DNA of 64,000 bases from Octopus vulgaris (Eukaryota). The DNA is taken from contig OX597831.1 of assembly GCA_951406725.2 (NCBI GenBank), positions 59,024,001-59,088,000 of the forward strand, given 5' to 3'. The notes below the pieces were generated by a model. It did no database searches, was not told the DNA's origin, and saw only the letters and a program-made list of their open reading frames with translations. Positions 1 through 64,000 of the stretch are shown here, piece by piece; position 1 is the stretch's first letter, and every line of letters begins with the position of its first letter. A program made the translations under genes and the position numbers.

Positions 1-22
1 ACCAACATTACACCCAGGACAA

Positions 23-186
23 ACAACCCAAACCCTGGAATAACCAAAACTCTTCCAGGAGGCCACACCAACAACCCAGACCCTGGAACAACCAAAACCT
101 CCTCAACAGACAACATAGCAACGGGGGACAGAATCACAACAACCAAAACCTCTTCAACAGACATGTCAACGGGGGACAGAATCACA
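23..186 (+). repeat. Imperfect tandem repeats with 48/51-nt period upstream of the RT ORF
   Basis: aaccaaaac at 42, 90, 141; acgggggacaga at 121 and 169; all spacings are multiples of 3. Confidence 0.85.
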
Positions 187-262
187 TACAGTAAAATACC
201 GCAAATAGAAGAACCCCCAGGATTCCTTTTTTAGGCAAGGGCATCAGTTTCCACGACACCAG

Positions 263-2539
263 ATGGTAGATACCAACCCCGAAAAACCAAAAATAGTGAA
301 TCTTTCTAACCTAAACCTGTCGACACCACAAATAAAAATCCTTTCAAGAGGACTAAAATTCACCCCAACTCCGCAATACCCTAACCTGAGGGAAATACAG
401 GATGACATCTCGCACTTTTGCAGAAAATTACGCCTCACAGAGGAATTTTTTGACAGGAAAACTAATAATAACGACGAATCAATGGTCTGTAACAAAAGCA
501 ACTATAATCCCATAAAAGGCAAAAACAAAACCTTAGACAAATTTTGCGATTACATCTCCAACTTCCCTTATGGTGAACTCCCACAACCTAACCTCAAACC
601 CAACACCAGTAAAAGAGAATGGGAAATCATCCATACGCTACGAGACAATCATGACGTCACAATAAAGGAAGCTGATAAGGGTAGTACGGTCGTTGTTATG
701 AATACTGAGCAATATAAAAACTCTGTATCTCTCCTTTTAGAGGATACCACATACTACGAAAGAGTAGTCGACTACCAGCAATCCAAAACAATGACCAATC
801 TGAAGGCACTCATTTACCAACACCGGAATGACTTGACAGCAAAGGAATGCGACTACATTACTAAATTTAATTGCAAAACCAGCACACTCTATGGGCTTCC
901 AAAAATACACAAGAGTCAAATTATCACAGAAGCTTGCAAAAAGTCCACTTCAACCTGCATCACTATACCACATCCCACTGATCTCAAACTGAGACCAATA
1001 GTGGCAGGCCCAAGTTGTGAAACACACAGACTTAGCAACTTTATAGATATCCTCTTAAAGCCAATACTGAAACACATTCCAAGTATTGTAAGAGATGACC
1101 TGGACCTATTAAACCATCTCCCCAAACATGCCGATAAAGACACCTTAATCGTTTCTTTTGATGTTATTAATCTTTACACCACAATCCCACATGAATATGG
1201 ACTGGAAGCCATTAAATTCTGGCTGGATAAATATCCCAATGAGATCCCGGAAAGAATTAAAAAAGAATTCATAATTGAGGGCCTCAAATTTATTCTGCAA
1301 AACAACTTCATGTATTTCCACAACAACACTTACAGACAGGTCTCAGGAACTGCAATGGGTACGAAAGTTGCACCTACCTATGCAAACCTGGTGATGGCCT
1401 ACCTGGAATCACATATCTATGAAAAATCCAAATATAAGTACGGCCAGTCTTTCCACAAATACCTGTTGGAGAACTGGAAACGCTACTTAGATGATTGCCT
1501 CATCCTATGGTCCCACACACTCGACCAACTTATAGACTTCAAAAACCTTATCAACAGTGTAAATAACAACATTCAATTCACAATGGAATATAGTCAGGAC
1601 CAACTCCCTTTTCTTGACATCCTAATCATTAAAAAAGGCGTCAACATTGAAACTGACATCCATTACAAACCCACTGACTCTAAACAATACCTTCTATTCA
1701 CCTCCAATCACCCAAAACACACAAAGACAAATATCCCCTTCAACCTAGCGAGAAGAATCTGCACTATTGTCTCAAATGACACAACACGAAATAGAAGACA
1801 CCGGGAACTAAGGGCAATTCTTCTCGAAAGACATTACCCGGCATCACTAGTAGACAACCGAATAGAACGGGCCAAATCAATCAACATTCAAGACCTTCGA
1901 AAACCCAAACACATCCACAGTACAGTAAATAGCCTCCCTTATCTCTCAACACACAACCCAAGGAATGCAGAAGCTTACACTATTATATACAACAACATTC
2001 CACAACTAAATCAAGACCCACGCCTGAAAAAAATACTGGCAGCTCATAAAATAATAAAAAGTAAGAGACAACCTAAATCCCTAAAAAACCTCCTCACCAA
2101 CGCAAAATTACACAACACAAACCCACCGCCCACCATCAAAAAATGTGGTCGCCCCAACTGCAAGACCTGCATCCACCTCATTGAGGGATCGTCGTACAAG
2201 TTCCACTCGGGACACACATTCATCATAAAAAATAATTTCACGTGCGCATCAAAAAATTTACTCTACGTCATAAGGTGTGAAGGATGCCACGAAGACTACA
2301 TAGGGCAAACGAGCCTTACCCTCAGAGAAAGAATGACAGTTCACCGACAACAACTGAGGGACCCCTCCACAAGACAGATACCACTAAGTGGACACTTAGA
2401 CCTTTGTGCACACAATAAGTCCCCCAAATTCTTAGTCTTCCCACTATACCAATGCTCGGACAACACCACAGACCAAACACGAATAAATAAGGAAAGTAAT
2501 CTTATTCAAAAATACAGACCACAACTAAACATACTCTAA
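263..2539 (+). CDS. Penelope-like element (Neptune-type) polyprotein: reverse transcriptase + Cys-rich linker + GIY-YIG endonuclease
   Basis: Uninterrupted 758-aa ORF with PLE motifs LSRGLKFTPTP, IKEADKGSTVV, LYGLPKIHK, LRPIV, FDVINLYTTIP, GTAMGTKVAPTYANL, RYLDD (catalytic), LPFLDI, YLLFTSNHP; linker CGRPNCKTC; endonuclease NLLYVIRCEGCHEDYIGQT...LRERMTVH...E...LN. Confidence 0.95.
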   Translation: MVDTNPEKPKIVNLSNLNLSTPQIKILSRGLKFTPTPQYPNLREIQDDISHFCRKLRLTEEFFDRKTNNNDESMVCNKSNYNPIKGKNKTLDKFCDYISNFPYGELPQPNLKPNTSKREWEIIHTLRDNHDVTIKEADKGSTVVVMNTEQYKNSVSLLLEDTTYYERVVDYQQSKTMTNLKALIYQHRNDLTAKECDYITKFNCKTSTLYGLPKIHKSQIITEACKKSTSTCITIPHPTDLKLRPIVAGPSCETHRLSNFIDILLKPILKHIPSIVRDDLDLLNHLPKHADKDTLIVSFDVINLYTTIPHEYGLEAIKFWLDKYPNEIPERIKKEFIIEGLKFILQNNFMYFHNNTYRQVSGTAMGTKVAPTYANLVMAYLESHIYEKSKYKYGQSFHKYLLENWKRYLDDCLILWSHTLDQLIDFKNLINSVNNNIQFTMEYSQDQLPFLDILIIKKGVNIETDIHYKPTDSKQYLLFTSNHPKHTKTNIPFNLARRICTIVSNDTTRNRRHRELRAILLERHYPASLVDNRIERAKSINIQDLRKPKHIHSTVNSLPYLSTHNPRNAEAYTIIYNNIPQLNQDPRLKKILAAHKIIKSKRQPKSLKNLLTNAKLHNTNPPPTIKKCGRPNCKTCIHLIEGSSYKFHSGHTFIIKNNFTCASKNLLYVIRCEGCHEDYIGQTSLTLRERMTVHRQQLRDPSTRQIPLSGHLDLCAHNKSPKFLVFPLYQCSDNTTDQTRINKESNLIQKYRPQLNIL

Positions 2540-2689
2540 CATACCCCCTGGAAACACATCCAGAGCAAGCACACAAGGACGCGCGCACGCTCACAGCATA
2601 TCGTGCGGGCGGGCACATGCGCGCATCGGCACGCATAGGACACACTAGCGGGCATTGACCGCACACATACGTGGCATGCACACGCATGC

Positions 2690-2723
2690 ATTATATATAT
2701 GTAGGTGAATGTATGTGTGTGAG

Positions 2724-2761
<38 letters not shown>

Positions 2762-3217
2762 ACGTTGTGTGTGTGTGTGCGCGGGTGTATATATATATGT
2801 GTGTGTGTGCACTGTGTGCCTGTGTGTATATGTGTGTGTGCGCGCGCGTTGTGTGTGTGTGTGTGTGTGCACGTGTGTATATATGTGTGTGTGTGTGCAC
2901 TGTGTGCGGGTGTGTGTGTATGTGTGTGTGTGTGTGTGTGTGTGAGCATTGTGTACGTGTGTATGTATTTACATGTGTATTTGTTTATATATATACATAT
3001 ATATGTGTGTGTGTGTTGTGTGTGTATATGCATGGTATGTGTGTATATGTTAGTACTTTGTTTGTGTGTGTGTGCGGCATGTAGAGATATATTTGAGTGT
3101 GTACGCTATAGGTTTGTAATTTGTGTGTGTGGGGGGGGTGAATTTTTTATATATATATATATGTGTGTGTATGTGTGTGAAAAAATATATGTATGTGCAT
3201 GTATGTATGTATGTATG

Positions 3218-3248
<31 letters not shown>

Positions 3249-4050
3249 ATACGTGTGTGTGTATGTGTGTGTGTGTATATTTATTTGCATGTTTATGTGT
3301 GTATAAACATGTACATTATTTGCATGCGCATTGTGTATATGTATATTGTATGTATGTGTATTGTATATGTATGTGTACAATTAAGTGTATATATGTGTGT
3401 GTATGTGTGCATTGTATATATGTATATTGTAGGTGTGCTATATATGCATGAATACATGTATATGCATTGCGTGTATATATATGTATGCATTGTGTATGTA
3501 TGTTATGTGTGTGTGTGTGTATATATATATTATATGTATGCGTACGTGTATGTGTATGCATTGTATGTATGTGTATTGTGTGTATATGTGGTACATCTAT
3601 GTATGTGTATGTAAACACTATTTATATGTATATATGTATATATGTATATGCATTGTCTATATATATATATATTATATGTATGTATTGCGTATGTATATTG
3701 CATGCATATATTGTGTATGTGTATTATTTACATGCTGTATGTGTGTATTGTATGTGTATATATATATGCTAGGTGTATTTGTGTGATATTTATATTATGT
3801 ATGTATGTGTGCGTGTGTTGTGTGTGTGTGTGTGTGTTGTGTGTGTAGGTGTGTTATATATCTGTGTATGTTATATATAGATAATGTTATATTTGTGTGC
3901 TGTGTGTATATGTGATATATGTGGGTGCGTTGTGTGTGGGTGTGTGTGTTCTGTGTGTGTGTGTGTTGTTTGTATGTGGTGTGTGTTTGTATACTATGTG
4001 TGTGTGTGTGTGTTGTTGTGTGTGTGTGTGTGTGTATATATATGTGTGTG
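2690..4050. repeat. Complex (TG)n/(TA)n/(TATG)n microsatellite block
   Basis: Direct inspection. Confidence 0.95.
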
Positions 4051-4328
4051 ACAAACAGACGCTATCTGACCAGCAGGCACGGACACATCTATTCACACCC
4101 GCATACTAACCTCCTGATAATCCCAAAATCATTCATGCATAAAGGGGAAGTATACACCACATTGGCTACTTCTTCTTTTCTCTCAGTTCAGCCTTTCTGC
4201 TAATACCGACAGGTCAGTAAAAACATATTCTCGCCTTGAACTTAAAATATTCTGAGATGTATAAAAAATCCATTTTAATTTTTGCTGTCAAAAGGCTGTA
4301 TATATATACCAAAGATTGTATATATATA

Positions 4329-4600
4329 CATGTAATGTGACAATTTGCGACAACCAATAATTAACGCAACCAATTCCCAATAATATATTTGTTTTATCCT
4401 TTTCTGCCAAATTTTCCCAAATATTCTCATCACACTATTGAACTTCTCTGTTACCAAACACTATATTTATACATGTAATGTGACAATTATGTATAAAAAA
4501 ACATTTTTGAATTCATAATATCCAATGTGACAATTATGTAAAAAACTTTTTTGAATGCATAATATTCAATGTGACAATTATGTAAAAAACTTTTTTTGAA
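4329..4600 (+). repeat. Short direct repeats (aatgtgacaatt...) x4 in the PLE 3' region
   Basis: aatgtgacaatt at about 4334, 4477, 4524, 4568, the last three followed by atgta(t)aaaaaac-T-run-gaa. Confidence 0.85.
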
Positions 4601-4628
4601 CCCATATTATTCAATGTTTCCTTAAATG

Positions 4629-4673
4629 TTACTTTTGACAATCTTTTAAGAAAGAGTGAAACCGGTTAAGTAA
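4629..4673 (+). ncRNA. Variant minimal type-I hammerhead-like motif at the PLE 3' end
   Basis: ttactt-TTGACAA-tcttt(taag)aaaga-gt-GAAA-ccgg-TT-aagtaa: 6-bp stem I, palindromic stem III, non-canonical core (UUGACAA for CUGANGA). Confidence 0.55.
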
Positions 4674-4710
4674 ATAAACATCGTTTAAATTGCATTTTCA
4701 AACCTTTTTT

Positions 4711-4751
<41 letters not shown>

Positions 4752-4758
<7 letters not shown>

Positions 4759-5128
4759 TAAAAAATGGAGTTAACGCAGGTGTAATCAAATATTTTTACT
4801 TTCGATACATGTTTCGAATATTCTACTGATACTATATATATATATATATATATAGGGTAAGCAACAACCTGCTTAGACATACCGAAAATTTTGAATAGTA
4901 TCAGTGGAATTTTCGAAACATGTGTCGAAAGTAAAAATATTTGATTACGCCTGCGTTAACTCCATTTTTTATTCATATTATTCAAAATATTCAACGTAAA
5001 CACGAAGTTTCTACCTTTATAAACAAGGAGTTACAACAACTTTACTTGTGAGATTTTTGCTGCCCTGGTAACTATTTATTTATTTTTTCCGTGTTAATAT
5101 TGTTAACAAGGTAAAAATACACTCATCC

Positions 5129-5131
<3 letters not shown>
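4752..5131. mobile_element. Fold-back pLTR-like module in (TA)n, arms 4752-4834 / 4896-4978
   Basis: About 83-bp near-perfect inverted repeat; the spacer holds (TA)n plus a 45-bp piece (gggtaagcaacaacctgcttagacataccgaaa) matching the start of the 5729 module. Confidence 0.75.
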
Positions 5132-5196
<65 letters not shown>

Positions 5197-5197
<1 letters not shown>

Positions 5198-5707
5198 CAA
5201 TTGAGGATAAAATCTTTAAAAGAAATTATCAGTAGTCAGCGTGAAAAACCTCGTAAGAGAAAAAATCCGTAAATTCTTCCTCTTTGAAAATATTCATTTA
5301 TATTATATTGAGGGTACTACTATACGTAGATACCACACGCTAAGAGGGACCAATGCGGTCAAAACTACTAAAAATAAACAAAATTTTACCGAATGCAAAA
5401 CTTCAAAACACATCATTTTAAAAAGGAATTCAGTTACATATCACATGTGATTTCGCATTTAATGCAGAATATGCATTTCATGTTCGTCAGTGCAACAAAC
5501 TCAAGAAATATAAGAAAAAACATAACATTACAAACTCGATAGCCAACCGTAGAATTCGTCGTAGCATGTACGAATGTTTATCCTTACATATCTATGAAAA
5601 TGGCGGGCTTTTTCGGGTAAAATTTTGTTTATTTTTAGTAGGTTTGACCGCATTGGTCCCTCTTATCGTGTGATATCTACGTATAGTAGTACCCTCAATA
5701 TAATATA
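5197..5707. mobile_element. Fold-back pLTR-like module with hammerhead, arms 5300-5390 / 5616-5707
   Basis: Inverted repeat, (TA)n on both sides, homologous to 9928-10748. Confidence 0.8.
5433..5496 (-). ncRNA. Type-I hammerhead ribozyme
   Basis: Reverse complement: gttgca-CTGACGA-acatgaaatgca(tattc)tgcattaaatgc-GAAA-tcacatgtga-TA-tgtaac; palindromic stem III; A/C mismatch at base of stem II. Confidence 0.8.
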
Positions 5708-5890
5708 TATATATACATATATATATATAGGGTAAGCAACAACTTGCTTAGCCACATACCGAAACTTTAGAAATAGCAGTAAAACATCGCTTATTTCCAT
5801 TTTCTACAAATAAAACTCCACATATAATACATACAAGTAACTCACATATGTAAAAAGAAGGAAAAATATCGAAAAGTAATACTTCGGTCA

Positions 5891-5949
5891 GTTACGAACG
5901 CGTTTCTGGGCTAGAATTATAAATAACTCATTCCCGTCCTCAGAGCAAC
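5891..5949 (-). ncRNA. Type-I hammerhead ribozyme (slightly decayed)
   Basis: Reverse complement: gttgct-CTGAGGA-cggg...ccca-GAAA-cgcg-TT-cgtaac. Confidence 0.7.
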
Positions 5950-6119
5950 ATTCCATTAGATTATAGAATTGCAAATGATAATTTTTGGAGGAAAAATACG
6001 AATTCATTCGTCTATATGGATTTGGCTTGTGTTGACGATCTTTTGCTATCTCCAGTGGCGCGAGATCGGGTTGTAAGAGGTAGGTAAATAACATTTGCAA
6101 ATCTACAATCTAATGGAAT

Positions 6120-6178
6120 GTTGTGCTGATGATGGGAAGGAGTTATTTATAAATCTAACCCAGAAACGCGTCCGTAAC
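6120..6178 (+). ncRNA. Type-I hammerhead ribozyme
   Basis: gttgtg-CTGATGA-tggg...ccca-GAAA-cgcg-TC-cgtaac; canonical core, GUC site, palindromic stem III. Confidence 0.85.
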
Positions 6179-6368
6179 TGACCGTGACTTTGTTTTCGTC
6201 ATGTTCCCTCCTTTTTACATATGTGAGTTACATGTATGTTATATGTGAAGTTATATTTGTGGTAAATGGAAATCAGCGGTATTTGATAGCTATTTCTAAA
6301 TTTTCGGTATGTGGCTAAGCAACCTGTTTATTTATACATATACCTAAAGAACTTTTTGTAAAGGTTCC

Positions 6369-6410
6369 TACCGATAATGGTTTTATTTCCCTACCGAAAA
6401 CTACTCGGTA
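6369..6410 (+). ncRNA. Degenerate hammerhead remnant
   Basis: tacc-gataa-tggt...accg-aaaa-ctac-TC-ggta; stems I and II retained, core decayed. Confidence 0.4.
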
Positions 6411-6480
6411 ATAATTGTTGATTTTAAAATTAATAATCATTTACCCTTATATTTTCACACACACACACACATACGCCCCC

Positions 6481-6545
<65 letters not shown>

Positions 6546-6547
6546 CA

Positions 6548-6925
6548 TGTAGGCGTCGCTGTGTGGTAAGAAGCGTGCTTTCCAAAAACATCGTTCTTGT
6601 TTCAGTCCCAGTCCGTGACAAATGTAAGTAGTAGCTTCTAACATAGCCCCGTGCTAACCAGACTTTGAATATATCGGTGTGGGTGTATGTTTGGGTGGTG
6701 TGGGTGTTTGTGTTTGTGTGTTTGTTTCTGTGTTTCTTCCACGACAACTCCACCTCACAATTGATGTTGGTGTGTTTAATTTTTCGTAACATGGCTATGC
6801 GGCGAAGCGTAACGATAGTAGATGGCTTAAAATGTATATACTGGAGATTAATGCGTTTGACTATCATATTTAAAGGCATTGTTCTTCCATTGCTTCAGTT
6901 TAATGACTGGAGGAAAGAAAAGTTA
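6548..6925 (+). mobile_element. Old tRNA-derived SINE with internal microsatellite (family A)
   Basis: Head gctgtgtggtaagaagc...ttcagtccca, similar to 38625 and 43170 and to the reverse complement of 19990-20135. Confidence 0.65.
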
Positions 6926-6939
6926 AACACACACACACA

Positions 6940-6971
<32 letters not shown>

Positions 6972-7039
6972 TATACGTATATACAAGAAACCCTCCCGCA
7001 CGCTGATATTTATGCATGCAACCTTTTCTGCAATACGAG

Positions 7040-7350
7040 CCTAAGGACTAATACACTATCACTCCGTAGGTTTGAATGACGTGGGTTCTAATTTAACGTG
7101 CGACTGGCTGAGCAATTCACAGAGACCTGTAATCTTAATGTCGTTCTCAGTGGCATTCAGCAGATCACAGAATGTGACGAGGCTGGACCTTTTGAAATAC
7201 GGACACTACTCATTTTTGCCAGTTCAGTGGACTAGAGAGCAACGTGAAATAAAGTGTTTTTCTCAAAAACAAAATACACGAACAGGATTCGAACTCAGAA
7301 TCTTACAATCGCGAACTGTTTTCCCTAAACAGCAAGCTACACACCTTCAC
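7040..7350 (-). mobile_element. tRNA-derived SINE (family D), degenerate
   Basis: B-box-like ggattcgaactc; similar to 50990-51260. Confidence 0.6.
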
Positions 7351-7809
7351 CAAAGAACGTGATGCTGTATGTGGGGAACACTGTAAATACACAATATAAA
7401 TGTCAGTGTATGAAAGCCTATTTTATATACATATTTTCCTTATTTATATGTTATAAACTCGATGTATGAAATTATCCAATGTGTCATGAGAAAAGATTAC
7501 GTTTTAAGGGCTGAATTAACATTATAACATACCGAGAATTCGTCCGTATATTGTCAGATAATTTTGTCGGTACATTCTTTGCTCTACTAATGCCCCGAAC
7601 ATAATAAACGATTTATACGCAAATGTGCAGCATTTCACTGTTAGGCATGTAAATATTAAATCATGCAGTATGTGTATAGCCCGATAGACACATACGAGAG
7701 AAATTTAATATTTATGTGCCTAAGAAACCTGGAATATATTTAGAGGAATTTAGATACTGCTAAATTGAAAACATCCGTATATGTATGCATGTAAATAAAT
7801 AAATACGTT

Positions 7810-7852
7810 AAAAATGTGTGTGTATGTGTACGCATGTGTGCGTGAATGTGTG

Positions 7853-7931
<79 letters not shown>

Positions 7932-7952
7932 TTATATATTTATATATTTGTA

Positions 7953-7992
<40 letters not shown>

Positions 7993-8155
7993 TACATATA
8001 TATTTGTATATATGTATATATATATTTACTTATACATTTATATATTTGTATATATGTATATATATATATATATATACTTATATATATATATATATATATA
8101 TATACTTATATATTTATATATTTGTATATATGTATATGTGTGCTCATATATATTA
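7810..8155. repeat. (TA)n-rich microsatellite
   Basis: Direct inspection. Confidence 0.95.
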
Positions 8156-8912
8156 TAAAGCATTCCTCTATTACATTTGACAGCAGTTGCATAACAGGAG
8201 TCAGATGAACATGAACCAGTTTAAAGTAGACGGTTTAAGATAAAATATGAACAGGGTTAAATATATTGACTTAATATTAAATACGTATGTTAATACAAAA
8301 ATGCAAATTTATATACGTAGCTATTTGTATACATTGAGAAAGATGAACATTTGCACATAAATATTCGCATTTAATCATAAAAGCATAAAAACCCGGATAG
8401 GTATGTACCAATCGATGTATTTGTATAATTGTAAAATAATATGTAAAAATGGAATATTTGTATGTATAGAACTGAAAGAGCATACAAGAATATTAAGGCG
8501 AAAATTTGGTTTATGGGCACATGTACACCCTTGAATCACTTGGTCTTTCATAAACACGCACCTACATTTTATCTCGCTTCCTATGCAATCATTTTCATGT
8601 CATATGTATGTGTATGTCTGTCTGTCTACCTACATAATGTATATGTATAATATATGTATGTACACATAACCACACATATTTTGTATACAGAGATAGACGT
8701 ACAGATTCACAGAGACACACTCGCATATATTAGGAGAGAATAAACAGACAAAAGGTGATATCACTTTAGATAAGTTAAAATAGTTTTTTACTAAGAATAT
8801 CCTTGAGTCTTCAGTAATGGAACTATTATCCACTATTTCTATGAAATGATAACTACTAATATTTTTATTTAGGAGGTTCATTCCCTGATTCATTCTCTCC
8901 AAAGACAAAATA

Positions 8913-9431
8913 TTGTGTTGTCCGGAAGGTTTGTGTTGATTTATAGTTGCTTATATTCCGACTTATTTTAGAGCACACTTTAAGCTATCTTTCCGTGGAA
9001 GAAGGTTTATGTTCCTATAACCTGTGTTAATTCTGTAACCCTTTAAAATGGAAGATACGAAAGTTTATTTTCGGCATTTGATGCTTTGGGAACCAGACAA
9101 AAATTGCTGCGGCTCGGCTGGGATGTATTACCCCACCCTCCATATTCACCGGATATTGCTCCTTCGGATTTCCACTTATATAGGTCTCTGCAGCGTAGTC
9201 TAAATGGTAAAATTTTCAATTCCTTGGATGACATAAAAAGATACCTTGAAGAATTATTTGCCATGAAACCACTTCAATTCTGGAAAGAGGGTATTTTCAA
9301 GTTAAAGGAAAAATGGAGACGCATTGTGCAACAAAATGATTCATATTCGGTTGATTGAAAATATAATGGCAAATATTTATTGACCTTTTTCTTTGCTTTA
9401 AAAATCGGCACGAACTTTCTGGACAACTCAA
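8913..9431 (+). mobile_element. Internally deleted mariner DNA transposon
   Basis: About 30-bp TIRs (ttgtgttgtccggaaggtttgtgttgattt / aaatcggcacgaactttctggacaactcaa) with TA on both sides; N-terminal MEDTKVYFRHLMLWE joined to C-terminal LGWDVLPHPPYSPDIAPSDFHLYRSLQ. Confidence 0.92.
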
Positions 9432-9772
9432 TAGTTAGCATACATGAAAATCATTAGTTAATGACATGTGTCCCACATGCTTAGCTATACAAGGGTCCCT
9501 GGGAAAGGACCCGGCAAATTATTTCAAAATACAGTGTTTATTATAAATACTCTGCAACTGTTTGTATTTTAAATTACATGCTCAAAGTCATAAGACATTT
9601 TGATTGTTTATTCCCCGTTTTTAATATATATCTACCCACTCTGTAACAAACCATTTACAGCCACATTTTATAGGCACCTACACCACCACCTATCTTCCAA
9701 CTCCAGTTCCAATCGTAGTTTTAGTGGTAAAGCAACACGAGAACTTGTACATTCCTCATACATTACATAATT

Positions 9773-9816
<44 letters not shown>

Positions 9817-9831
9817 GTATATATACATATG

Positions 9832-9929
<98 letters not shown>

Positions 9930-10162
9930 AAAATAGGATAAAATCTTCATAATAAATGATCAAGTAGTTAGCGTAAAAAAACCTCGTAAGAGAAAAAATC
10001 TGTAAATTTATTCAACTTGAAAATATTTATTTATATTATATAGAGGGCACTATTACACATAAATGCAGCACGCTAGGAGGGACTTTTAAAGTCAGAACTA
10101 CCAAAAGAAGCAAATTGTACCGAATGCAATCATCGAAGCGAGTCATTTAAAAACAGAATTTA

Positions 10163-10226
10163 GTTACATATCACCTGTGATTTCACAATCAATGCAGTAT
10201 ATGCATTTTATGTTCTTCAGTGCAAC
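10163..10226 (-). ncRNA. Type-I hammerhead ribozyme
   Basis: Reverse complement: gttgca-CTGAAGA-aca..aatgca(tatac)tgcatt..tgt-GAAA-tcacaggtga-TA-tgtaac. Confidence 0.82.
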
Positions 10227-10554
10227 GAACTCAAGATATATATGAATGAACAAGAACAACATACCAGACGAGCAACCGCAGTGTCCATCGCAGTGTCCAT
10301 CATAAGAAATTATCAAGTAGTTAGCTTCTTGATAATTTCTTATGAAGATTTTACCCTATTTTTGAATTTATATTTTTCACCGGAACAGTTCAATACTGAA
10401 TTTTTGTTCCGAGTAAGCACGTTACCGAAATGCAATTAGAAAAGCCCGCCATTTACATAGATATGTATGGATGAACAATCATATATGCTGCGATGGACAC
10501 TGCGGTTGCTCGTCTGGTATGTTGTTCTTGTTCATTCATATATATCTTGAGTTC

Positions 10555-10618
10555 GTTGCACTGAAGAACATAAAATGCATATACTGCATTGATTGCGAAA
10601 TCACAGGTGATATGTAAC
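10555..10618 (+). ncRNA. Type-I hammerhead ribozyme
   Basis: gttgca-CTGAAGA-acataaaatgcatatactgcattgattgc-GAAA-tcacaggtga-TA-tgtaac. Confidence 0.82.
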
Positions 10619-10761
10619 TAAATTCTGTTTTTAAATGACTCTCTTCGAAGATTGCATTCGGTACAATTTGTTTATTTTGATAGTTCTGACTTTAAAAGAC
10701 CCTCCTAGTGTGCGGCATTTATGTGTAATAGTGCTCTCTATATAATATATATATATATATA

Positions 10762-10794
<33 letters not shown>

Positions 10795-10815
10795 CATATA
10801 TACATAATAGTAAAT

Positions 10816-11388
10816 ATGTGCCGGGAAATCAAAAAGGAGATCTCACGGAGAGTAAGGGCCGGATGGAAGGCGTTCAATGACATAAGGGATGTGCTCAAGG
10901 GAAGCTTGGACAGAACCACCCGCGCCAACCTCATTAACAGTGCAGTTCTGCCTGCAATGTTATATGGTAGTGAAACATGGGCTACCACAAAGAGAGAAGA
11001 GCAAAGACTGGTAACGGCTCAAAGAGCCATGGAAAGGTCAATGCTTGGTATCTCGTTGAGAGAGCACATAAATAACAAGATTCATCAGAAAGAAGTCCGG
11101 CGTGAGAGATGACATCGCAGAGTATACTCGCAGCAAGTATAGATGGGCTGGACACGTCGCCCGGCTCACCGATAATCGGTGGACGCACGCAGCTGTCGAG
11201 TGGTACCCGCGTGAGCGGAAAAGACCAGCCGGAAGACTTCCACGACGGTAGGGTGACGATTTCAAGAGGACGATTGGGATCACGTGGATGAGAAATGCGC
11301 GATCCAGAGAGGAGTGGACATCGTGCTGTGACCAGCGGTGTCAAATGGACGCCTGACGGACTGGTCGGTCAAAGTGATCAAAGTGATA
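10816..11388 (+). mobile_element. 5'-truncated RTE-clade LINE (RT C-terminus and 3' UTR)
   Basis: EISRRVRAGWKAF...VLPAMLYGSETW; after a frameshift RWAGHVARLTDNRW...WYPRERKRPAGR; ends in (caaagtgat)2. Confidence 0.92.
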
Positions 11389-12619
11389 TACATAATACTT
11401 GTGTCTGTTGTGTTATGAATTTATGGAAAGAAATCCAGAAAACTAAAAGAAATTGTTAAAAATGGAGAAGAGAAGATGTTAAAATGTAAGAGAATTTAAA
11501 TTCATGCAGACGATCGTTTCAAACAGCGATATAAAAATCATGCAAATTCATGGTTGAATAGAAATAATTAACTTAATTAAAATAATGTAATTATATATCA
11601 CTATACTGATCAGTGCAAGAAGTACAAACAATTTTTTTTTACAAAGGACTTGATGAAGGAAAAGGCAGAGTATGGTTTAGGAGATTCATATTTATCGTTA
11701 TGAGACAGAAAGAAGATGAGTGAGCTCAGTTAACTATTAACTAAAACTAATGGCTATAACGGTTATTTGAAAATATAAGTGAAAGATGTTTTAGAGCGTT
11801 CCCTCTATAGATGAGTAAGTAGATCATGTAATTAATAGTCTAAATGAGTCGCGTAGTGTAAAGGTTGCAGAGAAATGTCCAATGGAAGGGCATGGATATA
11901 TTTGAATTGAGATGTGACCTTACAGTTAGAAACAATACTAATTGTGGTGTATATAACAAAATTATACATGTGAATGAAGTTAATCTGAAGGAAATAGTGT
12001 ATAATGGACTGCTGTATTGTTAATGTAAAAAGTATTTTAGGGGTTGAAGGTGTTAAAGAGAGAATATTCTGCGTAAAATGGACTTGTGTTTGCTTAAGAA
12101 CTAATATTCGTTTGTACGTATTTTATTAAGTAAAAACAGAAAAATAGTTGTTAATATTATAACTTAGATAGTAAATACTTGCTGTGGCTATAAAGATGAA
12201 AAAAGAGCCGTCAGAGGTTTATCATTATTAGAAGTAGGGCTATTGTAAAATTACAATATGTGGGAGATAAGTGAGTTGGAAATGAGTTTTATGGTTATGT
12301 GTATTATTGGAGGGATTAGGTGAGATTAAAACTAACATTAATAAGCCCAAGAATACTGACAACAAACACCAACATGCTTAATTATAGATATAAATAGGAA
12401 AATTAAACCAATAAACAGACAGAAATATAAATAATAAAATCTCAACAAAGATATTTGGTTCTACGTGGAATCATCTGTGCGTGATGCAGAAGTTTGGGCC
12501 TGGAAATTTACATCAACACCTTCGTGGGTGATATTAGTTAGACATGGCTATTTCATCCAAATCTTAAATTAAATAGTGTAGTAATCTGGAATGTTGAATT
12601 GAAAGAATCTAGTTACTTC

Positions 12620-13260
12620 TTCACACTGTTTATTACTGATCTTGCCGATAATATCTAATAAATCGTTTCAATGGAATAAAGCAGAGGTACATTCCTCTCT
12701 GGGATAATACTGTCTAGGACGTATGTGATAATGATCCGATGTCGGATTTTGTGCGGTTACACTTCCCATAAATCTTTTAGTGACGTAAGGCTGTTTGGAC
12801 AATACAGTTTCCAAAGTAGTGTGGAGTTCCTTCCCTTACTATAGCTGAGGATACTTAACTAGGTAAGGACCTCGGCACTAGTCATACAGTATTTCTTAGG
12901 ATATGAAAAACAGGGACGTGCAGTTGTGGATCTCTTTGAATTGATTTATATTTTTTGGCAAATATTCACTAGCATTGATTCTTCTCGGGATATTAGATTA
13001 GATGGATTTAACAGAGTTACTTAATTTACTATTTGTCAATAAGTTCAAAAAGATAACGTTTGAATGATTGGAGTCGCCTGTTGACGTGTAGGCTTTTGTT
13101 AAGTTTTTAAACTGTAGTAGTCGTGGTAGACGAATCATCGTGTAATATGTTCTCACAGTTATAACACCATCGGATTCGTTTAAATTAATTCTAGGTTGCT
13201 TATAGTAGACAATTCACTTAAATGTTGTTCCTTCCTATGGCTTCGGATTTTAAGTAGTTG
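12620..13260 (-). pseudogene. Highly decayed Penelope-like RT thumb/linker fragment
   Basis: Minus-strand peptides KRIRWC, QRDPQLH, GKCNRTK occur in the same order as RRICTI, NQDPRLK, KKCGRPN of the intact ORF; many stops and frameshifts. Confidence 0.45.
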
Positions 13261-14644
13261 TCGAAGAGCTGCATATTATTAGAGATTCTGCAGCATTCAA
13301 GAGCATTCAGTAGTAATATAAAATCTGTCATCCACCTAATGTGTCTACAAAACATGAAAATGATACTCTATCCCGTTACTTAAAGCTTACTATTAATTTC
13401 CTGCAGGAGACACAAATATGTTTCTAGAAAAAATCAGATTTTAGGTGTAGCACTTTTATTAGTGAAAATTTATTCAGATGTTCCTATTATTCTGATGTAT
13501 TAATTAGTTATTTTATGAATTCCATGAAAAATTACAAACCCATAATGAGCAAACTGCTGCAATATCATTTTATTTTTCAACTTATTATAATGGACATATT
13601 TCAGCATATTTATTTATAATTCAAACTATATATCGTGAACTTTCAGCCTATATATCTATTATATTGTATAGCGACGGAAATATGTTCTGTTCATGTATGC
13701 GAAAGGTACGCATGTTAAATTCCACTGTGACTATATCAAATTGCTTCCTACGTAATATACTGTAATCAGGTGACAATAATGTTACGTATTTAGAATCTTC
13801 TATCACGATATTATGAATAGTTTCAGAAATTTATGTATCGTTCGTTAGATATATATTTTTGAATATACCTGTTAGACACGAAGTATAGTGTGCATTCTCT
13901 GTTAAGGAAAAAAATTCGGCTCTCTCTATCACACACACACACACATATACACACACAAGCACATACACCTGTTTAGTGGTGCATGTTTAGTGGTGTAAAT
14001 AGGGGCAATACAACTAAAAACATGAATATACATACTATTATAAATATTTAGCAAAAGCATCATTGATTCAAGAAGTAAGAATTCTGTGCTTGAGCACTTA
14101 TCAAACTCATATATATGTGTGTGCTTAGATTTATAGGGCAGCAACACGCACTCACATGATTTATTCGTTAACTATTACGCTTTGCGATAATCTGACCAAA
14201 TCACGCTGCATGGTATCTTAGAAAAGATTACTGAAGTCTTAGTTCACCCTGTGTTTTTGAATAAAATTGTTTCTATATACACAAAATGTTGGGAAATGGA
14301 CATTCAGACACTGTTATTTCCTTGGGTCTTTTCTTCTTCTGACACATTTTGCGTCTGGTGTTACACTCCCTATCCATGGAAACACCCTCTACTTCTGCAT
14401 AGGGCTCCCTATCTTTCTATGTTTTCTTTAACCATCATAAGTTTCTTTTCATCTCATCCTTTTGTCCCTTTTTCCTACTTTGAATGTCAAGCCTTTCACA
14501 TGATCCGTTCTCAGACCCTTCCACGTTAGTGTTAATTGTTTAAAAAAAGACTTTTACTACTTTTTCCCTATTAGTGTCACTTTGGAACATGTGACTATTT
14601 ATGCACTTTTCTTTTATTTGGAAGATCATAATCCTCGGGCTTGG

Positions 14645-14940
14645 TTTGTACTTTGTTGTGTGTTCTTTCCCGAGCCATGCCTGGCTCATAATGGCCGGTT
14701 TTCCGGTTTCTTGGCGTATAGATTCAACACCTGGACGGGACGCCGGTCCGTCGCAGGTGAGCTGCAAGATTTAGGAGGAAAGAGTGAGAGAAAGTTATGG
14801 CAAAAGTGTCAGCAGAAGTTCGCCATTACCTCCTGCCGGAGCCGCGTGGAACTTAGGTGTTTCCGTTCATAAACATACACATCACTTGGTCTGAGATTCG
14901 GACCCGCGATCCCTCGACCGCGAGTCCGCTGCTCTAACCT
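14645..14940 (-). mobile_element. tRNA-derived SINE (family C)
   Basis: Head ggttagagcagcggactcgcggtcgagggatcgcgggtccgaatc; core ggctccggcagg shared with 16240 and 47515. Confidence 0.8.
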
Positions 14941-15228
14941 CGGTCTCTTTCCTCCTCTCGGTTTAAAATAGAGATTGTTCGCGCCTGACTTTAACGGAGA
15001 ACTCTACATTATACAACGTAGAGTTTATAAAAGAAAATCATTCAACGTCCATACTGAGGGATATCAAGTAAGACCCTGAAAAGTTTGCATCGTTTTATAG
15101 TATCGTTGCAATTGTAACGAGAACTAATCGTTGCAATTGAAATAAGTATTGGGCTTAAAATGCAGTGTAATAACTATAGAATTTAAGGTAATGCTACTAC
15201 TACTTCTGAATGCTCCTTATTTTTAATA

Positions 15229-15307
<79 letters not shown>

Positions 15308-15310
<3 letters not shown>

Positions 15311-15370
15311 ATTAAGCCGAGAAGACGGCTTATACACATTTATTATAGGGTTGCAGCTGTTTCAGATATA
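15308..15370 (-). mobile_element. Short pLTR 3' remnant in (TA)n
   Basis: Reverse complement: GAAA-cagctg-ca-accct-at-AATAAA, i.e. the 3' half of a hammerhead plus a polyA signal. Confidence 0.45.
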
Positions 15371-16185
15371 TATGTGGTTGCGTTGAAGCTTCAACTTTAT
15401 CAAACAGTCAGTCGATCGATTGGAAATATAGGGAACGGTCATCACAATATTTTCGACTGTGTCAAACCAAATCATCTGCCAAAAGAAAAGAAAGAGAAAG
15501 GATTTAGTTAGAGTGGCATGTGCACAGAAATTGGTCGCCTGTTTGTAGCCATCAAACTTAAGCTATTTATGTCTCTTACAACGGATGAATAATATCGACA
15601 TCTTGTTAAGAAACTCTATACTTCACAATCTCTTAATTATCAATATACTATATTTCTGGAAATTATATTATGTCAGGACAGGTATGAATTTCGGATAATT
15701 AATTAACGAATTATATAGAAGTGGGTACTTTAGATTTAAAATAATAAGCAACACCATAATTGCATTTTCATTTGCATATTTGCAAACATTTCTCCCTGAA
15801 TTACCACACTGACTGAATTCCATCATTTTCTATTCTTTTCCTTTTTTCTTTGTCGATATGTTTTGGCTCTAACGAATATATGACTATGAGTGTCGTCTAC
15901 TATATTTTCGGTCAATCAATTGATCGATTCACTGAAAACCATGAACGCACCCAAATACATATTTTGAACCAATGTAAGCCTATAATAAATATAGACAACG
16001 CAGCGTCTCTCTCGCTTTTATGATTCCGCTAATTACAAATTTCATTTGTGACGGACATCAACTTCGGCTTTCGACTTCGGATTACCAGTAGTACCATAAC
16101 GATCAGAAGACGCTCTTGTTAGTAAGGTGTATCTCTATAGAAATCAAGAAGTTCTTCAAGTGGATTATCTTTATTAACCTCTTTT

Positions 16186-16239
<54 letters not shown>

Positions 16240-16245
<6 letters not shown>

Positions 16246-16495
16246 ATAACGTGACCGACTAGACTATCAGATGTTGTTACACATCGCTGGTCACAATGCG
16301 CTTCGCATTGCTTTAACCTTCGAATGACGCCACCCCGCTGCCTAAGCGAGCAGGCCAACAGAAGAAAGAGAGAAAGAGTGGTGAAAGAGTACAGCAGGGA
16401 TCACCACCCCCTGCCGGAGCGTCGTGGGGCTTTTAGGTGTTTTTGCTCAATAAACACTCACAACGCCCGGTCTGGGACTCGAAACCACGATCCTA

Positions 16496-16498
<3 letters not shown>
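16240..16498 (-). mobile_element. tRNA-derived SINE (family C core) with RTE-derived 3' tail, inside (TA)n
   Basis: B box; shared core; tail tgtgaccagcg...gtcggtca..tatcacgtga resembles the RTE 3' end at 11326-11388. Confidence 0.85.
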
Positions 16499-16551
<53 letters not shown>

Positions 16552-17995
16552 ATGTGTGTATGTGTGTGTTTGTGTATGTATAATGCAAAGGGGAAGTAGA
16601 AGAGGGAAAAATAAAATGCATAATTTTACATTAAACTTTGAACTACAGGATATTTTATGAACATTATCAGTATGTCAACGTTAACAACACCTGAAATATT
16701 ATTACAAATTGACAGCACTACTACTGCAATGAGAAATAGAATGACACACATGGAATTTAGAAACAAAGGTATAAAAATTGAAAGAAATAGCGGAGACTGT
16801 ACTTAAAATACAAATTGAGTTGCATGTCAAATTGCATTATAAACTTTCATAAGAGTTTTAAAACATTTGCCATTTTAGATATCATTATGTGACTTGTACA
16901 ATAATTAGAGGTAATATTGGTTATAACATTTCTATTTATGTTACCAGTGTCTCATTTTTTATTCAATTTACCTTTAAGCATATCTTCGTTGTCACTCGCC
17001 CTCTCATCATTTTATGTCATGTAAAGGAACACAACATAAATAGAACAACACAAGCCGAATCAGAACCAACCAAATAGTATTTGTGTGTAAGTATACATTA
17101 CATATGTATTCGCTTATATATTTTTATATGCAAATGTGTTTATATTCTTAAAATCAATAAATGCTTAGTCAGTTGAAACAACGGAAAAAAAATTGAAACT
17201 AACTTATTTAAAAGATATCGTATTAATTTTAATTGTAACTGCTGATAAATTGTCCTTATTTATATCTTTCCTGGAGCACGAGAACACCACAGTTTCTAAA
17301 GTAATATTTTATTCGGGAAAAAAGATAGGGGATTGCATCAAGTTCTAGTTTTCTGTGAGATGATTAAAGAATTATTCAATCAATTTGCTACAAAATCACC
17401 TAGAAATGATTACACATACATACACACGTGTGTATATTCTTAATACCATGTATCTTGAAATATGTCACAAACATATTTTAACTAACCTAAATTTTGCCTA
17501 TGCCTAAACACTGCTTGGCGTTAACATTTCGTTAGTTTCCTCGATCGTGCGATCTGCCAGCGTAAAGCAATCAAATGAATTTTACATAAAGCTATCGCTT
17601 TATAAGTTTGCTCAGGGTTGTCTCTCTTAAGGTACTTCCCATTAACAAGACTCAACAATCTCGAAATATCAATATATGGGATTCGTGATAGATGATGACA
17701 AAGAACAAATCGGGTGTTTTTATTTCCACGAGTAGTTTCTATTTTCTTTTTGTAACATATTTCTATTATATATATATATAATTAAAATATTTTGATTCCG
17801 ATATTATTGGCTTGTACTAGTATTGTGTATATTAATTAATTTCAAAGTATTGTATAATTTAAATATTGTATTCAGTTTTCCTTAATGTATATTTAATATC
17901 TTATATATATATATATTTTAAAGAATATATTTATATTTTAAAACAGTATTTACGTTTATTTATTAATTAATTATTTCATTATTGTAGATTATTTT

Positions 17996-18091
17996 TAACG
18001 TGATAAGTGGCTATATCTATATCGAAGTGATTTTACTACTACCATTAACTTTTTTACATTATTAAATATAGCCATGAAACACGCGTCGTTA
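17996..18091 (+). ncRNA. Degenerate type-I hammerhead
   Basis: taac-GTGATAA-gtggctatat...atatagccat-GAAA-cacgcg-TC-gtta; two core substitutions, 10-bp stem II. Confidence 0.6.
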
Positions 18092-18921
18092 TTCTATCAA
18101 ATATACTCGTTTTATTTATTATTTTGCACATTACTTAATCATCGGTATATCATTGTTATTTTATATTTTATATTTTTATTATATGTAATTTTCTAGATGG
18201 TGTAATTTGATTTTTCATTTTGAATTGATAAAATGTTTTTTTCTAATTTATATTATTTTATATATTTATATATATATATATATATATATTTGTTGAAATG
18301 GAATGATGAATTTTCTTGTTACAGATTATTCAAAAGTTTAACCGATATCTGGGTAGCAAAAATCACAGCAGAAAAAAACACGGTTGGAGATAAGACCATT
18401 TGGTGTTGCAACCGTACGTTGGTGCGGATAATTGAAGTTTAATATAATTAGTGAATGGGCTCTTAAGGAGCGTCCTCGTTCGAATTGCTTTGCTGCGCCT
18501 CTGTTTTGTTTTGGTCTGTCAACGTAATTCCTGCTTTTTCCTGAAGAGAAAGCTGCAATATGGTATCCTTATTTAATCAGAATTTGGAAAATTGTGGCCT
18601 TTATTACGTGTAGAATGTAATAAAAGGAATTCTGTACAATCTTCGTTCAACTCCATGTCTTCCATTCACTAATTATATATATATATATATATGTTATATT
18701 TTGTGAAATTTGATTTAGTATTTCTAAATTGAATTTTCCCTGTAAGCTAGGAATGATATTCCATCAAATTATTATATATATAATCTCCACGGTCACTGTA
18801 ATTTATTTGAATTTTAGCAGTTGAATTGTGACACAAACGTATTTTAGCTGACCTAAATTTTGTTCATGCCCAAGCATTACATTATGTGTGTGTGTTTGAG
18901 TGTGTATATGTGTGTGTGTGC

Positions 18922-18967
<46 letters not shown>

Positions 18968-19179
18968 GTGTGTGAATATGTATAGTAAATGTACTAAAAT
19001 TTTATTGAAGTGGGCAATTGATTTTTGCCGTAGATAATTGATATAGATATTTATGCACCATTATCAGGTCGGAAAAAAAAATTACAATTAATCAAAAATT
19101 TGTTCTCCATATTTAATGTTTAACGATTTTCGAAAAATTTCCAGAATATATGACACACTTTGACAGAGAATGGTATCAT

Positions 19180-19576
19180 ACTATAACAGGCATAATGTCC
19201 GTCCGTCCGTCTGTACTCACTTCACAGCCAAACAGTTAGGCCGATCGGCATGAAACTTTGTAGGGGTTTTCAGATGATCTATAGAGTCGTTTATATATAG
19301 GTTTAGTCCCTCTACACCAGTATTTTCAGAGAAAGGGAATGCTTGACCCCCTCCATCTGCCCCTGCCCCTGTCCCCATCCGGAAGTGTTGCAGGAGATTC
19401 GGATGCCGCCTGGATTCTGTGGTTAAAGACACTGTTGATTTTTACACAATAAATTTACTCCTTAGGATTTCAATATATTTTAATGTTAATTTGGTAAATA
19501 CATCAGTTAAAATGAGATGTCGGTGTTACTTTCATTTTTGCGTAATTTAGGCGACAATTTATTCACCGCACCTTGC

Positions 19577-19580
<4 letters not shown>
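19180..19580 (+). mobile_element. Probable non-autonomous Helitron-type repeat
   Basis: (gtcc)n near the 5' end followed by ccgatcggcatgaaactttg, similar to ccgattctgatgaaacttg in 41992-42366. Confidence 0.5.
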
Positions 19581-19637
<57 letters not shown>

Positions 19638-19679
19638 ACACACACATACACGCACACACACACACACACACATTTGATT

Positions 19680-19760
19680 TTCTCGACTAAACACAGTGCT
19701 CCAGCATGGCCACAATCAAATGACTGAAACAAGTAAAAGAATTAAAAAAGAGTAAAAAGT
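19680..19760 (+). mobile_element. SINE family A 3' fragment
   Basis: gtgctccagcatggccacaatcaaatgactgaaacaagtaaaaga. Confidence 0.8.
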
Positions 19761-19774
19761 ATATATATATATAT

Positions 19775-20135
19775 CTTTTACTCTTTTACTTGTTTCAGTC
19801 ATTTGACTGCGGCCATGCTGGAGCACCGCCTTTAGTCGAGCAAATCGACCCCGGGACTTATTCTTTGTAAACCCAGTACGTATTCTATCGGTCTCTTTTG
19901 CCGAACCGCTAAGTGACGGGGACGTAAACACACCAGCATCGGTTGTCAAGCAATGCTAGGGGGTCAAACACGCACACACAAACACACACACGCATATATA
20001 TACCTATATACGACAGTCTTCTTTCAGTTTCCATCTACCAAATCCACTCACAAAGCATTGGTCGGCCCGGGGCTATAGCAGAAGACATTTGCCCAAGATG
20101 CCACGCAGTGGGACTGAACCCGGTACCATGTGGCT
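19775..20135 (-). mobile_element. tRNA-derived SINE family A with internal (CA)/(TA) microsatellite
   Basis: Near-identical to 32078-32228 and 41760-41960; tail (gagtaaaa)n. Confidence 0.88.
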
Positions 20136-20597
20136 TCGAATGACCTGTCTGTTTTTTTTGTGTCATCTCTTTGTGTACTTTGCGTTCTTGTCCTATTTTA
20201 TATATAAGTTTTATACATATATTATTGCGGCGTAACGTACCCCTTTCTCATATGTATGTACATATATATACACGTATCCACACATGTGTGCATGTATAAA
20301 TATCTATATCTCTGAATGTATATGCATTTGTGATTATACTTAAATCGGTGCGTGCGTGTTCTGTTTCTTAAATTTGAAAAAAAAATGTACATAGTTTTTA
20401 TTGGATGTTTGTTTTCTTACGTCTTAATTTTCTTTATTCTTTTCAACATTTCAAAAAATTTCTATGTATCTAAATTCATTTCTTGTTTATGTATTTGTTG
20501 ATGTTCTTAGTTTATCTTACATTTCTACTTCCAGTTGCGTGGCTCTTCTTAAGAATTTCAACATGTGGCAACTTCAAAGCATTGAAACGGAGAAAAT

Positions 20598-20744
20598 TAA
20601 TAATAATAATAATAATAATACGATGATGATAATGATGATGATATTGAGAATATTAATAACAACAACAGCAACTTTTACTACCACAAACACAACTACTACT
20701 TCTACTACTGCTACTGCTACTACTACTCCTACTCCTACTACTAT

Positions 20745-20786
<42 letters not shown>

Positions 20787-20839
20787 GACTACTACTACTA
20801 CTACTACTACTACTAATAATAATAATAATAATAATTACG

Positions 20840-20870
<31 letters not shown>

Positions 20871-20895
20871 TAATAATAATAATAATAGTAATAAT
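20598..20895. repeat. (AAT)n/(ACT)n trinucleotide microsatellite
   Basis: Direct inspection. Confidence 0.95.
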
Positions 20896-21871
20896 CTTTA
20901 ATACATGAATCTTGTATTCCTTCAACTAGCATAATAATATAAATCTGTAATTCTTGAAAGCTTGAGAGCAGTCAGGATAACAACAATGAAATGTTCTGAG
21001 CTCAAGAGATAGACGGTTAATTAAAATATCCACCATTGTTAGAAAGAAGGCTACAGTTTTTTCAAAGTATTTTACAAAACCTGGGGGAAGAAACGAATGC
21101 AATCCTATTAAAAGGTCCTTAAATACTGCAGAATTTGTAGAAGCGTTGTTTGTTTTTTTCTAGAAAAACATAATTATTGCGACTATAATTTGCTTAGAAA
21201 ATCCAATTTTTCAAACTACAACAATAAAAAAATATGTCCCCCCCCATTCCTATCAGTTGTTTTCCTCGTAGAAAAAGCATTTTCTTTTCTCCATATTAAC
21301 CAAGTTACAGTTATGTCACTGATATGACACGATGTTACTGGGAAGAAAACATTTCCAGGAACAGTTTTTCTGTGTTCTTTCTAACTACGAGAAATAATAG
21401 CCAAGCATATTTAAATAAAATCCTACAATTTTAAAAGATGTAAAATATTGCTAATGTAGCCCTACGTACTTCTAATGATAGATGTTCAAGTGTGACCGAA
21501 ACATCGGACAATGGGTCAATACATGAAAGTTGTCCTGGTGTTAAACTGAAAAATGCAAATTAATGATAATCATATGCAAAAGTATAGTATTCTTAGTTTA
21601 CTAGGTTTTAGAATTATTCAAATTAATATAATTTAATCAGAATATTTCTGACACCTAAAATTACACTTTCAACAAATAGATTTGAGTGATAATTTCTTCC
21701 TTCAATTCTTCGCCATTTTTTTTTTGTTTTGGAAATATATTATCTCTTATCTTAAGATAGGTGTTATCATTTGCTAATAAAATCTCCATATATGTAATCG
21801 CTAGAGACCTTTCGATGAATAGCAGATAATGGAAACTAATTTAATATATGTGCATCTATATCACAATTTCT

Positions 21872-21900
<29 letters not shown>

Positions 21901-21908
<8 letters not shown>

Positions 21909-22183
21909 GAAATGAGGTACTCAGAAATTTGGATGGTTTAATATTTACAGATATTTATTTGTATATTACATGTTTTTATACATCAGATAACTTATATCAT
22001 ATATATATTACCGCTTGCATCCCTTCTGAACTGTTTAATTTGAAAACTCCACCAGAATGGACGCAAGCGCCAATATATGATATATGATATAAGTTATATG
22101 ATGTATAAAAACATGTAATATACAAATAAATATCTGTAAATATAAAACCATCCGAATTTCTGAGTACCTCATTTCTTCTAATA
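21901..22183. mobile_element. Fold-back pLTR module, arms 21901-22009 / 22071-22183
   Basis: About 110-bp inverted repeat next to (TA)n; same family as 51710-51880. Confidence 0.85.
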
Positions 22184-22499
22184 TAAAATACCTGTACATC
22201 ATCTCCAAACCTTCTAATATATACATAAGTGTGTGCTGTGTGTATACATATATATATACATGTATTCATACATACATATATACATAGATGCATACATACA
22301 CACATGCATACACATATACGTTTAGACATACGAAATAATAACTGGTAAAAAATTATTTAGATGGACCAACCCAGTGCTCAAAAATCTTAATGACAATAGT
22401 ATCATAAATGGTATGTATAATGCTGTTGCCCAAAATATGAACTGTGTCTAGAATATGAAGAAGGAACTCTTTATTAAATCTGCTGGTTACAAAGATCAA

Positions 22500-22820
22500 G
22501 TAATGATTTGTCACATGTCTTTCTTGTCATTCACAACATTCATGTCAATTGGTATGGCTATAAACAGAATTTATCAACATCAGAGTATCCGGCTAACGGT
22601 GTTCGACTACACGATCCGTCTGAAAATCATAGTCCCAGAGTGTCGTTACTTTACCATCCTCCTGCATAACGGTACTTGGTAATGCTCATACCCGTTCCCT
22701 GTTACTTCAAATTGGTATTTACGGCATAAGATCCAATGAAGATACGCACACACTTTGTCGTGGTGGTGCTTGTATTCTTTTTGTGCAAGGCTCTCAGATC
22801 CACTTTACCATGTGGATGCA
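22500..22820 (-). pseudogene. R4/Dong-type (restriction-like endonuclease) non-LTR retrotransposon fragment
   Basis: Minus strand: SGSESLAQKEYKHHHDKVCAYLHWILCRKY...YEH, then VMQEDGKVTTLWDYDFQTDRVVEHR*PD, matching the post-zinc-knuckle RHD motif and the RLE PD motif. Confidence 0.85.
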
Positions 22821-23186
22821 AAAGGGAAAATAGCGAAGATCAATCGATAATAGGTTACCCACGTACGCGCGTTTCGGAATTAGATCGGTATAAAGAATAA
22901 ATAATAAATAATTATAACTTACCCGATCATTTTCGGCTCTTCAGCATGGGATTCCTCAAATATTAATGATTAAATATTAAATATTAAAGTTGAAGGCACT
23001 GGAAAATATCTCTTCACCTAACGGTTTCAGAGAGATCATATTCAGTGCTAGTGCCGCCAAATTCAAAATACGAATGAGTGTTCATGAACCTTCCTCGCCC
23101 ATTAGCGTGTCGGTAAGTAAGATGCTACAGAGAGAAACTGTAGTTTGCTATCTGGGAGAAGAATTCCATTATCAATAATAACAAAG

Positions 23187-23555
23187 GGTAAAATTAATTA
23201 ATTAAAAAGTAATCAGTAATTTCACCAAGTAGAATTCGGCATAAAAAACCAATTCATGCTAAGCTTAAGTAATACTTTATAAACAGGGTTCAGCAAAGAT
23301 TTGCTTCACCACATACCGAAATTTAGAAATAGCAGTCAAAAAATCAAGTATTTTGATTTTTCTGGGAGCCCCTTTGAAAGTAGAAGGAATAGCTAAGTTT
23401 TTTTTACTGTTATTTCTAAATTTCGGTATGTGGTGAAGCAAATCTTTGCTGAACCCTATTTATAAAGTATTACTTAAGCTTAACATGAAATGATCTTTCA
23501 TGCCGAATTATACTTGGTGAAATTACTGATTACTTTTTAATTAATTAATTTTACC
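23187..23555. mobile_element. Fold-back module, arms about 23187-23343 / 23398-23555
   Basis: About 157-bp near-perfect inverted repeat adjoining (TA)n. Confidence 0.85.
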
Positions 23556-23557
23556 TT

Positions 23558-23662
<105 letters not shown>

Positions 23663-23944
23663 CGTGTGTGTGTGTATGTAAATATCTCCGCTGAAACGAG
23701 AAATGGGGATATATAATAAAGAAAGAAACTTCCAAATTAATTAAAGGAATCTCTGATCGTCCTTGGACATAGACCAAGTATACAAGATCAGTTCTTTGGC
23801 TTCTCTAACTGTTTTTCCTTCTATCCTTTCCGTTCGGTTTATGTGCGCGCACGTCCTAACACGCAAATATATATATATATTATATGTACACACCCAGACA
23901 CACTACACACAGACACACACTAACACAAGCTCATATATAATATA

Positions 23945-24018
<74 letters not shown>

Positions 24019-24721
24019 CGCATATATGTATTCTGTTTGTTTTGTTGATCTCACTACTCCTTGCTCATCTAATAATGTAAGAGTCACTAAAACTTTGAAT
24101 ATTGAAGTGGCTTATATATTGTATAATAATTAATATTTTAGATTGAATACAGCAGTTTGATAAATAAAAGTTCCTAAAGGGACAGCAATGCACACTTGAC
24201 TGTATTAAGTTGAAAGTAAATTCAGTGCTGACATAAGCGTTATTATACGTTGTATGAGAATGCGTGTTCAAGAAATCAGATGAAAATCGATAACATAATG
24301 CATTCTGGTGGCGTTGATAGCATTAATTTGATCAGAGAGTAGCTACCACTCATATATATTCTTCCTTAGGAAATCGATATTAACATTAGCAAGTAGAAAG
24401 TTTTGAACCAAACTTCCCAATCTCTACTTGAAAATTGTAAGAAAACTACAGAGAAAACAAAATAATACAAACAAATTGATCACACAAGAAATTAGTCCAA
24501 AAGACAAATCAATGAGAGACAACCTTTCAAATATATCGTCCCTTGATTCATTGATTCATTGTTTTATTCAAGCGAATTTTTACGATAACCCGCGAGGACT
24601 ACACGGGAATGTTTTCTAACATGGAGGCGAGCACATTTATCCATATGATCGGCTTTAAATATTGTTAAAACACTATATTTCCCTACTTTTCTTAATATGA
24701 CACCAATAGTAGGCTTAATTC

Positions 24722-24810
<89 letters not shown>
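24722..24810. repeat. (TCTA)n microsatellite
   Basis: Direct inspection. Confidence 0.95.
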
Positions 24811-24861
24811 ACTGTCTGTCTTTCTATTGATCTACGTATGTATATATATATATATATATAT

Positions 24862-24981
24862 TATTATATTAAATTAGAGATAAAACCATTATTAGGCAAA
24901 TTTAAACAATGAATAATATATGGCGTGTCCTAGAACACCGGCGATAATAATTAATTTTATTGTATCGCATTTGACTTTGTT

Positions 24982-25049
<68 letters not shown>

Positions 25050-25232
25050 TAAATTAGAGATAAAACCACTATTAGGCAAATTCAAACAATGAAAAACTTA
25101 AGCCAATTCAAAAAATTAATTAATTAAAAATTAATTAATTAAAAAAGTATTAAAAGTTTAATATATAAAATTGGATTCAATCCTAAATCTGATTTTACTG
25201 TAAGCTGTAAGTTTGGATTAATTCCCTAATAT

Positions 25233-25236
<4 letters not shown>
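24862..25236. repeat. Two direct copies of a pLTR-like terminus, each after (TA)n
   Basis: attatattaaattagagataaaacca-tattaggcaaatt-aaacaatgaa at about 24863 and 25043. Confidence 0.75.
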
Positions 25237-25269
<33 letters not shown>

Positions 25270-25273
<4 letters not shown>

Positions 25274-25843
25274 CAGGTCACTTTCGAGTGCTACTGGTAA
25301 CATGTAACCCAGTACAACCTGTTGCATGGTCGGGTCATCGGCGACTAAACCAGCAACCCCACCAAGCTTGGTTGGTGAGGAGGGTGTTTATTGGTCACCC
25401 CGTGGGATGAAAAACAAAACCCGTCAAAGGACGGAGGAACACTTGAGAGTCAACGGCCATCCAATACATGTGTATTTATTTTTTCTCTTAAGGCTTAAAG
25501 GTTTATCATGCGCGGAGACATAGAAATAATCGGACTGAATACCCGATCGCGCAGTTAAACCATTGGGAGTGAAGGACTCCTAGCTTTTGTTAGGGCATCC
25601 TTCTGGGAGAAGGTAACTCAGGTAACTGGGATAACTCCGAAATAAAACCTGCGGCTCAGTGGTTACCGATGTTGACTTGTTCTTCTTTTCGGATTATGAC
25701 TGCTGTTGCTTAGTGAGTGACATTGACTCAGCGCACAGCCTTTCCGCACTTTAAAAAAGGTCTTCTTGCACAGGCATTGCACGATAACAACATTGATTAA
25801 GCTTCGCGCAATGGCCATACTCGATAACGAGGGGCAGCCACCA
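25270..25843 (+). mobile_element. GC-richer interspersed repeat, probably RTE 5'UTR-related, in (TA)n
   Basis: Compositional island with ggagaaggtaactc...aaacc resembling RTE/BovB 5' UTRs (from memory, not searched). Confidence 0.45.
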
Positions 25844-26178
25844 TATATATGTTAGCGTTCCGTTTTTCACTCGAGTGTGTTAGTATTAATGTGGTAACAT
25901 CGTAGATTTCGTCTTGGTATATGTTTGGCTGAAGAAGGTAAAGCAAAATATGGGTGAGAGACATATCTTGCAAAACCTGAAACCTGCAGGTACCACATTA
26001 TCCATTTTCCGGGTGTTTCATCTTTCAGATGTTCTCCCTGGAGGTAAGACGGGTTTTTTCTCTATTTTGTTGCACACACGCATTTTTGCTAATACATACG
26101 CGGTGAAGCTACACTTTAGCGTCGTATTTTTACGTTCGCTATTTCAGTAAATATCGGTATAGTTGTACCATTTATTTA

Positions 26179-26224
<46 letters not shown>

Positions 26225-26319
26225 TATATACCATATTGAATCGAAAACGCAAAAACGACTTTACTGAATTATTATGCTCTGTACTATATAATATCTTGGT
26301 TATTTTTTTCTCCTTTCAG

Positions 26320-26600
26320 TTTACTTTGGCACGACAGCAACGCGACTGTCATCGAAATATGAGAACCTCATTGAAGGCTGCGTTAGAAATGATATCTTCA
26401 CACTTTGAAGCAGCAAAGTGTATTGGATTAATGAAATGAAAATAAGTAATTCATTCAGAGCCAGAATATTTGAAAGACTAATTTTGAAGACATGGGCGTT
26501 GATACAATTCGTAATATCACTTCTTGCATGCAACACTGTATGTAAAAAGCGTCAATATAAACCACCCACCTCATGGAGAAAGAGAGGCGCGTGCGATTTA
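26320..26600 (+). pseudogene. Decayed hAT transposase fragment
   Basis: LARQQRDCHRNMRTSLKAALEMI...INEMKISNSFRARIFERL resembles the hAT HRxxL...VNxIK...RxF region. Confidence 0.4.
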
Positions 26601-27158
26601 AATTAATGTTTTGGTAAAAATGTAAATACTTAAAACAGGAAATTAAAAATGCAATAAAAGACATGAAAATATATGTAAGGTTAAACCATAACACAGTAGT
26701 GAAAAGTAAGCCATTACTATACAGGCAAGTACATATATATGTATGTACATGGTGCATAAGCTATTTGAGAGAGATTTGTGTTTATAAAAGATAATAGATA
26801 ATAAATTTATTTATCAAAAAATGGTATGAGGATAAAAATAAACCTTCTTTTCTATAAATTGATTCAATAAACCCACCTTCAGCTCAGCTCAAAAACTGCT
26901 TCTATATGGGATCTAAATCATGTACATGCTCAGATCAAGAGGTCCTGGTGCATTTTGGTGTTATGTGCTTGTTCCTTGACCTCTCTCACAATAACGCTTC
27001 ATATGCAATAGTCAAATGGATTGAGATCCGTGGAATTAGGAGGCCAACTGTTAGGAGTTATCACGCCATTATTATTTTGTGGCACAAAAATTACACAGAT
27101 TAAGCAAAACATGCCATAATGATTCCAAAACTTATGTCCTTAAATACTTTACGCACCC

Positions 27159-27196
<38 letters not shown>

Positions 27197-27228
27197 TGTG
27201 TGTGTGTGTGTGAATGTATGAATGTACG

Positions 27229-27260
<32 letters not shown>

Positions 27261-27611
27261 CAACTTATAAATAAGGGCAAACGAAAAAATTTCTAATGCC
27301 AAATATGCCGAAAATTGGACACATTATCCATTTACCATATAATTTTTCCAGTACGCACTCGAAAAAAGGTCGACAGAAATCTGTAAAAAATTCCATTATT
27401 ACCATATCGGACCGATTTCAGGGTTAGTTCAAAAATGAACCCTCCCTTCGTCAGTGATACATGTGGCAAAGAAGTAAATGAGATACTTACTTATAAATGA
27501 GATACTTACTTCGTTTGCCCTTAAGTTGTTTATAATTTAACCTTTAATTGTATTTTTTAATATGCTGGCCATTGATAACATTTTTTTTTCGAAAAAACTT
27601 TATCCTACATT

Positions 27612-27612
<1 letters not shown>
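27261..27612 (-). mobile_element. pLTR-like module with hammerhead and short inverted terminus, between (TA)n tracts
   Basis: acaactta...taagggcaaacgaa (27261-27286) is inverted at 27510-27529; contains a hammerhead. Confidence 0.7.
27400..27459 (-). ncRNA. Type-I hammerhead ribozyme
   Basis: Reverse complement: tatca-CTGACGA-aggg..gttca(tttt)tgaac..ccct-GAAA-tcggtccga-TA-tggta; canonical core and all three stems. Confidence 0.85.
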
Positions 27613-27692
<80 letters not shown>

Positions 27693-29919
27693 TAGAGATA
27701 ATTAGAGGGAAAGCTAGATAGATAGATAGATAAATAGAGTGATAGAAACCGAATTACAAATTAATGCAATGACAAGTGCACAAGAATGCGAATTCATTAG
27801 CTTATTGCTGTTTCTGTTATAACAACCAATGCACTACAAGATCAGTGCTTATATATTATACATGCGTACAGTGAGTTCTAACAACAGCCTATAAATATCA
27901 CTATGCGTATATATATATATATATATATGAAGACATTATTAATATTTCATTACACATATATTTGTATGTGTGTGTATATGTATATATAACATTAAAAAGA
28001 ATGGCTTTATTATTTATTTATTATACACACGTAAAGGTATACATTCTGTAATATATATTATCTCTTCTCACCTTTCAGAAAGGTAGAAAAATTATTTACA
28101 TTAAGAACTCAAATGTAGATGTTAGCCACATATGCATTTAAAAAATAAAGAAATATTATTTCGTCTTGTTTTTATGATAGATTTTTAAATATAAACACAC
28201 ACACAATCATACACACTCGCAAACATACACACACACAATAATTTATTTGATTCAGTGAACCGTAACAGTAACTGACTGAAACAATGCGATTCATAATATA
28301 TGCACCTTGTTTTGTGATACCATCATAGTTCTCTCGTTGTGCTTAAGGATGTATACCAACTGATACAGATAGTATCGTGGGTAAAACGTAAACTTCGTAT
28401 TGGTCAGTACAAATTTCTTGTTTACATGTTACATCTTGGTTTTATCGCAGAAGTGTTTAATGAAGTGTGCAATAACGAAAATACTGAAAGGAGTTAATGA
28501 AGGGATTGCATAACAGAATAAACATACGCAAATGTATTACGAGTTTAAAGGGTTAAAGTGAGTTACATAAGTGTGTTAGTTAGTTGGAAGTTTCTTGTCT
28601 GCTCTCTCCATATTAATCTTGCAAAACAATGAATAATATTTCGCACAAAGTGGTGAATTTTCTTCATCTATTATAACAGAAATTTGTTTTTGTACCAAAA
28701 CAGTACCTGCTCACACATACTGTTTGTGATCGTACAGCAATTTTTTAAATAATTGCTTCCACAATTCACCACGTTATTCTCATTTGTCTATAGTCTTAAC
28801 GTAGTTTCCATTCCGACTGTTTAAAACAAATTTGTTACTTCTGATTATCGCTTCGCTGTGATCAGAAATTTAGCATAACTGACACGATGCTGAAATTACA
28901 AATTACGGAAATAGTGCCCATATGTACACTTTACCAACTCTATCTCTGTTACTTAAGTGGAACTTCACTACGACACATATACACAGTGTTGGATGTGAGA
29001 AAACAAAATTAAAACCCAAACCTGTCGAATCGTGGTATTAATAAGTACTGATGTAACGCAAACTATCTCTTACATGCCTTTTACTCCTTATCTTACATGA
29101 ATAGTTTCTGTCAATGTAACAGTGTAATTCTTAATATTCTTAATTGTATGCAATTCTGGTTGGATCGGTTTTTTCCTAGGATGGATTTATTATGTAATTA
29201 ATTTCACACGCACACATGTATAGCAGAATTCTAATATTGGAGTAAAATGCTTAGCGGTATTTTGCATGCCTATACGTTTTGAGTTCAATATCCACCAAAG
29301 TTGACTCTGCTTTTTTTTTATATTACTAGGCACTTTTGACCCCTCTACAAATTCCTTTTCGGAAAGGATGTTGCAGACCCACTTGAATAATGCACACATC
29401 TGTACATAGATTACAGTTTGTGACTGTACTTAGTAGGGTTACGATATAGTGATCTTGATTTAAGCGATTGTAGACAAATCCTTCTCGCACTAATGGCCTT
29501 TTTTTGTTGATTCATTTTCCTGGAGAGGCTCGGTAGAATAACTATTGTTTTAAATCTGTGCATTATCTATTTTGTCTCAGTGCGACTAGCATTCTCGATC
29601 GCCCAGATATTCACTCAACAATATGAACTATTCTTTCCCACAAAACATAAATATCCGTGTGTGTGTGTGTGTTCTATAACAAAAGTCTAAGCTTTAAGTC
29701 AAACAAATTGCCGTAAACATGAACTCTGTATCCATCATATATATACAGACTTTTCTTGTTTTGTTGAAATTTCGTATCTAAAAGAAGCTGTTCCTGAATT
29801 CTCTCGTTTTGCAAACTGTATTATCAAAACATGTATCGTGTAATTTTCCCTGCATTATTATGCACACCAGTTTAGTTGATATATATTTTGAGGGTATTTA
29901 AAAATATTAGTGGACATTA

Positions 29920-30660
29920 TATCAGGTCAATCCTTACGTTTTGTCCGAAATTTGAATAAAGAAAACAAGTGATCAAATGTTATATTTAATTGAAATTTAA
30001 TCATTTTACTTTCCCTGATTATCTATGGCTTCCTTCCATCTATTTGCAAACTTTTTAATACCATCAATGTAAAACTCTTTTGGTTTCAAAGCGAAGAACT
30101 CTGAAATGTCAGTTTCGATCTCCTGGCTTGCGAAATTTATGTTTGCAAATGATTCTGTAAATAGGAAATAAATGGTAGTCTGAAAGAGCAACGTCGGGAG
30201 AATAAGGTGGATGAGGAATATTTTCCCAACCGAGCTCTTTGATCTTCTGTGATATGATCTTTGCAGTGTGGTGTCGCGCATTGTCCTGATGAAACATCAC
30301 TCCTCGATTCACTAAAGCAGGTTTTTCTTTCTTCAAAGCTTGGATCAAACGCTCTAATTGCTGACAATTGACTTGAGCATTGATTGTTGCGTTAGGTAGT
30401 AACAATCCAAAGTGAATTACTCCTTTGCAATCCCACAAGATAGCGGGAAGAACCTTTTTACCATGAAGTTCCCTTCTCGGTTGTGATTGAGCTTTTCCAT
30501 TTTACTAAGTCACTCTTTACAACGTTTAACATTTCGATAGAAGATACATTTTCCATCACCAGTCACAAGTCTATCCATAAAGGGTGAAATGAGTTTGTTA
30601 GAATGAAGAGAAAAGTAGATGTTAACTCGAGATCTGCCGTTGCTTTCAGACAATTCATGA
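29920..30660 (-). mobile_element. Mariner transposase pseudogene (3' half)
   Basis: LVTGDGKCIFY, WDCKGVIHFGLL, FHQDNARHH, PHPPYSPDVALSDYHLF; frameshifted. Confidence 0.92.
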
Positions 30661-32077
30661 TTGTATTAAAATATAGAAAAAAGTGCATAAAATACATGTA
30701 TATATTTTATAAAATTAGTAGGAAGAAACGCAAGAACAACATAACTGAAACCTATTTATTAAGAATACAATAAATGTGATGTTTGGCGTAGAAAATACTG
30801 ATATAGCGAAATGAGCCCCACTGAGGGCTCACATTACTGGTTTCCATACGGTTATACTATACGAAATACGAATCTTTTCATCAACTGTGAAATGCTTGAT
30901 GTGATAACTCTCAGTCGTTGTTCACCACGTTTCGCGAAATTAACATACTCCTCTGTGAAGTTATAGAAAGATATCGCGTAATTTTCGATCAGAATTTGTT
31001 TTATAGACAGGGACAATTATCAAGCAGGTTACTTTGTTTCTTGCTTTCCTTTATAATTCGGAAACCTTAATATTTGTACTAGGTAGAGGACAAGAATCTA
31101 GGCTAGTATACACCTACTGACACTCAATACAAAGACGAACTGGAAATCGATACGTGTGAAATTATCTCATTATATATGGTAATCTAATATAATCTTGAAA
31201 GGATAAGATGGACCTTAATATCGCCAAACATTAGGATAACATGACTGACAAAAACGTGTATTGCAAGTATAAACTTTCATAATGTTTCTTATAATCAAAC
31301 ATTTCTGTATTTACATTGTTATATTCTGTATATTACTAAACTAATATCAACAACAAAACAGCATGTATCATCATTATCGTTTGTATGTCAGAAACATATG
31401 TTGAATATAAATAACATGTGTATAGCTTCACTAGTGAAATGAATTATAAGTCTTAATAAACACATACTTATTGCATGCTTCCATGTAAGCAAAAGGAATT
31501 GCATTAGATAGGAATGAATGATGCTTTCAACGCACATTAGAATGAATGATAGCAAAATCAGAATAAACCCTCTTAATAGACATTACTATGTCATCTGATA
31601 AAATAAATAGTCATTAGGATTATACGTTGTTGATTCATTCAAGATATCAATGATAATCCTGTTAAACAGTAACAAAGATTTATACTGACATTCTGTGCAG
31701 GAACGACAGCCATTTATCTTCATTTTGTGGAAACAAACTTGAAATTTTCACCCAGTCTTGTCTAGAACTTCAATCTATTAAATACATTTCTTAAACAATC
31801 ATCGGTTTTACTTCTATTAGAATGTATAGATTTAGACTATCGCTTGTATTATATGTCAAAATGATGTATTATAGAAATGATACGTTCACTAAAGTATCAG
31901 CCACTGCTTTCAGTTTAACAAATCCAAACAAAATGATTTATTTAAGTTACTCATTTACATAACTGCTCTTGCATGTTTGATTGCTATACAAAATTTTATT
32001 CATTTATATGTACCGCATGTATAATAATTACACTATAATACTACACTGAAATATACCTATTAAACCATTGAGTACTC

Positions 32078-32228
32078 TCTTTTACTCTTTTACTTGTTTC
32101 AGTCATTTGACTGCGGCCATGCTGGAGCACCGCCGTTAGTCGAGCAACTCGACCCCAGGACTTATTCTTTGTAAGTCCAGTACTTATTCTATCGGTCTCT
32201 TTTGCCGAACCGCTAAGTGACGGGGACA
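32078..32228 (-). mobile_element. SINE family A 3' part
   Basis: Near-identical to 19775-19923. Confidence 0.88.
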
Positions 32229-32514
32229 AATGTCGTTAAATCTTAATTTAGGTCATATGTAATTCCTATAGTATCGGCGGTATGCAGTTTAAAAATGAAA
32301 GTTTTTATGCTTAATATTGCTTAATATTTTTACATCTGAATATTTCAAATAATAAAACCCCAAAAAAACCGCTTGCACATGGACTCTAAAATGTATTGAG
32401 TGTCCTTCGGAAAGAAGGTACATCGTATATTCGAAAAGAGACACAGGCAATTGTGATTTGTAGGCAATGAGTGTTATAGACTATATTAATTTTCCTGAAT
32501 ATTGAAAGGATAAG

Positions 32515-32630
32515 TCAGTGAGTAAGTGTGTGAGTGAGTGAATGACTGACTGACTGACTGACCGACCGACTGACCGACTGACTGACTAACTAACTTACTA
32601 ACTAACTAACTAACTGACTAACTAACTAAC
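32515..32630. repeat. (TGAG)/(TGAC)/(TAAC)n tetranucleotide array
   Basis: Direct inspection. Confidence 0.9.
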
Positions 32631-32695
32631 CTAGAAACAATTTCTAGATTAAGTAAGACCCTAATACTTAATATATATACATATATATTGTTGTT

Positions 32696-33002
32696 GTGAA
32701 GGCACATGGCTCAGAGGTTGTGAGTTCGAATCCCGGACCGGGCTGCATGTTGTGTTCTTGAGTAAGACACTTTATTTCACGTTCCTCCAGTTCACTCAGC
32801 AATAGAAATGAGTTGCGACATCACAGGTGCCAAGCTCTATCGGCCTTTGCCTTTCCCTTGGATAACAGTGGTGTGGAGAGGGGAGGCTGGTATGCATGGG
32901 CGACTGCTAGCCTTCCATAAACAACCTTGCCCGGCCTTGTACCTCGGAGGGTAACTTCCTATGTGTAATCCCATGGCCATTCATGATCGAAGGGGGTCTT
33001 CC
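32696..33002 (+). mobile_element. tRNA-derived SINE family B with target-site duplication
   Basis: A box tggctcag, B box gttcgaatcc; flanked by atattgttgttgt (about 32685-32697 and 33003-33015); homologous to 62709-63020. Confidence 0.88.
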
Positions 33003-33257
33003 ATATTGTTGTTGTAAGTTATTGTAATAGTCTTCGACCAAAATGAGTTTGCGATAAATAGAAATATATTTCGATAGTTGTAGACTCTATTTAATTAATT
33101 ATTTTGTCTCTTATAATTTTGCTGTTTGTAATTGTTATATAAATTTAATTGTAATTGTTATATAAATTTAATGCACACGCTGATAATGCATAGGCATTTC
33201 AATTAATATTTTACAATCCAGACGTCCTTTCACACGGAATTTCGTCTATCTTTAAAC

Positions 33258-33337
33258 CTTAGCTGATGAGATTATATGATTGAATTGAATTGGTTTTATA
33301 TCTAGTAATGTATATAAGTCGAAACAAATTGTTGGCT
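33258..33337 (+). ncRNA. Type-I hammerhead with long stem II and decayed stem I
   Basis: CTGATGA-gattatat...atataagtc-GAAA-caaattg-TT-ggct. Confidence 0.6.
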
Positions 33338-33577
33338 TTCTTGTTTTTTTAATGATTTTTTGTTATATTATATTATGCTTTATTCATAGAATATTATGTT
33401 ATATTGTAATATGAATAAATTATTGGATTGTCAATTATATCCCTCTAATTTATCGTTTGCAATTTGCATTATCCCCATATTTATGTGGTATTCAATCGAC
33501 GAATCAATGAGTTGGATGTTTGAGTCACCCCTTTCAAGGAATTCCTTTCTTTAGTTTGTTAATATATATATATATAT

Positions 33578-33740
33578 AGGGAGAGTTTACGAAACAAACA
33601 AACGACGAAGACAGGTGGTGTACAAAACAAACAGATGTATTAGTATAACGCTCAGGAATAGAAAAAGTCGCTTACGTTTCGAGCCTACGCTCATCTACAG
33701 AAAGCGACACAGAGAAAACAAGGAGAGAAAAAATGTAGGT
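33578..33740 (-). mobile_element. pLTR-like repeat with minimal HHR-like motif, between (TA)n tracts
   Basis: Reverse complement ctgtagatgagcgtaggctcgaaacgtaa; related to 35745-35845 and 59295-59493 (cgctcaggaa, cgtttcgagc). Confidence 0.6.
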
Positions 33741-33747
33741 GTATATG

Positions 33748-33812
<65 letters not shown>

Positions 33813-34671
33813 TACATGAGAAAAATTTACAGCATGTTATAAATGGGAGAGAGATAAAAGTAAGAAATATTTTAATATTATAGGTATAAAATAGCGGCTC
33901 ATAGGATATATAGTATTGTATATCGAATTGTGTTTGGAAGCCAGTGAATCAGCTTTTTATGCCGTCAAAACTACTGTTGTATAAATACAAAATGAATTTC
34001 ATAACATTATCAAATGTTAATGGGCTTCTCTACTCGTTTCAGTAAATTTCAGAGACGTATTATATTAAAAAAATATTAGTTGGGAATCATAACAGTATTT
34101 TCGCTTTAGTTTTAGTAAATCTTTTACGATTCCAGCATCAAGCAATCCTGTAGATCTATTTGCATTCACTTCAAACTTCTATCAAAGTATTATTAACAGG
34201 AAGTGCATTCGGATTTACAAGTGTGTGAATCTAGCGAAGCAACTCTAAATAGTCATTCAATGCACAAACTTACATAAATAAATCATACGCAATATTATAA
34301 TACGTACTTACATAAAACGTATAGCATATTTGTGTGTGCATTTGTGTTTGTTTGCATGTGTACATTAAATAATAGAGATAAACAAGCTATATGACATAAA
34401 TGGTGTAATGTAGGTTTTTTGCAATAGTACAAATACATATAGTATATTTCTACTTATTTTGTAATGTCGGATTTCTATATCAGTAGTCAGAAAAAGCAGC
34501 CAATATGATGAGATGTATTTCAAAGACGTGAGTTGCAACGAGTATGAATATTTGATAAGAAGGAAACATGTAAAACAAAGATAAGTATTAGCAATGTTGA
34601 AAATGTTATTTTCATAAAAATGTGTCTTATAACCTAAATAACGAGCAGATGCGCCAAAAGCTATATATGCA

Positions 34672-34790
34672 TATAATATAATATAATATATAATATAATA
34701 TAATATAATATAATATAATATAATATAATATAATATAATGTAATATAATATAATATAATATAATATAATATAATATAATATAATATAATG
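34672..34790. repeat. (TAATA)n pentanucleotide microsatellite
   Basis: Direct inspection. Confidence 0.95.
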
Positions 34791-35540
34791 GCTGTTTTGG
34801 TGTAGACTTTCTTCCAAAATGCATCAGCTCAAATTTCCCCTCGTTCCGTTGCATTTTGTTTTTGTCTACCCATTGACTAACAGCATATAGATCAAACTGG
34901 AGTTGAGTTCGGTCTTCTACTTCATTGATGATTTGCTGGAGTTTATTGTCATCACCAAATATTTACACTTTGCAGGAGCGGGCCGAAGACAGTCCCCTGA
35001 GGGACACCACTGGTGACATTTTCTGGGATTCAGTGAACTCCGTCGACCACATGTTGAGTTCTATTCGCTAGGACATACTTAATCCAATGTTTTCCACGGA
35101 TTCCAATATTTTGAGAGTAGGATATTATTGTCAATCCTGTCGACAGCTTTACTGAAGTCAAGATATATAACATCAGATTTCGAACCTCTTCCCAAGACTT
35201 TAAGTATATCATCAATGTGGTGTAAGAGCTGTGTTAGACAGTCCCTGCCACAGCGAAAGCCATGCTAATTTGCATTTAGGAGTTTGTGGGTCTCCAGGAA
35301 GTTAGCTATCTTTGATCTTACTACACTTTCAAACACTTTAATGAAGTGGGAGGTGGGTGAGATTGGGCGATAGTTGACTGCGAGGGATCTGTTTCCCTGT
35401 TTGAAAACCGGGATGACAGACTGGGATAGGAGCTTTTTCGGTATATAACCTGAGTCTAAAGAATTTCACCAGAGGAGGTTGGTCAGAGGTATTGGAAGTT
35501 GGTGTCTACGTTCCTTCATGAGATTAGCGGGGAATCTATC
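34790..35540 (-). mobile_element. CR1/L2-group LINE RT fragment
   Basis: Minus strand: NYRPISPTSHFIKVFE, HGFRCGRDCLTQL, YLDFSKAVD, SGVPQGTVFGPLL, FGDDNKL, NEGKFELMHFG. Confidence 0.9.
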
Positions 35541-35930
35541 AGGGCCTACAGCAGAATACTATTTGACCTCATTTATTGCTACTATGATGTCAGAGGCAGT
35601 GAAGGTTATGTCCGATATGTGATGTTGGGAATCAACTTCGTTCGCTTCTATTACGTTAATATCAGTGGGATCACTAAAGAGAGAGGAGTGTGGTTTCTGC
35701 AGTATTTCTGCCATTTCTTTAGTATTTATTTATGGCATATAGTTGGATGAAGACAGGTGTGTAAACAACAAACAGGTGTATTAGTTTAACGCTCGGGAAG
35801 AGGAGAAAGCCAAAGCTCTTCAACAGAAAGGAACACGAGAAAGCTTGAGTAGTTAGCTGTCAATCAATCAATCAATCAATCAATCAATATATATATATAT
35901 ATATATCTTCTAATTTATGATATGGGTAAC

Positions 35931-35979
<49 letters not shown>

Positions 35980-37127
35980 TATACACATATACATAAGCAC
36001 ATATATATATACATACGTATATCTTTATATATATCCATATATATACAAATACCTATGTACATATATATATATGCATATAAATATATATATGCATCTATAT
36101 ATACATCTATATAAATATATACACACATATATATATACATACATATAACTATATATACACACACACATATATATAAATATATATATATAGCTATATATTC
36201 ACACATATATATATAACTATACAAATACATATACACACAGACACGCAGGCGCACACACATATATTGTAAATAGTGGATGTCGTCTAATTATACGATTTTT
36301 GTGGTAAATGTTCAGTAAATCATACCTAAAAAAAAGAAGTGTCGTAACATGTTTTATATTCATATACCAGTTCTGTTAGAGCGAACATCGGTAATGTTAT
36401 TATTAATACTTCAACGTCTATTTTGAACCCTCACAATAGCAAGCAATCATGGTGTAAAAAACTCGTTGAAAGGAAATATTTATCGGTGGCAGAGGAACGT
36501 CGAGTGACAAATTCTAGTTTTAACATCCCAATACAAGTAGAAAATGAAACTTCCCAACTTCTCAAGTTCTCTTGCCTTTTATTCCGATGTATATATCATT
36601 AAAAAGTTATAACCATGGATAAAGCAAATGTGTAGGGCTGACACTGAGCGTATTTATATCTGTTAGGAATTATCTACTATAAATCGATTTAGTTTTCATA
36701 AAAATATTGGAAATCAATAGATTATTATACATCCTCTATGAACGTTAGCAGATACAAATTTCATGCAACATCTCCGGAATTATTAATTAAATAAATCTCT
36801 GAAAGTTATCACAAACATGGGTCGTTAAATTGCGGAGGCGAATACTTGTAGTTCCTTATCATGTTTATCATCAAAAACAGGTTTCAGTTACACCCTTACT
36901 CATACCAACCGACACACGTAAGCGTACTCACACACACACACACACACACACGTACGCACACACGCTTATGTATAAATATACAAATATACACATGCATTCA
37001 CATATGCACACACACCCTCACACATACATATATAAATACTTATAGATGTAAAATACAAAGATATATATACACGCATAGACACACATATATACATATATAT
37101 ATATAAATATATACATACATACATATA

Positions 37128-37179
<52 letters not shown>

Positions 37180-37274
37180 CATACATATATACTCATACAT
37201 ACACACACATATATGTATGTGCGTGTCTGTGTGTCTATAGATATGCATACAAGCACACACACTCAAGGACACAT

Positions 37275-38095
37275 ACACAGGAGGGAGGTCTGAAAAGTTC
37301 ATAGGTTGCATATGATGGAGTGATGCAAGAGCTGTGAAGTTTTGCATGCATTAATTTCGTCCTCCCTTATTAATAACTACACCGATATTTTTTTACAAAA
37401 AAACTGATATCTCACTGTTCAAAGTAGACTTTAAACGGAACTAGTTGAGAATATTCTACAGAATAAACTTTGCATTACGAAGGTTTCTGTTCGGTGGGTG
37501 CTACGTGTTTTGACGCCTGATCAATGGCGCACCAGGCTGATTACATCACCGTCAAATTTGACATCATCTGAAGCAGATCCAGCTGGACGGGTGTTCGGTT
37601 CATGATTTTGAGTCAGAGACAAAAAGTAATTCCTTATAGTGGAATCACTTCTTATCTGATCCAAAGAAGTCCAAAGGAAGTTGATGATCTCAGGGAAGGT
37701 GATTGTCTCAGTGCAATATATTTATTGACTATATTCAAAAGGCTACACTATCAATGGAGAGTACTATGCCAAAATGCTGAGGGAGTTACCTATCATCAGA
37801 AAACTGATGATAGGTGTCTCGTTTCATGAGGACCATGATCCAGCACACAGCCCCTTATTTTCGATGACTTCTGTTCTTGAATGTGGCTTTGAACTTCATG
37901 AACGCTTTCCTCATTCTCCAGATTTGGACCCATGTGATTATTATCTGCTCCTCAACATGAAATTAAAACATTGGCACACCGATGGGAGAAGTGTTTAGAC
38001 CGCAAGAAAGTTCTGTTGAAAAATAAACCTCATTTAGTCACATTACAGCACAGTATGTTGGACAAACTGTGAGGATCGGCTGAAAAGTTCTTAGT
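37275..38095 (+). mobile_element. Decayed mariner element
   Basis: FHEDHDPAH...CGFELHERFPHSPDLDPCDYYLL; IDYIQKGYTINGEYYAK; terminal motif gagggaggtctgaaaagttc. Confidence 0.8.
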
Positions 38096-38099
38096 ATTT

Positions 38100-38610
38100 C
38101 TCATGGAGTGTGACATAATAAAGTTTGTTTCTCAGCATATTCCCATTGCTTTTCGGATACTATTGGTGAAAAGGCTTTCCTCCTGTTGGAAAAAATAACA
38201 GTGATTAACGGAAAATATGGCGTCCTCATCTCTGAAATACTGGTTCCCAAACAAGTGATGGACACAACGCTTATCCTTGACTTAGGGAACTTGCCAAGAA
38301 AGCAGCTGGCCTCAAGCAATTTCTACTTTTCCCATGATTTGATCAGTTTGGTGAGCTTTCCATCAGGTGTCAGCAAAAGTGTCTTCCACAGGCAGGCATA
38401 CACAGTCGTCATGCCAAGTTCATAGTGCAGAATATCCTCCACTCTGTCACATGATATAACAGCAAGAGTGCAAATTTTGTCCATTTTCAAAATGAGTGAG
38501 AACTATTTAACTTAATTCTTATTTCAGCGGTCAGTTTACATTTAATAAGTCAATTGAGTTGTTAATAAGACGAATTGAAATTAATGCATGCAAAATTTCA
38601 TAGTCTGTCG
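38100..38610 (-). mobile_element. Decayed mariner 5' half, inverted relative to the previous copy
   Basis: gaaattaatgcatgcaaaatttcatag is the reverse complement of 37332-37358; minus-strand LLTPDGK and related N-terminal motifs. Confidence 0.6.
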
Positions 38611-38624
38611 ATGGCTAATCAGGC

Positions 38625-38792
38625 GGGGCGCAAACTCGGCTGTGCGGTAAGAAACTCGCTTCCCAACACAGAGTTCCGTGCTCAGTCCCACTGCGTGGCA
38701 ACTTGGGCAAGTGGTGTATTCTACTAAATCCTCGCGCCGACCAAATCCGTATGAGTGGAGTTGGAAGACAGAAATTGAAAGAAGCCTGTCGT
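38625..38792 (+). mobile_element. SINE family A 5' half
   Basis: ggctgtgcggtaagaa...ctcagtcccactgcgtggcaacttgggcaagt...gaaagaagcctgtcg. Confidence 0.8.
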
Positions 38793-38815
38793 ATATATAT
38801 ATATATATACATATA

Positions 38816-39798
38816 CTAGCATTATGACCCGTCGTTGCCGGGTCATAGTGCTAGTGTGCATGTATATATGTGTATATATATGTGTACATATTACATATAC
38901 ATCTATATATATACATCTACACATAAAATACAAAATACAAAGTTATATCTTGATATCGCTAGTGATAACAATACTCAAATTACATAACAGACTGGAATTG
39001 TAAGCCCGTCTCTTGCAATTTCGATCAATTGTATCTTGCCGTCCCTCTTGTATAGAAGTGTGGCTACAATCCAGCCTACCTTAACTTCGGTGGGGGGGGG
39101 GGGCATTTTAAATTTTTATCCGGCACGTCCTACGTCCCAGATATAAAGGTAAAAATAAAATATTTCCACTTTGCAAGTTCGAGTCGAGTACTCCCTTGCA
39201 CGCTCCATTGACCCGAACCTTGCTTCTATTGTGGCGAATTTACCGCCCCTGGTTAGATATCTTTCATAGTCGCACCAAGACGCTTTTCGATGGTGCTTTC
39301 CTCCATGTGTTCAAATCTTCTTTTTTCTCTACATTGTATACTTTATAGACAATTGTCTTTTCTTTAATTTAATTTTATTTTAAATTTATTTCCATTAATG
39401 TGAAACCACTTATTTAAGTTCAAGTCATTGATGCAATTTTATACCAATTGCTATTTTTACTTTTGTTATGTTATGATTATATTATACTTTAGTTTGATTT
39501 TAATTATTACTTACTACATATAATTCAATTGTTATTATTATTTTTATTGTTAAAGTGAAAGTATCTGACATAAAATAGAGAAATGTTTTTGTTTCACTTT
39601 TAACACGTAATACTGAAATAGTGTAGAAGATATGATATTGCTATGGGCTCACTCTAGGCAAGAAGTTGAACGTTTTTTTGCCCATGAAACTACATGGACC
39701 GTAAGTAAGGCATGTGTAAAATTTGAATGAAATTGGTTGTGTAGTTCTCAAGTTTTATGGAAACACACAGACACATTCTCAGTTTTATATATAGAGAG

Positions 39799-39799
<1 letters not shown>
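38816..39799 (-). mobile_element. Non-autonomous Helitron
   Basis: Minus strand starts TCTCTCTATATATAAA and ends ggcaacgacgggtcataatgCTAG-t; homologous to 59820-60620. Confidence 0.75.
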
Positions 39800-39851
<52 letters not shown>

Positions 39852-40227
39852 TGTGGAAGAAACTTTTTTTCTCTAAATTACACTCTCTGTGAATGGGATT
39901 AAGACCATTTGACATTGACCTAGTTTCTCTAACCAAATAGCAGTAATTGGCATTTGTTAGTGACAATTGCTGTCTTCAACATGAATTTCTTTGATGGTGT
40001 TCTGAAACCTCCTTTACCCAATTTCTACAATTAAAAAATCTTTATTACTACTAACCTTATAGCAGTTAGGAATACCCATATCTTGGTCAGTCAGTGGAAG
40101 GAATTCACTACTTCATATGTTCTTAAAATTTAAATCTACATCTTTGTCTCTTTGTCTGTATATCTACCTTCTCTATAATGTTGCCACTTCATTTGAAAAC
40201 TTTTGTATTAATGGAAAACCTCTATAA

Positions 40228-40313
40228 TTGGCTGATGAGTACTCAGCATCTTAAATCTGTTGTAATACTTGCAACATTTAATAAAATGATGTAGTACAAA
40301 ACGATTGTACCAA
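40228..40313 (+). ncRNA. Type-I hammerhead with G12>A decay
   Basis: ttgg-CTGATGA-gtact...agtac-AAAA-cgattg-TA-ccaa. Confidence 0.7.
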
Positions 40314-40465
40314 AATACCGGATTCATTCTTGTTGCTTATCTTGATTATAATCACCCCACAAATTTTTATGGATAACACCATACACAATTCTGGTGATAA
40401 AACTCAATATTAATTCAATGTTGGGGGATTAATCGATGAGGGCATTCTACTTCAGATAATGCAAA

Positions 40466-41210
40466 GATAAGCTAATGATTATATCAGACAGTAACCTCGT
40501 GGTATCAGTTTGTTCATCATGAAATAATACTTAAAGGATATAAATAAAATTACCAGCAGGGTATATAATAAACTTCATTAATTATAGCCTACTTTAGTTA
40601 ATACTTATATTTATAAAATATCAAGATTATGTCAAATACAGAATGTGAGATATAAGATAAACCATCAGTATAAAAATGTCTGCGTGTAAATGTAATATAT
40701 AACAAGAATTCCGTATTTGACATATACTTGATTTTGCATGATTGATATATATATATATATACTAATTTATATTTAAAATGTACAATTTATAATTTCTAAT
40801 TCTTAATATTACAAAGTATAATTTTTATTCTTAATTTTTAATTCCCAATTTTTTATCTTTAATGCTTAATTGTATTGCTTATTTTTAAAGGGATGTAAAA
40901 TTAAATATATAATATTTTGAAATAGAACCTGATGTTGTGTTGGAATAATTGTAAATCTGACGATTGCATATATGTAGTTATATATGTATACATATAGGTG
41001 TATATGTATATATATTGTAATCTTCTAATACTGAAACACATGTAGCTCCTTCATATTTTATAAATATAAGTATTAACTAAAGAAGGATATAATTAATTAA
41101 GTATATTATATACCCTGCTGGTAATTTTCGTTATATCCTTTAAGTATTATTTTGTGATGTGCAAACTGATACCATCAGTTTATTGTAAGATATACTCATT
41201 AGGTTATTTT
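40466..41210. mobile_element. Older fold-back module, arms about 40466-40586 / 41088-41210, containing a decayed hammerhead
   Basis: ggtatcagtttg...aattaccagcagggtatataata versus tattatataccctgctggtaatt...caaactgatacc; inner short inverted repeat about 40620-40645 / 40708-40732. Confidence 0.75.
40925..41048 (+). ncRNA. Degenerate hammerhead with expanded loop II
   Basis: gaac-CTGATGT-tgtgttggaa...ttctaatact-GAAA-cacatg-TA-gctc. Confidence 0.5.
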
Positions 41211-41219
41211 TGTATTATA

Positions 41220-41575
41220 AATAATAATAATAATAATTGTGTACAGTGCTCAGGTGCACTACAACTCATCTAAAGTGTATAGATAATCAGGTGTAGTTTC
41301 GGCGGATTTCGGAAAGCACGAGGGCCTTAAAAATGCAGTGTCATGGCAGTCAACAACTGACGCAGGCAATTTATTCCATGCTTCAGCAACTCTGAGCGTG
41401 AAAAAATGTTTCCGAAAGTCATGGGAGCTGTATTGTTTTCTGACTTTGTAGGCATGTCCACGTGTGTTAGACACATGGAGATCAAAAAGGTGTTCAGTGT
41501 TGTTGTTGGTGAGGTGGATGATAACTTTGTGGGTGTTTACCAAGTCCGTCGCCAAACGCCGGAGCTTCAGTCTGA
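41220..41575 (-). mobile_element. CR1-type LINE 3' end
   Basis: NTRGHAYKVRKQYSSHDFRKHFFTLRVAEAWNKLP; tail gtgcacctgagcactgtacacaa(tta)n; a 3' remnant also lies at 61866-61900 (+). Confidence 0.92.
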
Positions 41576-41665
41576 AATATAATACTCGCATATCGATTAA
41601 TCCACAAAAAATGAATTGAATAAATGCACACACACACATAAATACATACATACATACATACATGC

Positions 41666-41710
<45 letters not shown>

Positions 41711-41759
41711 TAGATATGTATATATACTTGTGTGTGTGTGTGTTTGTGTGTATGTATAT

Positions 41760-41960
41760 TTTCTTTTATTTGTTTCAGTTATTTGACTGCAGTCATGCTG
41801 GAGCACCGCCTTTCGTCCAAAAAATCGACTCCATGAATTATTCTTTGTAAGTCTAGTACTTATTCTATCTGGCTCTTTTGCCGACCTGCTAAGTTACGGG
41901 GTCGTAAACACACCAACATCGGTTGTGAAGCGATTGTGGGGGAGACAAACACAGACACAC
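41760..41960 (-). mobile_element. SINE family A 3' half
   Basis: Similar to 19785-19980. Confidence 0.85.
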
Positions 41961-41991
41961 AGATACATATATATATATATTATGTGTGTAT

Positions 41992-42365
41992 CTCTCTCTA
42001 TATAAACGGCAGTTTGTCTGTCTGTGTGTCTGTGTGTCTGTCAGGTTGTACCCTCACCCTGACCACGGCTTTCAACCGATTCTGATGAAACTTGACACAC
42101 ACATAGCCCAATGTCATGATTCAAAACTAACGCAGCGAAAATTTTGAAAAGTTCCCTCAGTTCTGAAAAACATCGATAAATTTGACATGGGGTCGAGAAT
42201 CAGAAACACAAACCACAGACTGTCTAGGGGACGCAACTCGACCTTTTTTTACTAAAAAAAAATTTACCATCGTTTTTTTCCATTTTTTTGCTATTTTTTC
42301 TTTGCTAAAAATACTTTATAGTTATTTCCCTTACAAACCCGAGCAACGCCGGGTGATACTGCTAG
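41992..42365 (+). mobile_element. Complete non-autonomous Helitron
   Basis: 5' TC (tctctctatataaa), (tgtc)n, 3' hairpin acccgagcaacgccgggt followed by CTAG then T; no TSD. Confidence 0.85.
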
Positions 42366-43294
42366 TATATATATACATGTGTCTGTGTATGCGTGTGTGA
42401 GTGTGTGAGCTTGTGTGTATGTATCTCACTTGATCAATTTCACATAATCACTAATAGAAACTCACAATATATTTGTGTTTGAACCTATGTGAGAACCTAT
42501 GTGATAGATGTATGTGGATGTATGCTATCAAAGAGGTAAAAATCATAGGTGCTGATAAAATATTTAGAAGCGTCTAGAAATGTTATTCATCTGAAAAATG
42601 TACATAGCTTTTGGATGTAATCATTATAACAGGAAAAAAAACGTTTGTTATAATGTATATAATTAGAAAATAGATTGTATTAAGGCAAGATTTAATCATT
42701 TTTTTCGCAATGTCTATGTTTTAACTGTACAAATTTTTCGAACATTGTTTCAACAAAACAATAATTTTCTCTGTTAAGAAATCATAAAATCTTTTTTTAC
42801 AATTTCCAAAAGTCTGAATGGATATCATTTAGTAACTATATCTTATATTGCTTTTAAAAGCAGTTCTTTCTGTTTTTTGGGGGTTTTTTCAGAAATATCT
42901 TGGATAGAAGTGCGATAATATTCTTTTCCAAAATATATGATGGTGTTCAGTTATCCTTCAAATCTTCAGATTCCTGCTAAAAACATCTGAAAAAACATTC
43001 ATTTAATTTTTCATTTTCGAATGTCGCCTCTGATTTCAGCAATCCGCCAATAAGATTTACTATTTCGAGTATGAATTAGTGAGAGTGAGCCTACCGATTC
43101 GCATAAGCTAAAAGAAACTGCAAACGCATTTTCCTCAAAAACATCTTGAATGGGTGCGGGGAGCATAATAGGCGTAGGTGTGGCTGTGCTGTAAGAAGCT
43201 TGCTTCCCATCCTCATAGATTCGTGCCCCGTCCTCCCTTGGACAAATGACTTCTACTATAATCTCGTGTTTGAATCTGGAACAACCCCATGGTG

Positions 43295-43342
<48 letters not shown>

Positions 43343-43348
<6 letters not shown>

Positions 43349-43584
43349 ATAAGATCGTTAATTTAAAATAAAATAACGATTTTATCAAGTGGTCAGCATG
43401 GAAAAAATAACCTTCAAAGGTAATATCTATTTGAATTACAAATTAGGTTACCTACGAGATACCACCATGCTGAAAATAGCAGCCATGATCTGGCTCTAAA
43501 ACCAATTAAGGTGGTTTTAGAGCCTGATCATGGCTGCTATTTTCAGCATAGTGGTAATCTCGTAGATACCCTAATTTATAATTT

Positions 43585-43586
<2 letters not shown>
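43343..43586. mobile_element. Fold-back module: 71-bp-arm hairpin 43434-43504 / 43512-43582 plus a 90-bp unpaired terminus
   Basis: Near-perfect stem with 7-nt loop; (TA)n on both sides. Confidence 0.85.
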
Positions 43587-43616
<30 letters not shown>

Positions 43617-46332
43617 CATTTGTGTGTGTGTGTGTGTGTGTGTGCTTCTGTTTGTCCCCACTACCTCTTGACTACCAGTATTTTTCTTGTCTACGTAATG
43701 CGGTTGATTTATTCGATTAAAAATTGTTCCAGGCTGTACTCCAGGATGGCCGCTCTTTAATGACCGAAACAAGTGGAAGATAAAAGTTAACATTCCAGAA
43801 ACCAGGACCAGAGGAGGTTTGTGCAAATACAACTTTTGATACACAAAATTCCTTTCTTAGTTTACAGAAATCCTACGTACTATATAACTCACACGATATC
43901 TGGAGCTAATATTTGAAAAAAAAAACTATGAAATAGTGTCTGATGCAGAGTTTGAGAAATATCCACTCACAATCAGTCTAACAACGCCAGGAAATAACAG
44001 AATATAGAATGATATATTTTAAAATCCTTGTTAACACTGTCAAATACCCCATTTCTTGAAATGACAAATGTATTAAAGCTTTTAATCTTAGTTAAAATAG
44101 TATTCAGAAACCTTTCTTTATAAAAATATCATCGTTTCATCAATAACATCTATTACATTTTCTCCATCGACAGCAAGAAATAGCTACTCCATTCGCCGCT
44201 ATCTGTTTGCACAAATAATATTCAGTATCAAATAGACTGTCTGTCTGCGAAGAATATGTAATGAACAATAACAGATCTATTAGAATTTATATTTTTCCCG
44301 AAAAATACAATTCAGATATCAATTCACTTCTATCTACAACAACTCTTCATACTGCATACTTCCAAAGGTATTTTTTCATGCATGGACAAAAAAGAAACTC
44401 ACACCCTACTATAATTAACCAGGCATATCTTGTGCATTCCGACAATGCATGGATATAATAAATGTGATTCTACACCAGGCTCTTATTTAAACTATATCCT
44501 GCCAGATTCTGGTAGAAAAGAAGCCTTAGGTCTAATACATCATTGAAACAAGAAATAAACCTAGCTCAAATATCAGCCCTTCATTAGCTAATTAGCACAT
44601 TTGTTAATGTCGTCCGAAAATTGATGACTTAAATTCAGGTTGGTCTAGGCTGCAACGCCGATGAACCTAGATTTGATTGATCAAATTTAAGTAGAAGATA
44701 TATATTGCACGCCAGCCCTACATAGTCATCTAATTATTTTGCAACAATCCACAATAAATTAGAAAATACGCCAGAAGTGCATAAGTTACTACGACACAAG
44801 TTGTATACTTATAACATCTTCATAACATTCACAAATATAAACAAAACTTTTAATTATGGAAAACGGTTTGAACATGTAAAATGCATAGTTTTTGGCACAA
44901 CAACCTACACTGAAATAGACACATATAATATCCAAGAGGATTACATCTATTAAAATATATGAAGCAACACTATCTATCGAACAATACAAACAGTTTATTT
45001 AGACTACTAGCAATTCTCCATCTTACTGTACCTGGCCAAGCTTTTGCAATAGCAACTACTACCCTCTACGGGCAAGCAAAAACAGGCTGGGTCTTAACAA
45101 GTCAGCAATATAAGCATATGACAAACTCTACACTAAAACCTGTATCGCGTCATTTAGAATTGTGTAGTATGCTATTTAGCTTTTCCTCCACCGTTTTCTG
45201 GCGTGTGTAGAACTCGTTGATTAGACCTGAAAGGTGGATATGTTAGAGCGGAATGTTTTAAGGACATTAAATTAATTCTGCAAAATTAATTAAAAACTTT
45301 GGTTTCTTGTGATTATTGTACAGTCAATAAATGAGTGGGAAAAGAAAATGGAGTATACCCATTCAAGAAATTTTGGAAGAGAGATCCTTCTGTTTCATTT
45401 CAACTATTTGAATTTTTAATGAAAATATTCTCTCATTTTTAATATTGTTTTGGTGTTTCTTTCTTGAGTACTCTGGAGTTTTCCCTATAAAGTGAAATTA
45501 TCAGACATCACAATTTTTATTTATGCATGCATGTGTGCGTATATACATGTATGTGTGTAATATCCGTATGTGTACGGATGTATGTGTGTACATATGTCTA
45601 TATGTGTATAAAGTGTATATATCTTCTATAATATAAATTGGACATTGGCGATCGGTGTATTCTTTCTTGTCTTCAGGTTCACAGTCAAAGGGCCGGATGG
45701 ATTCGCCTGAAAAATGGCATACATGTGGATACGGGTGCATAGATTGGTATTTGTTTCCTAGACCCCATAGTTACTGAGAAAATCGATTAAAACTTTTCTA
45801 ATGGAATTCTCCTGTTTGTTCCGCCATTAAAACAGTCAGTTGCTCACACAGCCGGTATATACCATTTCGCTAGCAATAAGGGGAGTACATGATGACAGTT
45901 AAGCAAAACTTTCGCTATGATGTATCTCTTTTTTCACATCTGGGGTTAATAATCTTAATCTTTAGTTACAGTTACTCATTAAAACTACATAATAGGCAGA
46001 ATTGTGGGCGACCCTGTATTAGCCTGTTAATTATCAAACAAGCTGGAATCCTTGAAACAACTAATCTTGTTGACAGTGTTATGAATTCAACATGCTCTTT
46101 TTCTTCATCTCTCCTTGTTGCTTTCTCTCCCTACACACTCTCTCTATGTAAATAATTTCTCAAATACACACGCAGTCCATCTTAGAAGCTCTAGTCTCTG
46201 AGGCATTGTATCAGAGATGTAGGTGAATGAACTTTAATGCATAATCTCCGTTTATTTTGCCATTTAGTTAAGTTCATATTATGGTCTGTACTTTTTTGTA
46301 ACACACACACAAAAGGAATGGGTTTGTGTTTA

Positions 46333-46396
<64 letters not shown>

Positions 46397-46770
46397 AGTT
46401 GCCACAAGTTCGAACGGAGGTATCGTCTATGGTGTGTCGGATCCACTTAACTTCTAGTGAATATACCGAGACATTAGATAATTCAGTGTCCTACTCATAC
46501 TTGTCAAGCATGCATTTTAGTGACAAATATATAAAAAGCTCAATTGCCATGTCTACATATTATTATATTAAAATTGGTCTACTTCCTCTAAAGTTGACAT
46601 GCCTAATCTATAACATCTATGACGGCATGATAGCATGATGTATGATTTAGAATTGGTTTTAATGTTTGTATGTTATAAATCAATAATATGCATGAAATCA
46701 CTATCTTCAAAATATATATTCGTCTATAATATTGGAATGAATGAATTTACCCGAAAGAGCTTATTATATC

Positions 46771-46774
<4 letters not shown>

Positions 46775-46814
<40 letters not shown>

Positions 46815-46872
46815 TATGTATATATATATATATACATATATATATCTGTATATATGCATATGTGTATATATG

Positions 46873-46914
<42 letters not shown>

Positions 46915-46987
46915 TATATATGCATATGTGTATATATGCATGTATATATATATATATATATATATACAGGCATATGTGTATATATGC

Positions 46988-47027
<40 letters not shown>
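46775..47027. repeat. (TA)n/(TATG) microsatellite
   Basis: Direct inspection. Confidence 0.95.
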
Positions 47028-47029
<2 letters not shown>

Positions 47030-47514
47030 TTGTTGAATTATATTTACAAACAAATACCATATATTGCATGAGCGTTAATCGTTTCGGGGCGTTTCAAAGA
47101 TTATCACGAAAATATTTTTGTTCTATGATAGATGGTCTGTATAATTTATAGAAACACGTTATATCGTACAACTCTGTGTCACAAAAGATAGCAATATGTA
47201 AAAAGTTATTGCACGCGAGCACAAGCGTGTGTACGTGAGCGTGTGTATTCGTATGGCCTTTTCGAAATAGCTGAAAATCTCACTAATTCTTAACTTGAAT
47301 ATTAGAACAAGGTACAGAAAATATCTTAAACAGCGGTAACAAAATATTATGATCAAGTCTCAATGCTTACGATCATCTATGCTGAGAAGTAAAAATTGAA
47401 CTTCATTTCGGAGTTGTAAAAAAATAACTATAACAGCAGCAGCATCACCGCCAGCACCACAACGCCACCACTACCAGCACCACAACGCCACCACTACCAG
47501 CAACAACAACAGTA

Positions 47515-47782
47515 GTGGAGGCACGATGGCCCAGTTGTTAGGGCAGTGGACTGAAGCTCAACGAGGCTCTGGCAGGGGGCGGTGGCGATCCCTGTTGTAC
47601 TCTTTCGCCCCAACTTTCTCTCACTCTTTCTTCCTGTTTCATGTCCCCCCGACTTCCTACGCAACCGCTGAGTCTGGATGCGCATTCATCCATCCGTCGA
47701 TGCTCCCGGTGTCGGGGGTTGACCTGCTTTTTCTTCTGCGGGTCTTACGAATAGCAAAAGACCACGTTTCGAACTTCTTCCA
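47515..47782 (+). mobile_element. SINE family C variant inserted in a (CAG/CAA/CAC) tract
   Basis: tggcccagttgttagggcag head; core ggctctggcaggggg...gatccctgttgtactctttc. Confidence 0.75.
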
Positions 47783-48035
47783 TCTCAACAGCAACTGCAT
47801 CAACAGCAACAGCAACTACAGCAACAATTGTATCAGTGAGCACAGTTTACAAAATCACGTTGTGTAAATTTATCACATTCATCTTCTTTTCTTTACGTAA
47901 ATATTATTGCCAACTGATCGGTTGGATTTATTGATAAAGCATATTATATTGATGAGTTAAATAGAGCAAGATATAGCCATACTTTTCTTTAATATGTAGA
48001 AACAAAAATTTCACGTGCCATTCCTAAGCTTATAT

Positions 48036-48345
48036 CTATTTCTTTACTACCCACAAGGGGCCAAACACAGAGAGGACAAACAAGGATAGACACACGGATT
48101 AAGTCGATTACATCGACCCCAGTGTGTAACTGTTACTTATTTAATCGACCCCGATAGGATGAAAGGCAAAGTCTACCTCGGCGGAATTTGAATGTACTCA
48201 GAATGTAGCGGCAGACGAAATACCTATTTCTTTACTACCCACAAGGGGCTAAACACAGAGGGGACAAACAAGGACAGACATACGGCAGACGAAATACGGC
48301 TACGCCTTTCGCCCGGCGTGCTAACGTTTCTGCCAGCTCACCGCT
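48036..48345 (-). mobile_element. tRNA-derived SINE family E (Meta-like domain) with a nested copy of its own 3' end
   Basis: Minus strand ccgaggtagactttgcctttcatcctatcggggtcgat; reverse complement of 49014-49231. Confidence 0.88.
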
Positions 48346-48827
48346 AATATATTCATTTCAAGAGGTAAATATATTTTAATTAAATTATTTACACCTCTTT
48401 GGGAATTGCTAAGAATTGCCTCTACAATTTTCGCTCTAAAGTTAAACTAATGATGCTTGTGAATTTACAATTTATATTTCCATAAAGGCTACGGTGCCTC
48501 TCCACATACACTAAATATCCGCATCCATGCATTCAGCTGGAATTGGCTCCTATTGATTTGTTAAAAAAATAAATAATAGTAATATTTAATGTTCTGGATG
48601 TTTTCCATAGTTTCTATATTATCTTGTATGTTTGCAATATGACAGATGAAAATAGATTAAACTTAATTATAGTCACTTGTTAAAAGTTATTTTGAAAAAT
48701 TACCACACTTGAAATTCTTCACTAATCATTTTCCTTGTTTAATGTAATTTTACAATGTACGGGTAATTTTGGAAAACTTTAAAGTTAAAAAACAACTTGA
48801 AATATTGCTTCTAATAGCAATCCATTC

Positions 48828-49445
48828 GTGGCACTGTGGCGAGCAGTTTCCTTCCCACCCATATGGTTCTGGTTTTAGTCGTTGTGAGAGGCAATTTGGG
48901 AAAATGTTTTCTCCTATAACCCCGGGCTGATTAAAGAATTGTGAGTGTATTTGATAGACGTAGACGGAAAGATTCCCGTCATATATGTGTATGCATCTAT
49001 GTGCGTGTGTTTGGAAGGCGGCGAGCTGGCAGAAACGTTAGCGCACCGGGCGAAATGCTTAGCGGTATTTCGTCTGTCGTACGTGCTGAGATCAAATTCC
49101 GCCGAGGTCGACTTCGCCTTTCATCCTTTCAGCGTCGATAAATAAAATACCAGTTTCGCACTGGGGTCGATGTAATCGACTTAATCCCTTTGTCTGTCCT
49201 TGTTTGTCCCCTCTTGTGGGCAGTAAAGAAATATGTGCGTGTGTTTGTGTTTACGTCGTACCCCATCAAACGGTGCTGGTGTTTACGTACCTGTAACGGA
49301 GCGGTTCGGCAAAGATATAGCTAGAATAAGTAGCAGACTTAAGCAAGAATACTGGGGTCGATTTGTTCGAATAACATTCTTCAAATGCATTGTTGCAGCA
49401 TAACTGCAATCTAATGACGCAAACAAGCAGAAGATAAAAAGAAAA
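48828..49445 (+). mobile_element. Old SINE family A, interrupted by a family E SINE
   Basis: Head 48828-48980, tail 49260-49445. Confidence 0.75.
49014..49231 (+). mobile_element. tRNA-derived SINE family E with 16-bp TSD
   Basis: TSD tatgtgcgtgtgtttg at 48998-49013 and 49232-49247. Confidence 0.92.
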
Positions 49446-50499
49446 GACACGTTCACGGTTGTTTTATAGTTGCAAGTTTATAGCAGCTATTCAAGGAAGA
49501 CTAATAATTACGAAATGAATATTGGAATATTTTGCAAACATTATATCTGAAATATATTTAGAAATCTTTGAAGCATGATATTCGATAAAAAAAAAGTGCA
49601 ATAATAGAAATAGGGAAATTTTAATATATAAGCTCATGATGGCAAACATATGGTGAAAACAAGATTGATAGCTTAGATCAACTTCGATAGAACGTGAATG
49701 TGTAAATATACCCTCAATCTTATCTTGAAATTCTATACCTAAAACCATGCCAAATATAGATATAACAAACAGGGTTAACATTTCCATCAATACATTGTGA
49801 TTAATGGAAGAAAAGTATCAAATCCAGTAAAACATTAAGATGATTATATGCTATATTTGGTTTCTTGAAACGATAAGTAACACTTCTACAGCATACACGT
49901 AACAGCAAATATTTTAGCTAGAAGCCGGCAATACTCCAAAAGAAAAAAATTCCGACTAACTTAGTGTAGTTAACAATTTGCTTTAAAATATTTTACAATG
50001 TAGCTTAACCTTTCGACATGTGAATTACTTGGCGCTTCAGCTGAATATCAATAGGGTCGTACAGAACACTAGTTTTCTATAACCTCCAATTACAGGGGTT
50101 GTAGAAGTAAATTACTGAAAACATAACATACAATTCTTAAAATAGCTATTATAGAAGTGTACAATCGATATTTCAGCATCAAGATTGTTATCAAGAGACA
50201 AGATAATGAATCTGATACATTTAAAATCATGCCAAATGTGATGGTAGACTAATATTTTAAACGTGATAGTACATTACTTAATATGTTGACATCAGAACTG
50301 TAAATCAATGAGTCTGTTAAGCAATTCTGTTAACAAATGCAATGAATTATTAAACATGCTCACAACATCCTTTTCTCCTTTCTCTTCTATATTTGCTGCA
50401 TCTTCGCAGTTCTTTTAATCACAATTAGTTTTTTATAAGTGAAAGCAAAATAAATGCTGCTGAATGTTTGGTTCTTTTACACATTTTTTTACACGTGCC

Positions 50500-50728
50500 T
50501 CAATCCACTCAGCTGGCAAATGTGAGTAGTAACTGTGTGACAAAGGACAAGTCTTGTAACATTCTGTGCCACTCTGAATCACTCCGGGAACTACGTTAAA
50601 GGTAGGCATGTCTGTGGATCGCTCAACCTCTTGCACCTTAATTTCACGAGTAAGCTGTTCCGAAGGAATGGCAGTTGTATAGATATACATATACTTATAT
50701 ATATGCGTGTGTGTGTGTGTGTATGTGT

Positions 50729-50776
<48 letters not shown>

Positions 50777-51649
50777 GTGTGTGCGCGCGCGCGTGTGTAT
50801 ATGTTCGTTTGCACCTATGTATGTATGTGTGTGCGTGTATATATGAATTGAAAGCTAGTTGTACAACATAAAAGTAAGAAACATATTGTATCGCGTAGCA
50901 TGGAATTTTGAGAACGCAGATGCGATCATGTTATATTAAATAATTTCAAAGTATTTTTTGGAGCTAATTACTATATATATGTGACCATCTCTCTGTCGGT
51001 TACGACGACAAATGTTCCAGTTCACCCGATCAACGAAACAGCGCATACTCTTAACGTAGCTCTTAGTAAGAGTCAGTGTGACACAGAATGTGACAAGACT
51101 GGCCTTTTTGCACTATAGGTACTACTCATTTTCACCAGGTGACTGGACAGGAGCAATCTGAAATGAAGTATCTTGCTCAAGAACACAACGCGTCACGGGA
51201 ATCGAACTTACGATAGAATGATCGTCAGCTGAATACCCTAACCATTAAACTAATTGCCTTCCCAATCTCTCTGTCTCTCTCTATATATATATGTGTGTGC
51301 GCGTGTGTGTGTGTGTGTCTGTGTGTGCGCGCCTGCATATTTTCACACACACATACATGTGTGTGTTTCTGTGTCTGTGTGTATGTATGTAAATCATCGC
51401 TGGTGGGATTCGAATCCACGGCCTAGTGTTTAGGGTATTCGGCTCACAATCGTATGGTCATCAGTTCGATCCCCACCGGTGCGTCAAACCAATCGGCTCG
51501 CAAATGTGAGAAGTAACTGTGTAACAAAGGATCAGTCTTGTCACAATCTGTGCCACGCTGAATCTCTCCCAGAACTACTTTGAGAGTATGCATGTCTGTG
51601 GAACGCTCAGCCACTTGCGCCTTAATTTCACGAGTAAGCTGTTCCGAAG

Positions 51650-51652
<3 letters not shown>
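50500..51652. mobile_element. Cluster of three family D SINEs in +/-/+ orientation
   Basis: 50505-50670 and 51495-51652 are direct copies; 50990-51260 is the reverse complement. Confidence 0.8.
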
Positions 51653-51709
<57 letters not shown>

Positions 51710-51716
<7 letters not shown>

Positions 51717-52460
51717 GAAATGCGGTACTCAGAAAATCGGATGGTTTTATATTTACAGATATTTATTTGTATGTTACATGTTTTTATACATCATATAAAT
51801 TAGATCATGTATTAGCGCTTTCTCCCATTCTTGTGGGGTTTTCAAATCAAACTAAGTTCCTGGGTTAAACGTTTTGACCATTTTATAGTGGTGGGGAGGA
51901 ATGTAAGACAGTACAAGAGGGCGATGGATGAGGAGGCAGTAAGACAGAGACAGAAAGCATGTGTGTGTGTGTGTGTGTGCTTTTGTATTTGGAACGAGTG
52001 CTAAAGAAAAATAGGGGATGGGAGAGTGAAGAAGAAGAAAATTATTCTTTTGCTCTGCTGGACAGCATGCTTACTCCAAGGGGGGAGGTCTAAGATCTTG
52101 GGAAAAAAGAATATATATAGGTGTGTAAGTGGGTGAGTATGTATGTACTATGTACCTATGTATGTATGTGTATGCATGTGTATATGTTTGTGTGTGTCTA
52201 CTTCAGAATTTCTGAAGCCTGAATATCAGATTTCGATTAAGACCTGATTCATTGAATTATCGTGTAGGTTAGTATTCCTTGGTGGAAACCCCTGAGATGG
52301 TACGAGAACCTCGGACGTTATTTGCAGATACACTCCATCGAAAGGATTTTGTACATTTTCTTTCTATCCACTTACACTCAGACGATATGATTCGTTCGAG
52401 ACTTTATAAAATAATATTTGCCAAAAGGTCATGCTGTGGAGAATGGAAACTTGAACTTGT
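51710..52460 (-). mobile_element. Penelope-like 3' end with UUGAAAA-core HHR-like motif (about 51809-51850)
   Basis: Terminus matches the 21901 arm; reverse complement gat-TTGAAAA-cccc..ggga-GAAA-gcgc-TA-atac; possible SGLNR endonuclease C-terminus near 52235-52250. Confidence 0.6.
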
Positions 52461-52589
52461 AGGATCTGAGGAAACATCTTACATATTCATCGGTATTGTT
52501 CTGTTATCTATGCATCTATCTATCGAAATATCTCTCTCTCTCAGAATCTATCTCACATTATCACTCTCTCTCTATTTATATAAATTATA

Positions 52590-52610
52590 TATACAATTGA
52601 ATTATATATG

Positions 52611-52648
<38 letters not shown>

Positions 52649-52701
52649 AATATATATATATACGCACATGTATATAATATATATGTATATATACATATAT
52701 A

Positions 52702-52793
<92 letters not shown>

Positions 52794-52810
52794 CGTACAC
52801 ACATACACAA
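52590..52810. repeat. (TA)n microsatellite
   Basis: Direct inspection. Confidence 0.95.
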
Positions 52811-55796
52811 ACACTGATTTCAAGATTCAGCCATGGTCTACTTTGCTTTTCACCCTTTCGAGGCTGATAAAATAAGTAACATTTGTACATTGGGGTCGTT
52901 GTAATCCACTCGCTCCGAGACTTGAAATTGCTAGTCATGTGCCAAAATATGAGACCAAAATTTGGTAAATTTATAAAATTCCCACTAAACACTAGGTTAA
53001 TTTTTTAAAGGATGAAAGTTCTTAAAAGCATTACTCTGTTGGATAGAATACATAGAGTCGCCTGTGGGGTTGACTTTCAAATCAAGCTATGGCCAAAATT
53101 ACCGTTCATCCGCTCAACCTCGAAAGGATGAAAGGTAGTTCCAGTTTAGTACCGGGTTAGGTTCATCTATTGTCTCGGTCTCTTTTGTGCTCGTCTGTTC
53201 ATTGTCCGATTCTATTATACTGATTCCTATTAACTGCATTATACCCGTAGAAGACGAAGCAACTGACTTGCAAATTTTATCAACTCTTGTGGTTAAACAT
53301 CTGAACACTTATCGAATAGATTACAACGTATATTTGAAGATTTCTAGTGTAGTGTAGAGATAATCAGATGGCTACTAAAATTATATTTTATCCCACAAAG
53401 CAGTAAACTGAGTTCTTTCAGAAATTTCCATTCTACTGAAGTTTAGTGGAGGTGGTTGAAATATTTTATATTTGAACGTGTTGTTTGGATTTTCATATTT
53501 AATCCATGTCACTGACTTCAGGGCTGACGCATTCAGTATATGCTGACTTCGGTTCATTTGCCTGAGTATTGTTTTATTATTACTTCTGTTTGTTTACATA
53601 GTTTCATTGACTTGCATGAATATGCGTTTGCGTGGGACGAAACTGACATCTCGTAAATACAATACAGAGAAACATACATGCGTAGTTCTATAACAAATAT
53701 GTAAAATACTTACTTCCTTTAAAGCTTTCATTCATCTTTATTTGTTTTCGATCATGCGAGTTAAAAACAATACGGGTTTTAATGCATCAGCCCTTTCTAA
53801 AATCCAGTATCAGAGCTGGATTACAAAGGCATTTGTACACTTCATGTTGTCAGATCTGCATTTGATTCAAACTACTTAAACATTATGAAAACTATATAAA
53901 ATCTTCGAATAAGTTCCACATCTTGAGAGAACTGGAAAACAAAACTGGAAGAATCGACAGACCTACTGTTCTTACTTTGGCAATGTTTTCTTTTTTTCCA
54001 ATATAATGACAGTCACCTTCTTTATTTCATTTTATAATTAGCATTTATAAATTGTAATTCAGCATTTTTTTCTCTGAGAGAAAATTAATTATTAGTGAAG
54101 AAATGAAATTATTTCCAGAATATAGCCTCATTCTCAATAAAACGAACGATATTGATTAAGTTAATTCTAACTCTGCGTACTATGATAATTTACGTGAATG
54201 TCTGTTAGGCAAGCTGTCTGAGCTAAAAAAAAAAAAAAAAGCTGATAACGCACATAAAATATACTTTCCGCGCTTAGGAGAAACAACTATTTCTAAACAA
54301 AGCATGACAATAAACGTGCATCGTGTGATTTATTTATGTGAATAATATTCTGAAACGAAAGCACACCATACATGTAACATACTATTGTAAATTTTGCATA
54401 TGCACATGTAACAGAAAAAGGAAAATAGACTGAGAGTGCTCTATTCATACATTATGCAGTACATCATAAATATATTTCCTTGAACTAAAATAAATATTTC
54501 TATGCTTTTCCTGCATTTTGGAATCCTATACGTTGTATACATTTTTTGAAAACTTGGTAATTGCTCTACCATTAGAAAACTGGAAAAATATCGAAGTCAA
54601 ACACGTCGTTCTTAACAACAAACATAATTAAATAGTAGTAAATAACGTTATAAATCCAAGTTTTGAATTAGAGTGCTTTATGTCCGTTTCCAGAGCATTA
54701 TGATATCGTCTGTTATAAATTTTATGGGAGGACAAACAAATACACCTAATATTCTGAAAATATATTACTGTTTTGATGTAAACAAATATACATGTATCAC
54801 TTTTGCATTTGAAATATTGTTTATTTCATTATATATATATCAGTAAAATACTATATTCCAGATTGTATTCCTCTAAAGTATGCCTATTCATTATATATTC
54901 ACACGGGAATACACGTAAAAATGCTCAAACAATTTGCAGGATATATACACATGAAAACACATAACTCATTGAAGTGGCTGAACACGGCCTGTCGATATCA
55001 GTCTCATACATGTACACGCTTGTAAACAAAATGCAAAGTATTAGAGTAATATAATCTCATAACGGCTATACAGATCGGTTCAGAAAGAAATCAATTCTTT
55101 GTAAAAGTAGCATCTCAATATTCTTCGCCAACCAAACAAATATATAAAAAAAAAGTCATAATCAAATATTGATCTGAGAAAATGGTTTTAATTAAAAACG
55201 ATCATATCTTTAAAGACATAACAATGCTATTGCTTCAATTTTCTAAAACAATTGATCAAATTAAAATTTACACGAAACCGTTTGTTGCCTGAAACAAAGA
55301 TATCTTAGGAGACATAATTTGATATATGCTTAAAAAGAAATATATCAAACGTCCAATTTTAAAGAAATGTAAATCCCACTTGAAGATAATACATCCGTAC
55401 TACTACGACGGACTACAAACGTAGTCTTTAAAATAACAAAAACACAAGGCAAAAAATCTGCTGTCTTTCTAATAGAATTAATATCACTAACAGCGTATCG
55501 CACGCGAAGCGTTATATTTAAACTAATTTTGGAAGTGAGTATAAATATGATTAAAATCAACAAGTCTCAAACTAGTGTTTCTCAACCTTAAATTCAGTGC
55601 GAAATCGTTATGGCCCCGTACTAATTTAAGGTTTTATCCCCAGTTTGTCCCTCAACTTAATGCATCTAAATAAGTAGGAAGAAATATATTAAAAGTTTCA
55701 GTTTTGCATCAAAGCATCCACTCCACTTGGAAATAAATAAAATAGTTGAATATATATTTACAAAGCAAAAAATCTAAATGTTCAGTTTATATTGCC

Positions 55797-57331
55797 TGAT
55801 TTCAACGGGACTCTGTGACTGATGCAGGGTTACCAGCTTGTCAATGTTTGGTTACAAAGCCGTCAGTGAGAGGCGTAAATCTCCTCTTCTTTCTAAGTCA
55901 AGGAGATTTCGAGTCTTTGACAGTAGAAATATCACCCGACTGAAACCTGACTCAACTAAATAAGATGTGGGAAATGTGAGTAAAAACAACTTAGCGTTTT
56001 TTCCAGAGTAATGGGTACTTTTTAGAGATCTCTTCATTCATGCAAAGCTTCTGGAATTTTCCATACTTGAACCTGGCTTGAACTGCTGTATTATGTTGAA
56101 GTTCAATGAAGCTTTCTTGTATGTCAATATCGACTTCAGATGAATCAACAACGAAGGGATCCACAAACCACTGCGGCACCGTCACCTGGAGTAAATCAGA
56201 GAAGCGAATTTCCATATCATTATGTAAATGCTTCAAATGATCCACATCAACTGTTAAGTCTTCATCAAGCATCTCGGTGAATATGCTTGCTAGGTAAGGA
56301 ACTGTGCAAATTCCCATCTTCCAAGATCCAGCCAGAATAATTTTAGCTTCCCGTTGAAGATTTTAATTTTCTCTTTGCAAGAAAAGACAGTGGAGTTATT
56401 TCCTTGAAGTTCTTTGTTAAGGACATTTAGCTTTCCAAGTGTGTCAAGCAAGTTAAAAATATCGCTCTTTGCATTAATAACTTTCTCTCCAAGTTCTGTT
56501 GCTCGCAAAACAGCGATAACAGTGCTCCAAATTGCAACAAAGTGAAGCAGGCAATTACCCTTGGATAGCCATATGATTTCAATAAGCATCACAAGTCGTT
56601 GAAATTCCTCGATTTGAAATTCCTCGATTTGAAATTCCTTAGATTTCACATAAGGAGGTGATCTTGCAGTGCATACTTTTTTTATCAAGTTGACAGCTTT
56701 GATAACATTTATAAGTGCATTATTCCAACATCCTGCTATGTCTTTGGCAACCAGATGCTGTCGAGGAACACAGTGCACACAAAGCACATTAGGAACATAG
56801 CAGCAGTGCCATCTGTTGCACAAACCACAATGTTCTTCAATTGGATGTTGTTCTCCTCAAAATATGCCTCAAGGGTTTTGAAGATGGATTCCCCTTTTGT
56901 GTCGGTCGTCAATTTCAAAGCAAAAAGCAAACAAATGGCATTAAAAAAGCAGAATTATCAGGTAGAGTTGATTCATCTATTTGAAGTGAGAACTCATTTA
57001 CCCTAAGTTTTCAAATTAAATGGCTTACCAGCTTTTGCAAGTAAAGTTGCTATCTTGTAAAAGCCAATATTCCTTTGTCTACTTTTGTTGCTTTTTCAGT
57101 GAACATTTGATCCACTTTCAGGTTTGATGAAATCTAGAGGCTTGCATTTCTTATCTCTATGTGCAGTCTCCAGATGTTTTTGTTAGCTTGCAGGGTCGCA
57201 TCATTTCATTTGAGAATGAAGTCGTGCATAGCAGACACATAGGCATGGTAGAATCTTGTGGAAATTTAATGAATACATCAGCAATATATTCAACAGAATA
57301 TTGTCTATAATTGTTTAGCTGCATTTGCCAT
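55797..57331 (-). pseudogene. Buster-type hAT transposase pseudogene
   Basis: RQYSVEY...PMCLLC (BED-like), TTDTKGESIF, CATDGTAAM, VHCVPRQHLVAK, WLSKGNCL, FPTSYLVESGFS...RGDLRLSLT; several frameshifts. Confidence 0.92.
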
Positions 57332-58299
57332 GTTTATCTGAAATAACAAACAAATATTTTCAAAAATGTTGAAAACGCAAAAGGTTAGTTTCAAGCGTTT
57401 TCGTCATGGGTGAACACGGAGTAAGGTAAACCGATATACTTTTTTAGCTGAGAATAAAATTAAATCTAAAACCAAGATTATAAATTTAATACATTACGTA
57501 GTAATCTAAATCAAAGATTTTGATAATCAGGAAAAAAACTGATCAATATCTATGCTTATAAAAAGATAAAAATAACAAGATAAAACTTCATCAATCCCTT
57601 TTCAGTTGACAATCCAGAAAGAAAATTAGTTTGATGAAAAGAAACCAAATTATAAAGGTGATAGCTAACGCAAGTGAACTGGTAAACTCATGGAGAAAAT
57701 AGTGCTGATTTATTGTTGAATCACATTCGAATTGCGAAAATGAGTTATCAAAGTATATTGAAAATCTATTTTCTTTTTTAAAGAAAAAATATTTTATAAT
57801 GTATTTTGTTATATTCTATTAAACATAGTTCAATATTAAATTTTCCTCTAATTAACTATATAGTACCATTCAGTGACTAAATTTTGAATTATTAAATTTA
57901 TTAATAATTTAATAGTTGTATAAATGTGCATATAAGAATGATTTCATCTGCTTTCCCAATGAATTGCTTGTTTGTCATCGGGGTACCTCTCTCTTGATTC
58001 CCCATCTGTGTCTGAATACTTCTCAAAACCCGTATTTAATTATAGGTTTATTGAAAATTAATCCTATACTCCTATGTGAAGAAACTGTTTTCCTGACCAC
58101 TTGGGTCCAGTTTGAATGATTGATTAATAAATTAAATTGAGGGATCGAGCTTTCCCATATCGACTCGAACGCTATGGACCTAGATGGAATATTTATGTTA
58201 ATCAAAGTAGCTTATAAAAACTTAGGTAAAATGAAATAAAAAGTAGATACTTGCACACGAATGACGCGGAAGCAAGAGTAGAAGTAGGATGAGATAAGC

Positions 58300-58341
58300 A
58301 GAGAGAGAGGGGGAAGAGAGAAAGAGAGAGAGAGAGAGAGG

Positions 58342-58380
<39 letters not shown>
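58300..58380. repeat. (GA)n microsatellite
   Basis: Direct inspection. Confidence 0.95.
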
Positions 58381-58382
<2 letters not shown>

Positions 58383-59259
58383 GGAAGTGGTATAATTTGA
58401 AAAACAAAATAGAAAAATGAATCTGAAAGAGACATGCGAGGATGTCAGCCAGTTAGCATGGACGTTGTTGATTGGATGGGTTTTGAATATCGTCAATCAT
58501 GATACTGGAGTTTAATTACTAACTGTGACTTTGCCTTCTGCGCTGTCCATTATGTGTGCATGTTTTACAGCTTTAAAATTTTGGAGCCATTTGCTATGAT
58601 GCAATGATATGTAGTCGTTCATCTTACGAACCAGACATACAACACTCAAAAGCTAATATTCTAATATGTGTTCTTTAAGTACATATATGAGTGTAATTGA
58701 AAATTAATACATAAGGATGACCCAACATAATTATAAACACATATACACGTTTCTTATATGTATATGTATAACGTGCATTTTACAATTAAAAATACATACC
58801 TACATCTTAATATTTTATGATACCCAAATTTTCTGTGGTCCCCGTAGTCACCTGTGGCTCGCTATTTTTCAAACTTAGCTTTGTGGCTCCTAAGATATGT
58901 TTCATGGCCCCTTATCGGTACATATGGCTCCCGTTGAGACATTCTGGTGTAGACAATAACAGCTCAAAACATAGTTATCAACGAATTATTTGTAATTCCT
59001 GGCAACCCTCTAAAATTCACGTCTTCCTGATAGTCAAGTTTTATAAATACACATTAAGGATGCAGGACACAGAGCCCTATATCAGATAACTTAGCTTAAA
59101 ACGTAGCTTACTATAATTGTGGCATCGAAACAAACGATACATAGATATATGTTCTCGACTGAAAAAGAAGGGTGTAGTTCATAGAAATATAAAGTAGATT
59201 CGTACTTGTAAATTGTGATATATGTGTATAAGTATGTATGTATTTATCTATGCATGTAC

Positions 59260-59294
<35 letters not shown>

Positions 59295-59298
<4 letters not shown>

Positions 59299-59493
59299 TA
59301 ATCCAAACAAGAAAGCACAAAAAAACACAACAACGCGAGGACGTGGAACAAATATAGTATTATTGGACGCTCAGGAAAGAAGGAGGGTCTAACGTTTCGA
59401 GCGGCGGAGCTCTTCGTCGGAAACATAGGAGAAGGAAAGATCCAGAGAAGGGAAGACAAAGGAAAAAATCGTCAACGGTACACACGCGGTCAC
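59295..59493 (-). mobile_element. pLTR-like repeat with minimal HHR-like motif abutting (TA)n
   Basis: Reverse complement ccgacgaagagctccgccgctcgaaacgttag...cctgagcgtccaataata. Confidence 0.6.
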
Positions 59494-59819
59494 TCCTGCC
59501 AGTGAGAGTTAAATATAAATTTAATCCACAACCAAAAGAACTACTATTATGATACTTGAGCCAAGTTTATTTCTTTATCAAATTAGTTTCTTTTAGTTTG
59601 TTCTACTCCAATTGGAGTGAATGTGGTTTTTGCAATCAAGGGGAGACGGGTATCTTTGTTTTGTTGATTTCGTTTGATTCTTCTCGCTCCAATTTTGCAT
59701 CGATCTTCTACACGTATATTTTGTGCATTTGACTTATGTTCTCACTGTCCAGCGTTCTTGTTTTTAAAATATTATATGACATAAACACAGAGTGAAAGAT
59801 TGCTTAGGGATAGGTGACA

Positions 59820-60620
59820 TCTCTATATATATGAAACTGAGAATGTGTGTCTGTGTGTTTCCCTAAAGCTTGAGAACTACACAATCAATTTCATTCAATT
59901 TTTACACATGCCTTACTTAAGGTCCGGGGTGTGTCATCGGCAAATATTTTAACTTTTTCCCTCAGGCGACCCCACAGCAATATCATATCTTCTCCACTAT
60001 TTCAGTATTACGTGTTAAAAGTGAAACAAAAACATCTCTCTATTGTAATGCAGACATTCACTTAATACTGAAGGTATTAAAGTGAAAGTATTATATAACA
60101 GGGATGAACCATTAACAGTGGTCATCCATTTTGCTAGAAGAAGATCCGCTATGGTCTTATATGCTACACCACTGGTTTTCAATTCATATTAATAAAATAA
60201 ACATTCAATTTTTCACCCTTATTATGTGAGTGTGTATTAGCAATTCGTATAAAATTGCATCAATGACTTGAACTTGAATAAGTGGTTTCACATAAATGGA
60301 GATAAATTAAAAAGTTGTTTTGTTGCATTTGTTAAATAATTGTAAACAGTAACCCTCCCACTTTTGGAGAAAGGGCTTTGGTTATTGTTTCAAAATTGAA
60401 TTGTGTCCCTGTTTGGGGAAATTTACAATATTTTCACCGTCATTACGGAAGTATTTTTGGTAAAATGCCTTTGATAAAAGAAAGTCCAAACATGAATTTC
60501 GCTGCAGCCGTACACTTCTATACAAGATCCAATTGATCGAAATTGCAAGAGACGAGCCTACAATTCGAGTCTGTTATATATTTTGAGTATTGTTATCTCT
60601 AGCGATATCAAGATATAACT
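59820..60620 (+). mobile_element. Non-autonomous Helitron, 3'-truncated, same family as 38816-39799
   Basis: tctctatatatatgaaactgagaatgtgt...; ends gagtattgttatctctagcgatatcaagatataact. Confidence 0.75.
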
Positions 60621-60804
60621 TGGACTCGACATGTACATACTTGCAATGATTCATTCCTGAGAGTAAGAGACATTCGGGCCATTTGACGTTGGGGAAGTTG
60701 AAATCTCCCATAAGAAATATGGTCACGTAGGATTCATGAGGATTTTTTTAATTCTTGTGAGGCAATCTTCAAACTTGCCTATGTGATTTGGAACATCCGA
60801 TGGG

Positions 60805-60807
<3 letters not shown>

Positions 60808-60885
<78 letters not shown>

Positions 60886-61056
60886 GATAGATATGTATAG
60901 ATATATATATATATAGAAAGATATGTATATATATATATATATATATATAGATACATATACTTAGATATATATAGATATATATATATATAAATATATATAT
61001 ATGGATATACATATATATACATAAATATATATATACATATACATACATACACATAC

Positions 61057-61087
<31 letters not shown>

Positions 61088-61260
61088 TATATATACACAT
61101 GCATATATATACACATGCATATATATACACACATGCATATATACACACATGCATATATATGCACACATGCATATACACACATATATATATATGTATACAT
61201 ATACATATATATATATATATATATATACATATATATATACAAACATATATATATACAAAT
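60808..61260. repeat. (TA)n/(TACA) microsatellite
   Basis: Direct inspection. Confidence 0.95.
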
Positions 61261-61264
61261 ACTG

Positions 61265-61790
61265 CCTGGGAAATTGATCGGAAACATCCTGGAAAGTTCC
61301 GAGGATTTCCCAATTTCCTGGAAACTTGGTCGGAAAGATCATGGGAAGTTCCGATGGTTTCGTGGAAAGTTCCGAGGATTCCCCCGATTTTCTGGAAAAT
61401 TGGTCGTAAACATCATGGAAAGTTCCAATGATTTCATGGAAAGTTCCGAGTATTTCCTGGAAAGATCCATGTTTCCAAACTTCCTGGAAAATTGAGCGTA
61501 AACTTCCTGGAAAGCCCCGATGATTTCATGGATAGTTCCGGGGATCTGCAACTTCCTGGGAAGTTGGTCGGAAACATCCTGAAAATTCCGAGGATTCATG
61601 GAAAGTTCCGGGGATTTCCCAAATTCCTGAAAATTCGTTGGAAAACCCCTTGAAAGTTCCATAGATTTCCTGGAAATTCCGGGGATTCGCCGAATCCCAG
61701 GAAAATTTGTCGGAAACTTTCTGGAAATTTCCGAGGATTTCAGGGTAAGTTTCGTGATTTTCCTAACTTCCTGGAATGTCTGTCGAAAAC
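61265..61790. repeat. GGAAA/TTCC-rich degenerate minisatellite
   Basis: Recurrent ggaaagttccgaggatttcc and ttcctggaaa..tggtcggaaa units. Confidence 0.9.
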
Positions 61791-62321
61791 TACACTTCAT
61801 CCTTCAAAATATCTATGTATCCTGAAATCCGCCAACAGTACACATGACGGCCAATTTTTTCTTTTTAGTTGTAGTGCACCTGATCACTGTATACAACAAT
61901 TTCCTTTATCCTTGTGTATGTGCGTGTGTTGACTTTCTTTGCAATATTTTAGGGCTGTTAATCATTGTAATGTCACACACTTCTGTTCCCACTCAGTGGT
62001 ACCCTATACAATTTTCAATATCTGGTGCAAGACTGTCTCACTTTTCCATTTATTTCTCTGTCGGTCTCTCCCATCTATCTACCTCTCTACCTATCTGCTG
62101 CTTTTCTCTCTTAACTGCCTTCCATTTCTTCCTCTGTCCATCTCTGTCAAATACCTACTGTCTATTTTGATTCCCTTATTTTTCTGCACTCTATCTTTCT
62201 GCCTACCTGCTCTTCCCTAACATTCTCTACTCTCTTTAATTCACTCCTTCGGTACCAAAAGACAATCCAATTGTTTACTATTCATCGTGTTTTCTACTTG
62301 ACCAGTGCATAGGTAAGACAT

Positions 62322-62500
62322 CATTGTTTAATGTCCATTTTCCATGCTGGAATAGGTTGAATGGTTCCACTGGGGCCTGGGAAGCTAGGAGGTTGAACCA
62401 AGCTCCAATCTGATCTGGCAGTGTTTCTACAGCTAGATGCCTTTCCTAATGCCAACCACTCTGAGAGTGTAGTGGGTGCTGTTTTTACGTGCCACCGGGC
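62322..62500 (-). mobile_element. SINE/RTE-related 3' fragment
   Basis: Reverse complement ggttggcattaggaaaggcatctagctgtagaaac...ccagcatggaaaatggacattaaacaatgatg. Confidence 0.7.
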
Positions 62501-62708
62501 CAATTTCCTGCCTAGTATTTTATAAATGTAGATAGTGAAATAATCACATAAATATGAAATTATGAAGAACTAATTATATATATATATGTGTATGTGTGTG
62601 TGTGTATACAGATATATATATATACAAATATACATATATATAAGATCTATATATATGTATACTATAATGTATGAAGCTACTTTTTGATTAGGATGTATCA
62701 AGTATTGG

Positions 62709-63020
62709 TGAAGGCGCATGGCTCAGTGGTTTGAGCGTCGAGCTTACGATCATGAATTTGTGAGTTCGAATCCCGGATCGGGCTGCGTGTTTTGTTCTAG
62801 AGCAAGACACTTTATTTCTCGTTGCTCCAGTTCACTCAGCTGTAGAAATGAGTTGCGACGTCACTGATGCCAAGCCTTTGCCTTACCCTTGAATAACGTT
62901 GGCAATGTGGAGAGGAGAGGCCGGTATGCATGGGCGACTGGTGTCTTCCATAAACAACATTTCCCGGACTTGTGCCAGGGAGGGTAACTTCCTAGGTGCA
63001 ATGCCATGGTCAGAGGGTTC
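62709..63020 (+). mobile_element. tRNA-derived SINE family B
   Basis: A box tggctcagtgg, B box gttcgaatcc; homologous to 32696-33002. Confidence 0.88.
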
Positions 63021-64000
63021 TCCACAACAATTACTAAAAGAAAGAAATTACTAAAGGTTTGACCGTCTGGAAATATTTTTTAAAATTCATGTTATAAAAC
63101 TTTTCTTATAATTGCGATTTCTCAACTTTAAGAATTTTTTTAATTCCCATTTCTCACATATTTAAACATTCATTGAACTGCGGAGTATTCCTTTTTTGTA
63201 AAGTCTCACCTTCACTTGTAATGTTTTCATTTCAAGTTTTAATTCACTATTTGGAAGACCGACAATTTATTCTATTAATGAATAGGTGATATAACAAATA
63301 TTATTTATTGTTTGAAATTTAAAAACAAATATGTAAAATTTGTGTAAAAAATTTTAAAGTATTTTTGTTGTTATGGCTCTATACGCATTACAATAATAAC
63401 CATCCGGATCGATTTCGGCCATTTTCCTTTTTTAACTTAAAAAAAACGGGAGGAGCCTTTTCGGTAAAAAAATAAAACAAAACAAACTAAGTATTTTCAG
63501 AAGAAATGGTGAATAATTCAAGAGATGTTTTACTGTTGTTTCTAGCACAACCCAAACCGCCTTCCTTTTTCACTCTCATATTTATTGATGATTTTTTCAA
63601 TACTTTTCTCCCATTAAACACATCGTATGGAATAATGGTCTATCGATAGAAGAAACAAACAAACAAAATAAATTGTAATCTGAAATTTATTTCTCCACTG
63701 TCGCTTTAAACCGCGACCTGTTCACTGACAAAACTTCGTACTGCGTCACTTTTCAGGGAACAGGTTGTGGTTTCAAGGCGTCGAAACTATTTTGACATAA
63801 ATAAAATTTAAATGCTAAAGTGAAACTGTTTTTGTGTGTTCTTGAATGGCTTACAAACATCTTCAAATCTGCAATTGTTTTTGTTTCAGCACAAGATCTC
63901 AGATCAAGTCACTTGCTATGCAAGTATGTCTCCGTACTTTTTACAAATCACTCTGGATAGATATCAATAATGACGTTCTAAGGCTCTGCAATATTCTGAT

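Follow-up and report, generated by a model that had tools for sequence, protein, structure and literature searches.

Copies of Penelope-like retrotransposons (Penelope-like elements, PLEs) are described as inverted and 5′-truncated, with a tail at one end and a bias towards (TA)n targets (PMC3846280, PMC8557442). The tail is given as 30-40 bp (PMC3846280, PMC8557442) and has been attributed most likely to EN-mediated resolution (PMC8557442); self-priming has been proposed from palindromes at the junctions (PMC3846280). For PLE hammerhead ribozymes, a stem III that is palindromic and a stem II with an unpaired base have been described, together with paired motifs on opposite strands, 100-700 bp apart (PMC4209133). 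For the Anolis Poseidon element PAc, in vitro work found both strands nicked and extended on an uncleaved RNA template, with the tail corresponding to the interval between two fixed internal RT start sites, and earlier work was noted in which the tail is needed for EN recognition and cleavage (PMC11167929). PLEs of the Hydra clade, an Octopus family included, target (TA)n and carry an extra unpaired base at hammerhead stem II (PMC8557442). Judged by eye, three Hydra consensuses have a UA-rich tract after the ribozyme and then a 60-80 nt extension, and three others stop soon past the UA-rich tract; the distance from ribozyme to end is 87-130 nt in 12 of 24 rows and 152-210 nt in 11 of 24, in bins set post hoc (PMC8557442). 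Non-LTR retrozymes are defined as direct tandem arrays in which two or more ribozymes occur (PMC7229834; bioRxiv 10.64898/2026.07.22.740005).

We analysed a window of 64,000 nucleotides of Octopus vulgaris DNA (contig OX597831.1, positions 59,024,001 to 59,088,000), in which a related pair of palindromic modules, here A and B, had been noted first. Their features are as follows:

5197..5615, minus strand: module A long arm, RNA sense on the minus strand; terminus at 5197, tail 5197-5303 (107 nt), hammerhead 5490-5439
5616..5702, plus strand: module A short inverted arm, ending at an internal AT-rich site; (TA)n from 5703
5439..5496, minus strand: module A type I hammerhead motif; stem III palindromic, unpaired base at stem II
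9928..10299, minus strand: arm of module B that carries the tail (109 nt, 9928-10036), with a hammerhead at 10220-10169
10322..10744, plus strand: right arm of module B, which holds a hammerhead at 10561-10612 and stops at the internal site; (TA)n begins at 10745
10300..10345: local palindrome where the two arms of module B meet; 91% over 46 nt
10322..10363, plus strand: second copy of the terminus, within the module B right arm; 88% over 42 nt, E 1.2e-5

The initial annotation held that each of these modules keeps the full terminus on one arm only, and that the other arm stops at an internal motif and merges with (TA)n. Both points stand: the second arm stops internally at ATATTATAT, 107-109 nt short, and the (TA)n runs begin at 5703 and 10745. 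This motif is present at 5300 in module A and 10033 in module B, among 10 occurrences across the window. In module A, whose arms are 95.8% identical over 95 nt, position 5703 on the right arm is homologous to 5303 on the left, and 107 nt are found on the left only; in module B (9928-10748 as a whole, arms 95.6% identical over 271 nt), position 10745 is homologous to 10036 and 109 nt are left over. Exact microhomology at the short-arm junction is 5 nt in each. A and B are ~78% identical, yet both short arms end at one homologous site. The arms do not stop exactly at the motif, as had been suggested, in that the ends are patches and not single bases; the homologous site is nonetheless shared. 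The second terminus copy in module B reveals a head-to-tail non-coding unit of 490 nt (108+382).

The other modules of the window, and a single-armed relative of one of them, are:

43346..43584: module C; tail on the left arm, 87-94 nt by alignment; exact TA microhomology 0 nt
4756..5131: module D; its short arm spans 4756-4833 and its long arm, with a tail of 157 nt, 4895-5131
5730..6450: module E; tail on the right arm, the left arm opening at the internal site
6126-6172, plus strand: module E hammerhead; its left-arm partner has one stem I mismatch
21903..22216: module F; unrelated in sequence, tail 36 nt bounded by an 11-nt direct repeat
51712-51859: single-armed relative of module F
23184..23559: module G, a relative of E; symmetric, with a tail on both arms; left end without a clean (TA)n run
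27261..27613: module H; left arm from the internal site; hammerhead 27454-27405, minus strand
15310..16190: module J; arms 59% alike, offset 168 nt; membership uncertain

Offsets of about 90 nt at 43343 and about 150 nt at 4752 had been claimed, and measurement agrees with both, giving 87-94 nt in module C, but with an exact (TA)n match of 0 nt, and 157 nt in module D, with a 4-nt junction match. The centre of module D holds a 40-nt E-family piece and (TA)n, together likely a later insertion. Module E, placed at 5729, does begin at the internal site of its relative, which lies 106 nt from the G terminus and adjoins TTTATA at 23276; its tail is 106 nt measured on module G and 128 nt on its own arm. 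The right arm of module H consists of the tail plus ~24 nt, with an offset of 85 nt (74 by another alignment). Modules F, H and J show an offset too, though they were absent from the first list. No long reading frame was found in the module arms. Palindromes at 7641, 19676, 40456-41218, 57746, 61606 and 63704 and inverted pairs at 37332-38603 and 38940-60621 fall outside the count of nine modules, on the grounds that their outer flank is not TA or that they are other repeats.

All nine modules are inverted head-to-head 5′-truncated copies, with polarity given by ribozymes in four, and all module ends run into (TA)n or (CA)n, without poly(A). The arm end-points, for which a bimodal distribution (terminus and internal TATA site) over hundreds of copies had been named as support, are fixed and two-valued in the window. 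Across the whole window, the offset is one-sided in eight of the nine two-armed TA-associated modules, three of these eight being new relative to the initial annotation, and module G is the counter-example; none of the nine lacks both tails and eight lack exactly one. With a basis of nine modules, several of them related, in one window, this asymmetry has p 0.02 if arms choose independently, and 0.06 (6/7) when the two least certain modules are dropped. Tails are 85-170 nt long in seven modules and 36 nt in F. The internal ends sit 0-12 AT-rich nt past a conserved CC/CCC motif, and a UA tract likewise follows the terminus wherever the template is visible (the internal copy in B and the direct repeat in F). 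In A, B, C and H, the ends share one 12-nt patch of ~250 nt, for which we estimate a chance of roughly 1e-4.

Type I hammerhead motifs are found in A, B (both arms), E and H, and all read from the centre outward, so that both outer module ends are likely RNA 3′ ends and the modules themselves are likely derived from RNA. A search of modules C, D, F and G found none, and none was intact in J; the arms of C and G are probably too short to reach the hammerhead. The canonical-core search gave 0 hits in 30 shuffled windows, and a separate scan gave 1 hit in 20 shuffles. The arms continue through the predicted ribozyme cut site, and the distance from hammerhead to internal site is 133-160 nt in these modules. 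Among the 150 of 214 Rfam matches listed for the window there was no hammerhead; they were hits to microRNAs that microsatellites had drawn, and not one of them reached the gathering score. Scanning GTDB genome contigs for the ribozyme motif gave 0 matches. A tandem-repeat scan with a longest period of 500 found no direct array of ribozyme-bearing units; a partial tandem occurs in B only.

An autonomous-type PLE lies in the same window:

209..4712, plus strand: autonomous-type PLE with a microsatellite-rich 3′ region
209-2539: PLE reading frame, 776 aa, with RT, CxxC linker and a GIY-YIG-type domain
4635-4667: U3-A8 hammerhead variant of the PLE, 45 nt before (TA)n at 4713

The (TA)n at 4713 that follows the PLE opens the D-A-E chain of modules. 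In a self-comparison of the window, the modules had no sequence similarity to the PLE at 209-4712, and against 44 fetched PLE-bearing loci, likely eukaryotic contigs within bacterial bins, they shared no sequence, the one match being a microsatellite-driven one of an unrelated stretch. Among relatives in public contigs, a type I hammerhead precedes a TA junction by 53 nt in L001 and by ~200 nt in L003. A profile of the tail recovered only its 7 training copies in the window, plus weak matches at the centre of B (E 0.15-2.1); across the 44 loci, no match fell below E 0.9. A PLE profile built from 22 sequences matched no solved chain of the Protein Data Bank at E 0.01. The lack of a protein-coding link weighs against a PLE origin of the modules, although truncated or non-autonomous copies would be expected to lack the RT and GIY-YIG reading frame.

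Because of the hammerhead polarity, the tail, the (TA)n bias and the PLE reading frame in the window, we read the modules as PLE 3′ ends or retrozyme-like derivatives, with the one-sided extension as the PLE tail, and give this reading, with the mechanism set out below, a probability of about 0.55. The one-sided extension is thereby not novel in itself: it corresponds to the described PLE tail (PMC3846280, PMC8557442), which was mapped to two RT starts in vitro (PMC11167929). Like published PLEs, the modules have an inverted truncated copy, a one-ended extension, junction palindromes, (TA)n bias and a terminal type I hammerhead; unlike them, they lack an ORF and have tails of 85-170 nt (36 nt in F) in place of 30-40 bp. 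The modules would share with PAc two fixed internal RT starts that define the tail, extension of both strands and uncleaved RNA as template; they also share an AT-rich target. PAc, however, starts within a stem-loop that is AC-rich and not homologous to its target, whereas the sites of the modules are AU-rich with an excess of TA microhomology, ~100 nt apart and outside any ORF. The (TA)n insertion and extra-base hammerhead recall the Hydra clade, although neither feature is exclusive to it; its RT/EN motifs are RWK and DKT without CCHH, and the modules encode no protein. By eye, ribozyme and internal site are ~25-35 nt apart in the published Hydra consensuses, against 133-160 nt in the modules, and their tail sequences look unrelated. 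Non-LTR retrozymes resemble the modules in having a small non-coding unit (a few hundred nt) that carries a single type I hammerhead, in being repeated head to tail and in their proposed PLE derivation, but the modules are inverted pairs with a partial tandem in B alone.

In the mechanism we propose, a PLE RT-endonuclease supplied in trans would nick both strands of a (TA)n tract, and each freed 3′ end would prime a cDNA, the template being element RNA that is multimeric or circular and has not been cleaved. One of the two cDNAs would start from the terminus and the other from the internal site ~100 nt upstream. Both start sites would be AU-rich patches just past a CC motif, likely positioned by RNA structure, in which a hairpin may take part. 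Pairing with a few bases of the target would help without being required, and the two cDNA ends would then likely be joined via short palindromes or microhomology. The terminal hairpin of the tail has z-scores of -2.7 in A, -5.9 in C, -3.4 in E and -5.5 in G, and is weak in B (0.2) and H (-0.5); RNAalifold gave no consensus pairs on the tails, and covariation over 7 sequences, with the structure one column off at one pair, was not above shuffles. In C, H and the internal copy of B, the better fold is that of the antisense strand.

The initial annotation had the target (TA)n annealing to the internal tract to prime the second cDNA. Over 8 junctions, TA microhomology totals 25 nt, against 8.7 expected under a matched cut-and-append null, the null for all microhomology p values (p about 2e-4); leaving out A and B gives p 0.014, the three modules absent from the first list give 0.087 on their own, and keeping one module per family gives 1.4e-4 to 0.009. 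This excess speaks for annealing, but not as a requirement, as exact microhomology is 0 nt in C and 1 nt in H, both relatives of A and B, the H junction being alignable two ways. Priming of specifically the second cDNA is not upheld: both single-armed insertions found (n=2, at 4855 and 51712) begin at the internal site and are tail-less, a hint that the first start ordinarily falls here and that the end with the tail is the exception. It is possible, though rather unlikely, that the modules represent a TA-targeting PLE lineage with obligate asymmetric double priming by a dimeric RNP, telomerase-like pairing, and 490-nt hammerhead RNAs mobilised in trans. The nicked (TA)n strands would then be placed on two AU-rich patches ~100 nt apart, held by a hairpin.

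Microhomology alone cannot separate RNA priming from endonuclease trimming, since trimming at an internal TA-like site predicts identical junctions. Here both cDNAs would start at the terminus, and the GIY-YIG nuclease, with its preference for TA-rich DNA, would resolve the intermediate by cutting the element's DNA at the internal TA-like site, so that one tail is lost. A TA-like internal site and one-sidedness are both predicted and both seen, EN-mediated resolution is the favoured origin of the tail in one source (PMC8557442), and in earlier work EN depended on the tail for recognition and cleavage (PMC11167929). We nevertheless consider trimming unlikely, as the anole PLE tail maps to two RT starts in vitro (PMC11167929) and both single-armed insertions are already without a tail.

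A fold-back route, in which a single cDNA begun at the terminus folds back, uses itself as template in the outward direction and switches to the second target end on reaching the internal TA-like patch, would make the asymmetry obligatory, and self-priming has a precedent among proposals for PLEs (PMC3846280). The inner arm ends are nearly matched in C (72/73 nt), D (80/80 nt) and F (128/125 nt), and are matched in G as well; for C, D and F, fold-back copying accounts for this better than two independent cDNAs would. Modules A, C, D and F have a short arm nested within the long arm, and a palindrome marks the arm junction of B. In B and H, however, it is the internal-site arm that extends further towards the centre (423 nt against 263 nt for the tail arm in B, 235 nt against 24 nt in H), and it holds sequence missing from the tail arm, so that neither arm is a simple copy of the other. 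The internal terminus copy of B differs from the tail at 5/42 sites, which exceeds the 4.4% between arms (p 0.036), and module G is symmetric. Fold-back is on this evidence quite improbable.

Later decay, in which slippage between flanking (TA)n and the internal TA-like patch removed one tail from insertions that began symmetric, would explain the junction microhomology without special priming, and the symmetric module G agrees with it. It is very improbable, given that eight of nine modules lack exactly one tail and none lacks both (p 0.02), that C has no microhomology, and that A and B, among the youngest (arm identity ~96%), are already asymmetric. TA-targeting MITEs or foldback DNA transposons with unequal inverted repeats would likewise be palindromic, non-coding and TA-flanked, but we find it hard to credit them with unequal ends in eight of nine modules, variable inner truncation, a consistent hammerhead polarity and a tandem unit. 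L1 twin priming is defined by a poly(A)-primed first cDNA, a variable internal priming site and non-overlapping segments. It had been invoked as the model for the second arm, and it shares with the modules inversion through cDNA likely primed from both target ends and short microhomology (PMC9148063). Twin priming of the classical L1 type, or random 5′ truncation, with a TA match by chance, is nevertheless the least credible account: the end-point, homologous and fixed in four relatives, largely refutes it, and arms that overlap in copying one stretch of template, ends without poly(A) and hammerheads that indicate PLEs also count against it.

The origin of inverted arms, tails and microsatellite bias in PLEs is named as an open question (PMC8557442), and PAc, the only full-length PLE studied in vitro, has no primer-template homology (PMC11167929). 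In the literature within our scope, which leaves out Repbase and most subscription papers, we found no ~100-nt PLE tail and no TA-pairing at PLE starts. Judged from sequence, what appears new relative to known PLEs is the tail length of 85-170 nt, the terminal hairpin and the excess TA microhomology at the short-arm junction. Such TA-flanked palindromes may be mistaken for MITEs in annotation. Should the microhomology fail a genome-wide count, the modules would be an ordinary PLE signature. The long tail, the AU-rich start patches and the near-obligate asymmetry together would offer a small defined RNA on which the predictions of pairing, trimming and fold-back diverge.

The arms of modules A (5197-5707) and B (9928-10748), inverted non-coding elements lying in (TA)n, match at 95.8% over 95 nt and 95.6% over 271 nt respectively in a self-comparison of the window, with about 78% identity between A and B. 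The short arm of A becomes a (TA)n run from 5703, homologous to 5303 on the long arm, leaving 107 nt one-sided; the run in B begins at 10745, homologous to 10036, leaving 109 nt. The initial annotation had placed a TATA-rich motif at 5300 and 10033, which a position search bore out, and had the inverted arm stopping there and merging with (TA)n, as confirmed by the self-comparison and by sequence reading of 4000-11500. Similar offsets had been proposed for modules at 43343, 4752 and 5729; these were found in C, D and E, and extend to H, F and J, which were absent from that list:

From 43346, module C, offset 87-94 nt
From 4756, module D, offset 157 nt
From 5730, module E, offset 106 nt, measured on the related module G
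27261-27613, module H, offset 85 nt
21903-22216, module F, offset 36 nt
15310-16190, module J, offset 168 nt, arms 59% alike, an uncertain member
23184-23559, module G, symmetric

Of the nine two-armed, TA-associated modules in the window, eight are asymmetric and all keep at least one tail, the tail being the stretch between terminus and internal site (p 0.02 if arms choose independently; 0.06 leaving out D and J). Other palindromes were excluded from the count because they have no TA flank on the outer side. The tails of A, B, C, H, E and G can be aligned with one another, and the hairpin at the tail end is better than shuffles in four of the six; covariation in the aligned hairpin is not significant. 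Beyond its hairpin, the right end of E (6440-6460) carries the same UA/U-rich letters as follow B's internal terminus copy (10363-10385), and then joins (CA)n, not (TA)n. Family F (21903-22216, 51712-51859), in which a hammerhead was not found, has an AC-rich tail of canonical length (36 nt) bounded by an 11-nt direct repeat. At 24862-25234, a direct duplication of 47-55 nt, not palindromic, flanks a TA run, and its start resembles the modules' terminus.

Exact TA matches at the short-arm junction run to 5 nt in A, B and F, 4 in D, 3 in E, 2 in J, 1 in H and 0 in C. Summed over these eight modules they come to 25 nt, compared with an expected 8.7 (p about 2e-4) when the long arm is cut at every position, (TA)n appended and the same junction rule applied. 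With a single module per family p is 1.4e-4 to 0.009, leaving out A and B it is 0.014, and for H, F and J only it is 0.087; the excess is real yet modest, and uneven across modules. C and H end within the homologous AT-rich patch, where hardly any bases match TA exactly. Terminus and internal site are both patches, 0-12 nt past a CC or CCC motif. The template past the terminus is also UA-rich where visible, in B's internal copy and in module F, whose 11-nt repeat is common to both ends.

A motif scan, with 1 hit in 20 shuffled windows in one control and 0 in 30 in another, identified type I hammerheads in four modules:

5490-5439, minus strand, module A
10220-10169, minus strand, module B
10561-10612, plus strand, module B
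6126-6172, plus strand, module E
27454-27405, minus strand, module H

In every one, stem III is nearly palindromic and stem II carries an unpaired base. Both features have been described for ribozymes of Penelope-like elements (PLEs), as have motif pairs on opposite strands 100-700 bp apart (passages of PMC4209133). All are oriented from the centre outward, from which we infer that both outer module ends would be RNA 3′ ends, hence cDNA starts. Cleavage is predicted 133-160 nt upstream of the internal site and 241-278 nt upstream of the terminus. In A and B the arms continue far beyond that position, a read-through that implies an uncleaved or circular RNA template. The right arm of B contains a second terminus copy (10322-10363, 88% over 42 nt), giving a head-to-tail unit of 490 nt without a long reading frame. 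This hammerhead unit works like a non-LTR retrozyme, but those are defined by two tandem ribozyme units, which B lacks (passages of PMC7229834 and bioRxiv 10.64898/2026.07.22.740005).

As an identification alone, the one-sided extension is very probably a PLE-type tail. For its origin we favour, at a probability of roughly 0.55, double target-primed reverse transcription in which cDNA synthesis would begin at two fixed, AU-rich patches, with pairing to the target as an aid. This explains B and H: in each, the tail-less arm extends deeper inward than its tail-bearing partner (423 versus 263 nt and 235 versus 24 nt). An endonuclease with a preference for TA, trimming one arm, would leave the same junctions; we consider this unlikely. 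Fold-back copying of one arm, slightly less likely again, would yield the matching inner ends of C, D and F, which count against double priming. Later deletion of one tail fits poorly and is improbable, MITEs still more so, and L1-type twin priming or chance most of all. The two single-armed insertions (4855, 51712) each begin at the internal site, suggesting that this is the usual first start. The earlier proposal that (TA)n annealing there primes the second cDNA is partly supported: the site is TA-like beyond chance, but the support does not extend to the order of events.

The window also carries a PLE with an uninterrupted 776-aa frame (209-2539; reverse transcriptase by Pfam) and 1759 relatives. 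It is of Neptune/Nematis type, judged from the published description (passages of PMC8557442), because of its CX4CxxC linker. A GIY-YIG match is present in 16 of 22 aligned family members, the window's own copy being unmatched. A U3-A8 ribozyme variant, of a kind already described (PMC4209133), lies at 4635-4667, 45 nt before (TA)n at 4713 (5 hits in 30 shuffles), and is probably the element's 3′ end. The likely 3′ UTR of the element (209-4712, plus strand) includes 1.4 kb of expanded TG/TA. Having no sequence in common with the modules, it shows PLE machinery to be present in the genome, not their mobilisation by this element. Within 4713-6450, one TA tract holds serial insertions (PLE end, D, A, E) with (TA)n between each, and the central TATA of the D palindrome holds a 40-nt E-family piece.

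Among relatives of the window's PLE in public contigs, a ribozyme precedes a TA junction by 53 nt in L001 and by about 200 nt in L003; none of the relatives matches the modules. PLE genes occur at 44 loci (L001-L044) of GTDB bacterial genomes and bins, about 30 from one Stappiaceae bin, likely as contamination by host eukaryote; a ribozyme-motif scan of the GTDB contigs gave no match. After the PLE frame of L025 (4361-5079) is a direct repeat, copy 1 split by (TA)n mid-hammerhead motif and copy 2 with the motif complete. At the PLE end of L003 (2768-2800), inverted copies meet tail to tail around a central TA run. Other repeats in the window are:

19676-19846, inverted copies meeting tail to tail at a central TA run (opposite geometry), a different repeat family
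10810-11390, LINE 3′ fragment directly after B's TA flank, presumably RTE-like; its 126-aa frame has no Pfam hit
40456-41218, inverted arms of 170 nt (88%) enclosing an inner palindrome and TA run, without TA flanks, possibly a MITE
30109-30501, minus strand, mariner-type transposase fragment (Pfam Transposase_1, E 1.4e-15)

Among the described hallmarks of PLEs is a truncated copy in inverted orientation, one end carrying a tail of 30-40 bp (PMC3846280, PMC8557442), and Penelope has a 34-bp repeat with inverted flanks (PMC2377424); the tails here are longer, 85-170 nt in seven modules. In passages of PMC11167929, the tail of the anole element PAc corresponds to the span separating two reverse transcription start sites, so the bimodality predicted by the initial annotation was already known in kind. 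Both strands are nicked and extended there and the substrate is uncleaved RNA; PAc starts without homology to the target, whereas the modules have TA microhomology. Octopus vulgaris is annotated with 190 Penelope-like families (PMC13282606), and a text search of that supplement returned no mention of tails or hammerheads. Hydra-clade PLEs insert nearly always in (TA)n, and their ribozymes have the same extra base as the module hammerheads (PMC8557442). By eye, in three of six published Hydra-clade consensus sequences the ribozyme is followed by a UA tract and then a 60-80 nt extension; the other three end soon past the ribozyme. Ribozyme-to-end distances are 87-130 in 12 of 24 rows and 152-210 in 11, with bins set post hoc. 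The passages of PMC8557442 on this clade hold no comment on a UA-bounded tail; judging from these tracts and two distance groups, the published Hydra-clade data may already contain a long one in latent form.
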